Source: Synergistales bacterium (GTDB taxonomy: Bacteria; Synergistota; Synergistia; Synergistales; JAFGMB01). Taken from it: a stretch of 64,000 nucleotides of DNA. The position numbers and the translations under genes were made by a program. Numbering within the stretch: position 1 is the first letter of the stretch; each line of letters opens with the position of its first letter. The stretch is taken from positions 736,001 to 800,000 of the forward strand of contig OY762654.1 of the NCBI GenBank assembly GCA_963666205.1, read 5' to 3'. The notes beneath the pieces are model-generated. The model was not told the DNA's origin. It searched no databases and was given only the letters and a program-made list of their open reading frames with translations. Shown in pieces: positions 1-64,000 of this stretch.

Positions 1-720
1 ACTTGCCAATCTGACAGATCGTCCAAAGGCCTCTACTGTGACTACAGGCCCCCTGCCATGAATTTTAGTATCTGGATCAAATATCCGCAGGCAGTCGATA
101 AAGTTTCTACGGTCCCTCCAGGTCTGAAATCCTACAAGCATGTATTCCATAAGGTCTTTTACCAGTTCCTGTCTCCATGGAAGCTTCAGGAGAATATCCC
201 TTGGCGGAAACGTTATGTGCAGGAAAAAGAAACATTTACGATCCTCTTTGTTTTCCCTCAAACAACGGGCCAGAGGTATAAGATGGTAATCATTGACCCA
301 TAAAAAGTCATTACTGTTACTATGCTTAGTCACTACTTCGGCAAAGATATGGTTTACAACGTTATAAGCTTTCCAGTAGGGTGGATAAAAATAACAGATA
401 TTCTGGAGATCATGAAAAAGAGGCCATATTATTTCATTGGAAAAACCATGGTAATAGTTATCCACTTCTTCCCTGTTCAAAAGGATGGGTATCAGACGAT
501 ATCCCATTTCCTTTGAAGCAGGCCCCATAAGGGTCTTCAAGACCTTCAGGTCAAGATCTTCCCTGGCTGTACCCGTCCATCCTATCCAGAAACCGCCTCT
601 GTCTTTTATTACTGGACTTAAAGCAGTTACAAGACCACCGGAACTCTGCCTGGTTTTCCATTCTCCCTCTTCTTTGAATAAAGAAACCGGGAGGCGGTTA
701 GATATCACTATAAGCCGCAT
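1..720 (-). CDS. otsA: Trehalose-6-phosphate synthase (GT20), 5' part; runs off the window edge
   Basis: Not in the ORF track. Manual translation from ATG 720 gives MRLIVISNRLPV...SGGLVTAL...WIGWTG...YYHGFSNEIIWPLFHD...WVNDYHL...GFFLH; SD-like GAAGGAAGGA upstream. Confidence 0.92.
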   Translation of the reverse strand, partial: MRLIVISNRLPVSLFKEEGEWKTRQSSGGLVTALSPVIKDRGGFWIGWTGTAREDLDLKVLKTLMGPASKEMGYRLIPILLNREEVDNYYHGFSNEIIWPLFHDLQNICYFYPPYWKAYNVVNHIFAEVVTKHSNSNDFLWVNDYHLIPLARCLRENKEDRKCFFFLHITFPPRDILLKLPWRQELVKDLMEYMLVGFQTWRDRRNFIDCLRIFDPDTKIHGRGPVVTVEAFGRSVRLAS

Positions 721-1411
721 TCCTTCCTTCAATTATTACACCTCTCTTGTTGGAGCAACCAAATATACTGTATTTTAAATTTCTGTCTCGGAATTTCCAT
801 TATTTCCCTTGAAAACAAAACGCCTTACAGAAAAGAGCTTTGTGATGTAAGTACTTCCAGGCAGATCCCCATGGACAGACTGGGAAAGGACAATCACCTT
901 TTTTGTATTCAGCGCTGTGGTTTTGTATTAATATGCTCCTTAGGATGGTCCACTGAACCTTGAACCGGTAAAATGGATAATTATCTGTAATCTTATTCCT
1001 TACGAATTCCTTCAATTTCGAGTTTGTATTTTGATATGACCTCTGCAAAAAACATCTACAGAGCTTATTCGATCCTGATAATGCTACTGATGATAACCAT
1101 CTATATAGTGATAAAAGTTTATCTCGTGATAATAGGGGAATTACTTATTATCTTTCATTAAAGTGGGACTGATATAGGAGTTATTGTTGTGTAGAGATAA
1201 TATATTAAACAGACCTTATAATAAGAATAGCAGAAAAACATTGTTTTATAAAGGAACATAAAGAAACATGACTACGCAATGTGCATTTGAGATGGTATAT
1301 TTTTATTTGAAATAGAAAGAATGAATTGCTGGCATATAAAGTGTTATGGATTGAAATAATGATATCCAGGACTGCAATGATATTACAGAGGTCAGGGAAA
1401 GGAGATGCTTT

Positions 1412-2404
1412 TTGAAATACATAGAAAATCTTTCAAAAGATCCATACTTAAATCTGGCCATGGAGGAATATCTTTTTAATAATCTGAAATCCGGAGATGA
1501 TGGATATTTCCTTCTTTGGCAAAATGAACCTACAATCGTGGTTGGGAGGTTTCAGAATACCCTTGAGGAGATCAATGGAGATTTTGTAAGGTCCAGAAAG
1601 GTAAATGTGGTCAGGCGCATTTCAGGAGGCGGAGCTGTATATCATGATCAAGGTAACCTTAACTATACATTTATAGTACATTCCAAGACAGATAATCCAT
1701 TTGACTTTGCTTTCTATACAAGACCCATTGTTGAAATTCTAAATCGACTTGGCGTCAATGCAGCATTCACAAGCCGTAATGATCTCACCATTGATGGAAA
1801 GAAATTCTCCGGAAATGCCCAGTATATGAAAAAAGGAAGACTTCTGCACCACGGAACGCTTCTTTTTAATTCCGATCTGGATGTCCTGACCCAGGCTCTT
1901 AATGTATCGGAGGATAAGTTCCTTTCGAAGGGAATTAAATCAATTCGAAGCAGGGTAACCAACATACTCCCCCATCTTTCTGACGATATGGATATTTCGT
2001 CTTTCAAAAAAGTGATACTGGAAAATATTACCCATGACAATCAGGATATTGTCGAGACTACCCTGCCTGTAGAGGTTATTAAAAACATCGAAGATCTTGC
2101 TGAAAATAAATACAGGACCTGGGATTGGAATTATGGCAAATCCCCTGAATTTACGGAAAGAAAGATCCAACGCTTTGACAGCGGCAAAATCGAGGCTCTC
2201 ATAAAAGTTGAAAAGGGAATAATCCTTAGCTGTAAATTTTATGGAGATTTTTTCGGGAATGGAGATCTGGGAGATATTGAAACCCTGATTACTGGAAAAC
2301 CCTATAATAAAGACGACATGGCAAAGGCGCTGGAACACGTTCATCTGGGGCATTATTTCAGGGGAGTAGAGAAGCCTGATTTTATTGAATTTATGGCACC
2401 GTAG
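1412..2404 (+). CDS. lplA: Lipoate-protein ligase A
   Basis: PYLNLAMEEY, VRRISGGGAVYHD, RNDL..GKKFSGNAQ, HHGTLL motifs; adjacent to lipoyl-dependent E2/E3; TTG start. Confidence 0.95.
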   Translation: MKYIENLSKDPYLNLAMEEYLFNNLKSGDDGYFLLWQNEPTIVVGRFQNTLEEINGDFVRSRKVNVVRRISGGGAVYHDQGNLNYTFIVHSKTDNPFDFAFYTRPIVEILNRLGVNAAFTSRNDLTIDGKKFSGNAQYMKKGRLLHHGTLLFNSDLDVLTQALNVSEDKFLSKGIKSIRSRVTNILPHLSDDMDISSFKKVILENITHDNQDIVETTLPVEVIKNIEDLAENKYRTWDWNYGKSPEFTERKIQRFDSGKIEALIKVEKGIILSCKFYGDFFGNGDLGDIETLITGKPYNKDDMAKALEHVHLGHYFRGVEKPDFIEFMAP

Positions 2405-2443
2405 ATAACACAAGGGGCCCTCTGAAGCGACCCCTTGTGTTAT
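2405..2443. terminator. Hairpin between convergent lplA and lpdA
   Basis: ATAACACAAGGGG...CCCCTTGTGTTAT inverted repeat. Confidence 0.7.
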
Positions 2444-2470
2444 ATGGCTTATGGTAAAAAAGCATATGAA

Positions 2471-4234
2471 CTATTTTCGGGGAGGAATATGGATGGCTCC
2501 GCCATTGACATCAAGGGCTGCTTCGCCAAGAGCCTCCCCTACTGTGGGATGAGCATGAATGGTAGATACTATCTCCTCCACGGTAGCTTCCAGTCGAAGA
2601 GCCAGTGCTCCCTCAACAATAAGATCTGTCGCCCTTGGACCGACAATATGAACACCAAGTATTTCATCATATTTCCCGTCTACAACGAACTTGATCATAC
2701 CCTCTGTTTCATTCATGATGAGGCTTTTCCCGTTCGCAACAAGGGGGAACTTCCCTATTTTGACATCATAGCCTTTCTCCCTTGCTTCTTTTTCAGTCAG
2801 ACCGACACCGGCAATTTCAGGAGATGTGTAGATACACCCTGGATTGGTCTTGTAGTCCATTTTTGTTTTATGACCCATGATATTTTCTGCTGCAACTTCT
2901 CCTTCATGAGAAGCCACATGGGCAAGCATAACAGGGCTGGAACAGTCTCCTATGGAATAAATGCCTGGTTTGTTCGTACAGAGATATTCATCTACCACGA
3001 TTCGGCCACGATTCATTCTGATACCGATATTATCAAGGCCAAGTCCATCGGTCACCGGCCTTCTGCCAATTGCAACCAGTGCCTTGTCTGAAGTTATGCT
3101 GATATCTCCATCAGAAGTACTTACTGAAACAAGCACTGATTCACCATTTTTACTGAATCCTGTTACTTTTGATCCGGTATGGAATTTCACACCCTTACGG
3201 GAAAGGGAAGCTTTAATTACCTTGATTATATCTTCATCAATATTGGGTAATATCTCGGGAAGCATCTCTACTATGGTCACTCTTGTTCCCAGACTGGCAA
3301 AGATGGAAGCAAATTCCACACCGATCACTCCACCACCGATTATGGTCATGGAAGATGGTACTTCCTCAAGGGAGAGGGCCTCATTGCTGGAGATAACACC
3401 CTCGTTTTCTATACCAGGGATTGGAGGCATGGATGGTTCGGATCCAGTAGCTATGATGAAATTATCGGCAACAATGGTCTGTTCTCCTGCAACTGAGCTT
3501 ATGCGTATCTCATTTTCAGATATGAAGGATGCTTCTCCTTCAATTATCTTCACATTGTTTTTAGTAAGAAGGGTTTTTACACCTCCAACAAGCTGACCGA
3601 CTATGCTGTCTTTTCTTTTCATTAGAGAGGTCCAGTCTACTCTGACATTATCTGCCAACAGTCCGATCATGGATCCCTCTTTTACTGCATTGTACAACTC
3701 TACTGTATGGAGAAGTACCTTGGTGGGAATGCATCCCACGTTAAGACATGTACCGCCAAGATATTTTCTGTCTACAATGGTAACATCAGCGCCAAGGCGG
3801 GAAGCCCGGATTGCAGCAACATAACCGCCAGGTCCCGCTCCTATAACAACAATCTTCTTCCTGTCAGTGATTTCTTTAAGGGGCTTTTTTTCAACTTCTT
3901 CAGAAAGAGAGGATTCCTCATCAGCCGTTTTCTGCTGAGGCGCCTGGACCTGATCCTGTACCGGTTCCTCAGGTATTTCATCTCCCAGAACCTCTCCAGG
4001 CTCGGAAATGACAGCAAGGGATTCTGCCACTGCTGCTGAACCGCCTTCAGCTACCACTATCCTTGCTAATATTCCGCTTTCCGGAGCTTCTACCTCGTAG
4101 GACAGTTTATCTGTTGCTACTACTAATAGGATCTCGCCTTTTTCAACGGAATCCCCTTCATTCTTTCTCCACTCTGAAATAGTGCCCTCAGTCATTGTGA
4201 GACCTAATTTGGGCATGGTTATAGTTGTTGCCAT
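2471..4234 (-). CDS. lpdA: Dihydrolipoamide dehydrogenase (E3) with N-terminal lipoyl domain
   Basis: GAGPGGY, GGTCLNVGCIP redox disulfide, HAHPTVGE; N-terminal MPKLGLTMTEG...ATDKL lipoyl domain; AGGAGG before ATG 4234. Confidence 0.95.
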   Translation of the reverse strand: MATTITMPKLGLTMTEGTISEWRKNEGDSVEKGEILLVVATDKLSYEVEAPESGILARIVVAEGGSAAVAESLAVISEPGEVLGDEIPEEPVQDQVQAPQQKTADEESSLSEEVEKKPLKEITDRKKIVVIGAGPGGYVAAIRASRLGADVTIVDRKYLGGTCLNVGCIPTKVLLHTVELYNAVKEGSMIGLLADNVRVDWTSLMKRKDSIVGQLVGGVKTLLTKNNVKIIEGEASFISENEIRISSVAGEQTIVADNFIIATGSEPSMPPIPGIENEGVISSNEALSLEEVPSSMTIIGGGVIGVEFASIFASLGTRVTIVEMLPEILPNIDEDIIKVIKASLSRKGVKFHTGSKVTGFSKNGESVLVSVSTSDGDISITSDKALVAIGRRPVTDGLGLDNIGIRMNRGRIVVDEYLCTNKPGIYSIGDCSSPVMLAHVASHEGEVAAENIMGHKTKMDYKTNPGCIYTSPEIAGVGLTEKEAREKGYDVKIGKFPLVANGKSLIMNETEGMIKFVVDGKYDEILGVHIVGPRATDLIVEGALALRLEATVEEIVSTIHAHPTVGEALGEAALDVNGGAIHIPPRK

Positions 4235-4293
4235 TTTATAAATGATCCTCCTTGATAAAATTGGAAGCAAATCGTTTCCGGATTAGAATAAGA

Positions 4294-4342
4294 CCTTCCC
4301 TGGTAAGGAATCTCCGGTATATCCGGCCTTGACCAGGGAAGG
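4294..4342 (-). terminator. Intercistronic stem-loop between E2 and E3 genes
   Basis: CCTTCCCTGGTAAGG...CCTTGACCAGGGAAGG imperfect inverted repeat. Confidence 0.55.
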
Positions 4343-4347
4343 GATAT

Positions 4348-5847
4348 CTAGACCATCAGCAGGTAGGGATTCTCGATAAGTTCCTTGATCCTGGCAAGGA
4401 ACTTTGCTGCATCTGCACCATCAAGAATACGATGATCAGCGGTAAGACCGATCATTGAAATGGGCCGGATCTCGACAGCACCATTAACAGCTACAGGTTT
4501 TTCGACAATAGCATTTACTGCCAGGATACAGGCCTCGGGAGGGTTGATAATGGGCGTAAAATCATGCATTCCGAACATTCCGAGGTTAGAGATAGTGAAG
4601 GTGCCACCCTGCATGTCATCCATGCCCAATTTGTTATTCCTTGCTTTATCAACAAGAGCATCGGTTACAGAAGCTATCTCGTAAATGCTTTTGGACTGCA
4701 CACTTTTAACATTGGGTACAAGGAGACCACCCGGAACGGCTACAGCAAGTCCTATATTCACTTCATCATGCAGAATATACTCCTGGGTCCCTTGATCATA
4801 ACTGGCATTTGCCATGGGATTCTCCATAAGGGCTTTTGCACAGACCTTCATCAGCATATCGTTAAAAGAAACCTTGGCGCCTCTGTCCGAGACTTCTTTT
4901 TTGATCTTGCTCCGGAAGGATATGAACTCGGAAAAATCCACTTCAATGTTAAAGACAACCGAGGGAATAGTAGAGGCACTGTGAGTCATGCGCTCCGCAA
5001 TGATCTTTCGCATTGGAGAAAGAGGAACCCTCTTTTCTCCTGATATCGAAAGAACTGGTGATTTTCCTGGTTGAATTTCACTGCATGATTTTTCAGCAGT
5101 AGTTCCAATACCAGCAGCCTGCATTACATCTTCTTTCATGACCCTTCCATCCTTACCTATGGCCGCAATATCAATACCAAGGTCTTCAGCCATTCTGGAG
5201 GCAACGGGAGATGTCTTTGTGATACGGCCCTTCTGTGCTTCTATGTAAAGCAGAACATCCTGGTTAACTGTTCTCCCATCAGGTCCGGTACCTGGAATAT
5301 CCGTTATATCAAGCCCGCCATCCCTGGCTGTTCTCTTCGCAAGAGGAGATGCCTTGAACTTTTGTGCGGCCTTCATAACATCGTCTTTCACTACCCTGCC
5401 TTCAGGACCGGTACCATAGATAAGGGAGAGATCAAGATTGAATATACGTGCCCATTTCCTGGCAAGCGGCGAAGCCTTAACCGGTCCGGATGAAAGGGGT
5501 TTTTCTGTTACTGCTGTCATTTCTGCAACTGGTACCGGTTCTTCGGCCACTTCACCGGGCTGCTCAGTTCCTGACACTTCTTCGGCATGAGAAACCTCGA
5601 CATTTTCACCAGGCTCACCTATTGCCGCAATGTTCTCCCCAACTGGGGCAGATTCACCTTCTGAGATAAAAATGTCAAGTAGTACGCCATCTTCAGGAGC
5701 TTCAACCTCATAAGTTAATTTATCAGTTGCCACAACCAGGATGATCTCGCCTTTCTTTACCTCATCCCCCTTCCTCTTGGACCAGGATGAGATTGTGCCT
5801 TCGGTCATGGTCAAACCCAGTTTGGGCATAGTTACAAGTGTAGCCAT
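4348..5847 (-). CDS. Dihydrolipoamide acyltransferase (E2), one lipoyl domain and three subunit-binding repeats
   Basis: Lipoyl ATDKL; three [AT]SP..A...D...G..GR...DV repeats; GGTFTISNLG and DHRILDG catalytic motifs. Confidence 0.93.
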   Translation of the reverse strand: MATLVTMPKLGLTMTEGTISSWSKRKGDEVKKGEIILVVATDKLTYEVEAPEDGVLLDIFISEGESAPVGENIAAIGEPGENVEVSHAEEVSGTEQPGEVAEEPVPVAEMTAVTEKPLSSGPVKASPLARKWARIFNLDLSLIYGTGPEGRVVKDDVMKAAQKFKASPLAKRTARDGGLDITDIPGTGPDGRTVNQDVLLYIEAQKGRITKTSPVASRMAEDLGIDIAAIGKDGRVMKEDVMQAAGIGTTAEKSCSEIQPGKSPVLSISGEKRVPLSPMRKIIAERMTHSASTIPSVVFNIEVDFSEFISFRSKIKKEVSDRGAKVSFNDMLMKVCAKALMENPMANASYDQGTQEYILHDEVNIGLAVAVPGGLLVPNVKSVQSKSIYEIASVTDALVDKARNNKLGMDDMQGGTFTISNLGMFGMHDFTPIINPPEACILAVNAIVEKPVAVNGAVEIRPISMIGLTADHRILDGADAAKFLARIKELIENPYLLMV

Positions 5848-6001
5848 GCTTAGTCCTCCTTATAACGTTTCTTCAGTTAATGCATATTACATATTCCTGT
5901 TACTTCCGGCAGAATACATCCATATATACAAAGTCCTGCCACATCTATTTTGGGACTACTTCTCTGAACACACAATTCATGAAGGCTCCGGGATATTGAC
6001 A

Positions 6002-7054
6002 CTAACCTTCGACCCATGGATCAAGTATAACTTTGCATGCCTTACCCTCTTTTAACAACTCAAATCCCTTCTCAAACTGCTCAAGGGGGAGGACATGGGT
6101 CACGATCGGTTTAAGGTTAAGAAGGTTTCCGGCCATAAGATTTTCCATTACAGTCCAGGTTTCAAACATCTTTCTGCCATGAATACCGATTATCTTGGCT
6201 TCCTTGAAAATAACATCGGAAACAAGATCGATCTCAAAGGTTTTCGACGGAAGACCGATCAGGGCGACTCTTCCTCCCTTTCGGAGGAATTTAAAAGCAT
6301 CAGCGATAGCCTTGACGTTACCGGAAGCATCTATGAAAGCATCCACCCCTACTCCCCCTGTTATTTCCATAACAGAGGACACCACATCGCAATTCATGGG
6401 ATTGAGCAGATTACTGGCACCCAGTTCCTTTGCAATAGCAAGTCTGTCCTCGGAAACATCGGTAACGATGATCCTGCAGGCTCCCATGGCTTTAAGAGCG
6501 GTAACCACACCGAGTCCGATAGGGCCGCAGCCTATGACGGCAACATTGGAACCGGAACAGACCACTTCCTGGGCCGCTCGTACACTTGTGCCCAGAGGTT
6601 CCATCATTGCCCCGAACTCCCAGGGGATCTCATCCGGGATCTTTCTGGCGCATATTTCGGTGAGTAAAGCATATTGTGCAAAGCAACCATTACAATGAAC
6701 ACCAAAAAGATTCATGTTTGCACAGATATGCTGTTGTCCGTTCATGCACTGGTAGCACTTGCCACACGGGCCATGGGTTTCCCCAGAGACCCTGTCTCCG
6801 ATCGAAAGATTTTTTACGGCAGATCCTGTTTTGGCAACCTCGCCACTGAATTCATGCCCCATTATCTGGGGAACCGATCTTACTGCTTTCCTGGCCCATT
6901 CATTCCACGCGTAAATATGCACATCGGTCCCACAAATAGCTGTAGCCTTTACCTTGACCAGGACTTCCCCGGGACCCGGTTCCGGGATATCCACACTTTG
7001 AAAAACTGCCCCCGGTTCTGCAGCCGCCTTGACGACCGCTTTCATCTTACTCAT
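6002..7054 (-). CDS. tdh: L-threonine 3-dehydrogenase-like Zn-dependent dehydrogenase
   Basis: AICGTDVHIY.WNEW, GHEFSG, CGKCYQC..C structural Zn, GIHGRKMFETW. Confidence 0.8.
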   Translation of the reverse strand: MSKMKAVVKAAAEPGAVFQSVDIPEPGPGEVLVKVKATAICGTDVHIYAWNEWARKAVRSVPQIMGHEFSGEVAKTGSAVKNLSIGDRVSGETHGPCGKCYQCMNGQQHICANMNLFGVHCNGCFAQYALLTEICARKIPDEIPWEFGAMMEPLGTSVRAAQEVVCSGSNVAVIGCGPIGLGVVTALKAMGACRIIVTDVSEDRLAIAKELGASNLLNPMNCDVVSSVMEITGGVGVDAFIDASGNVKAIADAFKFLRKGGRVALIGLPSKTFEIDLVSDVIFKEAKIIGIHGRKMFETWTVMENLMAGNLLNLKPIVTHVLPLEQFEKGFELLKEGKACKVILDPWVEG

Positions 7055-7072
7055 GAAACAATACCCCTTTCA

Positions 7073-7831
7073 TCAGTTATCGCGCATTATTCCACCGTCA
7101 ACATCAGTGATCTCACCGGTTACATGGCTGGCCAGATCTGATGCCAGGAAAACCACCATGTTCGCAATATCCTGTGGTTGGCCGAACTTGCCCAGGGGAA
7201 CACCACTCAGGATACGTTTCCTGTTCTCATCATCAAGACCGGAAAGCATAGAGGTTTCTATAGGACCAGGGCAAATTGCATTAACATTGATACCGTATTT
7301 GCCGGCTTCTCTGGCTATTCCCTTGGTAAGAGCAATTACACCAGCTTTTGATGTTCCATAAAGAGTATTTCCGAAGAATCCTCCGCCTTTTTTGCCTGCT
7401 ATTGAAGCGATATTTACTATCTTTCCATATCTCTGCTCTATCATTATCGGCAAAACGGCATAACAGGTACTGTATACACCCTTTAGATTTACTGCCATGA
7501 TCAGATCCCATTCTTTCTCTGATGTTTCCAGAAAAGGATTGGGAGAAACTATTCCGGCATTGTTGACAAGGATATCTATACGACCTAGTTTACTCTGGAT
7601 ATCTTCCACAATATTTTTGACCTGTCCCATGTCGGTAACATCCGCTTTATATACGAAGGCCTCTCCGCCTTTTTCAAGGATAGCATCCTTTGTGGAATTG
7701 GCTCCCTCTTCGTTCATATCCAGTATAACCACCCTGGCTCCACATTCCGCAAGGGAAATCGCAATAGCCTGTCCTATCCCTCTTGCTGCCCCGGTAATTA
7801 CTGCAACTTTATCGGAGAAATTAAATTCCAT
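7073..7831 (-). CDS. SDR family oxidoreductase (FabG-like)
   Basis: TGAARGIG, NNAG, YGTSK catalytic motif; GGAGG 7 nt before ATG 7831. Confidence 0.9.
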   Translation of the reverse strand: MEFNFSDKVAVITGAARGIGQAIAISLAECGARVVILDMNEEGANSTKDAILEKGGEAFVYKADVTDMGQVKNIVEDIQSKLGRIDILVNNAGIVSPNPFLETSEKEWDLIMAVNLKGVYSTCYAVLPIMIEQRYGKIVNIASIAGKKGGGFFGNTLYGTSKAGVIALTKGIAREAGKYGINVNAICPGPIETSMLSGLDDENRKRILSGVPLGKFGQPQDIANMVVFLASDLASHVTGEITDVDGGIMRDN

Positions 7832-7875
7832 AGTCAAACCTCCAGGTAAAATGTCTTATTAAGAAGCTTTGAAGG

Positions 7876-8640
7876 TCAATCGCGCATTATCCCGCCATCA
7901 ACATCAAAGATCTCACCAGTAACATGACTGGCCATATCCGACGAAAGGAACATGGCCACATCGCCTATCTCCCTGGGCTCACCAAATCTGGCAAGGGGAG
8001 TACCTGCAATGATGGCTTTCTTGTGCTCTTCAGGGATAGGATCGATCATGGTTGTCTTTATAACACCGGGACATATCGCATTGGCATTGATATTAGATGG
8101 ACCACCCTCCCGGGCCAGCCCCTTTGTGAGCCCTATTACTCCTGCTTTAGAGGCAGCATAGATAGCAGTTCCCCTGAATCCGCCACCGAGCTTTCCCGCA
8201 ATTGAGGCAATATTGACTATCTTTCCGCCTCCATTATTGATCATATGCGGGAATACGGCGTTACATGTATTAAAAGTACCTTTCAGATTTATTCCAACAA
8301 TAAAATCCCAGTCCTTCTCATTACATTCAGCAAAGGGCTTCCCGCTTGAAACCCCTGCATCATTTACCAGAACATCAATGCGCCCGAATTTACCAATGAT
8401 CTTTTCAATGCACAAGTTAACATCATGATATAAAGAAACATCAAGGGGGAGGAAGGAAACCTTCCGCCCCCTTGATGTAAGCTCATCGGTGGTCTGCAGG
8501 GCTGATGATTCGTCCAGATCAAGGATGACAACAGTTCCATTGGACTCGGCAAAGGCTTCGACAATACCTCTACCTATCCCTCGACTGCCTCCGGTAACAA
8601 CTATGACCTTTCCTGAAAAATCCATACCCAGTGCAACCAT
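7876..8640 (-). CDS. SDR family oxidoreductase, paralog of the neighbour
   Basis: TGGSRGIG, YAASK; shares IASIAGK.GGGF.G and ASHVTGEI.DVDGGIMRD with 7073..7831. Confidence 0.9.
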   Translation of the reverse strand: MVALGMDFSGKVIVVTGGSRGIGRGIVEAFAESNGTVVILDLDESSALQTTDELTSRGRKVSFLPLDVSLYHDVNLCIEKIIGKFGRIDVLVNDAGVSSGKPFAECNEKDWDFIVGINLKGTFNTCNAVFPHMINNGGGKIVNIASIAGKLGGGFRGTAIYAASKAGVIGLTKGLAREGGPSNINANAICPGVIKTTMIDPIPEEHKKAIIAGTPLARFGEPREIGDVAMFLSSDMASHVTGEIFDVDGGIMRD

Positions 8641-8641
8641 G

Positions 8642-9133
8642 TTATTCCGCCTTTCCGTAAATATTAAAAAGGGGAAATTCCGTTTCGTCATCGAAAGCCC
8701 TTGTGATGGTCACGTCATCAAAGGCCTGGATCATTATTTCCATTGTGCTCATAACAGGATTTCCGCCCTCTACAAAATGGGCCCCGTGGAATCCCTGGTC
8801 GGGATCGGAGAGAACACCGTGGAGGTGAACAACGGTCTCCCCATTATCCTCATAGACACCGATCATGCCGCTTCCGCAAATGAATTCCAGGGGTCCTTCA
8901 ACATCAACAGGATCACCATATTTCGCATTCATTTTCGTCCTGGGATCAGGCAGGGCCCACACAAAACGGGCTCTGGAAAGACTTCCATGCATTGCAGTAA
9001 TGCAACCTGCCGTAACTCCATGTTCCTTACATACCGCAACCAGTCCCGTTAAAAGGTCAGTTCCCGGGAGAAGTCTTACTGCGATCTGCCTGGCCTTTAC
9101 TTCTCTTGAGGAAAAACGTATATTTCCCATCAC
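8642..9133 (-). CDS. PPC/DUF296 domain protein
   Basis: VRLLPGTDL, GSL, GPLE, HLHG...GAH...TME pattern. Confidence 0.85.
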   Translation of the reverse strand: MMGNIRFSSREVKARQIAVRLLPGTDLLTGLVAVCKEHGVTAGCITAMHGSLSRARFVWALPDPRTKMNAKYGDPVDVEGPLEFICGSGMIGVYEDNGETVVHLHGVLSDPDQGFHGAHFVEGGNPVMSTMEIMIQAFDDVTITRAFDDETEFPLFNIYGKAE

Positions 9134-9145
9134 AAAAACCTGCTA

Positions 9146-10126
9146 TCAGAACATTCTTCTGATAGCATCAGCTATCTTCTGGGGAGTAACCCTGTATGCC
9201 GTCTCAAGGGGTTTGGCAAATGGTACCGGAGTGAAAGGAGCACCGACCCTGACTATAGGAGCATCCAGATAGTCTATTCCCTCTTCTGCCACTATTGCAG
9301 AAAGTTCTGCTCCCACTCCGCCCTGTTTGACAGCCTCATGGGCTATGGCAAATCTGCTTGTCTTGGCTACAGATTCAAGAATGGTATCCTTATCGATGGG
9401 AGAAATGGTCCTCAGATCGATACATTCCACGCTGATTCCTTCTTTCTCCAGCATCTGTGCTGCCTCAAGGGCATGATTAAAACACAGTGAATAAGAAACC
9501 AGTGTGACATCTGAACCTTCCCTGACAACCTTGGCTTTGCCGATGGGTGTAAAATATTCTTCTTCAGGAACAGGTCCTTTACGGCTGAAAAGACTCTTAT
9601 GTTCAAAATAAATAACAGGATTATCATCCCTGATAGCAGATTTCAGAAGACCTTTAGCATCTGCCGGATTGGAAGGGATAACGACTTTGAGACCGGGAAC
9701 ATGCATAAACCAGGATTCGAGACTCTGGGAATGCTGTGCAGCAGCCTGATTGATCAATCCATCAGGTGCACGGAGGACCATGGGTACGGTCTTCTGCCCA
9801 CCGAACATGTAATGGATCTTTGCCATCTGGTTGAAGATCTCATCCATGCAGACTCCTACGAAATCGGCAAAATGCATATCAGCAATGGGCCTCATCCCTG
9901 CAAGGGCTGCTCCAACACAAGCCCCGACAATAGCCGTTTCAGTAATAGGAGTATCTTTGACCCTGTCGGATCCAAATTTCGCAGGAAGACCTTTAAACTG
10001 CCCGAAAATACCTCCCTGTCTTGCTATATCTTCTCCCATGACAAAAACTGTTTCATCACGAGTCATTTCCTCATCCATTGCTTCGAGAGTGGCCTGGGAA
10101 AAAGTAATTTCTCTCATTTTATTCAC
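9146..10126 (-). CDS. acoB: TPP-dependent acetoin/pyruvate dehydrogenase E1 beta subunit
   Basis: MGEDI..GG, DTPITE, AAQHSQSLE, IDLRTISP. Confidence 0.85.
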   Translation of the reverse strand: MNKMREITFSQATLEAMDEEMTRDETVFVMGEDIARQGGIFGQFKGLPAKFGSDRVKDTPITETAIVGACVGAALAGMRPIADMHFADFVGVCMDEIFNQMAKIHYMFGGQKTVPMVLRAPDGLINQAAAQHSQSLESWFMHVPGLKVVIPSNPADAKGLLKSAIRDDNPVIYFEHKSLFSRKGPVPEEEYFTPIGKAKVVREGSDVTLVSYSLCFNHALEAAQMLEKEGISVECIDLRTISPIDKDTILESVAKTSRFAIAHEAVKQGGVGAELSAIVAEEGIDYLDAPIVRVGAPFTPVPFAKPLETAYRVTPQKIADAIRRMF

Positions 10127-10131
10127 CGTCC

Positions 10132-11136
10132 CTATACATAAAGATCCTGGTAAAGTTCAGCGGGGTCTGGTTCCGGAGCCTGCATGGCAAAATCCACCGC
10201 TTCTTCGATTACTTTCCTGGCGTCGCTCTTTATCTCATCGAGTTCAGCCCGGGACATCATTTTTTCTGCCAGGACCCTTTCTTCAAAACGGGTTATGGGA
10301 TCATTCTCTGTAAATACCTTGTTTACTTCTTCCTTGGTCCTGTACATTTCAGGATCACCGACAAAATGGCCTCCTATACGGTAGGTCTTGCATTCAAGAA
10401 GGGCTGGGCCTTCTCCCTTTCTGATATTCTCGATCAGGCCCTTTGCCGCCTCGTAAACAGCAAAGACATCATTTCCGTCAACTATTACACCAGGCATACC
10501 ATAACCCTGGGCACGGTCTGCAATATCTTCGACAGAGGTCGTAGTTCTGTAGGGAGTGGTTGAAGCCCACTGATTGTTCTCACATACGAAAAGGACTGGA
10601 AGTTTCCAGGCAGCAGCCATGTTGGCCGCCTCATGGAAGGTACCACGGTTGGAAGCGCCATCTCCGAAAAAGACCACTGCTATCTCTTCTTTTCCCATCA
10701 TCTTGCTCGCAAGGGCAGAACCGGTTGCCAGGGTGTATCCACCCCCCACTATTCCATTTGCACCAAGCATTCCTACACTGAAATCGGCTATATGCATGGA
10801 ACCGCCTTTTCCCTTGCAGAATCCAGCTTTTTTGCCAAAGATCTCTGCCATCATCCTTTTAGGATCGGCACCCTTGGCTATTGTGTGGCCATGTCCCCTG
10901 TGGGTGGTCTGAATATAGTCCTTTTTTGTAAGGTTGGACATGATACCTGTTCCCGTTGCCTCTTCTCCGATGTAGACATGGACAAACCCGGGAATCACAC
11001 CAGCAAGGAATTTCTCCTGGATATTCTCTTCAAAACACCTGATCTTGCACATGATTTCGTAGAAATGTTCCAGAAGCTCCTTATTGTATTTCTTGATAGA
11101 AGAAGGAGTCTTCTTTGTTACAGGTTTAGCACACAT
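10132..11136 (-). CDS. acoA: TPP-dependent acetoin/pyruvate dehydrogenase E1 alpha subunit
   Basis: PGFVHVYIGEEA, THRGHGH, GKGGSMH, GDGA...ENN TPP motif, GHFVGD. Confidence 0.85.
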   Translation of the reverse strand: MCAKPVTKKTPSSIKKYNKELLEHFYEIMCKIRCFEENIQEKFLAGVIPGFVHVYIGEEATGTGIMSNLTKKDYIQTTHRGHGHTIAKGADPKRMMAEIFGKKAGFCKGKGGSMHIADFSVGMLGANGIVGGGYTLATGSALASKMMGKEEIAVVFFGDGASNRGTFHEAANMAAAWKLPVLFVCENNQWASTTPYRTTTSVEDIADRAQGYGMPGVIVDGNDVFAVYEAAKGLIENIRKGEGPALLECKTYRIGGHFVGDPEMYRTKEEVNKVFTENDPITRFEERVLAEKMMSRAELDEIKSDARKVIEEAVDFAMQAPEPDPAELYQDLYV

Positions 11137-11177
11137 ACAAATACCTCCTTAACATTTTGCACTGAAAGAATCTGTGA

Positions 11178-12500
11178 TCAGCCTGCCAATGTGGGCAACC
11201 ACATTACTATTTTGGGCCAGATCAGGCACATGGCAAGGCCGGTGGCCTGAAGCATCACGAAGGGAGTCACGCCCCAATATATCTCTTTAGTTGTAACAGT
11301 CGAGGGAGCAACGCCTTTAACAAAGAAAATAGCGTAGGCAAAGGGCGGGGTAAGGAAAGACATCTGAAGATTGATACTGATCAAAAGCACGAAGTAAAGG
11401 GGATCAAGCCCAAGATGAACAGCTATGGGCAGGAAAATGGGCACCACGATATATACGATCCCAATCCAGTCAAGGAACATACCCATAATGAAAATGGAGA
11501 ACATCATGATAAAGATAACTCCCCACTTTCCAAGCCCCAGTCCAAGAAGCATGGCTTCGATAAGGGCACCGCCCCTCATGAACAGGAAGACTGACGTGAA
11601 CATCTGGGCTCCAACGATTACAAAGAAAACCATGGAGGTTACCTTGATGGTCTCCATGACTGCTCCTCTTACGGTAGCCCAGTTAAGGTTTCTGTACAGC
11701 AGTGCAATGATAATGGCACCGAGAGCACCCACACCCGAAGCCTCCGTTGGGGATGCTATCCCCAGAAGGATCGATCCCAGAACAGCGAACAGCAGACCCA
11801 GGATGGGGAGCATGTAGATTACTGTGTGAAGAAGGATAGTCCCCTTTACGGCATCCCTTTCAGCGGACGTGATGGCAGGTGCCACCGAGGGCTGGAGCCA
11901 GCACCTGATGATAATATATACAATGTAAAGGGAAGCAAGAAGAAGACCGGGAAGAAGGGCACCGGCAAAAAGCTTGGCCACCGAAAGGTTCGTCATAGGG
12001 CCAAGAACAACCAGCATTACACTGGGAGGAATAAGGATCCCAAGCGTACCTCCGGCACACACTACACCCGTGGAAAGGCCATGATCGTAGTTACGCTGAA
12101 GCATGGCGGGGAGGGCCATAAGGGTCATGGTGGTAACAGATGCAGCTATAACGCCAGTACAGGCAGCAAAGAGGGTACTGATGATGATGGTTGTCAATGC
12201 AAGACCGCCCCTGACAGGTCCAAGAAGGAGATACATGGTATTGAACAGTTTCTCCGCCGCTCCGCTCTTCTCAAGAATACATCCCATAAAGACGAACAAT
12301 GGTACCGCGATAAGGACCTCGTTCTGCATTACACCGAAGGTGTTCTGCATAAAGAGGTTCAGCATTGCAGGACCTCTGTACCAGACACCGAAGGTTACTC
12401 CAAGGAACATCATGGCAAAACCAAGGCGAACTCCAGTCATCACCATGAAGATCAAGATAAGGAGCATCGATACCGCTAAAACTTCTGGGCTCATGGTCAT
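11178..12500 (-). CDS. dctM: TRAP transporter large permease
   Basis: AVPLFVFMG, GTLGILIPPS, SPTEA, LTPPF; polytopic. Confidence 0.93.
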   Translation of the reverse strand: MTMSPEVLAVSMLLILIFMVMTGVRLGFAMMFLGVTFGVWYRGPAMLNLFMQNTFGVMQNEVLIAVPLFVFMGCILEKSGAAEKLFNTMYLLLGPVRGGLALTTIIISTLFAACTGVIAASVTTMTLMALPAMLQRNYDHGLSTGVVCAGGTLGILIPPSVMLVVLGPMTNLSVAKLFAGALLPGLLLASLYIVYIIIRCWLQPSVAPAITSAERDAVKGTILLHTVIYMLPILGLLFAVLGSILLGIASPTEASGVGALGAIIIALLYRNLNWATVRGAVMETIKVTSMVFFVIVGAQMFTSVFLFMRGGALIEAMLLGLGLGKWGVIFIMMFSIFIMGMFLDWIGIVYIVVPIFLPIAVHLGLDPLYFVLLISINLQMSFLTPPFAYAIFFVKGVAPSTVTTKEIYWGVTPFVMLQATGLAMCLIWPKIVMWLPTLAG

Positions 12501-12997
12501 TCTTCTCCTTTAACTGCTACACGCAAATTTCGAAATAATTCCACCACACCCTGCAACATGAGCAAAGCAAACCCGATGGGTATCATGGTTTTAACCGGTC
12601 CTGCAGGGAAATGCCACAGTGTCGTCGAGAGATACTCATGCGAACTCCATGCCCTTGCGGCAAACTGGATACCTTTCCAGGTCAGGATCGCCATGATGGG
12701 CAGAAAGATAACGGCAAAAAAGAAAGAGTCGTACCATGCCTGAAATCTTTTTGGAAGGGCCGAAAAGATGATGTCAATTCTCACATGTCTTTTATGTAAC
12801 ATGGTATATCCTCCACCGAGAAGGAACATTGCGCTGAAAAGCATCCAGGCCGTATCGTAAACCCAGTCGGTGGGATTATTGAATACGTACCTGATCACGA
12901 CCTCGTAGACAACCACCGCGTTGAGGGGTAATACTATAGCGGCAGCGACCAGACCTAATTTTTCATTAACCCACTCGATAAGATCGAAAAGTCCCAT
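12497..12997 (-). CDS. dctQ: TRAP transporter small permease
   Basis: YEVVIRYVFNNPT.W, HVRIDI; four TM segments. Confidence 0.92.
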   Translation of the reverse strand: MGLFDLIEWVNEKLGLVAAAIVLPLNAVVVYEVVIRYVFNNPTDWVYDTAWMLFSAMFLLGGGYTMLHKRHVRIDIIFSALPKRFQAWYDSFFFAVIFLPIMAILTWKGIQFAARAWSSHEYLSTTLWHFPAGPVKTMIPIGFALLMLQGVVELFRNLRVAVKGEE

Positions 12998-13029
12998 TTT
13001 GTTACCTCCACTCCATATGGGCTATCTTC

Positions 13030-13059
13030 ATAGGAGAGCGGCATAAGCCGCTCTCCTAT
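13030..13059 (-). terminator. Stem-loop downstream of dctP (mRNA stabiliser or attenuator)
   Basis: ATAGGAGAGCGGC-ATAA-GCCGCTCTCCTAT, 13-bp stem. Confidence 0.7.
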
Positions 13060-13105
13060 AATTGTTTCATTGTTGATTGGAAACAGGATACTTAACTGAT
13101 CATTC

Positions 13106-14158
13106 CTACTTGTCGAACTTGACCAGGTTATTAAGGTCCTCGTAAGATGCAAGGAATTTCTTCTGGGATTCCCAGACCTTCTTGAACATGGGGTCGTCCT
13201 GTGATTTTTCATCAAGAATCTCATAGGTCAGTCTCAAAGCGATCGCCTGATCAGCAGGAGAAAGTTTGTTGATCTCCACTCCGGCGGCCTTTATCTCGTC
13301 AAAGGCCTTTATGCTTTCAAACCAGAACTTGGCATAGCCCTCAAAGGTTGCCGAAACGGCCGCATTCTTTACGATCTCCTTGAGGTCATCAGGAAGGGCA
13401 TTGTACTTATCCGTGTTGATAATAAGCTGGAAGATATTGGAACCCATGTGAATGGGGGGACCCATGAGATATTTGCAGACCTCGTGAAGCCCAAGACCTA
13501 CGTCCATGCTCGGGAAGGCAAACTCTGCACCATCGATAACACCTCTGCGGAGGGAAGGAACCACTTCGCCGCCGGGAAGAAGGACAACGGATGCGCCGAG
13601 TTTCTGCCAGAGTTCCATGCTCAGACCGGCAGACCTGACCTTAAGTCCCTTGATGTCCCCAAGGGTTTTGACCGGCTTGGTGGTCCATATTCCTGATTCC
13701 GGAGGGGTAAGGCCAAGGGGGAAGACCTTGATTACATCGCCATACATTTCCTGCTCGAGGGTTGCGCCTTCATCACCGTACATCCAGACCAGCAGGTCAT
13801 TGGTTTCAGTTACACCAGCGGGAAGGGTGTAGAAAAGGTCTCCCGCAGGATACTGCCCCTTCTGCCAGGCAGGAGTATTCTGACCGCAGTCAAGGACGCC
13901 GTCACGGACAGATTCGAAAACAGCAGGTCCGGGAACGATCTCGCCCGAGCCATGCATTTCTATTTTAAGTCTTCCGCCACTCATTGCCTCAACTTTATCT
14001 GCCCACATGGGGAAATACATACCTACTGGAAGAGTAACGGGGAAGCAGCTCTGTCCTACCCACACTATGGGTTTATCTGCTGCAATAGCGGTACCGGAAC
14101 CGAACATAACGAAAGCCATCAGAAGTGCAATTACAAAAAGAGCAAAACCTTTTTTCAT
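13106..14158 (-). CDS. dctP: TRAP solute-binding protein
   Basis: Signal peptide, SGGRLKIE, DIKGLKVR, LPGGEV...GVIDGAE. Confidence 0.92.
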   Translation of the reverse strand: MKKGFALFVIALLMAFVMFGSGTAIAADKPIVWVGQSCFPVTLPVGMYFPMWADKVEAMSGGRLKIEMHGSGEIVPGPAVFESVRDGVLDCGQNTPAWQKGQYPAGDLFYTLPAGVTETNDLLVWMYGDEGATLEQEMYGDVIKVFPLGLTPPESGIWTTKPVKTLGDIKGLKVRSAGLSMELWQKLGASVVLLPGGEVVPSLRRGVIDGAEFAFPSMDVGLGLHEVCKYLMGPPIHMGSNIFQLIINTDKYNALPDDLKEIVKNAAVSATFEGYAKFWFESIKAFDEIKAAGVEINKLSPADQAIALRLTYEILDEKSQDDPMFKKVWESQKKFLASYEDLNNLVKFDK

Positions 14159-14275
14159 TATCTCATACCTCCTCTTGATAAAAAGCTGTCAGGTTTCTTA
14201 TCCTCACGCCATATCCTTGCCTAACTTATAGCCTTTGCTTCACCTCCTTAAAAGAAACAGAGACAGATACAATTT

Positions 14276-14905
14276 TCAAAGTAAACGTGTCTTGGCTCCT
14301 TTCAGATGGACATCCATCTCCCTGATAGCTCGTTCAAGGTCGCCCTCTTTCATCGCTGTCAGGATGAGTGAATGTTCTTTAACAAAAAGCTTCATATTAT
14401 CGAGAGATTCAAGCATTTTATAATTAACAGAATAAAGTCTATCCCTGAGGTTTGCCATGTATTCAACGATCATTGGATTACCATAACGCCTGAAGAGGAA
14501 TTCATGAAACTCCCTGTCAGAGCGAAGAAAACCGGGAGTATCCGTTTCCAGGATACATGAAAGCTGCTGATCGATCACAGCTGAAAGATACTGTATATCC
14601 TCTTTAGTCAGGTTGCCGGAGAGTTCACGGACAACAAACTCTTCAAGGGCTATCCTCATATCATAAATATCACGAACTTCCTGAACTGAAGTTTCAGTTA
14701 CCACTATTCCCCGATTAGGCAATACCTTTATAAAACCCTCCGACTGAAGCTGCTGGAGTGCTTCTCGAATAGGGGTCCGGCTCATCTGAAGCCTTTTGGA
14801 AAGAGAATTTTCGGAGATGCTGTAATTTCCGGCAAAATCCTGATCTGTGATTAGTCTTTTGATTTTCTGATAGGCGATTTCTTTCTTGCTTTCTTTTGGT
14901 TTCAA
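14276..14905 (-). CDS. GntR/FCD family transcriptional regulator
   Basis: wHTH SENSLSKRLQMSRTPIREAL; FCD DREFH...EH..I; TTG start with AGGGGG SD. Confidence 0.9.
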   Translation of the reverse strand: MKPKESKKEIAYQKIKRLITDQDFAGNYSISENSLSKRLQMSRTPIREALQQLQSEGFIKVLPNRGIVVTETSVQEVRDIYDMRIALEEFVVRELSGNLTKEDIQYLSAVIDQQLSCILETDTPGFLRSDREFHEFLFRRYGNPMIVEYMANLRDRLYSVNYKMLESLDNMKLFVKEHSLILTAMKEGDLERAIREMDVHLKGAKTRLL

Positions 14906-14936
14906 AATTATCCCCCTGGGAAAAAGCGATTGCAGC

Positions 14937-14957
14937 TTGTATGCAAGTTGGATACAA
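14937..14957. promoter_or_regulatory. Putative tandem GntR operator
   Basis: TTGTATGCAA-G-TTGGATACAA, two one-mismatch copies of palindrome TTGTATACAA just upstream of the gntR start. Confidence 0.55.
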
Positions 14958-15200
14958 CCAAAAAACAACAATAGAATATTATTTGAACACCTTTCTGTCA
15001 AGTGGCCCCTCAAGTAGTCGCTAAAGTTGAAAAATTGCTTTCAATAAAGGAGAAGTTAGAAAATATTGTAGTTAATGAATTCACACATTTGGAATAAACA
15101 TATCTTTAATGGAGATATTGACATTATCCGACCTATGAATAAAACTTACCTTTATTAATGGGAAAAGAGACTCTTATCGTCCCGGAGGGAGGAAATAGAT

Positions 15201-15503
15201 CTGAAACATAAAGTATTACTGATCCATCCAGCTGATAATGTAGCTACTGCCCTGACAGATATTACTGCAGGGGATAAGGCTATTTGTTCCATAGGGGAAA
15301 AAGACATTCCTGTACTGGCAGTTGAAGATATTCCCTTCGGCCACAAGATAAGCCTTTCAGATATTTCAACAGGAATGGAAGTTATAAAATATGGGGAGAT
15401 CATAGGAAAGGCATCAGTGGAGATCCGTAAGGGACAGCATGTACATGTTCATAATCTTGAAAGTTTGCGGGGACGTGGCGACCTGGAGGTAGAGACTGAA
15501 TGA
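15201..15503 (+). CDS. UxaA/SuyA-type SAF-domain small subunit, probable CTG start
   Basis: Absent from the ORF track. Translates KHKVLLIHPADNVATAL...IPFGHKISL...VIKYGEIIG...GQHVHVHNLES.RGRGD; GGAGG 8 nt before CTG; in-frame TAA at 15156; ATGA overlap with next gene. Confidence 0.88.
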   Translation: MKHKVLLIHPADNVATALTDITAGDKAICSIGEKDIPVLAVEDIPFGHKISLSDISTGMEVIKYGEIIGKASVEIRKGQHVHVHNLESLRGRGDLEVETE

Positions 15504-16657
15504 GACTTTATGGATATATCAGAGAAAACAATACTGCAGGCATAAGGAATCACCTTCTCATAATACCCTCGTCTGTCTGCGCCTCCACCATTTCTTCAAG
15601 GATAGCAGATCAGGTTTCAGGAGCAATATCCCTTCCCAATCAACATGGATGTGCCCAGATAAGACCAGACCTGGATCTTACATTCAGAACACTTGCCGGC
15701 TTTGGGAAAAACCCGAATGTCGGAGCTGTAATTGTTATCGGTCTGGGATGTGAAAGTCTGAAAGCAGAGGAACTTGCCAGGGAAATAAGTAAATCCGGCA
15801 AACCTGTAGAATTTCTGGAGATCCAGAGTTGCGGAGGCACCCTCTCCGCCCAGGAAAAGGGACTGAGAATCGCGACACTTCTCAGTCAAAGTCTATCTCT
15901 GTTAAAACGGGAACAGATAAGCTTCGGAGATATCGTCCTTGGTCTGGAGTGCGGGGGATCTGATACAACTTCAGGCCTTGCTGCCAATCCAGCACAGGGT
16001 CATGTATCAGATAAACTTATAGATCATGGCGGCACATCTATCCTTTCAGAAACCACGGAATTGATTGGTGCTGAACATCTCCTCGCAAAACGGGCCTTAA
16101 ATGATATCATCTCAAAAAGATTGATAGAAATAGTGAACAATTGTGAAAAAAAGGCAAAGAGTATGGGCGTGGACTTGAGGGGTAGCCAGCCGACACCAGG
16201 GAACATCGCTGGAGGATTGACCACAATAGAAGAAAAATCCCTGGGCTGCATATACAAGGGAGGGACACAACCCCTTTGCGGAGTCCTGGGTTATTCCGAA
16301 GCTCCATCTGCTAAAGGTCTCTTTATGATGGATACCCCGGGACAGGACATAGAATCAATAACAGGCATGGTAGCGGGAGGGGCACAGATTGTACTGTTCA
16401 CAACTGGAAGGGGTACCCCTACAGGATGCCCTGTAGCACCTGTCATAAAGATCACCGGAAACCCGGGAACTTACAGGATAATGGAGGAAAATATTGATAT
16501 AAACGCCGGAACCGTAATTGAAGGATCTGAGACGATCCAGGAAGCAGGAGAAAGGATCTGGCTAGAAATGATAGAAGTAATTAACGGTAAGCTAACTAAA
16601 TCCGAAAGTCTTCTTCACCGGGAATTCGGGATACACAAACTTATTTCCACATTTTAG
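15500..16657 (+). CDS. UxaA/GarD/SuyB family dehydratase or lyase large subunit
   Basis: GIRNH, HGCAQ, GLGCE, CGGSD..SG..ANP, GNIAGGLTTIEEKSLG, FTTGRG. Confidence 0.9.
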   Translation: MRLYGYIRENNTAGIRNHLLIIPSSVCASTISSRIADQVSGAISLPNQHGCAQIRPDLDLTFRTLAGFGKNPNVGAVIVIGLGCESLKAEELAREISKSGKPVEFLEIQSCGGTLSAQEKGLRIATLLSQSLSLLKREQISFGDIVLGLECGGSDTTSGLAANPAQGHVSDKLIDHGGTSILSETTELIGAEHLLAKRALNDIISKRLIEIVNNCEKKAKSMGVDLRGSQPTPGNIAGGLTTIEEKSLGCIYKGGTQPLCGVLGYSEAPSAKGLFMMDTPGQDIESITGMVAGGAQIVLFTTGRGTPTGCPVAPVIKITGNPGTYRIMEENIDINAGTVIEGSETIQEAGERIWLEMIEVINGKLTKSESLLHREFGIHKLISTF

Positions 16658-16696
16658 AAAAATATTCTGAACAGGGAGGTTTTTCGTGCAGCATAA

Positions 16697-17194
16697 TTAT
16701 GAACAGGATTTACGAACTTCTTTCATGTTAAAAAGGATAAAATCGGTTTTTTCATCATAAACTCTTTCCAGTACAATGTCCGCAAAAGACTGGATAACTA
16801 TTTCCATTGTGGCCAGAACAGGTGTTGATCCATTATCCACAATGTGACCAGCAATGGGTTCCATTTCATCAGTACCTACCGTACCATGAAGATGTACACT
16901 TATCTCTCCATCCTTAAGGCCTATCATTCCCTGGGCGCCAACAAGCTCAAGAGGCCCTTCTATCGTTATTGGTTCAAAATATCTGGCTCCTGTTTCAGAA
17001 GTTGGATCGGGGGTAACACAGACAAGGGTAACAGACCAGAGACTTCCCAACATGGTTACAATACTCCCTGCGGTAACACCCTTTGATTTGCAGATCTCTC
17101 TTATACCTTCAAAAATATCCTTACCGGGAAGCAATCGTGCCACAACTGTTTTTGAAATATTAGTTTCTACAGCATAAAAAGACTGGGATTCCAA
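16697..17194 (-). CDS. PPC/DUF296 domain protein (second paralog)
   Basis: ARLLPGKD, GSL, GPLE, HLHG...AGH...TME; TTG start after GGAGGGG. Confidence 0.85.
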   Translation of the reverse strand: MESQSFYAVETNISKTVVARLLPGKDIFEGIREICKSKGVTAGSIVTMLGSLWSVTLVCVTPDPTSETGARYFEPITIEGPLELVGAQGMIGLKDGEISVHLHGTVGTDEMEPIAGHIVDNGSTPVLATMEIVIQSFADIVLERVYDEKTDFILFNMKEVRKSCS

Positions 17195-17369
17195 AGTAAT
17201 TCTCCCCTCCCCATAACATTCGCCCGAAAAAAACAGCATAATTCTACCATAGAAAAGAGCAAGCCTTCAGAGCTTCATTAAAAATATGTTACCAAAGATA
17301 ACCTTAAATCCAGACCCGGAGATATATGGAGTTTTGAATCCAGAATATCACCTCCGGAACTTCAGACAA

Positions 17370-17855
17370 CTATTGCGTGGAAGTTAAAGACTGTTCCTCT
17401 CCTTGTGAACCAAATTCCTTCAACTGTTCATTAAGCTTTTTCCCTATCTCAAAGTACTTCATTTCGACTTTTCTGAGTTCTTTCGCATCGGCTTCATATT
17501 CCTTCCTGGGATAGACTCCTCCTCTACTCTTTTCATGGAGTTTCCTGCAGATCAACTTAAGGCTGACCATAGCCTCAAGGAAAGCTGAAGAGTAAGCTCT
17601 CAGGGTAATGAGAAACTGTCCTTCGAGACTCTCATTCTCTGGTTTAAGGGATCGAATAAAGTTTTTCACCTGATCGATCTCATCTTCCATTTCCCCAAGA
17701 CGTTCAATATGGGACAAATAATTTATGGGCCTGAAAATTCCCGGTATGGGAAGGCTTTTACGAATTGAGGGTTTGAAAACATCATCCTCAATAGATACAT
17801 ATTCCTTTATGAGATCATTGACCTTCCGTGCAACCAGGCTTGTTTCACCGTTCAT
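17370..17855 (-). CDS. Hypothetical protein
   Basis: 161-aa ORF, GGAGG SD, overlaps the upstream ORF stop (ATGA). Confidence 0.7.
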   Translation of the reverse strand: MNGETSLVARKVNDLIKEYVSIEDDVFKPSIRKSLPIPGIFRPINYLSHIERLGEMEDEIDQVKNFIRSLKPENESLEGQFLITLRAYSSAFLEAMVSLKLICRKLHEKSRGGVYPRKEYEADAKELRKVEMKYFEIGKKLNEQLKEFGSQGEEQSLTSTQ

Positions 17856-18292
17856 ATTTCAGCCTCCTGTTCCTTATTTTCATCATGTTTCGGAATAATT
17901 TCATCAAGTATAGAGGAAAGTTCCTCAAAAAGACCTTCAAGCTCTGAAAGGTATTCCCGGGAATTAAGCAGGGATGGGTCTCTTTTTGATTTCTTACGCA
18001 TATCCTCCGCTCTTTGTTTACCAGATTCCAGTCTGCGGAGAAGAGCTTCAACTTCCTCTTTCTGATCATGTTCCAGATTTACAAGCTCACTTCTGACGGT
18101 ATTCAGGATTTCTCCGGCGACAGCAACCGCATTATCGGTTTCCCTTGCAGGAAAGGGAAGATACTCTGTCATCGGGGGCTTCTCAATGGAAAGAGATGAA
18201 AACAGGAATATCACCCCGATAACAAGGATACACAAAAATACAGCAGGGTAAAACATTTTTCTACTCATAATGTAGGACGTCCTTTTACGCAA
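17852..18292 (-). CDS. Hypothetical membrane-anchored coiled-coil protein
   Basis: N-terminal hydrophobic helix then charged helical region; start uncertain. Confidence 0.65.
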   Translation of the reverse strand: MRKRTSYIMSRKMFYPAVFLCILVIGVIFLFSSLSIEKPPMTEYLPFPARETDNAVAVAGEILNTVRSELVNLEHDQKEEVEALLRRLESGKQRAEDMRKKSKRDPSLLNSREYLSELEGLFEELSSILDEIIPKHDENKEQEAEI

Positions 18293-18503
18293 ATATCCTG
18301 TTTCCTGATATTCTCACAAAGCAAAGGGGATTGTAAAGGCCATATTCCCGATAAGAAAATATGGTATCTCTCTCTAAATATAAATGTCGCAAGAAAAAAC
18401 GAAAGCACATAATGTAAAAAACCATGATCCTCGGTCCAAAGAGCAATGACAGTATTTTCAACATGTTCTGCAAAGATATCGAACAGTTCATGGAAAGACG
18501 CTT

Positions 18504-18638
18504 TCAATGAAAGGCGGTATATCTGCGAGTAGGGTCAAAACATGCGTTAACAATCTCTTCCATACTTAGTGGGCTTGCAATGCCCTGCCAGGCTATATCA
18601 AAGGAAGTGCCATGATCCACAAATGAACGTACAATGGT
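18504..18638 (-). pseudogene. pdxA: C-terminal remnant of a PdxA-family dehydrogenase
   Basis: Manual translation TIVRSFVDHGTSFDIAWQGIASPLSMEE resembles the PdxA signature IRTSVDHGTAFDIAxKGIA; no upstream part. Confidence 0.75.
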
Positions 18639-18734
18639 TTGATTGAACCAGGTATTTCTTATTTGCGTTTTAATACCTATGGTATCATCATCTTTAATTC
18701 AGATAACTCAATAAATTCAAAAGAGGTGAGATAT

Positions 18735-19742
18735 ATGTTAAATGTACTTGAAAACAGGATACAGCTTGCCCACCTGCCAACCCCTGTCCAAAAACTGGAA
18801 AGTTTATCTGAACTGTTCGCAGGTCCTGAGATCTACATAAAGAGAGATGACCTGACCGGAATAGGATTTTCAGGTAACAAGATACGTAAACTCGAATATT
18901 GCGCCTATGCTGCAAGAGAAAAGGGATGCGATCTCCTGATAACATGCGGAGGCATCCAGTCGAACCATGCCCGCGCAACGGCAGCAGTGGCAGCAAAACT
19001 GGGAATGAAATGCCATCTTGTGCTCAACGGCAATCCTCCTGAAGTCGCGGAAGGGAACCATTTTCTCGATATGATGTTCGGGACAGATATAACCTACGTA
19101 AGCAACTGCGAACTCGGTGATCTGGAAAAAGAGATCTTTCGAATAGCCGAAACATCCAGAAATAAAGGATATAAACCGTATACCGTCCCCCTGGGAGCAT
19201 CCGATGCTACCGGTTCCCTCGGCTATATAAGGGCCGTGAAGGAAATGAAAAAACAGTTTTCCGATATGGGCTTCATTCCTGACCATATCATCAGTGCCGC
19301 CGGTTCAGGGGGTACCATGTCAGGACTGACAGCAGGTAAGGCTCTTTTTGATCTGCCTTCAAAAATAACCGGTTTCAGCGTTGCCTTTGAAAGGATCTCC
19401 CTTGACACAAAGATCAAAGGGGTTATCAGGGAAATCAGGGACAACTACTTTCCAGAGATAATTCCGGATCTTGCAGATTTTGATATTATCGACAGCTATG
19501 TAGGAGAAGGCTATACAAAAACCGACCTGGAACAACTTGAACTTATAAAAAAAGTAGCAGGCCTGGAAGCCATCCTCCTGGACCCGACCTATACAGGCAA
19601 GGCTATGTTCGGTCTTTCCAGAGAGATCGAAAAGGGAACCTTCAGAAAGGGAGAAAAAGTGCTTTTTCTCCACACAGGAGGAGTTTTTGGACTATTCCCA
19701 TATCGGGAAATGCTCCAGAAAGAATATAAACTGATCGGTTAA
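18735..19742 (+). CDS. D-cysteine desulfhydrase family PLP lyase (DcyD/CuyA-like)
   Basis: KRDD..G...GNKIRKLE, QSNHAR, GSGGT; LDPTYTGK and HTGG (Thr-type, not the Glu/Leu of ACC deaminase). Confidence 0.88.
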   Translation: MLNVLENRIQLAHLPTPVQKLESLSELFAGPEIYIKRDDLTGIGFSGNKIRKLEYCAYAAREKGCDLLITCGGIQSNHARATAAVAAKLGMKCHLVLNGNPPEVAEGNHFLDMMFGTDITYVSNCELGDLEKEIFRIAETSRNKGYKPYTVPLGASDATGSLGYIRAVKEMKKQFSDMGFIPDHIISAAGSGGTMSGLTAGKALFDLPSKITGFSVAFERISLDTKIKGVIREIRDNYFPEIIPDLADFDIIDSYVGEGYTKTDLEQLELIKKVAGLEAILLDPTYTGKAMFGLSREIEKGTFRKGEKVLFLHTGGVFGLFPYREMLQKEYKLIG

Positions 19743-19822
19743 TATTTTATCAATTTTGTTTGAATATCCTGAATGGCTACCCTTTGGAAAATTGAAATAT
19801 CTTCGGTTCAGGGAGGTTTTTC

Positions 19823-20935
19823 ATGCTGCTCCGTCCTACAATAATGAAAGTAAATACCAATAGTTTACGTTTGAATTACCGGAACATCAGGAAGTTAATT
19901 CCTGCCTCCTGCAGTATCATTGCAGTAGTAAAAGCAAATGCCTACTCCCAGGGACTTCTTGAAGTTTCCAGGATCTTCTCCGAAGAGGGTTGCAAGTCCT
20001 TCGCCGTGGCAACACCCGATGAGGCCCTCGAACTCCGAGATTCGAATCCTGACTGTAACATCCTGGTTATGGCGGCGTCCGTACCATCTGCATGTCAGGA
20101 ATATGTAAGGCATGATATTACAGCAACTTGCAGCGATCTGGACTTCCTTCACCAAATGAATGAAGCCGCATTAAGAACAGGACAAAAAGGAAAGATCCAC
20201 CTCAAATTTGACACCGGACTTGGGAGAACCGGTTTTTTCGAAGAAGATGTCCCTTCGATTTTGAGAAACCTTGATAATTTGAATAATATAAGTATTACTG
20301 GTGCCTTCACTCACTTTGCAACTGCTGATGAAGAAAATTCTGATTATACAAGGTGGCAGTTCAGCCGATTCCAGAAGATAATGCAGTTGTTTGAGGCAGC
20401 CGGGAGGCCAGTCAGTTTCCAGCATGTCTGCAACAGCCCAGCGACAGTTAATTATCCCGAGATGTGTCTTAATGCTGTGAGGCCGGGGAACCTGCTCTAC
20501 GGCCTGCCCAGTGGATACTCCGCCAGACCCTTGGACCTCTATCCATCCTGTTCCCTGGAAACGGAAATAATTGCCATAAGGGAACTGCCTCCTAACAGCG
20601 GAATTGGTTATGGATTAAAGTATATGACCAGAGGTGTTGAAAAGATCGGCGTCTTACCAATCGGTTTTCATGATGGTATGACAAGACTGCTCTCAGGAAA
20701 GGCAGAGGTATTGATCCATGGGAAACGAATACCCGTGGTTGGAAACATATGCATGGATCAGACCATGGTTAACCTGACCGGTCTCCCTGACGTAAAGGCC
20801 GGTGACCCAGTGGTTATTTTCGGACACCAGGGGAAAGAAGAAATAACAATAGAGGAAATAGCAAAAAAGCTTGATACAGTGGTAACACAGATCCTGAGCT
20901 TTATCGGCCCCAGGGTTCGCAGGGTTTATATTTAA
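19823..20935 (+). CDS. alr: Alanine racemase family protein
   Basis: AVVKANAY (PLP Lys), HLKFDTGLGR.G, THFATAD, NS, VRPG, IGYG (catalytic Tyr), CMDQ. Confidence 0.88.
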   Translation: MLLRPTIMKVNTNSLRLNYRNIRKLIPASCSIIAVVKANAYSQGLLEVSRIFSEEGCKSFAVATPDEALELRDSNPDCNILVMAASVPSACQEYVRHDITATCSDLDFLHQMNEAALRTGQKGKIHLKFDTGLGRTGFFEEDVPSILRNLDNLNNISITGAFTHFATADEENSDYTRWQFSRFQKIMQLFEAAGRPVSFQHVCNSPATVNYPEMCLNAVRPGNLLYGLPSGYSARPLDLYPSCSLETEIIAIRELPPNSGIGYGLKYMTRGVEKIGVLPIGFHDGMTRLLSGKAEVLIHGKRIPVVGNICMDQTMVNLTGLPDVKAGDPVVIFGHQGKEEITIEEIAKKLDTVVTQILSFIGPRVRRVYI

Positions 20936-20944
20936 CTTTAATAC

Positions 20945-20971
20945 GTCAGGGGAGCTCTATGCTCCCCTGAC
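20945..20971 (+). terminator. Hairpin after alr
   Basis: GTCAGGGGAGC-TCTAT-GCTCCCCTGAC; weak U tail. Confidence 0.6.
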
Positions 20972-21177
20972 TTCCTCCCAGGTGAAAATAGAAAAACACA
21001 ATACATTTATAAAAATAAAATAACAGACCCCTGAATAACTGCTAATAACCCTCATTCAGAGATCCCTGAAAAAAACTTTAAACCATATTTGCAGGACACT
21101 CCAAATGTTAATTAATGCACTTTTATGCAATACATAAAGTTAAGATAATCACTAATTTTGGGAATGTATCTTTTTGT

Positions 21178-21206
21178 TTGACACTTTAAAAACACTACGG
21201 TAAGAT
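21178..21206 (+). promoter_or_regulatory. Sigma70-type promoter for the iclR-TRAP operon
   Basis: TTGACA-17 nt-TAAGAT. Confidence 0.7.
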
Positions 21207-21227
21207 ACCCACATTATCCACAACCTT

Positions 21228-21240
21228 TCCGCAATGCGGA
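21228..21240. promoter_or_regulatory. Putative IclR operator
   Basis: Perfect palindrome TCCGCA-A-TGCGGA just downstream of the promoter. Confidence 0.55.
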
Positions 21241-21310
21241 TTTCCAGGTTTTTATTATTATCAATTGTTATATTTACAATTTTTACTACCTTCGGGAAGG
21301 AGTATGGTTA

Positions 21311-22102
21311 GTGGAAAAGGTAAAAAACAAAGACCTTGTCCAATCCGTAATAAGGAGCACCATGATCCTTGAACTCCTCAGCCAGCAGGGAGAGATGGGC
21401 ATCAGTGATATCAGTGTGTCCCTTGGCCTTGAAAGAACGACAGTTTCCCGAATGGTAGGAACTCTCAGGCATCTTGGATATATCAAACAGAATACGGAAA
21501 ATCATAAATACTCCGTAACATTGAAACTCTTTGAAATGGGTATGACTGAAATAGATCGCCTGGGGATAATCAAAACTGCAAGACCCTACCTGGAAGAGCT
21601 TTCAAAAAACACAGACGAAACAGTAAATCTTGGCATTCTTTCCGGGGCATATGCTCTTTATATAGATACGGTTCAAAGCCCGAGCCCCATAAAAGCAGAC
21701 TGGGGAACAGGCAGCAAGATGCCGGTTCATGCTTCTGCCCTGGGCAAGGTTCTCCTGGCTTTTCAGAAAGATGAAGTCCAGGAAAATATCATAAAAGAGA
21801 TTCCCTTTCTTAAATTTACTTCAAAGACGATCAACAGTGCAGAAGTCCTGAAAAAGGATCTTATGAATATTCGAAACACAGGCTATGCCGTAGATGATGA
21901 AGAGTCTCTTGAGGGCTTGACATCTTTTGCTGCACCCTTACTGGGTTTCAGAGGGGAAGCCATCGCTTCTGTAAGTCTGGCTTTTCCCAAATATCGTTAT
22001 AAAAATGATCCCTCGAGAAGAGATACAATGCTTTCTTTCTTGTTGACCACATCTTCTTCTCTATCAAGGGAACTCGGTTTTTCCGGTTTTATTCCTACTT
22101 AG
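21311..22102 (+). CDS. IclR family transcriptional regulator
   Basis: VQSVIR..ILE HTH, ETVNLG, HASALGKVLLA, GYAVDDEE. Confidence 0.93.
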   Translation: MEKVKNKDLVQSVIRSTMILELLSQQGEMGISDISVSLGLERTTVSRMVGTLRHLGYIKQNTENHKYSVTLKLFEMGMTEIDRLGIIKTARPYLEELSKNTDETVNLGILSGAYALYIDTVQSPSPIKADWGTGSKMPVHASALGKVLLAFQKDEVQENIIKEIPFLKFTSKTINSAEVLKKDLMNIRNTGYAVDDEESLEGLTSFAAPLLGFRGEAIASVSLAFPKYRYKNDPSRRDTMLSFLLTTSSSLSRELGFSGFIPT

Positions 22103-22232
22103 GTTAGATTTCCGGAAATATTATGGAGGGAGGTAAGGCCAGAAAGGAATTTCAGTTTGACCGCTAAAGGAAACAGAAGTTCTGGAAATTGAAAATGCAA
22201 AGAAAGGTAAAGAAAAAGGGGTGGTAAATAAC

Positions 22233-22838
22233 ATGCTGAAAATAATGACAAGTAAGGGATGGCGGATTATGGGATTCCCGCAGAAATTGATAATGATCAT
22301 CTCATCCATGGCTATCCTTACCCTGGTCATAGTACAGGTAGTTCTTCGATACGTTTTTGTAATGCCCCTGATGGGAGTTGAAGAACTCGCTACCATGGTG
22401 GGTTTCTGGCTTTATTTCATGGGTGCTTCCTGGGGAACTGCAGAAAGAACCCACATAAAGGCAGACCTTGTGAACGCCTTTGTCAAGGATCCTAAAAAAC
22501 TTATATGGATCAAGGCATTAACAGGATTTATATCTGTTGCTCTTTCCCTTTTCATGACCTACTGGGGATGGAAGTACGTCCTTTGGGGAATCACGAAAGG
22601 ACAGATGTCACCCACTCTCAGACTGCCCATGATCTATTCTCAGGTCAGTATTTTTATATGTGCGTTACTGATGGATTTTTATTTTGCTGTCGAATTTATC
22701 GATTACTTCTTCCAGGCAATAGGCAAAACGCCCCTTGACATCGGCCGGGAGGAAGAAGAAAAACTGGAAGAACTTCTCGAAGAAGCAAAGGCTGCTAAAA
22801 AACTTTCTAATGGAAAAGGAAGAGGGGAGGATGTCTAA
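22233..22838 (+). CDS. dctQ: TRAP small permease
   Basis: QVVLRYVF...EELA...HIKAD; start at ATG 22233 (GTG 22221 also possible). Confidence 0.88.
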   Translation: MLKIMTSKGWRIMGFPQKLIMIISSMAILTLVIVQVVLRYVFVMPLMGVEELATMVGFWLYFMGASWGTAERTHIKADLVNAFVKDPKKLIWIKALTGFISVALSLFMTYWGWKYVLWGITKGQMSPTLRLPMIYSQVSIFICALLMDFYFAVEFIDYFFQAIGKTPLDIGREEEEKLEELLEEAKAAKKLSNGKGRGEDV

Positions 22839-24140
22839 ATGGTTATTGCTATCAATCTAATGCTCCTGATCGGACTGATCGTAATAGGTCTTCCGGTTCC
22901 TCTCTGCTTCATGTCAGCAGCAATCTACATGGGTATGGTTTACGGATTCAGTTTCGGATTCCTTCTTCCTGCAGGATATTACGCACTGAACTCCCTCACC
23001 CTTCTCTCGATGCCTTTCTTCATTATGGCTGGAGCACTTATGTCTTCATCAGGAATAGCCCAGAGACTCACCATCTTTGCACAGGCCTTTCTTGGACGGA
23101 TGAGAGGCGGTATGGGTGCAGCGACCATAGTTGCCTGTGCTATTTTCGGATCCATTTCGGGAACCTGTTCCGCGGCCGTTGCATGTATAGGCGGAATCAT
23201 GATCCCAAGGCTTGAGGATTTCGGTTATCCAAGACCTTATTCTGTTGCAATGGTCAGTTGTGCTTCTGTCCTTGGCCAGCTGATCCCGCCAAGTGTTCCA
23301 ATGATCCTCTATGCATGGGTGACCCAGCAGTCAGTGGCTGCCTGTTTCCTCGCCACTGTCCTTCCCGGTATCCTGATGACCATCCTCATGTGCGTACTCA
23401 ACTACTTCGAAGTGAAGAAGATCCCTACAGTAACGGTAGAGCCCCAGATCCCCTGGGGTGAAAAGATGAAGGTCATAGGAAATGCGACCAGAACAGGAGT
23501 CTGGAGTCTCCTGATGCCTGTTATCATTCTCGGAGGTATTTACGGGGGTATCACGACTCCAACAGAATCAGCTGCAATTGCAGTGCTTTATGCAATACTT
23601 ATAGGATTCTTCGTTCATAAGGAACTGGATATGAAGATACTTGGCCATTCTCTTTCATCCTCTGCAACTACAAGCGGAGTATGTGCCCTCATGCTCTTCT
23701 TTGTGTCCATACTGGCAAAGATATACACCATGCAGCAGATACCCCAGCAGCTTGCAGATTTCCTTCTGAGCCTGTCTGACAATAAGATAGTCATCCTTCT
23801 TCTAGTCAACCTTTTCCTCATACTTATCGGGATGATGATGGACGATTTCAGCGGCACCATGCTCGCAGCTCCACTGCTCCTTCCGCTCATGCTCAAGATA
23901 GGTGTTCACCCGATCCATTTCGCTGCAATAATGGGAACAAACCTCGGGCTTGGAAACGTTACACCTCCGTGTGCTCCCATACTGTACCTGGGAGGGCGTA
24001 TTGGAGGGGCATCCTTCGATGAGTACGTAAAACCGGCTTTGAAAATAATGCTGGTCGTCCAGTTGCCGGTGGTTCTTATAACAACATATGTACCTCAGCT
24101 TTCACTCTTCCTTCCGAAACTGATCATGCATATTAAATAG
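22839..24140 (+). CDS. dctM: TRAP large permease
   Basis: MPFFIMAG, LIPPSVPMI, TPTESA, VTPP. Confidence 0.93.
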   Translation: MVIAINLMLLIGLIVIGLPVPLCFMSAAIYMGMVYGFSFGFLLPAGYYALNSLTLLSMPFFIMAGALMSSSGIAQRLTIFAQAFLGRMRGGMGAATIVACAIFGSISGTCSAAVACIGGIMIPRLEDFGYPRPYSVAMVSCASVLGQLIPPSVPMILYAWVTQQSVAACFLATVLPGILMTILMCVLNYFEVKKIPTVTVEPQIPWGEKMKVIGNATRTGVWSLLMPVIILGGIYGGITTPTESAAIAVLYAILIGFFVHKELDMKILGHSLSSSATTSGVCALMLFFVSILAKIYTMQQIPQQLADFLLSLSDNKIVILLLVNLFLILIGMMMDDFSGTMLAAPLLLPLMLKIGVHPIHFAAIMGTNLGLGNVTPPCAPILYLGGRIGGASFDEYVKPALKIMLVVQLPVVLITTYVPQLSLFLPKLIMHIK

Positions 24141-24290
24141 CTTTTACTCGAGTTCAGAAGAGTGTCAGGTATTAACACATAACGATCAAAGGATGGTGAT
24201 GCCTCAGGAATACAAAGCCTTACGGAAACTGGTTGAAACTGAAAGAGAGTTCCAGGAGAGAAACTGGTTTTTAAAATTCAAGGAGGTGTA

Positions 24291-25310
24291 TTGAAAGTTA
24301 TGAAAAAGTGTTTGCTCGTTTTCCTCGTTGTTGCATTAGTTGCTACCATGGCCACTGCAGTTTGTGCAGCCCCCAAGTATAAGTTCAAGATGGGACATGC
24401 CAACCCCGTAGATACACCATACGACGTAACTGCAAAGAAATTTGCCGAACTGGCTGGTGAAAAGACCAACGGACAGGTACTGATCAATATTTTCCCCAAT
24501 AACCAGCTCGGTGACTGGACGGAAACTTTCGAGCTTATTATGCGCGGTGATGTTGAGATGGGATTCCAGATCGCCAATGCAGCCTATGATCCCAAGCTGA
24601 ACTTTGCCTACTACATGCCATACGTAGTTCGTAACGTTGCTGAAGCCAGAAAAGCCTACGGAGAAGGCGGCTGGGCTCTGGATATCTGCAAAGATCTCTG
24701 GAAAGAACATGGGATCAAGGCTCTCGCTGTATTCCCGGTGGGAGTAGCCGGCGTTTCCCTTAGAGAGATGCCCCCTGCACCTGGTGATCCCAATGTTGAA
24801 AAGAAGATGAAGATCCGTGTTATGCCTCTTAAAGCCTGTGAGCTTACCTATAAGAGACTGGGATACATTCCTACCCCCATTCCTTATGCTGAATGCTACA
24901 GTGCTATCCAGACCGGTATAGCTGACGGCCAGATGGGCGGAGGAACATTCCAGGCATGGTCTTTCAGAGACGTCAATAATGTGTGGGTAAGATACAATGA
25001 CTACTTCGAGAACCATTTCATAGTAATCAATATGGATATTTGGGACAAGCTCCCCGCAGACGTCCAGAAGGGTCTCCAGGAAGCTGCAAACGAGGCTTCT
25101 GCTCTTCGCTGGGCCCAGGTTGAAACAGAGGATGAGGATTACATCAAGATCCTCAAGGAAGAGAATAACTGGACCATCGTAACCCTTACCGATGCAGAAC
25201 TTGCAGCATGCGCCGACGCAGTCCGCAAGGATGTATGGCCGGAACTTAAGGAAATGCTTGGAGAAGACCTCTTCAACAAAGCTATGAAGGGTGTTGGACT
25301 AGCCCAGTAA
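24291..25310 (+). CDS. dctP: TRAP solute-binding protein
   Basis: Signal peptide, IFPNNQLG, KIRVMP, YSAIQTGIADG. Confidence 0.92.
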   Translation: MKVMKKCLLVFLVVALVATMATAVCAAPKYKFKMGHANPVDTPYDVTAKKFAELAGEKTNGQVLINIFPNNQLGDWTETFELIMRGDVEMGFQIANAAYDPKLNFAYYMPYVVRNVAEARKAYGEGGWALDICKDLWKEHGIKALAVFPVGVAGVSLREMPPAPGDPNVEKKMKIRVMPLKACELTYKRLGYIPTPIPYAECYSAIQTGIADGQMGGGTFQAWSFRDVNNVWVRYNDYFENHFIVINMDIWDKLPADVQKGLQEAANEASALRWAQVETEDEDYIKILKEENNWTIVTLTDAELAACADAVRKDVWPELKEMLGEDLFNKAMKGVGLAQ

Positions 25311-25329
25311 TAGTAATGTTTCTTTTGTT

Positions 25330-25365
25330 TAGAGCAGGACGGGGCAACATTCTCGTCCTGCTCTA
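25330..25365 (+). terminator. Stem-loop after dctP
   Basis: TAGAGCAGGACG...CGTCCTGCTCTA. Confidence 0.6.
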
Positions 25366-25490
25366 TGATATTAAGATATCAGAATTGAAAACCTGGATTG
25401 AAAAAATGAAGGCCTGGATCGTTTCTGAAAAAGACCAGGTCTCTTTTATACATGATAATAAATGCTTTTTGTAACAACTCATGAAGGGAG

Positions 25491-26858
25491 TTGGGAAAGG
25501 TGCCCCACAGAGATCTTGAAAAATGTCTGAAACTCGTAGAGGAGGATAAGGCCATCACTTCTCCAGCAGCAAAAATGCCCTATTACCCACTTGTCGTAAA
25601 AAAAGCAAAAGGGTCTATACTGGAGGATCTTGATGGGAACACCTACATTGATATGCTTTCAAGTGCAGGTGCTATAAACACAGGTCACTGTCATCCCCGG
25701 GTTGTAGACGCAATACAGAAACAGGCACAGGATCTTATTCTTTATACTCACGTTTACATGTATCATGAACCTCTGGTCAAACTTACAAAGGAACTTATCA
25801 GTATATCTCCTGGAGACTACAGAAAAAGGGTATTCTACGGCCTTTGCGGATCCGATGCGAATGACGGAGCCATAAAGCTTGCAAGATGGGCTACAGGACG
25901 CACCAAGATCATATCCTTCATCCGTTCCTACCATGGAAGCACTTACGGAGCTATATCCCTGAGTGCAATAAGCCTTCCCATGAGAAGGGGTATAGGCCCT
26001 CTTCTTCCAGAGATATACCACGTTCCCTACCCTGATCCTTATCGGACTCCCTTCCCCGGAATGAATGAGGATGAAGTGGCAGATTACACCCTTAAGGTCA
26101 TCAGAGAAGCCCTTGAAACCTACATTCCCGCAGATGAAGTTGCAGCATTCATAATGGAACCCATCCAGGGTGATGCCGGTCTTATAATTCCACCGGTAAA
26201 GTTTGTTAAAGACCTTAAAAAACTCTGCGAGAAACACGGTATCCTTTTCTTCTCCGAGGAGGTTCAGCAGGGATTCGGACGAACAGGGAAATGGTTCGGC
26301 ATCGAGAATTTTGATGTTGTTCCTGACGGCATTATTATGGGCAAGGCCATGGCTTCAGGACTTCCCCTGGGCGGAGTTGTTGCACGTGCGGATCTGATGG
26401 ATGACTGGCAGGCTCCGGCCCACCTTTTCACGGCAGCCGGCAATCCTGTCTGCTGTGCGGCTTCCCTGGCTACAATAGAAGTTATCCGGGAAGAGAAAGT
26501 GCTTGATCATACGCTGGCAATGGGTGATTACACTATGAAACGTTTCAGAAAAATGCAGGAGAAGTACGAACTTATAGGTGACGTCAGAGGCATGGGCCTT
26601 TCCATAGGTGTAGACCTGGTAAAAGACCGGGAAACCAGGGAACGGAATTGCGAGGCTGCAGCCAAGATCTGTTACCGCACATGGGAAAAGGGGGTCCTTC
26701 TTTCGTTCTTCAGCGGTTCCGTACTGAGAATACAACCCCCGCTGGTAATAACACAGGAAGAACTGAAAACTGCTCTTGACGCAATCGAGGAATCAATCAC
26801 CGAATATCTTAAAGGAGATATTCCCGATTCTGTTCTTGAAACAATCAAGGGATGGTAA
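25491..26858 (+). CDS. Class-III PLP enzyme, probably an isoleucine-2-epimerase-like fold-type-I amino-acid racemase
   Basis: SYHGSTYG, EPIQGD (Asp where transaminases usually have Glu), EVQQG.GRTG, MGKAMASG, APAHLFT.AGNP, C-terminal GW; resembles the recalled Lactobacillus Ile 2-epimerase sequence. Confidence 0.75.
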   Translation: MGKVPHRDLEKCLKLVEEDKAITSPAAKMPYYPLVVKKAKGSILEDLDGNTYIDMLSSAGAINTGHCHPRVVDAIQKQAQDLILYTHVYMYHEPLVKLTKELISISPGDYRKRVFYGLCGSDANDGAIKLARWATGRTKIISFIRSYHGSTYGAISLSAISLPMRRGIGPLLPEIYHVPYPDPYRTPFPGMNEDEVADYTLKVIREALETYIPADEVAAFIMEPIQGDAGLIIPPVKFVKDLKKLCEKHGILFFSEEVQQGFGRTGKWFGIENFDVVPDGIIMGKAMASGLPLGGVVARADLMDDWQAPAHLFTAAGNPVCCAASLATIEVIREEKVLDHTLAMGDYTMKRFRKMQEKYELIGDVRGMGLSIGVDLVKDRETRERNCEAAAKICYRTWEKGVLLSFFSGSVLRIQPPLVITQEELKTALDAIEESITEYLKGDIPDSVLETIKGW

Positions 26859-26907
26859 AAACTGTTTCACGAAATATTGGAATATTAGAGAAGGAGGCTG
26901 CATCCAA

Positions 26908-27219
26908 TTGAAAGGACAGACCGTTAATGCAGGATCATGGGTTCAGATCGAAACCGTAGTTCTGGAACCAGGAGAAAGAACCGGACATCTCCCGGAGGAT
27001 ACCAGACAAGTACCCCTCCAGATGTGGGTTAAGGGATATTTGAAAGAAGATGGTGAAATAGGAGATACGGTAAGGGTTGAAACGTCAATCGGCAGAGAAC
27101 TACAGGGTAAACTGATAGCTGTTAATCCTCCATATGTCCACACATTCGGACGCCCCATACCTGAGTTGCTTCCCATAGGTAACGAACTCAGAGAGTTGAT
27201 CAGGAGGGGGCAGAAATAA
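26908..27219 (+). CDS. ortA: 2-amino-4-ketopentanoate thiolase alpha subunit
   Basis: WVQI..VLEPGER..HLPEDT..VPL.MWVKG...NP.Y.H.FG..PEL..IG; TTG after AGGAGG. Confidence 0.9.
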   Translation: MKGQTVNAGSWVQIETVVLEPGERTGHLPEDTRQVPLQMWVKGYLKEDGEIGDTVRVETSIGRELQGKLIAVNPPYVHTFGRPIPELLPIGNELRELIRRGQK

Positions 27220-28628
27220 TGGATAACAGCTACCAGAGCGTTATGAGCCGAAGGAACGAAATAATGAAAAAGGCCCTGGGTCTCGATTTTGATAAGTTTG
27301 AAAGAAAGGGTCTTGCTTTTGATTATGAAGGAATGATGGAAGAAGCCGGTTTCAGTATAGATGAAGTCAGGGCGATTCAGACAGAAAGTAACGTAGGGAA
27401 GACCCCCCTGATCGAATTGAAGAACCTTACCAACGCAGCAAGGGTTCTGGCCGGCCCAGGCAAAGGAGCCAGAATTTTCATTAAGGATGAAGCATCAAAC
27501 CCCTCTGGCAGCTTTAAAGCAAGAAGAGCTTCCGTTTCCTGCTATTATGCCGAAAAAAAAGGTTACCTTGGGGTTGTAGCGGCTTCGAGCGGGAACTATG
27601 GCGCCGCAGTCGCATCTCTTGCCAATATGAGAAATCTCAAATCCATCATTGTTCAGGAACTTTTCGACAGTCGTGGTGTAGGTCAGCCCGAAATACTGGA
27701 AAAGGGAAGAAAATGCGAGGCCTATGGTGCAGAAGTACTTCAACTTACTGTGGGACCCGAGATTTTCTATATTCTTCTTCGAACACTTGAAGAGACAGGT
27801 TATTTCAATGCTTCTCTTTACACTCCTTTCGGTATTACCGGGATCGAAACCCTTGGGTATGAAATAGCCGAAGAAGTTCGAACCCGCTGCAACAGAGACC
27901 CTGACGCTGTAGTAATAACCCACGCCGGGGGCGGCAACCTTACAGGTACGGCCAGGGGATTGATCAAGGCTGGAAGTTCAGATACTAGAATAATTGGAGC
28001 CAGTGTTGATCTAAGCGGACTTCATATGGCCAGTGACAGCGATTTCAATCGCAAGTCCTTTACAACCGGTCATACCGGTTTCGGTGTTCCCTTTACAACC
28101 TGGCCAGACAGAGCGGATGTGCCCAGGAATGCGGCCAGATCCCTTCGTTACATGGACAGATATGTAACCATATCCCAGGGAGAGGTTTTCTATATCACAG
28201 AAGCCCTTGCTCAACTGGAAGGTCTTGAACGCGGTCCGGCAGGCAACACATCCCTCACGGCAGCCTTTGCCATTGCCCAGGAGATGGACGAAGACCAGGT
28301 GATAGTGGTTCAGGAAACCGAATATACAGGAGCTGGTAAACATGTGACTGCACAGCTTACTTTCGCCAGGGAGAACGGGGTAGAAATAAGAAGAGGGAAC
28401 CCAAAAGAACAGGTACCCGGGAAAAATATCATAATCCCCGAAGATCCCGGCCTTATTTCCACAACAGAGATGGATATGGACGATCTCAGAAAATCGTATA
28501 TCAGGAACTCCCTTAAACACTATAACATCACTGCAGAAGAACTTTCACAGGAAGAAATCGAATTCCTGGCTGAGGAGATCAACAAGCCCGATACATTCGT
28601 AAGAAATATTCTTCAAGAAACCATATAG
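27219..28628 (+). CDS. ortB: 2-amino-4-ketopentanoate thiolase beta subunit (PLP)
   Basis: SYQSVMSRRNEIMK, KDEASNPSGSFK, SSGNYGAA, KSFTTGHTGFG, ETEYTGAGKH. Confidence 0.92.
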   Translation: MDNSYQSVMSRRNEIMKKALGLDFDKFERKGLAFDYEGMMEEAGFSIDEVRAIQTESNVGKTPLIELKNLTNAARVLAGPGKGARIFIKDEASNPSGSFKARRASVSCYYAEKKGYLGVVAASSGNYGAAVASLANMRNLKSIIVQELFDSRGVGQPEILEKGRKCEAYGAEVLQLTVGPEIFYILLRTLEETGYFNASLYTPFGITGIETLGYEIAEEVRTRCNRDPDAVVITHAGGGNLTGTARGLIKAGSSDTRIIGASVDLSGLHMASDSDFNRKSFTTGHTGFGVPFTTWPDRADVPRNAARSLRYMDRYVTISQGEVFYITEALAQLEGLERGPAGNTSLTAAFAIAQEMDEDQVIVVQETEYTGAGKHVTAQLTFARENGVEIRRGNPKEQVPGKNIIIPEDPGLISTTEMDMDDLRKSYIRNSLKHYNITAEELSQEEIEFLAEEINKPDTFVRNILQETI

Positions 28629-28638
28629 AGTTTTTTAA

Positions 28639-28684
28639 GTCAAAAAAGGGAGAAAGGGCTCAATGCTCCTCTCCCTTTTTTGAC
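28639..28684. terminator. Bidirectional intrinsic terminator (ortB / xth)
   Basis: GTCAAAAAAGGGAGA...TCTCCCTTTTTTGAC with A and T tracts. Confidence 0.8.
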
Positions 28685-28715
28685 GATCTCTGAATGGGTG
28701 GCCTTCTGACAAGAG

Positions 28716-29510
28716 CTACTCCTCAAAGATAGATATTACAGGAGCATGATCGGATGGTTTTTCCCAGCTTCTGGGATCCCTGTCAACATAGCAGTCTATA
28801 GATAGTGATCCCAGGGAAGATGTAGCAAGTATATGATCGATCCTCCACCCTATATTTCTTTCCAGTGCATTTTTAACCCTGTAATCCCAAAAGGAAAATT
28901 CTCCTTCTCCTGGTCTGTGTTTTCTGAAAATATCAATAAAACCCCAACTCTTCACCTCTTCAAAGATGACCTTGAGATCCTTGTGAAAACATACATGATC
29001 CCTTTTCCTCTCCGGACTTGTAACATCAATGTCTGTCGGTGCCACATTCATATCTCCAACCCAGATCAGGTGATCTTCCTTTCTGAAGTTCCTGTCAAAA
29101 AGTATTTTCAACCTCTTAAGAAATATCAACTTATACTGATAGTCCTTATGGTCTATGGATTTACCCTGTGGGATATAAGTGTTTACCACATTGATACCCT
29201 TGATGGTGGCTCTTATCAGTCTTGTTTCAGCCAGAGGTTCTTCTCCATCTTCAAAACCGAAATGGACATCCTCTATGGGATAATTGCTTGCTATGGCTAC
29301 TCCGTTATAGGCTTTTTCTCCCCTGTAAACAACATTGTAGCCCAGAGAATCAAAAAAATCTGCAGGAAAGGTTTCATCAACAGTTTTGGTTTCCTGAAGA
29401 CAGAGAACATTCACCCTGGAACTTCGTATCCACTTTTCAAGAACAGGGATCCTGCTTCTGACGGAATTCACATTGAAAGTCGCAATTGTTATTCCTCCCA
29501 AATCATTCAC
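28716..29510 (-). CDS. xth: Exodeoxyribonuclease III
   Basis: ATFNVNS, LQETK, YNGVA, GDMNVAP, WDYR...GWRIDH, SDHAP. Confidence 0.95.
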   Translation of the reverse strand: MNDLGGITIATFNVNSVRSRIPVLEKWIRSSRVNVLCLQETKTVDETFPADFFDSLGYNVVYRGEKAYNGVAIASNYPIEDVHFGFEDGEEPLAETRLIRATIKGINVVNTYIPQGKSIDHKDYQYKLIFLKRLKILFDRNFRKEDHLIWVGDMNVAPTDIDVTSPERKRDHVCFHKDLKVIFEEVKSWGFIDIFRKHRPGEGEFSFWDYRVKNALERNIGWRIDHILATSSLGSLSIDCYVDRDPRSWEKPSDHAPVISIFEE

Positions 29511-29596
29511 CTTCCCGATCCATAGATATTCCTTCTCCTTTCTATTGTAAAATATTAAGGGTGGAAAGGAAATACAGTAAAGGAAGGTATCAGCCC

Positions 29597-30628
29597 TTGA
29601 AAAAAAGGACTCATAATATTTTTATGCTATCAATAGTTATGGCCGTACTATCAGCAGGGTTTATTGGAATGCACATGATAGTAGGACTTTCGTGGATTGA
29701 TTCTCTATACTACACCATAACAACTCTTTCCACGGTAGGATACGAAGCTCCTCCAGAACTTACAGATGCTGGAAAAGGCTTTATCATAATCCTCATTATT
29801 TCAGGCATCGGTATAGTCGGGTATGCCATAAGTTCTCTAGGACGGCTGTTCATAGGCGAAAAATTGCTTATCTTTCTTGGGAAAGGCAGGGACAGAAAAG
29901 TGAAGGACATAAAGGATCACTGGATATTGTGCGGCCTGGGGACATTCGGAAGGGAAATAGCATCTCTCCTGATAGCTGAAGAAGCACCTTTTGTCTCCAT
30001 AGAAAAGGATACAGATATTGTTACAGAAGCCCGTATAAAGGACATGCTGGTAATCCAGGGAGACGCTAAACATGACGATATACTGATAGAGGCCGGCATA
30101 GACAGAGCAAAAGGAATAATTATATCGATGGAGGATGAAGCCGACGCTGTCTACACAACTCTTACAGCAAGATCTCTTAATTCAGATATCAGGATCGTCA
30201 GCAAGGCAAACAATGCCCAGTCAGAAAACCTCATGTATCGAAGCGGGGCTAACAAGGTAATTAACCCCGTTATAGCAGGTGCTTCTTCAATAGTAAGAGC
30301 CTCTTTAGAGCCCACAGTGGCAGACTTTCTTGAATTAGTGGGAATATCAAAAAAACTTGATCTGGATTTTGGAACTGTGACTATTCTGCCACAAAGCTAT
30401 ATGGTAGGCCAGACCCTTAGTGAAGCCCCCATACGTGCCATTTACGAAGCTACTGTAATTGCAATTATCCGACCAGATGGGAAAATCATTCACAATCCTG
30501 ATGGAGACCTGAGGCTCGAAAAGAACGACCAGCTCATCATTTTCGGTCAAAGACGGCAGATAGCCAAGCTTAGAAAGGATGTCTCCTGTATAACCTGCAC
30601 TGATACCATTGGAAATCAGACCCATTAA
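29597..30628 (+). CDS. Potassium channel protein with RCK/TrkA domains
   Basis: TLSTVGY pore motif, CGLGTFG Rossmann motif, C-terminal TrkA-C. Confidence 0.9.
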   Translation: MKKRTHNIFMLSIVMAVLSAGFIGMHMIVGLSWIDSLYYTITTLSTVGYEAPPELTDAGKGFIIILIISGIGIVGYAISSLGRLFIGEKLLIFLGKGRDRKVKDIKDHWILCGLGTFGREIASLLIAEEAPFVSIEKDTDIVTEARIKDMLVIQGDAKHDDILIEAGIDRAKGIIISMEDEADAVYTTLTARSLNSDIRIVSKANNAQSENLMYRSGANKVINPVIAGASSIVRASLEPTVADFLELVGISKKLDLDFGTVTILPQSYMVGQTLSEAPIRAIYEATVIAIIRPDGKIIHNPDGDLRLEKNDQLIIFGQRRQIAKLRKDVSCITCTDTIGNQTH

Positions 30629-30670
30629 CTCACTATCGGCCATCCCTGAATATATGGCCGATAGTGAGTT
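30627..30670. terminator. Hairpin between convergent genes
   Basis: AACTCACTATCGGCCAT...ATGGCCGATAGTGAGTT, 17-bp stem. Confidence 0.7.
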
Positions 30671-30705
30671 GAGGCTGAAAATTGCCAGGAGTTAACAAAG
30701 TTTAC

Positions 30706-31698
30706 CTACCCCAGGTAGTCCTTTCTTTCGATAAGACCTCGCACCTGGCCACCCTCAAGGAAAGCTTTCACATTTACAACTGCAGATGTCACTGCATCGA
30801 CAAAAGCATCCTTGACATAGTTGGAATTGTGGGGCGAACCAAGAAAATTAGACAGATCAAAGAAGGGATAATTAAGTCTGAAATCATTATCACTCCATGA
30901 TGGTTCCTCCCACCATACATCAATTCCGGCAAGGAAGTCAGGGTGGGTATTAAGATGATCATAAAGGGCTTTCTCATCCAGAAGAGGCGCTCGTGCAACG
31001 TTAATAAGGGTTGCATCTTTTTTCATGCTTTCGAGTTCCTTCCTGCCTATAAGCCCTCTTGTATGACGGGTAAGAGGAAGGGTAAGAACAATAATATCAG
31101 CTTTTTCGAGTACATGACCAAGGTCATTAAGGGTTCCGATAAAATCAACATCATCGGAAGTTCTGCCAGAAGTATTTATTGCCATGACCTTGACATCAAA
31201 TGGTTTAAGCAATTGGACAATGTCTTTTCCTATGCTTCCATAACCTATAACACCGACAGTTTTACCCCTGAGGTTCCTTAGCATATATCCATTTCGTGCA
31301 AAATCTCCCTTTGCCAGCTTGTTATGCTGAGGGATGAATCTCCTGTAAAGCGCCATTATCATGGCGACTGTATGCTCTGCTATCTGGTATGACCAACCTC
31401 CTGCATTACACGCAATAATAATATTTTCAGGTATCTCGGAAAAGGGAAGATAGTCTACACCGGTAGATATGGTCTGGAGAAGCTGAAGCCGGTCAAGTAA
31501 AGGATATTCATCCTTCCTTATTTCCCGGTTGAAAAAGAAGGAGACTACTGCATCTGCATTGGTAAGAAGTTCATTTCTGGCATCTTCTTCCTGGTCTGCA
31601 AGGAAAAACACACGAGCCATGCTCGATAAAACTGAACGTATTTTTATTTTTGACTCCTCCGACATAGAAGCTGATACTACAACCGATTTTTCTTTCAT
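30706..31698 (-). CDS. D-isomer-specific 2-hydroxyacid dehydrogenase
   Basis: GYGSIG, LPLT..TRGL, INVAR, DVWW.EP, SPH. Confidence 0.9.
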   Translation of the reverse strand: MKEKSVVVSASMSEESKIKIRSVLSSMARVFFLADQEEDARNELLTNADAVVSFFFNREIRKDEYPLLDRLQLLQTISTGVDYLPFSEIPENIIIACNAGGWSYQIAEHTVAMIMALYRRFIPQHNKLAKGDFARNGYMLRNLRGKTVGVIGYGSIGKDIVQLLKPFDVKVMAINTSGRTSDDVDFIGTLNDLGHVLEKADIIVLTLPLTRHTRGLIGRKELESMKKDATLINVARAPLLDEKALYDHLNTHPDFLAGIDVWWEEPSWSDNDFRLNYPFFDLSNFLGSPHNSNYVKDAFVDAVTSAVVNVKAFLEGGQVRGLIERKDYLG

Positions 31699-31822
31699 AA
31701 ATCATTCGTCTCCTTTGAAATATTTTGCCCTCTCTAAACATTACCGAATCTAGTATTATGGGGAGGCATATAATAATTGTAAAAGGTTTTAAGAAAAAAA
31801 GGAATTATCCGGGGGTATAAAA

Positions 31823-33511
31823 TTGTTCGAAGATGTACAGACTCTTCCATTTATGCTGGTTTCAGGTGGTATATGTATTTTCCTCATCGGACTTGATCTA
31901 AGCACAAAAGCATTCAGAAAGGCTCTGGGAGAGCGGCTGAGCCACCTTATGTATAACCTCAGCCACAGTAAAAAGCTATCCTTTTTTTTCGGGATCAGTC
32001 TCTCCGCCATTTCTCAGAGCAGTACTGCCGCCAGTTCCTTCGCCGTCGGTCTTGTAGATGTTGGCATGCTTCCTCTTGAGAGTGCAATTTTAGTTACCAT
32101 GGGCGCAAGTTTGGGAACAACCTTTGTCACCCTGCTCATAAGTATGGACCTGATACTCTGGGCTCCCCTCCTTCTTGTTTTCAGTACTATCATGGCAAGA
32201 TTAGGTAAGGGAAATACCATGAAGACAGGCCTTTTATTGCAAGGATTATCATTACTCCTGACTGGAATGCTGATCCTTAAGATAGGCATAGACCCTCTTG
32301 TTTCGGAAAATTATATAAAGGACTTTATGATCATGGCATCAGGGAACCCGCTTTACCTTGGTATGGCATCCTTTGCTCTTGTATCCATAATTCAAAGCAG
32401 CCCCGCAGTCATGGCCATTGCAATTGCCCTGGCTTCAGCAGGTATTCTTACCCTGCCTTCGATCGTAGCAGTTGTTCTGGGAAGCCATGTAGGAAGTTCC
32501 AGCATAGTCCTTCTTGCAGGTTTGGGGTCAAGAGTCAATGCAAGAAGACTCGCATGGAGCAACTTTATTTTCAGGATTGCCGGAACCCTGATAATTATCC
32601 CTCTCTCAGGATATCTTACAACATTCACATCTTATCTGACCCCCTCCATGTCGACACAGGTAGCTCTGATCCACATTGCAGTCGCAGCTTTCAATGTCCT
32701 TGTATTTGTACCATTTACTTCGATATTGGCACGAACAGTACAGTTCCTGTTTCATCCTTCCCCTGAGGAGGCCCTCGGAGAACCGGTTTTTCTCAACAAC
32801 TCCATGCAGGAATTCCCCATAATGGGTTTAAATCTCCTGGCGAAAGAGATGGTAAGGCTTGGAAACCTCTGTGAGGAACTCTTCTACATTATTATGGATA
32901 GAACACAATTCCAGGAAAGGATCCCATCATTGAGGGAGGGAACAACCAGGCTTCTGTCATCATGCATAGACTTCCTTTCCGGAATACAGCCCCCCCGTAC
33001 TGACGAATACTGGAAACGTGAATACAGCTGTATTTCATATTCTCTTGCTGCTCTGAAAGACATGACTAACACTATTTCAGAAAATATGTATTTTCTTTTT
33101 GAAGAAAAAGAAAATGAAATCCTGGGTGCTATGGATAGGGAACATGAATTTAAAGCTCTGATAACACTGCTTTCAAGACTAATAACCCAATCTGTGGGGG
33201 CATTCGCTCTTGGCGGCAAAGAAATGTCAAAAACAGCTAAAAAAACATGGGGGAAATATCTTGATAAAGACAAGGAGATCAGAAAAGCTCTATTAGGAAG
33301 GAATTATCCTTTTCATCCCGGGGAAGAATTGTCCCTTTGGGAATATTTGTCAGTAGGCAATAAAATAGCCCGGGCTTCCTTTGAACTGGCAAGAGGATCA
33401 CTTGTTGAAACCTGTTCTGATAATATTGATCCTTTGAAAATTCAGAAGGGCCTTCAAGGAAATTCAGGAATAGATAAGGAGGAAGAGCAATATGATACTG
33501 AGAAGAAATGA
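31823..33511 (+). CDS. Na/Pi cotransporter family protein
   Basis: Two QSS repeats (SQSSTA, IQSSPA), GASLGTT, soluble C-terminal domain; upstream of phoU. Confidence 0.85.
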   Translation: MFEDVQTLPFMLVSGGICIFLIGLDLSTKAFRKALGERLSHLMYNLSHSKKLSFFFGISLSAISQSSTAASSFAVGLVDVGMLPLESAILVTMGASLGTTFVTLLISMDLILWAPLLLVFSTIMARLGKGNTMKTGLLLQGLSLLLTGMLILKIGIDPLVSENYIKDFMIMASGNPLYLGMASFALVSIIQSSPAVMAIAIALASAGILTLPSIVAVVLGSHVGSSSIVLLAGLGSRVNARRLAWSNFIFRIAGTLIIIPLSGYLTTFTSYLTPSMSTQVALIHIAVAAFNVLVFVPFTSILARTVQFLFHPSPEEALGEPVFLNNSMQEFPIMGLNLLAKEMVRLGNLCEELFYIIMDRTQFQERIPSLREGTTRLLSSCIDFLSGIQPPRTDEYWKREYSCISYSLAALKDMTNTISENMYFLFEEKENEILGAMDREHEFKALITLLSRLITQSVGAFALGGKEMSKTAKKTWGKYLDKDKEIRKALLGRNYPFHPGEELSLWEYLSVGNKIARASFELARGSLVETCSDNIDPLKIQKGLQGNSGIDKEEEQYDTEKK

Positions 33512-34193
33512 AGATACAAAGAGTTTTCTTCTTGGCAAAGACAGGGAGATCATTATTGAAATGCTTGATCAGATGGGGCAGGCAGTTGAAAACATGATCG
33601 TCATGTCTGTAAGTGCTCTTGAAGCAAGAAGTGATTCTCTTGCTCAACAAGTGATCGATAATGATGAAATAGTTGACGAACATGAGATCGAAATAGAACA
33701 GGAATGCCTCCGAATAATTGCTGTAAGACAGCCAGTAAGGGAAGAACTAAGATTTTTCTTTTCAGTTCTGAAGATAATCACGGACCTTGAAAGAGTTGGA
33801 GATGAAGCATGCAATATAGCCAGACATGCCTTGCAGCTTAACCAGGAACCCTTGTTGAAACCGCTGATAGACATCCCCCGCATGGCTTCAATTTGTGTAG
33901 AAATGTTAAAGGATGCATTGAAATCCTTTAACGATAATGATCCGGAACTGGCAAAGAAAGTCTTTATCCAGGACGATGAAATAGATGGACTGTTCAAGCA
34001 GATCATGGATGAACTTTTTATTATTATGGGAAAGGAAAACTCCGGTGACAGCAACAGATCGAGAAGAGCCATTCTCCTGCAGATTGTGGCAAGACATCTG
34101 GAACGTATGGGAGATCACGCTGCAAATATCTCGGAAAGATCCTTTTACATGTCTACAGGTAAGCGAATAAAAAAGGAACTTCCCTTGAAATAA
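33492..34193 (+). CDS. phoU: Phosphate signalling protein PhoU
   Basis: RQP...DLERVGD, KPLIDIPRM, LERMGDHA.NI.E. Confidence 0.93.
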   Translation: MILRRNEDTKSFLLGKDREIIIEMLDQMGQAVENMIVMSVSALEARSDSLAQQVIDNDEIVDEHEIEIEQECLRIIAVRQPVREELRFFFSVLKIITDLERVGDEACNIARHALQLNQEPLLKPLIDIPRMASICVEMLKDALKSFNDNDPELAKKVFIQDDEIDGLFKQIMDELFIIMGKENSGDSNRSRRAILLQIVARHLERMGDHAANISERSFYMSTGKRIKKELPLK

Positions 34194-34328
34194 CCCTCCA
34201 CGTGGCATACCCCCAGGTCCTTATGCTCTAGAGTAAAGAGGTCTTTCAACAGAGTATTGCATAAAGAACAGACTTGTGCATATAATAAACATGAACAAAA
34301 TAACTCATTAACAAAGGAGGCCTTTGAC

Positions 34329-34799
34329 ATGGCAGAGTGTTTTGAAATGCAAAAGGCACTTACTTATGGGATCCAGGCAGAGATCGAGGCAAAGGAATTC
34401 TACAAGATGTGGGCCGATAACGTCGATGAAGAGCACTACAAAAAAGAACTCATGGAACTCTCCGCATGGGAAATGGAACATGAGAAGGGTCTGAAAGATT
34501 ATTACTTGGAACTTTACAATGAGGATCCTGTTATAGACCCGAATCTTGTTGTGGCACCAGAACTCAAAGTTCAGACAAAAGACTTTAAGGACAGCACTTC
34601 GATTCTCCGAATTGCTGCTGCCGCTTATTTGTCGGAAATGAGGGCCCATGAATTCTATACAAAACTGGCCAAAGAAGCAGGAGGGGAAGCAGCAGTAATG
34701 TTCGAGAAACTTGCAGAAATGGAAAAAGGCCATATGGATACCACAAAGAAACGTTACATGAAGATCAGGGAAGACGTTGTCGGCTTCCACGCTTTCTAG
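34329..34799 (+). CDS. Ferritin-like (rubrerythrin-type) diiron protein
   Basis: E..A.EFY / EMEH and E..A.EFY / EKGH duplicated ligand motifs; AAGGAGG SD. Confidence 0.85.
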   Translation: MAECFEMQKALTYGIQAEIEAKEFYKMWADNVDEEHYKKELMELSAWEMEHEKGLKDYYLELYNEDPVIDPNLVVAPELKVQTKDFKDSTSILRIAAAAYLSEMRAHEFYTKLAKEAGGEAAVMFEKLAEMEKGHMDTTKKRYMKIREDVVGFHAF

Positions 34800-34811
34800 G
34801 AAAGAGTTTTA

Positions 34812-34863
34812 CTTGATTAAACAAGAAGAAGGGGATATATCCCCTTCTTCTTGTTTAATCAAG
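34812..34863. terminator. Perfect 52-bp palindrome between convergent genes
   Basis: CTTGATTAAACAAGAAGAAGGGGATA|TATCCCCTTCTTCTTGTTTAATCAAG. Confidence 0.8.
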
Positions 34864-34868
34864 GACCT

Positions 34869-36350
34869 TTACTTCAACTCCCTCAGCTTGCGTCTTAATA
34901 TTTTACCCGTAGGCGAAAGGGGAAAACTATCAAGAAATTCAACTTTTCTGGGAACCTTGAAGTGGGCAAGTTCCTTTTTACAGTAATCAATTATATCTCT
35001 CTGCGTCAGGCTTGATCCCTCTTCCCTCATCACAAACACCTTGACTACCTCGCCGTTTACGGGATGCGGCATTCCGACTGCAATTGCAGCACTAATACCC
35101 GGATGACCGTTAAGGATACCTTCAACTTCCTGGGGATAGACATTAAAACCACCAACAATAATAATATCAGTTGCGCGGTCAAGGATTGTAAGATAACCCT
35201 CCTGGTCAACTTTTACAACATCTCCGGTATTGAACCATCCATCAACAAATCGTTCGGAACTTATATCCTGAGCCTTGAAATAGGAACCACCTACAGAAGG
35301 GCCTCTGACCCATAGGATACCCTCTTTGTCCTTTTGAAGGATAGTACCCTCGGAGCTTCTTAACTGCCATTCGTAACCTGGGATAAAAGTACCTACCGTA
35401 CCCAGTTTTCTCCCGGAGTATGATGGATTCACTGCCACAACAGGAGAACACTCTGTAAGACCATATCCTTCAAGTACACCTATTCCCATTGTATTCTTCA
35501 CCTTCTGGTCTATCTGAACATTGAGTTTATCTCCACCTGTTATAATCACTTTCAATCCGGAAGGAGTCTTTATTCCTGTATTTTTCATCGTAACCAGAAG
35601 AAAAGATAACATGGCCGGGACCATGACAAGATCAGTTACACCGGAGGTGTTCATAGCTTCAAGTGTAGCCCTTGGAGGCATAAAGGAAGGAAGGATGGTC
35701 TGGGACATTCCGCAAAGTAAAGGTAGTATGCCGGAAACAGTGTACCCGAAGGAATGGAAATTGGGCAGAACATTTATCATCACATCCCCTTCCTGTAATT
35801 CATCAACATGGTCAAAGACTTTTAAGGCATTGTCTATGAGGTTTCCATGGGTTAGGGGAACTGCTTTTGGTAGTCCTGTAGTACCTGAAGTTGCGAAAAT
35901 AATCGCCAGATCAGGATCCCCGGCTTCGCATTCTCGTCCGATGAAAGGCTGAAGGGCCTTATCCGGATCAACCTGGATAACTGGAAAACCGGACTTCTGG
36001 AGATGTTCCCCAAGGTCTGCTATTTCCTCTGAAATTATCACTCCAAAAGCATCGATCAGTTCGAGAGTTCTGGACAGGGATGTGAAACCAGCTCTTGCAT
36101 TGAGGGTAGAGATGGTACCCCCCAGGCTCCATACTGCTATCGAGAGGGCCAGGACCATTGGAGAATTAGGGAGTAATACAGCAAGCCTGTAACCTTCCTT
36201 GAATCCTGATCTTTCAAGGTTTTCTCGACAACTGACAACAAGGCGATCAAGATCTCCGGCATTCCACCAATTCCCTTTCCACCAGAGAATCCGGCGGGAT
36301 GGGTTGAGACCAAAATCTGTAAGTAATAGCTTTTCAAGTCTTTCTTTCAC
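34869..36350 (-). CDS. AMP-binding acyl-CoA ligase (long-chain fatty acid type)
   Basis: TSGTTGLPK, EGYGLTE, FNTGD, GFNVYP.EVE, GKILR. Confidence 0.9.
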   Translation of the reverse strand: MKERLEKLLLTDFGLNPSRRILWWKGNWWNAGDLDRLVVSCRENLERSGFKEGYRLAVLLPNSPMVLALSIAVWSLGGTISTLNARAGFTSLSRTLELIDAFGVIISEEIADLGEHLQKSGFPVIQVDPDKALQPFIGRECEAGDPDLAIIFATSGTTGLPKAVPLTHGNLIDNALKVFDHVDELQEGDVMINVLPNFHSFGYTVSGILPLLCGMSQTILPSFMPPRATLEAMNTSGVTDLVMVPAMLSFLLVTMKNTGIKTPSGLKVIITGGDKLNVQIDQKVKNTMGIGVLEGYGLTECSPVVAVNPSYSGRKLGTVGTFIPGYEWQLRSSEGTILQKDKEGILWVRGPSVGGSYFKAQDISSERFVDGWFNTGDVVKVDQEGYLTILDRATDIIIVGGFNVYPQEVEGILNGHPGISAAIAVGMPHPVNGEVVKVFVMREEGSSLTQRDIIDYCKKELAHFKVPRKVEFLDSFPLSPTGKILRRKLRELK

Positions 36351-36585
36351 TCTTATTCCCCCTTAAATAATAACTCCAACATGATAGTTCAGAAGAAGCA
36401 TTTTATTACAAAAGACCTCCTGGAACAAATTACAGGAACTGAACTCTCCAGTTACCTTATCACTCATTTCGTCTCTAATAGGCACATTATTGGTAATTTA
36501 TCTGATTTTCTGCATTTCTTTCATTGTAAGTAATATGACTTATTAGTACAACAACACGTTGCATGGTTTTTAAGGAGGTATATAT

Positions 36586-37062
36586 ATGAGAAAAAACGGT
36601 CCTTATATGAAACAGGTTCCGAAATACGGTATTCAGGCAGAAACTGAAGCGAAAGAGTTTTACATGGAATGGGCTGAAAATGTGGAAGATGAAACTTAAA
36701 AAATGGAGCTTCTGCCCCATTCGGAAATGGAGCAGGACCACTAAGAACAGCTAAAAAAATACTGTAAGGAACTTTATGACCAGGAATGCTCAAGAGATCC
36801 GGATCTTACCGTGGCCCCGGAACTCAAGATACAGACCAAAGATTTTTACGATATTACATCCAGGATAAGGATTGCAGCCTCCTCTTACGCCTCTGAGATC
36901 AGGGCTGCAGAATACTATAAAAACATGATAAACCAGATGGGGAAATGTGAAGCAAGGGTGATGTCCGAAAAACTGTTACAGGTAGAAAAACAACAAATGG
37001 AAGAAGCAAAGAGAAGATACCTTCACATTAAGGCTGATATATCCGGGTTTCACGTTTTTTGA
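36586..37062 (+). pseudogene. Degenerate paralog of the ferritin-like gene at 34329
   Basis: Colinear single frame (YGIQAE.EAKEFY..WA.NV...VAPELK.QTKDF...GFH.F) with TAA stops at 36697 and 36742; last EKGH has become EKQQ. Confidence 0.85.
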
Positions 37063-37069
37063 CAGGTCA

Positions 37070-37492
37070 TCAAAGAAACCCGGCTATGTCAAAGGGAAGG
37101 CTGGGTATTTCTCCCTGCCTGATATTAAAAACACCTTCAGGTTTATCCAGGTTAAGGCACCTGAAGGGGAACAGTGGGTTTCCAGCATCATCCGTACATT
37201 TTATGGGAATGGGATATTCTTTTGCCATCACTTCTATTTTTATCCTCTCATGCATATAATCCCTGAAAAGATTTAATTCGGCGAGGGCAAAGAATTCATC
37301 ACAATAACCTTTTGCAATGGAACTTCCAACGGCATCAAGACTTGCCATATTTTCGATTAGTATATGGTAGGGAGCAACCCTTATTCTTTCTGCTCTAAGG
37401 GGAATCCAGAATATTTTCGCATTTTTTATGGACCTGAATTCTTCAAAGACTGAATAAGCACGGTAGATGGATGTTGTAATCTGGCTTTTCAC
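37070..37492 (-). CDS. Hypothetical protein
   Basis: Non-overlapping part of ORF 37070..37777; GTG start assumed. Confidence 0.55.
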   Translation of the reverse strand: MKSQITTSIYRAYSVFEEFRSIKNAKIFWIPLRAERIRVAPYHILIENMASLDAVGSSIAKGYCDEFFALAELNLFRDYMHERIKIEVMAKEYPIPIKCTDDAGNPLFPFRCLNLDKPEGVFNIRQGEIPSLPFDIAGFL

Positions 37493-37511
37493 CCCTTTAC
37501 ATAAAATTGGA

Positions 37512-38705
37512 TCAGAATGATTTTTTACTCTCCAGACATAAAAGACATATTCGGGCAAGGAGGGCTGAAGCAGGAGCAAGGGCTCTTTCATCAATCTGAA
37601 AGAAAGGATTGTGAAGGGGATAGTTGACTTGCCCTTCCGGATCACCAACTCCAAGCATAAAATAGCACCCTGATATCCTCTCCAGAAAATATGCAAAATC
37701 ATCAACACCCATACTTGGACGTTCAAGATGCTGAACACTTTTTCTTCCCATGATTTCCAGAGACGCCCTTTCGACAATATCAGTCATTTCAGGGTCATTG
37801 TTCAGACAGGGATATCCCTCTGTAAAAAGGACTTCTCCCTCCCCTCCCATAGAGGTACAGATGGAATCCACCACCTGCCTGACAGCGGACAAAAGGGTTC
37901 GTCGTGTGGAAGGATCAACGGTTCTTATAACACCAGATAATGTTACAGATTGGGCAACAATATTTCTAGCCATGCCACCCTGGATCTGGCCTACTGTAAT
38001 AACAGCAGAATCAAGAGGAGATACACTTCTGCTTATGAGAGTCTGCAGAATATCAACTATTTTTGAAGCAATGATTATTGGATCTATTCCCCTTTCCGGT
38101 TCTGCACCATGGCAGGATATTCCCTTTACAGTAATATCAAACATGTCTGAGGCTGCTCTCATCTTCCCCGAACGGACACCCACCTTACCTCTCTCAAGTT
38201 CAGGCATTACGTGGAGCGAAAAGATATTTTCCACTGCCGGGCCTTTCAGGACCCCTTCCTTTATCATGGGAAGAGCTCCACCGGAAGTTTCTTCCGCTGG
38301 CTGAAATATGAATTTGACATTTCCATGCAGATCTTTCTGAAAGCATGAAAGGATCATAGCAGCTCCCAGAGCTATGGCTATATGAGCATCATGCCCGCAG
38401 GCATGCATTTTACCTTCTATCTCAGACTTATAGGATAAAAGATTCTCTTCCTGAATGGGCAGTGCATCCATGTCTGCCCTTATTGCAACAGTCCCTCGTG
38501 AACCATTCCCTTCCAGGAGAGAAACAACACCCGTCCCGGCAAACCGTTCAGATGATAATCCGAGAGAAGTCAAAACAGTTTCGATAGTCTCAGCTGTTTC
38601 CCCAAGATCAAAATCCAGTTCAGGTCTGGAGTGGATCTTTCTGCGAATCCTGATTATTTCATAACTATATTTCTTTGATAACTCTATTATTTTTTGCGGG
38701 ATCAT
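37512..38705 (-). CDS. M20D family amidohydrolase
   Basis: HSRPEL, RADMDALP, MHACGHD, FQPAEE, DDFAYF, LHNP.F. Confidence 0.92.
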   Translation of the reverse strand: MIPQKIIELSKKYSYEIIRIRRKIHSRPELDFDLGETAETIETVLTSLGLSSERFAGTGVVSLLEGNGSRGTVAIRADMDALPIQEENLLSYKSEIEGKMHACGHDAHIAIALGAAMILSCFQKDLHGNVKFIFQPAEETSGGALPMIKEGVLKGPAVENIFSLHVMPELERGKVGVRSGKMRAASDMFDITVKGISCHGAEPERGIDPIIIASKIVDILQTLISRSVSPLDSAVITVGQIQGGMARNIVAQSVTLSGVIRTVDPSTRRTLLSAVRQVVDSICTSMGGEGEVLFTEGYPCLNNDPEMTDIVERASLEIMGRKSVQHLERPSMGVDDFAYFLERISGCYFMLGVGDPEGQVNYPLHNPFFQIDERALAPASALLARICLLCLESKKSF

Positions 38706-39066
38706 ATAAGAACCTCCGAAAACATTTCCCGTATTTTATCAATTATTAAAAAAATATGTAATATTTACCCATTAACTGACCAATTACTCAAGAGCATTAT
38801 GACACTATCCTTGCCGATCCTGTACGGACAAAGGATACAATACTGGTGAAACCAGACCTGTTACCATAGGATAATTATTGCTTAAGATACTTGATCAAGG
38901 CAAGTATTCATAATTATTGCCCGGTAAGAAAAGAGGTGAATGATAATCAGCTATCAGACATTTGCGGATAAGATAAATTCTGCATAGTAAACAGTTATCT
39001 GGATATATATGCCTTGACGGTATATTATATAATAGTTATGCATGGTAGAGAAAAGGAGGAAAGAGC

Positions 39067-39477
39067 ATGGGGAAAATGCGTAAAATCATAATTCTATCAA
39101 TTCTTGGAATAGCAATAATAGCAACGTTTATGCTCAAAAACAGCAACGAGGTGGAACAAATGGTAGTGGTCAATGGCAAACTTCCGATCCTCCTTGATAT
39201 GTCAACCGCAACCTGACCTGCCTGTAAGGAAATGAAAGGAATTCTGGAAGAATTCCAGGAAAGATACACGGGAAGTGTGGAAATCAATATTATAGACCTC
39301 TGGAAACAACCTGAAGAGGCAGAAAAATACTCTATACGAGTTGTTCCTACTTTGATATTTCTGGATCCGGAGCAGAATGAACTTTACAGACATGAAGGTG
39401 TAATGACCGAAGAAATGCTTCTGAAGAAATGGAAGGAGCTGGGATTTGAACTTAAAAACGAAGGGAAACAGCCCTAA
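39067..39477 (+). CDS. Exported or membrane-anchored thioredoxin-fold selenoprotein (UxxC)
   Basis: AGGAGG SD, ATG 39067, signal/anchor helix, LLDMSTAT-TGA-PACKEM with TGA at 39214, VVPT cis-Pro motif; SECIS-like hairpin downstream. Confidence 0.85.
39238..39256 (+). promoter_or_regulatory. Putative bacterial SECIS element
   Basis: GGAATTCT-GGA-AGAATTCC hairpin with a G-led apical loop about 29 nt 3' of the in-frame UGA. Confidence 0.7.
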
Positions 39478-40178
39478 TGATAGAGCTCGTAAGTAAAGTA
39501 TATACGACATTACAGGGGGCTGATTTTTTAGCCCTCCTTGCAGCCTATATCTGGGGGATTTTCGGTATGCTGCTTAGCCCCTGCAGCCTTGTGACAATAC
39601 CCCTTGTGGTGGGATACATAGAATCCCAGGAAACCAGAGGCATGAAAAATGCTTTCGTTATATCCTCATGGTTCTCCCTGGGTATTTTTGTAAATGTAGC
39701 CCTTGTAGGCATAGTTATAGCTTCCGCAGGAAGCCTTTTATCAGAGGTTGGCAGATACTCCAATTATTTTGTAGCGACTGTCTTTTTCCTCTTCGGTCTT
39801 CACCTTCTCGAAGTGATAGATATGCCCTGGTTCAAACAGGTCGGGATGAAGGAATACAAACATAAAGGCCCTCTTGGGGCTCTTCTGCTTGGGGCTCTTT
39901 CCGGGATGGCCATTGGTCCATGCGCATTTGCATACCTGGCACCCATGCTGGTGATAGCGATGAAAGCCGCTACGATCAATCCCTATTTTGGTCTATTGCT
40001 GGTTTTGATGTATGCTCTTGGAAACTGCACCGTTCTGGTTACAGCCGGAACTTCTGTCGGTTTTGTATCAGGATTCATGGAGCTTGATGAAAAATCCAGG
40101 TTTACCCTCGTAATGAATTACGTTTTTGGAGTGATCCTTCTTGTCACTGGTTTACTCCTTATCTACAAAGCCCCATGA
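39477..40178 (+). CDS. ccdA: CcdA/DsbD-type transmembrane thiol-disulfide electron transporter
   Basis: LSPC and GPC motifs, about six TM helices; translationally coupled to the thioredoxin. Confidence 0.88.
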   Translation: MIELVSKVYTTLQGADFLALLAAYIWGIFGMLLSPCSLVTIPLVVGYIESQETRGMKNAFVISSWFSLGIFVNVALVGIVIASAGSLLSEVGRYSNYFVATVFFLFGLHLLEVIDMPWFKQVGMKEYKHKGPLGALLLGALSGMAIGPCAFAYLAPMLVIAMKAATINPYFGLLLVLMYALGNCTVLVTAGTSVGFVSGFMELDEKSRFTLVMNYVFGVILLVTGLLLIYKAP

Positions 40179-40196
40179 TAAGGATCGGATGAAATA

Positions 40197-40733
40197 ATGG
40201 ATTTCACGAATCTGGTTAAACATAGATACAGCGTCCGAAAATACATCCACAGAGAAGTACCCAAAGAAATGATTGAGAAATGCATAGAAGCAGCACAGCT
40301 TGCACCTTCTGCCTGTAATTCCCAACCGTGGTTCTTTATGATATCCATGGGATTCGAAAAAAGCATACCCCTGGCAGAAAGAGCATTTTCCGGAGCTTTT
40401 TCCATGAACTCCTTTGCCAGAACAGCACCGGTGATAATCACAGTTATAACTGAACCATCAAAATATACGGCAAAACTTGGAGGCCTTTTCAGAGGAGTCC
40501 AGTTCAGTCTTCTGGATATAGGGATCGCATGTGAACATATTTCTCTTCAGGCAACAGAAATGGGTTTGGGTACATGCTGGTTTGGCTGGTTCAATGAAGG
40601 GGCAGTAAAAAAACAGCTGGGACTCAAAGGGGACATAAAGATCGATCTTATGATAAGCCTGGGATATCCGGCTTCTGACAATATTCCGCCAAAGTACAGA
40701 AAAGAACTGGATATGATAAGGAAATACGTATAG
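40197..40733 (+). CDS. Nitroreductase family protein
   Basis: RYSVRKY, APSACNSQPW, LQATEMGLGTCW.G, LGYP. Confidence 0.92.
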   Translation: MDFTNLVKHRYSVRKYIHREVPKEMIEKCIEAAQLAPSACNSQPWFFMISMGFEKSIPLAERAFSGAFSMNSFARTAPVIITVITEPSKYTAKLGGLFRGVQFSLLDIGIACEHISLQATEMGLGTCWFGWFNEGAVKKQLGLKGDIKIDLMISLGYPASDNIPPKYRKELDMIRKYV

Positions 40734-40775
40734 GTATGAAGAATAAAGCTTTTCCTGAAAAACATCGCAAATAAG

Positions 40776-40804
40776 TTGACAAAAAGAAGTAACTCTTTTA
40801 TAAT
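40776..40804 (+). promoter_or_regulatory. Consensus sigma70 promoter of the T-box/dap operon
   Basis: TTGACA-17 nt-TATAAT. Confidence 0.85.
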
Positions 40805-40849
40805 TTCCGGAAATTGAATTATGTATCTTGTCAGTTATTAAAGACTACC

Positions 40850-41111
40850 AAAAGCGAAGAAGCAGGGCGCTTGAAAGAGAATAAACATCGACAGAGAGGG
40901 ATGCTCACCGGCTGAAAGGTATTCCCGATGTTATCTGAAGGCCTAAAACCTGTGGAGCTGGTTCTGAAAGGGATTCCAGAGTCCCGGAGTAAGATCCCGG
41001 TTCAGCCTCCGTTAAAGGGCTCAAAGCGGAATTTCTGATCCTTCGGAAATTCAAGTCGGGTGGTACCGCGAGTTTATCCAGGCTCGTCCCTTCACAGGGA
41101 CGAGCCTTTTT
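40850..41111 (+). ncRNA. T-box riboswitch copy 1, probable Lys (AAA) specifier
   Basis: GA motif, AGAGA and GCTGA distal motifs, AAA-A before the CCTG base of stem I, CCGTTA, GGGTGGTACCGCG, terminator AGGCTCGTCCC...GGGACGAGCCTTTTT. Confidence 0.92.
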
Positions 41112-41383
41112 AGTAATAATAGGAAAAGCGAAGAAGCAGGGCGCTTGAAAGAGAATAAACATCGACAGAGAGGGATGCTCACCGGCTGAAAGGTATTCCC
41201 GATGTTATCTGAAGGCCTAAAACCTGTGGAGCTGGTTCTGAAAGGGATTCCAGAGTCCCGGAGTAAGATCCCGGTTCAGCCTCCGTTAAAGGGCTCAAAG
41301 CGGAATTTCTGATCCTTCGGAAATTCAAGTCGGGTGGTACCGCGAGTTTTTCCAGGCTCGTCCCTTCACAGGGACGGGCCTTT
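40850..41383 (+). repeat. 260-nt direct repeat, period 274
   Basis: 40850-41109 versus 41124-41383; differences 41076A/41350T and 41103A/41377G. Confidence 0.95.
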
Positions 41384-41389
41384 ATTTTT
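41124..41389 (+). ncRNA. T-box riboswitch copy 2
   Basis: Same elements 274 nt downstream; two substitutions over 260 nt; ends just before the asd SD. Confidence 0.92.
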
Positions 41390-41407
41390 ATAAGGAGCTG
41401 ATGAATT

Positions 41408-42382
41408 ATGAGAATAGCAGTGGCAGGTGCAACGGGAGAAGTGGGCAGGATGATGTCGCAGGTTCTTCAGGAGATGGACATAATCCCTTCACAAATTGAT
41501 TTCCTGGCCTCAGCCCGCTCTGAAGGAAAGGAAATCCTCTTTAATAACAAGAATTACCGGGTTAAGGAATTGACGGAAGAGATCCTGAGGGAAGGTTTTG
41601 ACTATGTACTCTTTTCAGCCGGAGGATCAGCATCAAGTAGATTTGCACCGATTGCAGCGAGAGCCGGGGCTGTAGTCATCGATAATTCCTCCGCTTTTAG
41701 AATGGATCAGAATATTCCCCTGGTAGTTCCTGAAATAAACGGGAATCTGCTTGGGGGATACAGGGGGATTGTTGCAAATCCTAACTGCTCCACCATACAG
41801 ATGGTCCTTTCTCTTTACAGGATCCATGAAAGATTCGGTATAAGAACAGTAGTCGTAAGCACCTATCAGGCAGTTTCCGGAGCGGGAAGAAAGGGAATAA
41901 ATGAGCTGGAATTACAGGAAAAGGGTAATATAGAACCATCTGCATTCATTAAGCAGATCCATAGAAACCTTGTGCCACAGATAGGAGACATCACGACAGA
42001 CGGTTTCAGCACAGAAGAAATGAAAATGGTAGATGAAACACGCAAGATCCTTGATGACAGTAACATTTCAATATGGCCCACTACTATAAGGGTTCCCGTT
42101 GAATATGGACATTCAGAATCGATCTTTGTAGAAACCCGTGAACCCTTTGGACTTGGAGAAATACATGAGGCCTTAAGAGATAGTGAAGATGTTGTCCTTT
42201 CCGAAGAAATGATAACTCCTCTGGAGGTAGCGGGAACAGATATGACCTACGTATCAAGGGTAAGAACATTTGACGACAGAAGGTTCCTGATGTGGAATAT
42301 TGCTGATAACATAAGAGTAGGTGCGGCTACCAATGCAGTCAGGATACTAAAAGAACATCTTCGACTCAATAATCCTGCATAG
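41408..42382 (+). CDS. asd: Aspartate-semialdehyde dehydrogenase
   Basis: GATGEVG, DNSSAFR, NPNCSTIQ, YQAVSGAG, DNIRVGAA.N. Confidence 0.95.
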   Translation: MRIAVAGATGEVGRMMSQVLQEMDIIPSQIDFLASARSEGKEILFNNKNYRVKELTEEILREGFDYVLFSAGGSASSRFAPIAARAGAVVIDNSSAFRMDQNIPLVVPEINGNLLGGYRGIVANPNCSTIQMVLSLYRIHERFGIRTVVVSTYQAVSGAGRKGINELELQEKGNIEPSAFIKQIHRNLVPQIGDITTDGFSTEEMKMVDETRKILDDSNISIWPTTIRVPVEYGHSESIFVETREPFGLGEIHEALRDSEDVVLSEEMITPLEVAGTDMTYVSRVRTFDDRRFLMWNIADNIRVGAATNAVRILKEHLRLNNPA

Positions 42383-42436
42383 CTGAATGTCCCATCAGGA
42401 AATTACTGGTTAAATTGAGAAAAGGAGGAAAAATCA

Positions 42437-43321
42437 ATGTTCAGAGGAACAGGAACTGCTATCGTAACTCCCTTCAAGGGGTCAGAAGTTGATTTTGCAA
42501 ACATGGAGAGATTCATTAATTTCCAGATCGGAAATGGTGTAAATGCACTTATCGTTCTTGGTACAACAGGCGAAGCTCCCTCAATTACCACATCAGAGAG
42601 AACGGATATAATCTCCTTTGCAGTTAAAACAGCCGCAAAAAGAGTTCCCGTTATAGTGGGAACTGGATCTAATTCGACAAATCATACCATCGAAATGTCC
42701 GGACAGGCCCTGGATCTGGGTGCAGATGGAGTGCTGGTAGTCACTCCCTATTATAATAAGCCCACCCAGGAAGGCCTTTTCCAGCATTACAGGGAAGTAG
42801 CAAAAAACATAAAGGGCCCTCTCATCATTTATAACGTCCCCGGAAGGACCGGCAGTAATATCCTTCCGGATACAGTGGTCAGATGCTCGGAGATCGATAA
42901 TATTGTTGCAGTAAAGGAAGCTTCCGGGGATATGATCCAGGTAGATCTCCTGATACGGAAGGTCAGAAAGATCAGACCTGATTTCCGGATTTTTTCAGGG
43001 AATGACGATCAGGCATTCCACCTGGTCTGCAGCGGAGGTGACGGAGTAATATCAGTCCTTTCAAATGTTATGCCCGCTGAAACTTCCGCAATGATAAACG
43101 CGACCCTTGAAGGTGACATTAAAACAGGAAGAGAACTGCATATGGAACTCTTCCCGCTGATGAGAGATCTTTTTGTTGAAACAAACCCTATACCTGTCAA
43201 ATATGCAGTGAGCCGTCTTGGATTCTGTGAAAATATACTGAGACTCCCCCTTGTTCCTGCATCTGGGACAGCTATGGAAAAAATCGAAACAGCTATGACC
43301 GAGTGTGGTGTTTCAAGGTGA
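42437..43321 (+). CDS. dapA: 4-hydroxy-tetrahydrodipicolinate synthase
   Basis: [35 protein letters not shown]. Confidence 0.95.
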
Positions 43322-43968
43322 AATACGGCCTGATAGGTTCATCGGGAAGGATGGGACTTGAAATTCAGTCTGTTTTTACAAAACATGTGTTAAGCCTTAC
43401 ATTGGATGAAGAAAAAGAATGGCTGGGCGGACCACCAGATGTTATTGTAGATTTTTCTTCTTCTAATGTAACGCCGAGAACAATTGAGCTATGCCGCGAA
43501 CACAATTCAGGACTGGTTATTGGAACCACGGCCCTTTCCGGAGAACAAATTGAAATGCTGAGGGAATTGGGGGAAACAGTCCCTGTGGTTCAGAGCTTCA
43601 ATTTTTCCATGGGTATCAATATTTTAAAGATGATCATCCGGGAATTTTCCCCTTATCTCCAGAATTGGGACATTGAAATGATAGAAAGTCATCATGTAAA
43701 GAAAAAGGATGCACCCTCGGGAACAGCTATTCTTCTCAGGGATGCAACAGGCAGAGATTGCAATATTTCTTCCCTCAGACTTGGGGGGGTCCCGGGAGAT
43801 CACTCTCTCCTTTTTGCCAATGAGGGTGAGGTTATTGAATTCTCTCACAGGGCTATCTCCAGGAGAGTTTTTGCCCTTGGAGCACTTAAAGCCGCAGAAT
43901 TCGTAAGCGAGAGAGAACGGGGATTCTATTCTTTTGAGGAGGTTCTTTCATGCGAGCTGAAGAAATAA
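43318..43968 (+). CDS. dapB: 4-hydroxy-tetrahydrodipicolinate reductase
   Basis: [28 protein letters not shown] overlap with dapA. Confidence 0.93.
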
Positions 43969-44648
43969 TCAGGATGATAAGCGAAGCAGAAAAAAAGACA
44001 CCTGCAAGGGCCTTCATCCAGGGAAACCTGAAAGAAATAGACTGGAATGAACTGAATTTTCTGGGTACGGAGAAATTCGGCCTTCTGACCGGCGATTATC
44101 AGGAAATATCATCCTTTCTGGTAAAATTTTCTGATTTCATCGATAAAGTGGACATCCAGGTGCAAGCCAGGAATTCAGCTCTTCCCCTTGCCGATCTGAC
44201 TAGGTATGAGGCCCGCATTGAACCGGGTGCGATCATAAGAGATATGGTAGAAATAGGTAAGGGTGCTGTAATAATGATGGGAGCAGTCATAAATATCGGG
44301 TGCGTCATTGGGGAAGGTACCATGATCGACATGAATGCTGTCCTGGGCGGTAGAGCAATAATAGGCAGCAACTGTCACATAGGTGCCGGTGCTGTTGTGG
44401 CAGGCGTAATAGAGCCTCCCAGCGCTCAGCCTGCGGTGATAGAAGATAATGTTCTCGTTGGGGCCAATGCCGTGATACTTGAGGGTATCAGGGTTAAAAG
44501 GGGTTCTGTCGTTGCTGCCGGAGCCATAGTAACAAGAGATGTTCCGGAATACAGTGTGGTGGCAGGTTCACCGGCAAAAGTAATCAAAGAGGTCGATGCA
44601 AAGACTTCAGATAAAACACAGATAGTCAAAGACCTTAGAAATCTTTAA
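43950..44648 (+). CDS. dapH: Tetrahydrodipicolinate N-acetyltransferase
   Basis: [21 protein letters not shown], hexapeptide repeats, GVIEPPSA. Confidence 0.9.
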
Positions 44649-44663
44649 TCTCAATATCGCTTC

Positions 44664-44689
44664 GCTGGAGGCCGGATACGGCCTCCAGC
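44664..44689 (+). other. Intercistronic GC-rich hairpin between dapH and lysC
   Basis: GCTGGAGGCCG-GATA-CGGCCTCCAGC; no U tract on the + strand. Confidence 0.55.
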
Positions 44690-44710
44690 AAACAGACCAA
44701 GAGGTGGTTC

Positions 44711-45925
44711 TTGTTGATTGTCCAGAAGTATGGCGGATCTTCAATGGCAACTCCTGATAAGATCCGTAATATAGCAGAAAAGATAAAAGTAAGGGTTCAA
44801 CAGGGAGAAAAACTTGTAGTTGTTGTATCAGCAATGGGTAAGACAACTAATCAGCTGATCGATCTTGCATATTCCATATCAGGAAACCCCAAGGAAAGAG
44901 AGATGGACATGCTGCTATCCACTGGAGAGCAGGTTTCTGCTTCTCTTTTATCAATGGCTCTGAACGGGACTGGCGTCCCTGCCATATCATATAATGCTTT
45001 TCAACTTGAAATGGTCACTACTAAAACCCATAATAACGCCAGGATCAAAGATCTTAAGCTCTCAAAGCTACAACGGGAACTTGAAATACACGACGTTGTA
45101 GTAGTCACAGGATTCCAGGGTATTACTGACGAAGGCCAGATAACAACTCTCGGCAGGGGGGGGTCTGATACCTCGGCTGTAGCAATTGCAGCAAAAATGG
45201 GCTCTTCATGCGAGATCTACAGTGATGTAGCTGGAGTATACAGCTGTGACCCACGGGTTGAGCCCTCAGCTCGCAAACTTGAATATATAACCTATGATGA
45301 AATGCTGGAACTGGCTTCATCCGGAGCCAGAGTCCTCCATTCCAGGGCTGTAGAGATAGCGAAGAAATATTCCGTGAAAACGTATTGTGCATCAACATTT
45401 TCAGAAGAAAGGGGGACTTACCTGGTGAACAATATACCAGAATGGCTAGAGCAACCCGTTGTTACAGGAATAACTACAGACCCCAACCAGATGAAGGTGA
45501 CCCTGAGTAATATTCCCAACGATACCGGCCTTATCAGCCGGATATTTATCGATCTTGCTGCGAATGAAGTCAATGTGGATATGATATCGGCAGTCAACGA
45601 TAACGGGCATTCTCACCTGACCTTCACCTTTGTTTCCGGTAACTACGAAATTGTCCGAAAAACTCTCAATGAGACCCTTAGAGGTATAGAAGGATGGAAA
45701 TTCGGTACAAATGAGGATGTAGTGAAACTAGCCGTCGTAGGGGTTGGAATGCAGTCAACACCGGGTGTAGCCGGTAGATTCTTTGGAGCCCTCAGTAAAC
45801 ACAGAATAAAAATGCTTGCAACTACTACCTCGGAAATCAAAATATCCGTTCTGCTTCATAAGGATGAATCAGAAAAAGCAGTGAAAGTTCTTGCAGAAGA
45901 ATTCGGTTTACTGGAGGCAGATTGA
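44711..45925 (+). CDS. lysC: Aspartate kinase
   Basis: VQKYGGSS, VVSAMG.TT, TLGRGGSD, DPR, C-terminal ACT domains. Confidence 0.95.
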   Translation: MLIVQKYGGSSMATPDKIRNIAEKIKVRVQQGEKLVVVVSAMGKTTNQLIDLAYSISGNPKEREMDMLLSTGEQVSASLLSMALNGTGVPAISYNAFQLEMVTTKTHNNARIKDLKLSKLQRELEIHDVVVVTGFQGITDEGQITTLGRGGSDTSAVAIAAKMGSSCEIYSDVAGVYSCDPRVEPSARKLEYITYDEMLELASSGARVLHSRAVEIAKKYSVKTYCASTFSEERGTYLVNNIPEWLEQPVVTGITTDPNQMKVTLSNIPNDTGLISRIFIDLAANEVNVDMISAVNDNGHSHLTFTFVSGNYEIVRKTLNETLRGIEGWKFGTNEDVVKLAVVGVGMQSTPGVAGRFFGALSKHRIKMLATTTSEIKISVLLHKDESEKAVKVLAEEFGLLEAD

Positions 45926-47019
45926 TGGAGGCAAAGATATACTCTCCCTATGATCTTACCGTGGAAAAAGCCCAGGGAATACAGATCTACACCGATAAAG
46001 GAATATTTCTCGATACCTTCGCTGGTATTGGTGTATTGAACCTGGGACACTCATACCCGGAAGTAGTGGAGGCAATAGTTTCCAAGGTTAGGAAATACTC
46101 TCATCTTTCAAATTACTTTCTCGACCCTGATGTTCCAGTAATGGCTCAGACCCTTCTGAATTTAAGCGGAGGACATGGTTGTGTATATTTTTCAAACTCC
46201 GGAACTGAAGCAACGGAAGCAGCATTAAAGGCCATAAAAAAGTGCAGAAAGAAGGGGAAAATAGTATCCTTTGAGGGTAATTTCCACGGGAGAACCACAG
46301 GTGCTTTATCCATAACCCATAGTGAAAAGATAAGGTTACCCTTTGAACCCCTCCTAGCCGATACAGTATTTCTTCCTCTTGACGGAAATTCCTTACGTAA
46401 ATTTGCATCAGAAAATGCTATTTCCGGTCTCTTCCTTGAGTGTATCCAGGGTAACAGTGGAGTCCTTCCGATTCCCAATGACCTCGCCCAAACGGTCATG
46501 GAACTCCATAAAGAAAAGAAATTTGTCCTTGTAGCAGACGAAATCCAGGCCGGACTGGGACGAACAGGAAACTATTTCTCCTACCAGGGTTATGGCCTGA
46601 AACCCGATATTATTACTATAGGTAAGTCTATTGGAGGGGGCCTGCCTCTTGGAGCAACTATTTTCCTGGATTTTGCCCCTTTTGATATGGGAGACCATGG
46701 ATCAACCTTTGCACCCAACCCGATCGCAGTATCAGCTGGCATGGTTTTTCTTTCAAAACTTACCTCTGCCTTTCTGGAGAAAGTTCGGGAAAAGGGTAAA
46801 TATTTCTCAGAGGGCCTTTCGAAACTTAAGTGGGTCACGGAGGTAAGGGAAAGAGGTCTCATTATAGGAGCCGGTACGGAAGACCCTGATATGATTAAGA
46901 AAAGAGCCTTCGAAGAAAAAGTTCTTCTTAATGTCACAAGTGGGGGAATAAGATTTCTCCCTCCACTTAATATAACCTTCCAGGAAATTGACGAAATCCT
47001 TTCAAGGATAGATTTTTAA
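45925..47019 (+). CDS. ArgD-like class-III aminotransferase (probable N-acetyl-DAP aminotransferase)
   Basis: NSGTEA.EAA.K, FHGRT, DEIQAG.GRTG, GK..GGG.P, HGSTF; last gene of the dap operon. Confidence 0.8.
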   Translation: MEAKIYSPYDLTVEKAQGIQIYTDKGIFLDTFAGIGVLNLGHSYPEVVEAIVSKVRKYSHLSNYFLDPDVPVMAQTLLNLSGGHGCVYFSNSGTEATEAALKAIKKCRKKGKIVSFEGNFHGRTTGALSITHSEKIRLPFEPLLADTVFLPLDGNSLRKFASENAISGLFLECIQGNSGVLPIPNDLAQTVMELHKEKKFVLVADEIQAGLGRTGNYFSYQGYGLKPDIITIGKSIGGGLPLGATIFLDFAPFDMGDHGSTFAPNPIAVSAGMVFLSKLTSAFLEKVREKGKYFSEGLSKLKWVTEVRERGLIIGAGTEDPDMIKKRAFEEKVLLNVTSGGIRFLPPLNITFQEIDEILSRIDF

Positions 47020-47144
47020 GGGATGTCTCCGGACCTCCCTTTTTATTTCTCCCCATTCACATCATATGGATAGTATTGACTACAAAAAAATATATTGTAG
47101 ACTATGTGTAAATATAAATATTTTCCGTATGGGTTGTGTTCAAA

Positions 47145-47468
47145 ATGATAACAAGCGGATTCCCTTCTCCAGCAAACGATTTCAGAGAGAAAAAACTCGA
47201 TCTTGACGATCTTCTTATAAGCAATCCTTCTGCTACCTTTTTTCTGAAGGCTGTTGGTGAATACAGTGATATTACTGGTATTCACGAAGGAGATATTCTG
47301 ATAGTAGACCGGAGTCTTACACCGAGAGAAGGAGATCTTGTAGTTTCCTGTTCCAGAGAGAAACTGACAATAGAGTTATTTTCCCGACCATCTGCCGATC
47401 CTGCAGAATATCATATAGACTCTCTATGGGGGGTAATAGCATGGATAATACATCCCTCAAAAAGATAA
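47145..47468 (+). CDS. umuD: UmuD-like S24 protein, N-terminally truncated
   Basis: GFPSPA.D...LDL...PSATFF...GD.LIVD...WGV; upstream of umuC. Confidence 0.8.
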   Translation: MITSGFPSPANDFREKKLDLDDLLISNPSATFFLKAVGEYSDITGIHEGDILIVDRSLTPREGDLVVSCSREKLTIELFSRPSADPAEYHIDSLWGVIAWIIHPSKR

Positions 47469-48751
47469 AGGAATCCAGAAATGAAATATTTGCGCTGGTA
47501 GACTGCAATAATTTTTATGTATCCTGCGAAAGGGTTTTCAACCCAGCCATAGAAAGAAAAGCCGTAGTCGTACTCTCCAACAATGATGGCTGTGTTATAG
47601 CGCGATCCGAAGAAGCCAAGGCTCTAGGTATAAAGATGGGAGAACCTGCTTTCAGATGCAGGGGTTTCTTTGAGAAAAACGATGTTACAACCTATTCCTC
47701 CAACTACGCCCTATACGACAACATGTCTCAACGGATCATGGACATCCTGGCTGAAAGATGTCCGGAGGTGGAAGTATATTCCATCGATGAGGCTTTTCTG
47801 CGTCTTAGTACCATGTCCCGATTCAATCTTGATAAATATGCCCGGGATATCCGACAGAAGGTAAAAAGATGGACAGGAATTCCCGTTTCCATAGGAATAG
47901 GACCAACAAAAACCCTTGCTAAAGGAGCAAACGGATTGGCAAAGAGATATTCCACTTTCAATGGAGTCTGCGATCTTAGCACCCATCCGGATATAGATAA
48001 AATGCTGGAAAGAATAAACGTGGAACATATATGGGGAGTAGGTAAAACCTATTCCAGGAAACTTCTTTTTAATGGAATTTCAGATGCATGTAAACTTAAA
48101 TACGCTTCTGATGATTGGGTAAGAAAACATATGACCATAGAAGGATTGAGGACTGTATGGGAATTGAGAGGGATTTCCTGTATATCTATCAAGGACACCT
48201 TATCTCCCAGAAAACAGATCATTGTTTCGAGATCCTTTGGTAGACAGGTAAAAAAAATTGAAGAACTTGTGGAAGCGGTAACAGAATATGCCAGCAGGGC
48301 CGCCGAAAAGCTGAGAGAACAGAGATCGTATACAACACGGATATCCGTTTTCCTGCAGACAAATCCCTTCGGGAATGATCCTCAATATCATAATATTGCC
48401 ACAATAAATCTAGTAACTCCTACATCCTACACTCCCCATATAGTTACAAGATCCTGCGAAATCCTGAGCAGAATATACCGTACCGGGTACACTTATAAAA
48501 AATCAGGAGTTATCCTTTCAGGCATTATTCAGGATGACAAACTCCAGCTTGGACTCTTTGAAGAGGGCCATTCGAATGAAAAACATGAAAGACTCATGTA
48601 TGCAACTGACAAGATAAATAGAAAATACGGAAAAAACAGCATAAGACTTGCTTCAGCAGGAATTCAGCAGAATTGGACAATGCAAAGTGCTTTCAGATCC
48701 CCCTTCTACACCACAAGATGGGAAGATATACCAGTCGCCATTCTGGACTGA
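47441..48751 (+). CDS. umuC: Y-family DNA polymerase V subunit
   Basis: DCNNFYVSCE, LSNNDGC, YSIDEAF, SRSFG, SP.YTT.W. Confidence 0.95.
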   Translation: MDNTSLKKIKESRNEIFALVDCNNFYVSCERVFNPAIERKAVVVLSNNDGCVIARSEEAKALGIKMGEPAFRCRGFFEKNDVTTYSSNYALYDNMSQRIMDILAERCPEVEVYSIDEAFLRLSTMSRFNLDKYARDIRQKVKRWTGIPVSIGIGPTKTLAKGANGLAKRYSTFNGVCDLSTHPDIDKMLERINVEHIWGVGKTYSRKLLFNGISDACKLKYASDDWVRKHMTIEGLRTVWELRGISCISIKDTLSPRKQIIVSRSFGRQVKKIEELVEAVTEYASRAAEKLREQRSYTTRISVFLQTNPFGNDPQYHNIATINLVTPTSYTPHIVTRSCEILSRIYRTGYTYKKSGVILSGIIQDDKLQLGLFEEGHSNEKHERLMYATDKINRKYGKNSIRLASAGIQQNWTMQSAFRSPFYTTRWEDIPVAILD

Positions 48752-48766
48752 TGGCTCCAAAAAGCG

Positions 48767-48791
48767 GGGCCTGCCCATAACTGGCAGGCCC
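48767..48791. terminator. Hairpin between convergent umuC and ilvD
   Basis: GGGCCTGCC...GGCAGGCCC. Confidence 0.55.
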
Positions 48792-48843
48792 ATGGCAAAC
48801 AAGGAAGGGATTTTCTCTTTACTTGCTATTGAAACAGATGAGC

Positions 48844-50508
48844 TCAGTCTTTGAACACCGCTCCTCTGGCGCCGGAAGTGACAAATTCTCGATACCTGGT
48901 GAGGAAGGGGCTTTCCATATTGTTCTGATAGGGCTCCCATTCTGACCTTCTCCTGGCAAGTTCTTCTTCAGAGACAAGCACGTTCAGTTTTCCAGCCGGG
49001 ATATCGATCTCTACGATATCTCCCTCTTCAATAAGGGCAATATCGCCGCCTGCGGCTGCTTCCGGAGAAACATGTCCTATCGCCGCACCCTTTGTAGCCC
49101 CGGAAAATCTGCCATCCGTTATCAGTGCAACTGTCTTGTCCATTCCCATACCGGCCAGAGAGGATGTGGGAGAAAGCATCTCCCTCATTCCAGGTCCGCC
49201 TTTTGGCCCTTCATAACGGATAACGATAACGTCACCTTCCCTGATATCCTTTCCGAGAATAGCCCTGCTCGCATCTTCTTCACTATTGAAAACCCGGGCA
49301 GGCCCCTTATGAACAAGCATTTCAGGAGCAACAGCTGTCTGTTTTACAACTGAGCCCTCAATGGCAATATTCCCTTTGAGAACTGCTATACCTCCTGTTT
49401 GGTGATAGGGATTGTTAAGGGGTCGAATAACCTCATCGTCCCTTACTCTTGCTTTTTCGAGGTTGGTTCCTACACTTTCTCCCGTTACAGTAGGAATATC
49501 CATATGGATAAGACCATTTCCGGAAAGACGTTTCATAACCGCCTGTACCCCTCCGGCAAAGTAAAGATCCTGAATATGGTAAGGACCACCTGGACTCATG
49601 CTGCAGAGATGGGGTGTCTTCTTACTTATTTCATCAAGCTTTTCAAGAGTCAGATCCACTCCTGCCATATGGGCAATTGCAGGGAGATGAAGAGCTGTAT
49701 TTGTAGAACCACCCAGGGCCATATCTACTGCAACTGCATTTTCAAACGCTTTTTTTGTAAGAATATCCCTCGGTTTGATATTGTTTTCCACCAGATACAT
49801 GATCTTTCTTCCCGCATCTTTTGCCAATCTTTCCCTTTCTGCAAAAACGGCAGGAATTGTTCCATTTCCAGGGAGGGCAAAACCCAGGGCTTCCATCATG
49901 CAATTCATTGTATTAGCTGTAAACATACCTGAACATGAACCACAGGTGGGACAGGCACAATTCTCCACTTCCTTCAGCTCTTCTTCCGATATGGTTCCAA
50001 CTACCCTTCGTCCAACAGCTTCAAATACCGTACTGAGATCAATATCCCTCTTGCCGTGAATACCAGCAAGCATTGGCCCGCCGCTGATTATTATGGCCGG
50101 AATGTTCAACATGGCAGCCGCCATGGCCATACCTGGAATTATTTTATCGCAGTTTGTAACAAGAACCAGAGCATCAAGGGCATGACCCCTTGCCATTACC
50201 TCTATAGAATCCATGATAAGCTCTCGGCTGGGAAGGGAAAACTTCATTCCCTCATGATTCATTGCGATACCGTCACAAATACCTATCACTGGAAATTCGA
50301 GAGGAAGACCTCCGCTGGCATAGACCCCTGATTTGACAGCTTCAGTTATTCTGTTCAGATGGGTATGACCTGGAATGATAGAATTGTAGGCATTGACCAC
50401 ACCAATCCATGGACGTTCTATCTCCCAATCCGTATATCCCCCTGCTTTCATAAGGGATCTGTGCGGTGCTCTCTCTGGACCTTTCTTTGCATTGTCACTT
50501 TTCATCAT
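48844..50508 (-). CDS. ilvD: Dihydroxy-acid dehydratase (IlvD/Edd family)
   Basis: [49 protein letters not shown]. Confidence 0.92.
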
Positions 50509-50545
50509 AGATTCAACCTCCATTCAGGATATTTCGAGAAAAAGG

Positions 50546-51835
50546 CTAGACTCCCGCAGCTCCCCAGAAAAGTTTTGGAAGGAACAGCGCTATAGACGGG
50601 AAATATGTAACAAGGAGCAGTACTGCTATCAGGACAAGGACCATGGGAATTATGGGTTTACTGATCTCTTCCATGGATAGACCCGTTATAGCACTGGCAA
50701 CATATATATCTATAGCAACAGGTGGGGTCGCCATTCCAATTGCAAGACCTATGGCTATAAGAACTCCGAAATGGATAAGGTTACCTCCCAACTGAGTTAT
50801 TGTGGGCAGAAATATGGGTGTGAGAATAATGAGAGCGGAAGCAGTTTCCATGAACATTCCAGCCAGAAGGACTATTATGGTTATCATAAGGTATACAAGG
50901 AACCGGTTTCCTCCTGCAACTCCAAGAAATGCACTGGCGACAGCTTCGGGCACTTCATAAAAGGCAAGTCCCCATCCAAACAGCTTTGCTGTCGCGATTA
51001 TAAACATGATAAGTGCAGAAGTTACACCTGCATTGACAACAAGCTTGTAAAGTTTTTTAAGATCCATGGTCTTGTATATAAAGAAAGCCACCAGGAGAGA
51101 ATAATCAACTGCTATGGCAGCGGCTTCTGAAGGAGTAAAGACTCCGGAGAATATACCTCCAAGTATTATTACAGGTGTCATAAGCCCCCAGAGTGAATTT
51201 ACAAAGCGGTTCCATTTCTCTTTGCCGCTAACCTTCTCACTGGCTGGATAACCCCTTTTCCGGGCAACATATATAGCAAGACATATAAGCCCAAGTCCCA
51301 TCAGGATTCCGGGAACAACTCCTCCCATGAAAAGTTTAGCCACTGATTCCCCCGCTATTACTGCATAAAGAACCATGGGAACACTGGGAGGAATAACCAC
51401 ACCTATGGTTCCCGATGCCGCAATTAGAGCGGCAGAAAAATCAACATCATACCCCATCTCTTCAAGATCCGGGAGCAGGGCTGTCCCTACAGCAGCAGTG
51501 GTAGCAGCACCTGATCCTGAGATGGCGGCGATAAACATGGAAGCTACTGTAGAAACGATGGAAAGGCCTCCCCGTATTCTCCCAAGAGTCGCTTCTGCAA
51601 ATGCTACGATCCTCTCGGATATACCTCCCTTTGCAAGAATATCTCCCGCAAGGATAAAGAAAGGAACAGCAACAAGGGCAAAAGAATTATTTCCCGCAAA
51701 CATGGTTTGCGGAACCATTTCCAGAGGTATGTCACTGATAATAAGTACCGTTACTGCGGAAACCCCTATGGAAAGACCAATAGGAACTCCAAGTAATAGA
51801 AAAAAGAAAAACGAACCTGCTAGAATCCAGCCCAT
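50546..51835 (-). CDS. dctM: TRAP large permease
   Basis: AVPFFILAG, VIPPSVPM, TPSEA, TPP. Confidence 0.93.
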   Translation of the reverse strand: MGWILAGSFFFFLLLGVPIGLSIGVSAVTVLIISDIPLEMVPQTMFAGNNSFALVAVPFFILAGDILAKGGISERIVAFAEATLGRIRGGLSIVSTVASMFIAAISGSGAATTAAVGTALLPDLEEMGYDVDFSAALIAASGTIGVVIPPSVPMVLYAVIAGESVAKLFMGGVVPGILMGLGLICLAIYVARKRGYPASEKVSGKEKWNRFVNSLWGLMTPVIILGGIFSGVFTPSEAAAIAVDYSLLVAFFIYKTMDLKKLYKLVVNAGVTSALIMFIIATAKLFGWGLAFYEVPEAVASAFLGVAGGNRFLVYLMITIIVLLAGMFMETASALIILTPIFLPTITQLGGNLIHFGVLIAIGLAIGMATPPVAIDIYVASAITGLSMEEISKPIIPMVLVLIAVLLLVTYFPSIALFLPKLFWGAAGV

Positions 51836-51841
51836 GTTCCT

Positions 51842-52345
51842 CTACCTCCTGAGGATTTCCCTGATGCCGGATATTAAATGGATCAGAGTAATCCCGCCGA
51901 TCAGCGGATACATCATATATACCCATTTCATGGAGATACCCATGGCAGGAGTAGTCTGATAAGACTCACTATTCATCAGGATCGCCCCGTAATAGGCGAC
52001 AATAATGAAAAAAGCTATTCCAATTAACTGAACCAGCAGAGCAACAAGCTTACGGATCGGAGCAGGAAGCTTCATAACCATAAAGGTCACAGCAATGTGA
52101 GACCCCCTTTTAAAGGCTATAGCTGCTCCCAGAAGAGAGGCACCCACAAGCATAAATCGTGTAAGTTCTTCGGACCATATAAGGGCGTCCAGAAAAAACC
52201 TGCAGAATATCTGAAGTGTAGTAACCCCTATCATACCCACCATGAGGAAGAACAGGATCACTTCACTGATATGATTCAGTTTGTCGCTTAATTCAAGAAG
52301 AGGCGAGCCTTTCAACTCGCCTCTGTCCATTCCTTTCTCTTTCAT
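51842..52345 (-). CDS. dctQ: TRAP small permease
   Basis: QIFCRF...WSEELTR...GSHIAV. Confidence 0.92.
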   Translation of the reverse strand: MKEKGMDRGELKGSPLLELSDKLNHISEVILFFLMVGMIGVTTLQIFCRFFLDALIWSEELTRFMLVGASLLGAAIAFKRGSHIAVTFMVMKLPAPIRKLVALLVQLIGIAFFIIVAYYGAILMNSESYQTTPAMGISMKWVYMMYPLIGGITLIHLISGIREILRR

Positions 52346-52362
52346 GTTTATTCTATAACCCT

Positions 52363-53337
52363 TTACTTTGTATTGAGTATCGAATCGATCAGGTCTTTAC
52401 CGAACTTATCCTGATATTTTTCATAAACTGGCTTGACGGCCTCTCTGAAGGCGGCAAGATCTGGCTGGGTAACCACCATTCCCTTATCCTTAAGGAACTG
52501 GAGCCATTCTGCCGCATTGTCATTATCGAGTTTCCGGTTGTACTCAGCTGCAGCATGGGCAGATTTCTGAACCAGGTTCTGCTGTTCAGGAGAAAGTTTA
52601 TTCCAGGTTTTCATACCTACCATGATGACATTGGGTGCATAAGCATGCCTTGTGATGGAGAGGTACTTCTGGGTTTCATAGAGTTTGAAGGCAACAATAA
52701 CATTGAGGGGATTTTCCTGGCCATCAACTGTACCCTGCTGAAGGGCTGTGAGTACTTCTGTCCAGGCCATGGGAACCGCATTTGCACCAAGGGCCTTGAA
52801 GGAATCAACGTAAACCGGGTTCTGCATAAGGCGTATCTTGAGTCCTTTAATATCTTCAGGGGTCTTGACTTCCCTCTTGCTGTTGGTCAGATTGCGAAAA
52901 CCTCTTTCCCCGTATGCCAGCCCCTTCCAGCCAAACTGTTCCATATCATTGAGCATCTGCTGCCCCACTGGGCCGTCCAGGACCTTATAAGCATGCTCCG
53001 GACTGCTGAAAATGAAGGGTAGATCAAAGACACCGAAACTGGGCATGAAATTGATAATCGGACCACCGGTGATGATTCCGGCATCTACAACTCCCAGTTT
53101 CATTCTTTCAAGAAGGGTTCTCTCGTCTCCAAGTTTTGCATTGGGGAAAATGGTAACCTTCAGTTCACCATCACTACCGGCTTCCACCAGCTCCTTGAAC
53201 TTTAATGCGCACTGATGGAAGGCATCCTTTTCATTTACGACATGGGCAAGCCTGATAGTAGTAACAGCAAATGCCATCGAACTGAATAAAGACACAACAA
53301 GAGCACTGAGCAAGATCGTACTTATTACTTTTTTCAT
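52363..53337 (-). CDS. dctP: TRAP solute-binding protein
   Basis: FPNAKLGDE, GFRNLTN, DIKGLKIR, LQQGTVDGQENP. Confidence 0.93.
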   Translation of the reverse strand: MKKVISTILLSALVVSLFSSMAFAVTTIRLAHVVNEKDAFHQCALKFKELVEAGSDGELKVTIFPNAKLGDERTLLERMKLGVVDAGIITGGPIINFMPSFGVFDLPFIFSSPEHAYKVLDGPVGQQMLNDMEQFGWKGLAYGERGFRNLTNSKREVKTPEDIKGLKIRLMQNPVYVDSFKALGANAVPMAWTEVLTALQQGTVDGQENPLNVIVAFKLYETQKYLSITRHAYAPNVIMVGMKTWNKLSPEQQNLVQKSAHAAAEYNRKLDNDNAAEWLQFLKDKGMVVTQPDLAAFREAVKPVYEKYQDKFGKDLIDSILNTK

Positions 53338-53359
53338 TATCCGAATCATCCTCCTTTTA

Positions 53360-53383
53360 TTGGTCCTACCAAGGTACTACCAA
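53360..53383. promoter_or_regulatory. Putative FadR-subfamily operator pair
   Basis: TTGGTCCTACCAA overlapping AAGGTACTACCAA (TGGT-N3-ACCA type) between divergent dctP and regulator. Confidence 0.6.
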
Positions 53384-53450
53384 CTTAAACTAGATTATAG
53401 TATGATATAAAAAAATTGACAAGGATCCTTTCATCCTGCAGGAGGCAGAC

Positions 53451-54146
53451 ATGGAAACCAAGAGAGCAATACTTGTTGAAAAAATCACAGAACTGATCCG
53501 GGAGGGCCATTTAATCAAGGAAAACAAACTCCCTCCAGAAAGGGAATTTGCAAAAATGCTGGGGGTAAGCAGAAATCTTCTGAGGGAGGCACTTGTGACC
53601 CTTGAATGTCTTGGATACATTGAAATGCATGGAAGAGAAGGCATCTTTATTAAGGAAATAGATCTTGCAGATCTTGACAGCGGTTTAAGGAACATCAGCA
53701 TCTGGCCTGAAGACATGATGCAGCAGCTAATGGAAATGCGCCTCCTTACGGAGATCCCTGCTTCAGGTCTTGCCGCTGAACGAAGAACACCAGAGCAACT
53801 GGACAGGCTCATAGAATGCATCCATCAGCTTGAAAGGATCCACATTAACGGAGAAGATCATGAGGGAGAAGGTGCACACTGGGATTCTCTTCTACACACT
53901 CTCATAATTGATTCCGCTAACAATAAATTATTATCCCGTGTATATGAAGGACTTTCTGCGGTTATGGAAAAATATATCGGAAACAGCAGGAGGAGGCTTT
54001 TCCCTTACCTGGAATGGCCAGAAAAGATCCTTAGACAGCACCAGCAGATGGTCGTTGCAATTGTTGAAAGGGATAGTGAAAGAGCAAAAGGTCTTGCCCG
54101 GGAACATATCTTTGAAGCAATGAAACAGTTGAAAGTATTTCATTGA
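53451..54146 (+). CDS. FadR/GntR family regulator
   Basis: LPPERE...GVSR..LREAL HTH plus FCD domain. Confidence 0.92.
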   Translation: METKRAILVEKITELIREGHLIKENKLPPEREFAKMLGVSRNLLREALVTLECLGYIEMHGREGIFIKEIDLADLDSGLRNISIWPEDMMQQLMEMRLLTEIPASGLAAERRTPEQLDRLIECIHQLERIHINGEDHEGEGAHWDSLLHTLIIDSANNKLLSRVYEGLSAVMEKYIGNSRRRLFPYLEWPEKILRQHQQMVVAIVERDSERAKGLAREHIFEAMKQLKVFH

Positions 54147-54354
54147 CCCACCGCAAGAATTCAGCCCAGAATCTAACTGCGAAAGGGATATTCATTCCTG
54201 TATAGCCGGCAACATTCCGCAATGAGTGATAATTTATCGCCGTCTAACCTGGTATAAAATCCCGACAGGAAATCTGTAATAGCTAAAAGACAACGTTAAC
54301 TGTTTTCAGTTGTTTATGGGGAACGATGGCAAATAGAGCAATCATTCCTGTGTA

Positions 54355-54873
54355 TCACAACAACCCCTGAATTCCCATCGTTCTTATAAGCCATGGATAA
54401 ACCGGTGCCATCATATAAGGATTGAGAGAAAACATTACGAACATTCCCATTGCCATTGCAGAATGCAGGATGGAGAGAATACCCCTGTATGTTTCCCTGT
54501 GAGCAATCACACCTAATGCACCTTCACAGATAAAAAATGCGAGCACATGCATGATCCATTTATGCTCTGCCCCTGGGAGATGCGTATATCGGATAACCCT
54601 TAAAACACAGTAACCGGACCATATTCCAAGAACATAAATCTGTGACAGGGAAAGCACCACCCTAAGGGACCCTGCCGCTATTCCTGGAAGAGGTCCCCGT
54701 AAATCCTCTTCAGCATGCCTTTTTTCAAGGCTTTCAGCAAGATCATGAACAGACTGCACCCGTGGTAAGACATATCGGGAATAAGAACTCGACAGGATCC
54801 AGGCCCATAGAAGCATGGGGAAAAGACATTTCAGTATCAGAACCAAAACAGGCACCTCCATAATATGTGACAA
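54355..54873 (-). CDS. Hypothetical membrane protein
   Basis: About four hydrophobic segments; start uncertain. Confidence 0.6.
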   Translation of the reverse strand: MSHIMEVPVLVLILKCLFPMLLWAWILSSSYSRYVLPRVQSVHDLAESLEKRHAEEDLRGPLPGIAAGSLRVVLSLSQIYVLGIWSGYCVLRVIRYTHLPGAEHKWIMHVLAFFICEGALGVIAHRETYRGILSILHSAMAMGMFVMFSLNPYMMAPVYPWLIRTMGIQGLL

Positions 54874-54968
54874 TTCTTATTACCGGCACTAATTTTACCA
54901 GAGATATTATATAAAGACTCTGAACACAACCTGTTTCATGAATGAATGACCGTCCTGTTGACCAGAGC

Positions 54969-56549
54969 TTACTCCGACTCCTGGTTTACAAGGATCTTAA
55001 GAAAAGAATCATGAAGGGATTCTCCCCTGGCAATAAAAGAATCCACATTTCCCAAAGATTCCCTGAACTCGTTAATGCCTTTGCCGATCCTGTCATCCTG
55101 CATTATAGGTCTCATCTTTTTTGATATTTCCATAAGCTCTTCTTCAATCCTTCTAACAGAAAGGGCGAATATGCCATAACTCTCTCCCCTCATAAATCTA
55201 CTCATATTTTCCGGAATTTCCAGGGAAACCGAGAGCTGTTGAGGATCAATAACTCCTGCCAGAAGCTGTTTGTTTCGGCAAGCAATGGTAAGGCCCATTA
55301 CAGAATCAATGCCATAAACCCTCTCCCATTCGGGAATTTCGATCTGTTTTAAAGGGAAGGGTAAATTAAGCAAAGGGACAATTGACATGAATTTTTCGGT
55401 AATACCCTCCTTTTCAGGCTGAAACATTACGTAACACCCGGGGATTTCACCTAAAGGACTGAAGGATTTTCCGCCAATGACAAGGGAAAAACTGCCTCCA
55501 AAGAGATCAACAATGTCCTCCAGGGTAATACCGTAGAGTTTATGGAAATATTCCAACCCAAGCCTTGCTTCTGAAGCCCTGGGATCATTCAGCATTTTTT
55601 CTATCCTCGAACGGTCAAGACTGGAAGTCCTCCCATGTATAAAACCTATAACCTGCCCTCCTCCCGGAAATTCTGGAATATCCCTTATAGGCCTGCAGGA
55701 CTTGCGCTGTTCTTCAGACATGAATATATCAGCAGCATTTGAATGTGATCTGATCGTCCATCCTTCATTATCCTTCTGGAAAGAGACCTCTAAAATCACC
55801 GGCTTTTCAGAAAAAATATTCACACCCTCTGATTCCAGCAATTCTTTGAACATCGAAGTATCCATGGATAAATAAATACTGTTCATTTCCGTCAGTTTCT
55901 GTTGAATCTCCAATTTCCCGGAAGGATCAGCTGCTGCTGTAATCATATCCCTGAGTCCTTCAGTTCCAGAGGAAAAAAGAAGAAATACCGGACCAGTCCC
56001 GAAAAGAGCTACAGATATGGTCATTCCAGTAGTTTTATCAAAGATCTGATAGAGGGGGAGAACATCCTCGCCCAGGTCTGCATTATATGGGATTACAGTA
56101 AGATCATCAGTCTTCGAGGATATCTGATCAAAAAAAGACTTCAGGAGCAACTCTGGTTCCTTCTCCTTTATTACGGAAACTCCGTAAAGACTGATCCCCG
56201 GCATCTGATCTCCCGTTCTGACTGAAAAAAAGATCCTGGATTCACCCAGAAAAGGGAAATATTCTTTTATACACTCTCCCAGGAATCCAGGATCCTGAAC
56301 TGCTTCTGGAGATGTGGAATTCGCGGTCTCCGTCATCTTCTCTGCGAAATAGTCTGTAACATGGACTAAAGGACCGGTAAAAGCTTCTGAGTCAAACATT
56401 TTTACCAGTAGAAAAGTATTATCTTCCTCTACTCTGGAAGGAATGAAATCTCCCGTAACAAGTGTAACGGGTAGGGGCTTGGACAACATGTAGTAAGCTC
56501 CAGTACATAAAAACACGAGAATCGCCAGTAACGTAAGGATCTTTTTCAT
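54969..56549 (-). CDS. Hypothetical exported protein
   Basis: 526-aa ORF with an N-terminal signal/anchor; no motif recognised. Confidence 0.75.
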   Translation of the reverse strand: MKKILTLLAILVFLCTGAYYMLSKPLPVTLVTGDFIPSRVEEDNTFLLVKMFDSEAFTGPLVHVTDYFAEKMTETANSTSPEAVQDPGFLGECIKEYFPFLGESRIFFSVRTGDQMPGISLYGVSVIKEKEPELLLKSFFDQISSKTDDLTVIPYNADLGEDVLPLYQIFDKTTGMTISVALFGTGPVFLLFSSGTEGLRDMITAAADPSGKLEIQQKLTEMNSIYLSMDTSMFKELLESEGVNIFSEKPVILEVSFQKDNEGWTIRSHSNAADIFMSEEQRKSCRPIRDIPEFPGGGQVIGFIHGRTSSLDRSRIEKMLNDPRASEARLGLEYFHKLYGITLEDIVDLFGGSFSLVIGGKSFSPLGEIPGCYVMFQPEKEGITEKFMSIVPLLNLPFPLKQIEIPEWERVYGIDSVMGLTIACRNKQLLAGVIDPQQLSVSLEIPENMSRFMRGESYGIFALSVRRIEEELMEISKKMRPIMQDDRIGKGINEFRESLGNVDSFIARGESLHDSFLKILVNQESE

Positions 56550-56729
56550 CCCTTCAGTACGCCCCTTTCGGAAAATAACGTGAGTTGTCGTTAAAAAAAA
56601 GAAATATAAATTTATATTTTAATGGTAACATGTACTGCATTATTTTATCCTAACTACAAAAGGAAAAGAGGGCCCATGGACCCTCTTTTCTTAATCACTT
56701 CGAACCACATCGGGAAATACTACTTTGAA

Positions 56730-57086
56730 CTAGACCAGTTTAAGGGTTCTCTGTTTCTGTTCATCATCAATAAAATAAGCGAGCATAACCCCATGGTCAT
56801 CTGCTTTAAGTTCCTCGAAATGGGGACACTTGCCCTCTATCTTGTATTCCTTTGCAGCTTCCCGGACACAGGCATCCAGCTGTTCATTACAGATAGGACA
56901 GTTGAAGGATAAACATCTGTCTCCGACGGCGCTTAGATCTACCGGCAATTCTTCTCCGAAATCATTCACAAAGAAAACTACAGAGTCTTTCTCATCAACC
57001 CTTTCAAAATGGTCGCATCCCTGGTGAAATTGCCCATGTTCCCTCCCATAAGTTATCTTTCCGCAAATCGGACATTCCACCTTCAT
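56730..57086 (-). CDS. Hypothetical protein with two CxxC...CxH repeats
   Basis: GGAGG SD, MKVECPIC-x15-CDHF ... CPIC-x20-CPHF; hairpin at about 56663-56690 downstream. Confidence 0.75.
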   Translation of the reverse strand: MKVECPICGKITYGREHGQFHQGCDHFERVDEKDSVVFFVNDFGEELPVDLSAVGDRCLSFNCPICNEQLDACVREAAKEYKIEGKCPHFEELKADDHGVMLAYFIDDEQKQRTLKLV

Positions 57087-57321
57087 ATAATGTTTCAATT
57101 TCCTCCCCCCCTTATCCAGGTTAACAATAACCTCGGTACATTTAGCAGGATTTAAAAGCATATCTGGAAGAATAACCCCGTCTCCGCTTTTTTAGTATAT
57201 CATGTCAACACGGTATCTGGCTAACCTGGAAGATTGTATGGCATCAGGATCTGTGCTAGACTGTTTCCTCGTCGATCTGAGATCAATCATTTCTGTTGAA
57301 ATAACACAGGGGGAAAAGAAT

Positions 57322-58026
57322 TTGCAGGACTATTTTTTAGATATACCGGCCTTCGGGACTCTGCTTAACACGGCTGCAGCTACTTTTGGAGGCTTGTTCG
57401 GACTGGCCGTTCACTCACGATTATCCGAAAGGTTTAACACCATATGCTTTCAGGCCCTGGGATTATTTACCCTTGTAGCAGGTATTTCGATGGCCCTGTC
57501 AAGCAATAACATGCTTATCATGGTGTTCAGCATTGTTGCTGGTTCTGTTATAGGGGAAACATTAAGAATAGATGATAGAATTACCGGCCTTTCAGTGGGA
57601 AATACAGACCCTGTAAAGGGAAAAACCAGATTCCGGGAGGGTTTTATTACAGCTTCTCTCTTGTATTGCACAGGGTCTCTGGGGGTCCTTGGGGCCATCG
57701 AAGAGGGTCTGGGAGGTATTCCCAACCTTTTGATAGCCAAATCCCTCCTTGATGGGATCGCATCTTTAACCCTGGCGTCTTCACTCGGAGGGGGAGTTGT
57801 ACTGGCGGCCCTGCCTCTTCTGATATACCAGGGAAGCATTACGCTCTTTGCATTCTATTTAAAGGATATACTTTCAGAGGCCGTATTACACGAGATAAGT
57901 GGTGTCGGAGGAATAATCCTGATTGGTATTGCCATGAATATCCTGGAGATTAAAAAACTGAGAATAATGAACATGCTTCCAGCTCTTGTCGTTTCTTTCA
58001 TCCTGGCCCTCTACTTTATCAGATAA
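57322..58026 (+). CDS. DUF554 family membrane protein
   Basis: GTLLN...GF..ASLLYC.GSL..LGA..EG...KS.LDG...YQG.IT. Confidence 0.85.
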   Translation: MQDYFLDIPAFGTLLNTAAATFGGLFGLAVHSRLSERFNTICFQALGLFTLVAGISMALSSNNMLIMVFSIVAGSVIGETLRIDDRITGLSVGNTDPVKGKTRFREGFITASLLYCTGSLGVLGAIEEGLGGIPNLLIAKSLLDGIASLTLASSLGGGVVLAALPLLIYQGSITLFAFYLKDILSEAVLHEISGVGGIILIGIAMNILEIKKLRIMNMLPALVVSFILALYFIR

Positions 58027-58042
58027 ATTCATATCACCAGGA

Positions 58043-59002
58043 TCAGTGTATATAAGATTTCCGAAGAAAAAGAGATTCCTCCACCAGGAATCTCAGGAAA
58101 TCCGGGAAGCTTGATCCCGCAGCCCTTGCTGCCTTTGGGACAAGGCTGGTTGATGTCATCCCTGGCACTGTGTTCACTTCAAGGACCCGCGGTTCTCCGC
58201 TATGGGTAAGTCGTATATCTATTCTTGCATATACCCTGCATCCAAGGGCACGAAAAGCATTCCTTGCTGCCTCGACCACAGACTGCAGGACCCATCCTTC
58301 CAGGGGAGCCGGAACAAGATACTCACTTTTTCCACTGCTGTATTTAGCCTCATAGGTGTAGAATTTTTCTTTGGGAACAATTTCTACAACAGGAAGGACC
58401 TCTATAATTCCTTTTCTTTCTATTACAGTTATAGCAAGTTCCCTTCCAGCTATAAACTCTTCCACAATAACATTCCTGGAAAACCTGGAAGCAAAATTAA
58501 CCGCTTCGATCATATCTTCTCCATGATCCAGGATGCTTACCCCCACTGTACTGCCACATGAGTTTGGCTTGACTACGACCTTTCCGGGAAAAGGCGAAGG
58601 GCAAACACAAGAAGGAAGGGGATTTTCTCTGGAGTAAAAATTTGCAGGAATAATACATCCATCCGGAACGGGTACTCCGCTTATTCTGAAGATGCTTTTA
58701 CTCACCCATTTATCCATAGAAAGAGCACAGGCTTCGTAACCGGGCCCGGTATAGGGTATATTCATAAGATCAAGCAGAGCCTGGACCTGACCGTTCTCTC
58801 CCCAGCACCCGTGAAGGGCTATAAAAAAAAGATCAGGCTTTTCATCATCTGGCAATTTGATCAATTCTGCTGGTTTACTTATCAGGAAAGGCCTGACATC
58901 AAAACCGGCCTGGGAAAGGCCGCATATAACAGATTCTCCGCTTTTAAGAGAAACTTCTTTCTCAAAACCTTCTCCGCCATAGAGCACACCAATCTTTTTC
59001 AA
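58043..59002 (-). CDS. ddl: D-alanine--D-alanine ligase
   Basis: GG...EKEVSLKSG, LHG.WGENG, KP...GS.VG, FYTYEAKY omega loop, EVNTVPG.T.TSL.P. Confidence 0.93.
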   Translation of the reverse strand: MKKIGVLYGGEGFEKEVSLKSGESVICGLSQAGFDVRPFLISKPAELIKLPDDEKPDLFFIALHGCWGENGQVQALLDLMNIPYTGPGYEACALSMDKWVSKSIFRISGVPVPDGCIIPANFYSRENPLPSCVCPSPFPGKVVVKPNSCGSTVGVSILDHGEDMIEAVNFASRFSRNVIVEEFIAGRELAITVIERKGIIEVLPVVEIVPKEKFYTYEAKYSSGKSEYLVPAPLEGWVLQSVVEAARNAFRALGCRVYARIDIRLTHSGEPRVLEVNTVPGMTSTSLVPKAARAAGSSFPDFLRFLVEESLFLRKSYIH

Positions 59003-59122
59003 AACAGTCTTTCACCTGAACCTTCCATCGGGAGGATAGCTAATTGCAGAAAATAATAAATTCTGTCTTTATGAGACTCTTTCGGAAAGAACCTGATCGG
59101 ACTATTATAACAGGCATGAAGA

Positions 59123-59160
59123 AAGGGGAAAGGATGATCTTTCACTCATCCTTTCCCCTT
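59123..59160 (-). terminator. Intrinsic terminator after the vanX-like gene
   Basis: AAGGGGAAAGGATGA...TCATCCTTTCCCCTT. Confidence 0.7.
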
Positions 59161-59184
59161 AAGAATCGGACCTTTAAAGATCTG

Positions 59185-59967
59185 CTATTGAAAATCTCCT
59201 TTCCATCTCATTTCAGGATAGATCTTTCCGTAGATAGCGGGTGAGTCCATATCGATAACCCATGCCCAGTTCTGATTACCATAGTCATAATGCCACCATT
59301 CATCGGAATAATTAGTAAATCCAACACCTGTCATAAGGTTGAAAAGAAAGCGCCTGTTCCGGAGAATTTCATTTTCATCCCGTGATAATTCTCTTTTTCC
59401 CCCGGCAAGCTTCTCAAAGTAAGCTGTTTGAGAAAGAATTGAAGTATCGTCAAATCCGGATCCCATATTGAGCAGCAGACCCTGTTCATTGACAATACTA
59501 AGGTCTACAGCTCCCCCTGTTATATGGGGAGATGGGCTATCCGGACATACCGAAGGCAGAGCAACATACTGACACACCCTTGAGTTGAGATCCTCATCGG
59601 GAAGGTCAGGGTAAACACCTGCTATCTCTTCTTTCAGTATATGGAAAAGGTTTTTTTGAAGATATGGGGGTCTCCATCCATCAAATACAACAAACCGATA
59701 ACCTGAGGGCAGTTTTTCCGATGCCTCCGCCAACTTCAGGAACACACCTCTGCGAAGGAAACACTCCGGCATCGCTCCACGAAGACCCTGAATAAAATAC
59801 TCACTCCTTACAAGGATCTTTTCCGGTAATAAACTTACCGGGACCAGTTCCTCCCCATTGTCATCTATAGGGATACGGCGAGCGGCATCCCAATTCCACT
59901 CCGGCATTTGGGGAATGGGACGTGAAAACAGATGCTCCACCTTCTCCACAGTTACACCTTCTTTCAT
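59185..59967 (-). CDS. D-Ala-D-Ala dipeptidase (VanX/DdpX, M15D)
   Basis: DGWRP, SPHITGGAVDL (SxHxxGxAxD), MGSGFD, EWWHY. Confidence 0.88.
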   Translation of the reverse strand: MKEGVTVEKVEHLFSRPIPQMPEWNWDAARRIPIDDNGEELVPVSLLPEKILVRSEYFIQGLRGAMPECFLRRGVFLKLAEASEKLPSGYRFVVFDGWRPPYLQKNLFHILKEEIAGVYPDLPDEDLNSRVCQYVALPSVCPDSPSPHITGGAVDLSIVNEQGLLLNMGSGFDDTSILSQTAYFEKLAGGKRELSRDENEILRNRRFLFNLMTGVGFTNYSDEWWHYDYGNQNWAWVIDMDSPAIYGKIYPEMRWKGDFQ

Positions 59968-59970
59968 TCT

Positions 59971-61260
59971 TCATAGATTCAGCAATTTCGGAATAATGGT
60001 CGTTATCGGTGGAAAGGTTATTATAACCAGCAGGACGAGCATTGCTACACCAATAAAGGGCCATATAACCTTAAAGACATCGCCAAGTTTTACCCTCCCG
60101 ACCGCCGCAACAATATAATTACATGCACCCATTGGAGGTGTGATAAGAGCAATCGTTACATTCAGGGTCATAACGATACCAAAATGCAGGGGGTCAATAC
60201 CTGCCTTTACAGCAAGAGGGGCAAATATCGGGGTCAGTAGAGTAAGGGTAGAGACTTCCTCCATGAACATTCCTACAGGAAAGATCACAGCACTCAGCAC
60301 TATCATCAATAGCCAGGGATTATGTATGAGTCCCGAACTTATGATAATGGACGCAAACTTCTGGGGTATCTGTTCCCACTTCAGTAACCACCCTATTACG
60401 GTAGCAGCCCCCATAATAAGGAATATGGAACTGGTAAGTCTTACAGTTTCATATATTGAATGACCAAGGTTTACAAGATCCAGTTTTTTGGTGTAGAAAA
60501 AACCTGCAACAAGACAATATGCAACTCCCAGGGCACCTGACTCGGTAGGAGTTACTATCCCCGTTACAATACCTCCAATTATTATAACTGGAGCGATAAG
60601 CGCAACTGCGGATCGGACAAGAATCTGCCTCGCCTGCTTGCGTACTTCACCAAAATCAGAGATGGGGACTTCATATTTACGGGAGTAATACCAGTTCATG
60701 CCCATAAAGGCAAGTCCAAGAACCAGTCCGGGAAGCATCCCTGCAGCAAACAGACCCCCTATGGATGTATTCGTCATAGTCGCATAGATGATCATGAAAA
60801 TACTGGGAGGAATTATAGGGCCGATAAGGGAACTGCTGGCTGTAAGACCCGCTGAATATGCAGGAGAGAATCCGTCCTTAACCATAGCTGGGATCAATAT
60901 TGATCCCAGGGCTGAAGCATCAGCCGCAGCAGAACCGTTCACTCCTGCAAGGATAATGCCGCCAACCACATTAACGTAACCCAGACCTCCCCTGACAGAA
61001 CCCACAAGAAGCCGGCTGAAATCGAGAAGCCGGTCGGTCAGGCCGGATCTGTTCATAAGGATACCCGCAAGTATGAAGAAGGGTATGGCCATAAGAGAAA
61101 AGATATCCATTCCTCCATAAAACTGCTGAGACATTATCCGCAAAAGAGACCAGTCGCCGAGATAGGCAATACCCGCAAAAGCCGCTGAAAGGAGAGAAAG
61201 ATAAAGGGGTACCCCTGCAACCATAAGCATGAAGAATAATACCAGCATTAAAAGAGCCAT
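59971..61260 (-). CDS. dctM: TRAP large permease
   Basis: AIPFFILAG, GSAAAD, IIPPSI, TPTESG, TPPMG. Confidence 0.93.
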   Translation of the reverse strand: MALLMLVLFFMLMVAGVPLYLSLLSAAFAGIAYLGDWSLLRIMSQQFYGGMDIFSLMAIPFFILAGILMNRSGLTDRLLDFSRLLVGSVRGGLGYVNVVGGIILAGVNGSAAADASALGSILIPAMVKDGFSPAYSAGLTASSSLIGPIIPPSIFMIIYATMTNTSIGGLFAAGMLPGLVLGLAFMGMNWYYSRKYEVPISDFGEVRKQARQILVRSAVALIAPVIIIGGIVTGIVTPTESGALGVAYCLVAGFFYTKKLDLVNLGHSIYETVRLTSSIFLIMGAATVIGWLLKWEQIPQKFASIIISSGLIHNPWLLMIVLSAVIFPVGMFMEEVSTLTLLTPIFAPLAVKAGIDPLHFGIVMTLNVTIALITPPMGACNYIVAAVGRVKLGDVFKVIWPFIGVAMLVLLVIITFPPITTIIPKLLNL

Positions 61261-61751
61261 TATTCTGATATCCCCGCTTTCCGTGATCTGAATTGCAGAA
61301 GAAGAAACATTACAAGGAGAAGGGCAAGACCTGCCGGAACAGACATGAGGGGTATGGTCTTGGGAATACCAAGAGCCATGGTCTTCATGTGCCAGATCTT
61401 AACTGCATTCATCAGACCGAGCCAGATCATAAGTCCAAGGATAAAGATAGAAAGAGCAAGTTTGAAATAATCTATTATTTTCTGTAACAGAGGAGGAAGT
61501 CTAGGAACAACAAAATCAATTACCATGTGATCACCATGATAATAGGCCCCTCCCGCAGCCATAAGTACAAGCCATACCAGGGAAAACCGTGCAACCTCCT
61601 CCGTCCAGATAATGGAACTTTTCAAAACATATCGGCAGAAGATGCCCAGCAGTATGTCCCCCACATTGATAACAAGGAGCGCCCCAGCGCTCCAGGCGCT
61701 GAGGCGTTCCAGTCTTCTGATCCAGAGATCGACAGCAGTCTTTTTACCCAT
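61260..61751 (-). CDS. dctQ: TRAP small permease
   Basis: IFCRYV...WTEEVAR...HMVID. Confidence 0.9.
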   Translation of the reverse strand: MGKKTAVDLWIRRLERLSAWSAGALLVINVGDILLGIFCRYVLKSSIIWTEEVARFSLVWLVLMAAGGAYYHGDHMVIDFVVPRLPPLLQKIIDYFKLALSIFILGLMIWLGLMNAVKIWHMKTMALGIPKTIPLMSVPAGLALLLVMFLLLQFRSRKAGISE

Positions 61752-61756
61752 ACCGG

Positions 61757-62812
61757 CTATTTGCCTTCTCCTGCCTTTTTGTTTGCGGTAACAGCACATT
61801 CCAGGGAAAGTTCAACCCAATCCTCGCCTACTTTATCCTTCAGCCACTCAAGATAGGCAGGCTGGCCCTGTTCTCTGAAGGCATTCATTTCATCCTTATT
61901 CGGAGAATATGCCAACATTCCGTTATCCACAAGGAACTGTATATCTTTAGAATCCTGAGTTTCCATGGTAGTCCTGTTTATGGCATTGGCCTTTCTCGAG
62001 GCGTCCCTGACAACCTCTTTCTGGGAATCCGTCAATGAATCCAGTACTGCACCGTTTATGACCAGGAACTGGTCTGAATACTGGATATTGGCAAGGGTTA
62101 GAAATTTCTGAACTTCAAAAAGGCTTCCCATCTTGATGTACATTGCCGGGTTCATCTGTCCATCAACAACTCCCGTTTTCAAAGCCATGTAAAGTTCTGT
62201 CCAGGGAATGGGGGTACCACTGGCTCCAAATGCTTTATACAGGGCTACCTGATCTTCTGCCATACCTCTGAATTTCAACCCTTTGAAATCAGCAGGAGAT
62301 CTTATCTCTTTCTTTGAATTCGTAAAGGCAAGGAATCCTCCTTCTTCAATAACCTCCAGAAGATATGCACCTGTTCTCTTATGGAATTCATCCTTTGCCT
62401 TTGCCATAAAGGCACTCTCGTCAAAGAAAATATGGGCAGCCTTGTAGCTGTTGAAAAGGAAAGGCACGTTCGTAGCATACATCTCGGGAAAAACAGGAGC
62501 TATTCCACCATATGAAGCGACATTTATGATAGGCTGGTTCATTCCCGACTCCATCAGCAATTCCATTCTCTCTTCTTCGTTGCCCAACTGACTGTCAGGG
62601 AAAAGTTTTATTTCAACTTCACCGCCTGTACCTTCTTCCACAAATTTCTTGAAATTACTTGCAAAAAGGTGTACAGCATTGTTCTCGGCATCGGCAGGAC
62701 CATTATAGGACATCTTGAGTTCCATAGGTGCTGCCCATACTGCCGCTGTGGAGATCGCAACCAGAAATACCACAAGACCTACCATAGAAACACTTTTCCT
62801 GAATAGCAACAT
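61757..62812 (-). CDS. dctP: TRAP solute-binding protein
   Basis: Signal peptide, FPDSQLGNE, DFKGLKFR, LYMALKTGVVDGQMNP. Confidence 0.93.
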   Translation of the reverse strand: MLLFRKSVSMVGLVVFLVAISTAAVWAAPMELKMSYNGPADAENNAVHLFASNFKKFVEEGTGGEVEIKLFPDSQLGNEEERMELLMESGMNQPIINVASYGGIAPVFPEMYATNVPFLFNSYKAAHIFFDESAFMAKAKDEFHKRTGAYLLEVIEEGGFLAFTNSKKEIRSPADFKGLKFRGMAEDQVALYKAFGASGTPIPWTELYMALKTGVVDGQMNPAMYIKMGSLFEVQKFLTLANIQYSDQFLVINGAVLDSLTDSQKEVVRDASRKANAINRTTMETQDSKDIQFLVDNGMLAYSPNKDEMNAFREQGQPAYLEWLKDKVGEDWVELSLECAVTANKKAGEGK

Positions 62813-63025
62813 ACATACCACTCCTTTCAATAATACCGGGCATTTTCTCTGATAATACCCGGTCCCCCCAAAAAAGAAATCAGCCAGGAATCTGGGAATA
62901 TCCTTCCTGAGTAATCCGGAATTAATTCTACTCTTTAAATACGAATCAATAAAGACCTCTTTACTGCAATATTACGATGGATAAACATACTAGAAGTACC
63001 TCCACCTGGAACAGGGAGAAATAAA

Positions 63026-63326
63026 ATGTATAAACAAACGGGAAATTACGGCGTTGTTGGAGATCTTCATAATCCAGCCCCTATTGGGTCCTCCCGGATT
63101 GGATCTATTGACTGATTCTGTCTCCCCCCTCTTCGATTCTCCATGTGTTCTCAGGGCAATCCCGGATGACCGGAAAGAGGGGAATGATCCTCTCTCCATC
63201 CCTTTGAAGACCAGGACTCATGCTTTTAAATATATAACTCAGAACAACATCCTGACAACAACTTTTCAGAAAGGATCCGGAACAGCTGGAATTATCGATT
63301 TCATATCCTTTTCTTACGGAGGATAA
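63026..63326 (+). pseudogene. 5' remnant of a GH15 (trehalase/glucoamylase-like) gene
   Basis: MYKQTGNYGVVGDLH...GSID*FCLP then, after a frameshift, FDSPCVL.AI.DD...NILTTTF...IIDF; TGA at 63113 replaces a conserved Trp. Confidence 0.78.
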
Positions 63327-63566
63327 CTGATCGTTGGGAAATATCCCCGAACTTCAAAAAAAGGTCACAGATTATTTTAAAAGAAAGAAATACCTTATAT
63401 GCCTGCTTGATACTCACGGGGCAGTGTATATATTCAACAAAATCAATGAGCTAAACAGGTTTTTTTCATATAACATTTTGGATCATATAATTAATTAAAC
63501 CTAAAAAAGGGAAAGGGCCAAAGCCCTTCCCCTCCAATCATGATCAAATTGCAAAGAACTTAAAGA

Positions 63567-63767
63567 CTAGAAATTCCCTAGAGAGAGTTCGCTCGTTCTT
63601 TTCTCTTCCCTGTTGAGTTCTACAAGCACCTTAATATACATGGCTTCCCATTCGGAACTGTTCATTTCCAGTGCCTTTTCCGAGGCTTCCAGAAATCTTT
63701 TCTGCCTTAGCAAATCTCTTATCTTTTCCATTCTGTTCAGCTCCTCCCTCATAAAAGAATCTCTCAC
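63567..63767 (-). CDS. Small hypothetical protein
   Basis: 66-aa charged helical ORF followed by a hairpin at about 63508-63533; start uncertain. Confidence 0.45.
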   Translation of the reverse strand: MRDSFMREELNRMEKIRDLLRQKRFLEASEKALEMNSSEWEAMYIKVLVELNREEKRTSELSLGNF

Positions 63768-64000
63768 CGATCATGTGTTCAGAACAGTAATACCTCCTGG
63801 AAATATTATGTTAGAGGAAAAGACTTCCGTGTCGCAATGATACAGAAGAAAGAAAAGTGTTCTTACCCAGAAGTAACATATAACCAGATCCCGATGTTTC
63901 GAGAAAGGCATTTTCCAAATTCACGTAAAAGGTGGTGGATTTTCAGTATACTTTCACACTTAACAGTATGAAATCGGGGAAAATCTGAATAGGTAAGTAA

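Follow-up and report, generated by a model that had tools for sequence, protein, structure and literature searches.

Closest described systems

Acetoin dehydrogenase systems of the AcoABCL type are found in the anaerobes Pelobacter carbinolicus and Clostridium magnum, and in the latter the E3 subunit AcoL carries a lipoyl domain of its own. The operon described here resembles these systems in its heterotetramer-type E1 alpha and beta subunits, its lipoyl-domain E2, an E3 with its own lipoyl domain, dehydrogenase genes within the operon and, in some of its relatives, sigma-54 activators. It differs from them by a built-in TRAP carboxylate importer, a GntR regulator in place of AcoR, inserted genes for a PCC/DUF296 protein (hereafter PCC) and a Tdh-like MDR dehydrogenase, and the lack of acoX, and acetoin specificity of its complex is putative.

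Acetolactate decarboxylases (ALDC; AlsD/BudA, PF03306; structures 4bt2, 4bt3, 5xne and 6j92) have a beta-rich fold in common with PCC and would also resemble it in pathway position, which we propose to be upstream of an acetoin-type cleavage. However, they comprise approximately 235-275 residues compared to 163 in PCC, and the sequence similarity between the two is not significant. Stand-alone PPC/DUF296 proteins of solved structure (2hx0, 2nmu, 2p6y, 2h6l or AF0104, 2dt4, 3htn and 3hwu) belong to the same family and fold as PCC, but have no assigned reaction and lie in other gene contexts. H16_A1328 of Ralstonia eutropha (PDB 4P8B) resembles the TRAP binding protein of sister operons, whereas the DctP of our locus is of another subfamily. 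The canonical tdh-kbl threonine pathway shares a Tdh-like MDR with the locus, in which, however, no kbl adjoins the MDR gene.

Gene content and organisation of the locus

Using Pfam and NCBIfam, we recovered a minus-strand series of 12 close-set genes in the window, that is, the whole 64,000-nucleotide stretch that was analysed. Their order, gntR-dctPQM-E1a-E1b-DUF296-SDR-SDR-tdh-E2-E3, is that given by the initial annotation, and the lplA gene reported next door indeed lies beside the E3 end:

14276..15013, minus strand: GntR/FCD-family transcriptional regulator (PF07729, 4.8e-24; PF00392, 9.7e-13); the TTG at 15013 probably lies upstream of its real start
13106..14158, minus strand: DctP, TRAP solute-binding protein of TakP/lactate/2-keto-acid type (PF03480)
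12497..12997, minus strand: DctQ, TRAP small membrane subunit (PF04290, 6.1e-26)
11178..12500, minus strand: DctM, TRAP large membrane subunit (PF06808, 5.9e-84)
10132..11136, minus strand: E1 alpha, ThDP-dependent, acetoin-dehydrogenase/PDH type (PF00676, 9.8e-96)
9146..10126, minus strand: E1 beta (PF02779 and PF02780, Transket_pyr and Transketolase_C)
8642..9133, minus strand: PCC/DUF296 (PF03479, 74.6 bits against a cut-off of 25); probable start ATG at 9130
7876..8691, minus strand: SDR dehydrogenase 1 (adh_short and adh_short_C2); probable start ATG at 8641
7073..7837, minus strand: SDR dehydrogenase 2 (adh_short and adh_short_C2)
6002..7054, minus strand: Tdh-like Zn-dependent MDR dehydrogenase of the PCC-linked clade (NF003808, 390.8)
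4348..5847, minus strand: E2 dihydrolipoyl acyltransferase (PF00364, PF02817 in three stretches, PF00198), comprising a single lipoyl domain, three E3-binding domains in tandem and a catalytic domain
2471..4270, minus strand: E3 dihydrolipoyl dehydrogenase (TIGR01350, 578.7, above 408.8) with an N-terminal lipoyl domain (PF00364 at residues 16-88)
1412..2404, plus strand: LplA lipoate-protein ligase, convergent with E3 (PF21948 and PF10437)

With the likely ATG starts for PCC and SDR1, intergenic gaps range from -4 to 154 bp, dctM and dctQ overlapping by 4 bp, and RNA-library contigs from two studies span SDR1-PCC-E1b and E1b-E1a-DctMQP. A gene for aldehyde handling was not found in this operon. 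The best explanation for the gene set is a single operon for uptake and breakdown of a small acid.

Conservation and linkage across Synergistota

In a survey of 268 genomes of the Synergistota, which are anaerobes, 47 of the 72 places with a PCC1-like gene had E1 alpha within 5 kb, and E1 alpha was present in 55 of 57 PCC genomes, showing that the linkage between PCC and E1 alpha exceeds chance. The same gene set returns in shuffled orders and is kept across families of the phylum and in metagenomes. The conservation that the initial annotation had anticipated is partial, however, since 84 of 131 E1 alpha places had no PCC within 5 kb. Likewise, its demand that DUF296 be retained in homologous operons holds only in part, as 13 of 16 mapped homologous loci are devoid of PCC; 11 of these 13 (L117-L125, L127 and L128) are whole or partial TRAP-E1-E2-E3 operons without PCC, Tdh or SDR. 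The TRAP and E1-E2-E3 core is common to the 16 loci, ten of which are headed by GntR and five of which have LplA next to E3. Across the mapped loci, a GntR homologue stands first in the cluster at L001-L006, L042, L044 and L117-L125, and LplA adjoins E3 at L006, L042, L084, L117, L118, L120 and L122. True ALDC genes of the phylum, which begin with hydrophobic stretches resembling signal peptides, lay inside such clusters at none of 10 loci, and thus provide no evidence of displacement.

PCC is predicted to have an ALDC-like fold

Comparison of a predicted PCC structure with ALDC had been suggested with the initial annotation. The AF2 model (pLDDT 91) has the PPC fold, the closest folds being the solved PPC structures (Z 17.6-19.2, VIA), with acetolactate decarboxylases as next-best structural relatives. 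In Foldseek, seven PPC entries were followed by nine ALDC entries (probability 0.99-1.00, E 8e-3 to 3e-2), and superposition on ALDC 4bt2 gave Z 9.2 and an rmsd of 3.7 over 115 residues (VIA). Since the alignment is confined to ALDC residues 101-223 (VIA), PCC lacks the ALDC N-terminal domain.

The HxH...H motif that DUF296 was said to keep proved invariant, with H103, H105 and H119 present in 14/14 and 21/21 sequences of two alignments, and 2p6y and 2hx0 have His, Arg and Glu at the same positions as PCC. The motif may correspond to the Zn-His triad of ALDC, but the supporting alignment is weak: hhalign placed H103, H105 and H119 on H202, H204 and H215, which are invariant in six Synergistota ALDCs (E 0.095, probability 0.6%), this being the sole profile-profile alignment found and not significant by itself. 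A PF03306 match was not detected in PCC by Pfam, and the entry title of AF0104 (2h6l) describes a metal-containing protein. Taken from model and sequence, we propose that PCC is a putative metal-dependent ALDC-like decarboxylase or enediol isomerase.

The E1-E2-E3 complex has PDH-like and acetoin-type features

The top-scoring NCBIfam models for E1 alpha and E2 are PDH models, among solved structures E1 alpha is closest to human PDH E1 alpha (235 bits), and E1 beta passes NF006667, an NCBIfam PDH subfamily model (367.6 against a cut-off of 321). However, E1 alpha (374 against 393.85 for TIGR03182) and E2 (380.5 against 445) stay below the PDH equivalog cut-offs, and the names given by other sources are a mixture of PDH and acetoin. 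Full-length E1 alpha is present in a single copy in the genome. At L100 an aldehyde:ferredoxin oxidoreductase (AOR) gene follows E3, and sigma-54 activators are encoded before or beside E1 at L090, L094 and L129; these neighbours are hints of an acetoin-type system.

The PDH-like scores would suit an ordinary NAD-dependent 2-oxo-acid dehydrogenase acting on pyruvate or 2-oxobutyrate and supplied by the TRAP system with 2-oxo or 2-hydroxy acids, in which the SDRs and the MDR oxidise the 2-hydroxy acids and PCC would be a helper that the pathway can dispense with, such as a keto-enol tautomerase or epimerase. The shared core of the mapped loci, the 11 loci devoid of PCC, Tdh and SDR, and a DctP related to keto-acid, pyruvate and lactate binders, whose ligands could feed the complex directly, all agree with this possibility. 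We nevertheless consider it unlikely: 2-oxo-acid oxidation is already covered, since the genome contains 11 POR_N matches, one of them in an open frame of 1188 aa, the size of a PFOR, and the proposal leaves the ALDC-like metal protein that so often lies beside E1 without a role and accounts neither for the beta-hydroxy-acid-type dehydrogenases nor for the AOR gene at L100.

The importer points to a small hydroxy or oxo acid

The best solved relatives of DctP are 7ug8 ('ketoacid-binding protein'), 2zzv (TTHA0766) and 2hzk (TakP/SmoM), and the protein retains the Arg of the GLKxR motif, placing it in the 2-oxo/2-hydroxy-monocarboxylate (TakP/lactate) type. Because of this type, threonine itself is disfavoured as the imported compound. 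TRAP binding proteins of sister systems match 4p8b (E 1.4e-93 and E 1.1e-80; 49% identity by Foldseek), and 51 of 100 places encoding a 4p8b-like binding protein have E1 alpha within 6 kb; within the window's own family, none of four genomes had a binding protein of this type. We take the ligand in PDB 4P8B to be (S)-2-acetolactate. According to two reviews, Vetting et al. 2015 found 2-acetolactate as a TRAP ligand. From these relationships, we infer that the substrate is a small monocarboxylate that resembles acetolactate and bears an alpha-hydroxy or alpha-oxo group.

In many genomes, operons whose binding protein is 4p8b-like do without PCC, which raises the question of whether E1 itself could cut an alpha-hydroxy-beta-keto acid, in a reversal of acetolactate synthase, to acyl-CoA and a 2-oxo acid or glyoxylate. 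ALDC also rearranges (R)- to (S)-acetolactate, and PCC, with its ALDC fold and triad, would then be an enediolate epimerase or isomerase supplying the right isomer to E1, beside two or three dehydrogenases that possibly differ in stereospecificity. While such chemistry follows from established ThDP mechanisms, we know of no E1 of this type that cleaves acetolactate, and spontaneous decarboxylation of the beta-keto acid would account equally well for operons without PCC. We regard direct cleavage as quite improbable, although none of the computed results separates it from decarboxylation by PCC.

The Tdh-like MDR belongs to a PCC-linked group

The MDR passes NF003808 (390.8 against 380), falls below the TIGR00692 cut-off (387.3 against 458.35) and has archaeal Tdh 3gfb as its best PDB match (325 bits, compared to 178 for sorbitol dehydrogenase). 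PCC was found within 10 kb of 18 of 24 Tdh-like places with at least 42% identity to the MDR, but of just one of 25 below 42%. The canonical tdh-kbl pairs of the phylum are 36-40% identical to the MDR in all three cases examined and form a clade separate from the PCC-linked enzymes. SDR1 passed no NCBIfam equivalog, SDR2 is approximately 52% identical to SDR1 homologues, and HIBADH-like genes flank PCC-Tdh at L053, L054, L090, L094 and L100. The SDR, HIBADH-like and Tdh-like dehydrogenases beside PCC, all of beta-hydroxy-acid type, fit a scheme of oxidation followed by decarboxylation.

The absence of kbl noted initially holds for the 64-kb window, in which tblastn detected no Kbl homologue, but not for the genome, where a candidate (NF005394, 507 bits against 460) adjoins a Liv-type ABC transporter at approximately 2,614,109-2,615,302 (G000:C1). 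The MDR, as the genome's sole strong Tdh candidate, might serve this distant Kbl, or might produce 2-amino-3-oxobutanoate for decarboxylation by PCC to aminoacetone, to be handled by the SDRs or E1. An MDR homologue at L056 leads a cobT-cobU-x-cobS operon, and the aminopropanol arm of cobalamin comes from threonine. Considering that the importer is a keto/hydroxy-acid carboxylate TRAP system and not an amino-acid importer, that the phylum's tdh-kbl pairs fall into the other clade, and that cleavage of aminoacetone by E1 would be expected to yield formaldehyde, we think a threonine pathway very unlikely.

Finally, PCC could be a DNA-binding or regulatory protein controlling the operon, as suggested by solved homologues deposited as 'putative DNA-binding protein' and by the E. 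coli homologue LmiA, reported to be a regulator (PMC7667037), but this seems scarcely credible to us, given that the operon already contains gntR, that Pfam recognised no DNA-binding domain other than PF03479, that the invariant His3 site with Arg and Glu is enzyme-like and that the fold relatives are enzymes.

A proposed oxidise-decarboxylate-cleave pathway

Our preferred reading builds on the established gene content, PCC fold, invariant His triad and linkage of PCC to E1 and dehydrogenases. An acid would be brought in by the TRAP system, and its beta-hydroxyl would be oxidised by the Tdh-like MDR and the two SDRs to an alpha-substituted beta-keto acid. PCC would hold this product at a His3 metal site homologous to that of ALDC and release CO2 via an enediolate, giving an acyloin, which E1-E2-E3 would cleave to acyl-CoA and an aldehyde in the manner of acetoin dehydrogenase. 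This complex, the only lipoate-dependent one of the genome, would be lipoylated by the neighbouring LplA. Here, we infer that PCC has decarboxylase activity and that E1 is specific for an acyloin and not for a 2-oxo acid. The oxidise-decarboxylate-cleave pathway of the initial annotation thus finds backing in the ALDC-like fold, the gene linkage and the dehydrogenases, while operons without PCC, the PDH-like scores of E1 and E2, the lack of an aldehyde-handling gene in the operon and the kbl candidate elsewhere in the genome count against it, and as a whole we put it forward tentatively, as a reading that falls somewhat short of probable. If true, decarboxylation by PCC would be the first enzyme function for the DUF296/PCC family, whose members are usually labelled DNA-binding.

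Gene content, transcription and genomic background of the operon

Pfam and NCBIfam scans confirmed every gene that the initial annotation had listed, DctP as PF03480 and the PCC/DUF296 protein (PCC) as PF03479:

1412-2404, plus strand, LplA
2471-4270, minus strand, E3 with its own lipoyl domain
4348-5847, minus strand, E2
6002-7054, minus strand, Tdh-like MDR
7073-7837, minus strand, SDR (SDR2)
7876-8691, minus strand, SDR (SDR1)
8642-9133, minus strand, PCC/DUF296
9146-10126, minus strand, E1 beta
10132-11136, minus strand, E1 alpha
11178-12500, minus strand, DctM
12497-12997, minus strand, DctQ
13106-14158, minus strand, DctP
14276-15013, minus strand, GntR/FCD regulator

Using the likely ATG starts of PCC (9130) and SDR1 (8641), as read from the DNA, intergenic gaps range from -4 to 154 bp, a spacing that is operon-like. 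A consensus scan for promoter-like sites (17 against 23.7 expected) and terminator-like sites (17 against 14.6 expected) performed no better than on shuffled sequence. Contigs of four metatranscriptome libraries from two marine-sediment studies matched the operon at at least 95% identity and covered 25-30 of 30 bins, and single RNA-library contigs span SDR1-PCC-E1 beta (8512-9379) and E1 beta through DctP (9762-13354). These contigs are compatible with transcription in situ, bearing in mind that such libraries can contain DNA and that assembled contigs cannot show a single transcript or an expression level.

The operon belongs to a complete 2.95-Mb genome, and the nearest named relative of the locus is a MAG of Acetomicrobium hydrogeniformans (Synergistota), whose PCC protein is 97% identical. 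The window copy of full E1 alpha is the sole one in the genome. Searched for the N-domain of 2-oxo-acid:ferredoxin oxidoreductases, the genome gave 11 matches, one of them an open frame whose 1188 aa correspond to the size of a PFOR; aldehyde:ferredoxin oxidoreductases number five. In E2, the single lipoyl domain and the catalytic domain are separated by three E3-binding (peripheral subunit-binding) domains in tandem, where one would be usual.

The PCC protein shares its fold with one half of ALDC

PCC scored 74.6 bits against PF03479 (cut-off 25) over residues 15-139, which places it in this family; at E <= 0.001 this was its only Pfam match, with none to the ALDC family (alpha-acetolactate decarboxylase, PF03306). 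At 163 residues, PCC does not have the two-domain architecture of ALDC (~235-275 residues). H103, H105 and H119 do not vary in an alignment of 14 close and paralogous sequences, nor in a second one of 21 more diverse sequences; R20, Y72, E83, T130, R145 and D148 are likewise invariant in the latter, and E132 is kept in at least 90% of its sequences.

An AlphaFold model built on this alignment reached a mean pLDDT of 91. When it was compared with the PDB using Foldseek, the first seven entries were PPC proteins (E 5e-10 to 9e-9), including AF0104, which carries the title 'metal-containing protein', followed by an unbroken run of nine ALDC entries (E 8e-3 to 3e-2, probability 0.99-1.00) and then PTD012. 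A second, Foldseek-independent search returned PPC proteins with Z = 19.2 (2p6y), 19.2 (2hx0), 18.0 (3htn), 17.9 (3hwu) and 17.6 (2dt4), showing that the modelled fold is that of solved PPC proteins; next came ALDC 4bt2 (Z 9.2, rmsd 3.7 over 115 residues) and two more ALDC entries (Z 7.2 and 7.1), with everything else at 5.4 or below. The kinship with ALDC that the initial annotation had proposed to examine by structure prediction was thus borne out, ALDCs being the next-best fold relatives after PPC, and, judging from the predicted structure, we regard it as real. Residues 15-138 of the model align only to residues 101-223 of the 4bt2 chain, and since PCC covers just the C-terminal half of ALDC and has no match to PF03306, it is not a member of the ALDC family.

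For comparison of the His triad we used a profile of six ALDC genes from other Synergistota genomes. hhalign returned a single, statistically weak alignment (E 0.095), in which 'HLHG..SD...GxH' of PCC lies on 'HLHF.S.D...GGH' of ALDC and H103, H105 and H119 fall on the invariant ALDC residues H202, H204 and H215. The match between the triads is plausible, though not significant on its own. As far as this alignment goes, PCC shares with ALDC an HxH...H triad of the kind that binds Zn in ALDC, and it differs from ALDC in sequence profile and domain architecture; by analogy, it may work like ALDC. The Arg, His and Glu positions of PCC are also found in 2p6y and 2hx0, PPC proteins of quite different contexts, which suggests that the putative active site belongs to the whole PPC family.

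PCC is linked to E1 alpha but dispensable in many homologous operons

Close relatives of PCC are few, with 14 clusters at 90% identity and, at E <= 1e-30, 8 representatives among 1.84 billion. The window gene order recurs in six genome-contig loci, with a variant (L004) lacking E1 alpha/beta between dctM and PCC. Across 268 Synergistota genomes, a PCC1-like gene (homologous to PCC, E <= 1e-10) occurs at 72 places in 57 genomes, and E1 alpha (E <= 1e-40) at 131 places in 98. E1 alpha lies within 5 kb at 47 of the 72 PCC places and within 10 kb at 51, and 55 of the 57 PCC genomes also hold it. Counted from the other side, PCC lies within 5 kb of E1 alpha at only 47 of the 131 places, so that the refuting condition set by the initial annotation, DUF296 not being conserved in homologous operons, applies in part.

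We mapped architectures from 20 longer stretches, 26 metagenome loci and 16 further genome stretches (L numbers denote mapped loci). System I comprises GntR, E1a, E1b, sometimes PCC (present in L131 and L132), DctP2-Q-M, E2, E3 and LplA; 13 of the 16 further genome stretches lack PCC, and 11 of these (L117-L125, L127, L128) carry neither Tdh nor SDR. System II (L042-L044) comprises GntR, a TakP-like DctPQM, SDR, PCC, SDR and the Tdh-like gene, followed by a second, more distant E1a-E1b-E2. PCC-Tdh modules (L052-L055) combine PCC, the Tdh-like gene and a TRAP importer, E1-E2-E3 being elsewhere in the genome, and contain a HIBADH-like gene in L053 and L054. Metagenome versions carry TRAP, PCC, E1a, E1b, E2 and E3 (L097, L099, L101, L114, L115), and the low-GC locus L100 reads TAXI-TRAP, Tdh-like, ferredoxin-like, unknown protein, HIBADH-like, GntR, E2, PCC, E1a, E1b, SDR, E3, aldehyde:ferredoxin oxidoreductase. 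The window E1 alpha is 69-73% identical to that of System I operons, including L131 and L132, and the TRAP genes, PCC, the SDRs and the Tdh-like gene of the window correspond to System II; the window operon looks like a merger of a System I E1 alpha with System II genes.

In a tree of 64 non-identical PCC sequences from these loci, those adjacent to a dehydrogenase mostly form one group and those directly before E1a a separate, well-supported one. By context, a dehydrogenase adjoins 24 of the 64, E1 being a further neighbour in 8 of these; 13 adjoin E1 alone, 6 lie in the context of the paralogue PCC2, and 21 have no visible neighbour or none of these. An apparent DctM-PCC fusion (a 674-aa open frame in genome G057) was rejected, since a TGA stop and a distinct ATG were read in the DNA. 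The first SDR of the operon has shrunk in one MAG to a short, internally deleted frame (L037:3559-3867), either a pseudogene or an assembly fault.

True ALDC genes occur in 50 of the 268 genomes. We considered whether ALDC replaces PCC in the same operon and rejected this, as 10 of 10 ALDC loci examined were not next to E1, Tdh or PCC. The Synergistota ALDCs at L060-L067 have hydrophobic, signal-peptide-like N-termini, and among the genera listed ALDC and PCC1-like genes do not co-occur per genus (in g20, for example, ALDC in 36 of 48, PCC in 0 of 48).

The Tdh-like dehydrogenase belongs to a PCC-linked clade

The Tdh-like MDR passes NF003808 (390.8 > 380) and falls below TIGR00692 (387.3 < 458.35); compared with solved enzymes, it scored 325 bits against archaeal Tdh, 178 against sorbitol dehydrogenase and 145 against butanediol dehydrogenase. 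Homologues of at least 42% identity occupy 24 places in the phylum, 18 with PCC within 10 kb, whereas only 1 of the 25 places with homologues of 36-40% identity has PCC at this distance, and the three examined from this lower group were all classical tdh-kbl pairs. This difference in linkage, together with the tdh-kbl pairs, indicates that the operon MDR represents a separate, PCC-linked clade. In the canonical arrangement kbl adjoins tdh, whereas the window MDR has no such partner and is only 36-40% identical to the paired enzymes examined. The absence of kbl noted in the initial annotation is correct for the window, where no Kbl homologue was found, but not for the genome, which encodes a candidate ~1.8 Mb away that passes NF005394 and adjoins a Liv-type ABC transporter.

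An in-frame TGA in Tdh-like hits was considered as a selenocysteine codon and rejected, being a natural stop codon. In a distant Synergistota genome, a cobT-cobU-x-cobS operon of cobalamin nucleotide-loop genes begins with an overlapping Tdh-like gene (L056:4878-8851), adjoined on the opposite strand by SDR-PCC-dctMQP.

Two types of TRAP binding protein accompany the complex

The window DctP is closest to the keto-acid-binding protein 7ug8, the lactate binder TTHA0766 (2zzv), 4pet, TakP (2hzk) and 5cm6, and its GLKVR motif, which keeps the Arg of GLKxR, aligns with all five. Profile, Arg and closest relatives place it in the TakP/lactate type, and from these relatives and the conserved Arg its ligand is very likely a small 2-oxo or 2-hydroxy monocarboxylate.

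Unlike the window DctP, the System I binding protein matches 4p8b (E 1.4e-93 in L131, 1.1e-80 in L117), which was also the top match of its structural model (pLDDT 87.9; E 5.8e-40, 49% identity). The title of 4p8b reads TRAP periplasmic solute binding protein, Ralstonia eutropha H16 (H16_A1328), target EFI-51018..., and we take it to have been solved with bound (S)-2-acetolactate. Passages in two reviews (PMC5812351, PMC11713862) credit Vetting et al. 2015 with finding 2-acetolactate as a TRAP ligand. At E <= 1e-70, 4p8b-like proteins occur at 100 places in 82 of the 268 genomes, with E1 alpha within 6 kb at 51 of the 100 and at 42 of the 61 places at least 53% identical to the query, several misses falling at contig ends; these unbiased counts support a genomic link between the two genes. 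The 4p8b-like protein is absent from all four other genomes of the window's family.

Further PCC paralogues and their neighbours

A divergent set of neighbours at 15168-20935 includes a second PCC paralogue, PCC2 (16697-17239, minus strand), and the following genes:

15500-16657, split UxaA/SuyB-like dehydratase, large part
18639-19742, CuyA/D-cysteine-desulfhydrase-family PLP enzyme
19823-20935, alanine-racemase-like gene

For the SAF-domain piece of the dehydratase the frame is open from ~15168, with no ATG, GTG or TTG before 15375. The set, which resembles genes for cysteate/sulfolactate or D-amino-acid breakdown, is retained next to the operon in L002, L005, L006, L078-L081 and L095. Beside PCC2, a 161-aa helical protein without a Pfam match (17370-17855) has homologues of 39-41% identity immediately beside or near E1 alpha in three other genomes (L120:10625-11080, L121:9367-9822, L132:8231-8668). 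Two more PCC paralogues are encoded in the genome, at 1392943-1393284 (L059:5902-6300) and 463601-463933 (L058:5578-6006) of the contig; one follows genes for a fused TRAP permease and a DapA-like aldolase, and the other is flanked by a YbaK-like gene and a hypothetical gene whose best match is the uncharacterised model PRK10621. PCC genes seem to be found in the company of importers. A further pair, a ferredoxin-like protein (~250 aa) followed by a ~207-aa unknown protein without a Pfam match, recurs near PCC in two metagenome contigs that are unrelated (L100:4701-6060, L087:11723-13107), with 44% and 40% identity between the copies.

Acyloin cleavage or 2-oxo-acid oxidation

As in AcoABCL systems, E1 alpha/beta, a lipoyl-domain E2 and E3 are encoded together by Pfam and NCBIfam assignment. 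The PDH equivalog thresholds were missed by E1 alpha (TIGR03182, 374 < 393.85) and E2 (TIGR01349, 380.5 < 445); E1 beta passed the PDH subfamily model NF006667 (367.6 > 321), the only PDH model passed among the E1/E2 subunits. None of the six NCBIfam families listed for E1 alpha is named for acetoin E1 alpha, its 28 PDB matches include no solved acetoin E1, and the names given to E1 in the sources are mixed.

We tentatively favour, though at somewhat less than an even chance, a scheme in which an acid of the acetolactate kind would be imported and, where needed, oxidised by the dehydrogenases to an alpha-substituted beta-keto acid; PCC would decarboxylate the latter on a His3 metal site, and E1-E2-E3 would cleave the resulting acyloin in the manner of acetoin dehydrogenase. 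Acyloin cleavage is favoured by the sister transporter of System I, which is probably specific for acetolactate, by the ALDC-like PCC protein itself, by the aldehyde:ferredoxin oxidoreductase after E3 in L100, by the sigma-54 activators at L090, L094 and L129, a feature of aco operons, and by the lipoyl domain of E3, which we take to be a feature of Clostridium magnum AcoL. Against it speak the lean of the profile matches towards PDH, the keto-acid type of the window DctP and, above all, the many operons with TRAP and E1-E2-E3 alone. The route of the initial annotation, in which a TRAP-imported 3-hydroxy acid is oxidised, decarboxylated by DUF296 and cleaved to acyl-CoA, fares accordingly: the pieces fit a similar one, but many such operons manage without PCC.

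In PCC-less operons the beta-keto acid may decarboxylate spontaneously. Alternatively, the complex may be nothing more than a 2-oxo-acid dehydrogenase, a rather unlikely reading that draws on the same three observations that weigh against acyloin cleavage; pyruvate dehydrogenase would be redundant beside the many ferredoxin-dependent enzymes of the genome, a point that in turn favours acyloin cleavage. The PCC-less operons would also allow E1 to cleave an alpha-hydroxy-beta-keto acid directly, as acetolactate synthase reversed, with PCC as an isomerase, which we consider improbable. A threonine or aminoacetone route is more improbable still, and a regulatory role of PCC is the most doubtful reading. 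The substrate of the Tdh-like MDR may or may not be threonine.

Under the favoured decarboxylase scheme, the operon would constitute a pathway of the ALDC plus acetoin-dehydrogenase type in which the decarboxylase candidate is minimal and non-orthologous and the carboxylate importer is built in. Literature searches found no description of this operon, with nothing relevant by title or abstract in a wider search, and no paper giving DUF296/PF03479 an enzymatic role (full text, including DUF296 with decarboxylase), joining threonine dehydrogenase, acetoin dehydrogenase and TRAP transporter, joining Synergistetes and acetoin dehydrogenase, or containing '4P8B'. What this analysis adds is the distinction between two systems, the association with a 4P8B-like binding protein, the recognition of a separate PCC-linked Tdh clade, counts across the phylum and the observation that many homologous operons dispense with PCC.

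The DUF296/PPC domain occurs widely in prokaryotes and defines the AHL proteins of plants. More speculatively than the scheme itself, PF03479 proteins could be small metal-dependent enzymes that convert alpha-substituted beta-keto acids via an enediolate; the clade described here would be a minimal, non-orthologous ALDC counterpart supplying an acyloin-cleaving, lipoate-dependent complex of strict anaerobes. The conserved metabolic context of PCC makes this testable, with concrete candidate substrates and a clear assay. If true, it would be the first catalytic function for a domain that carries a DNA-binding annotation in proteins ranging from those of bacteria to the AHL proteins of plants and, together with TRAP importers for acetolactate-like acids, an undescribed route for fermenters scavenging the overflow metabolites of their neighbours. 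The findings connect the orphan TRAP ligand 2-acetolactate with a catabolic pathway and point to carboxylate-fed, NAD-dependent acetoin-type complexes in Synergistota that ferment amino acids in digesters, oil reservoirs and sediments and otherwise depend on ferredoxin-dependent 2-oxo-acid enzymes.
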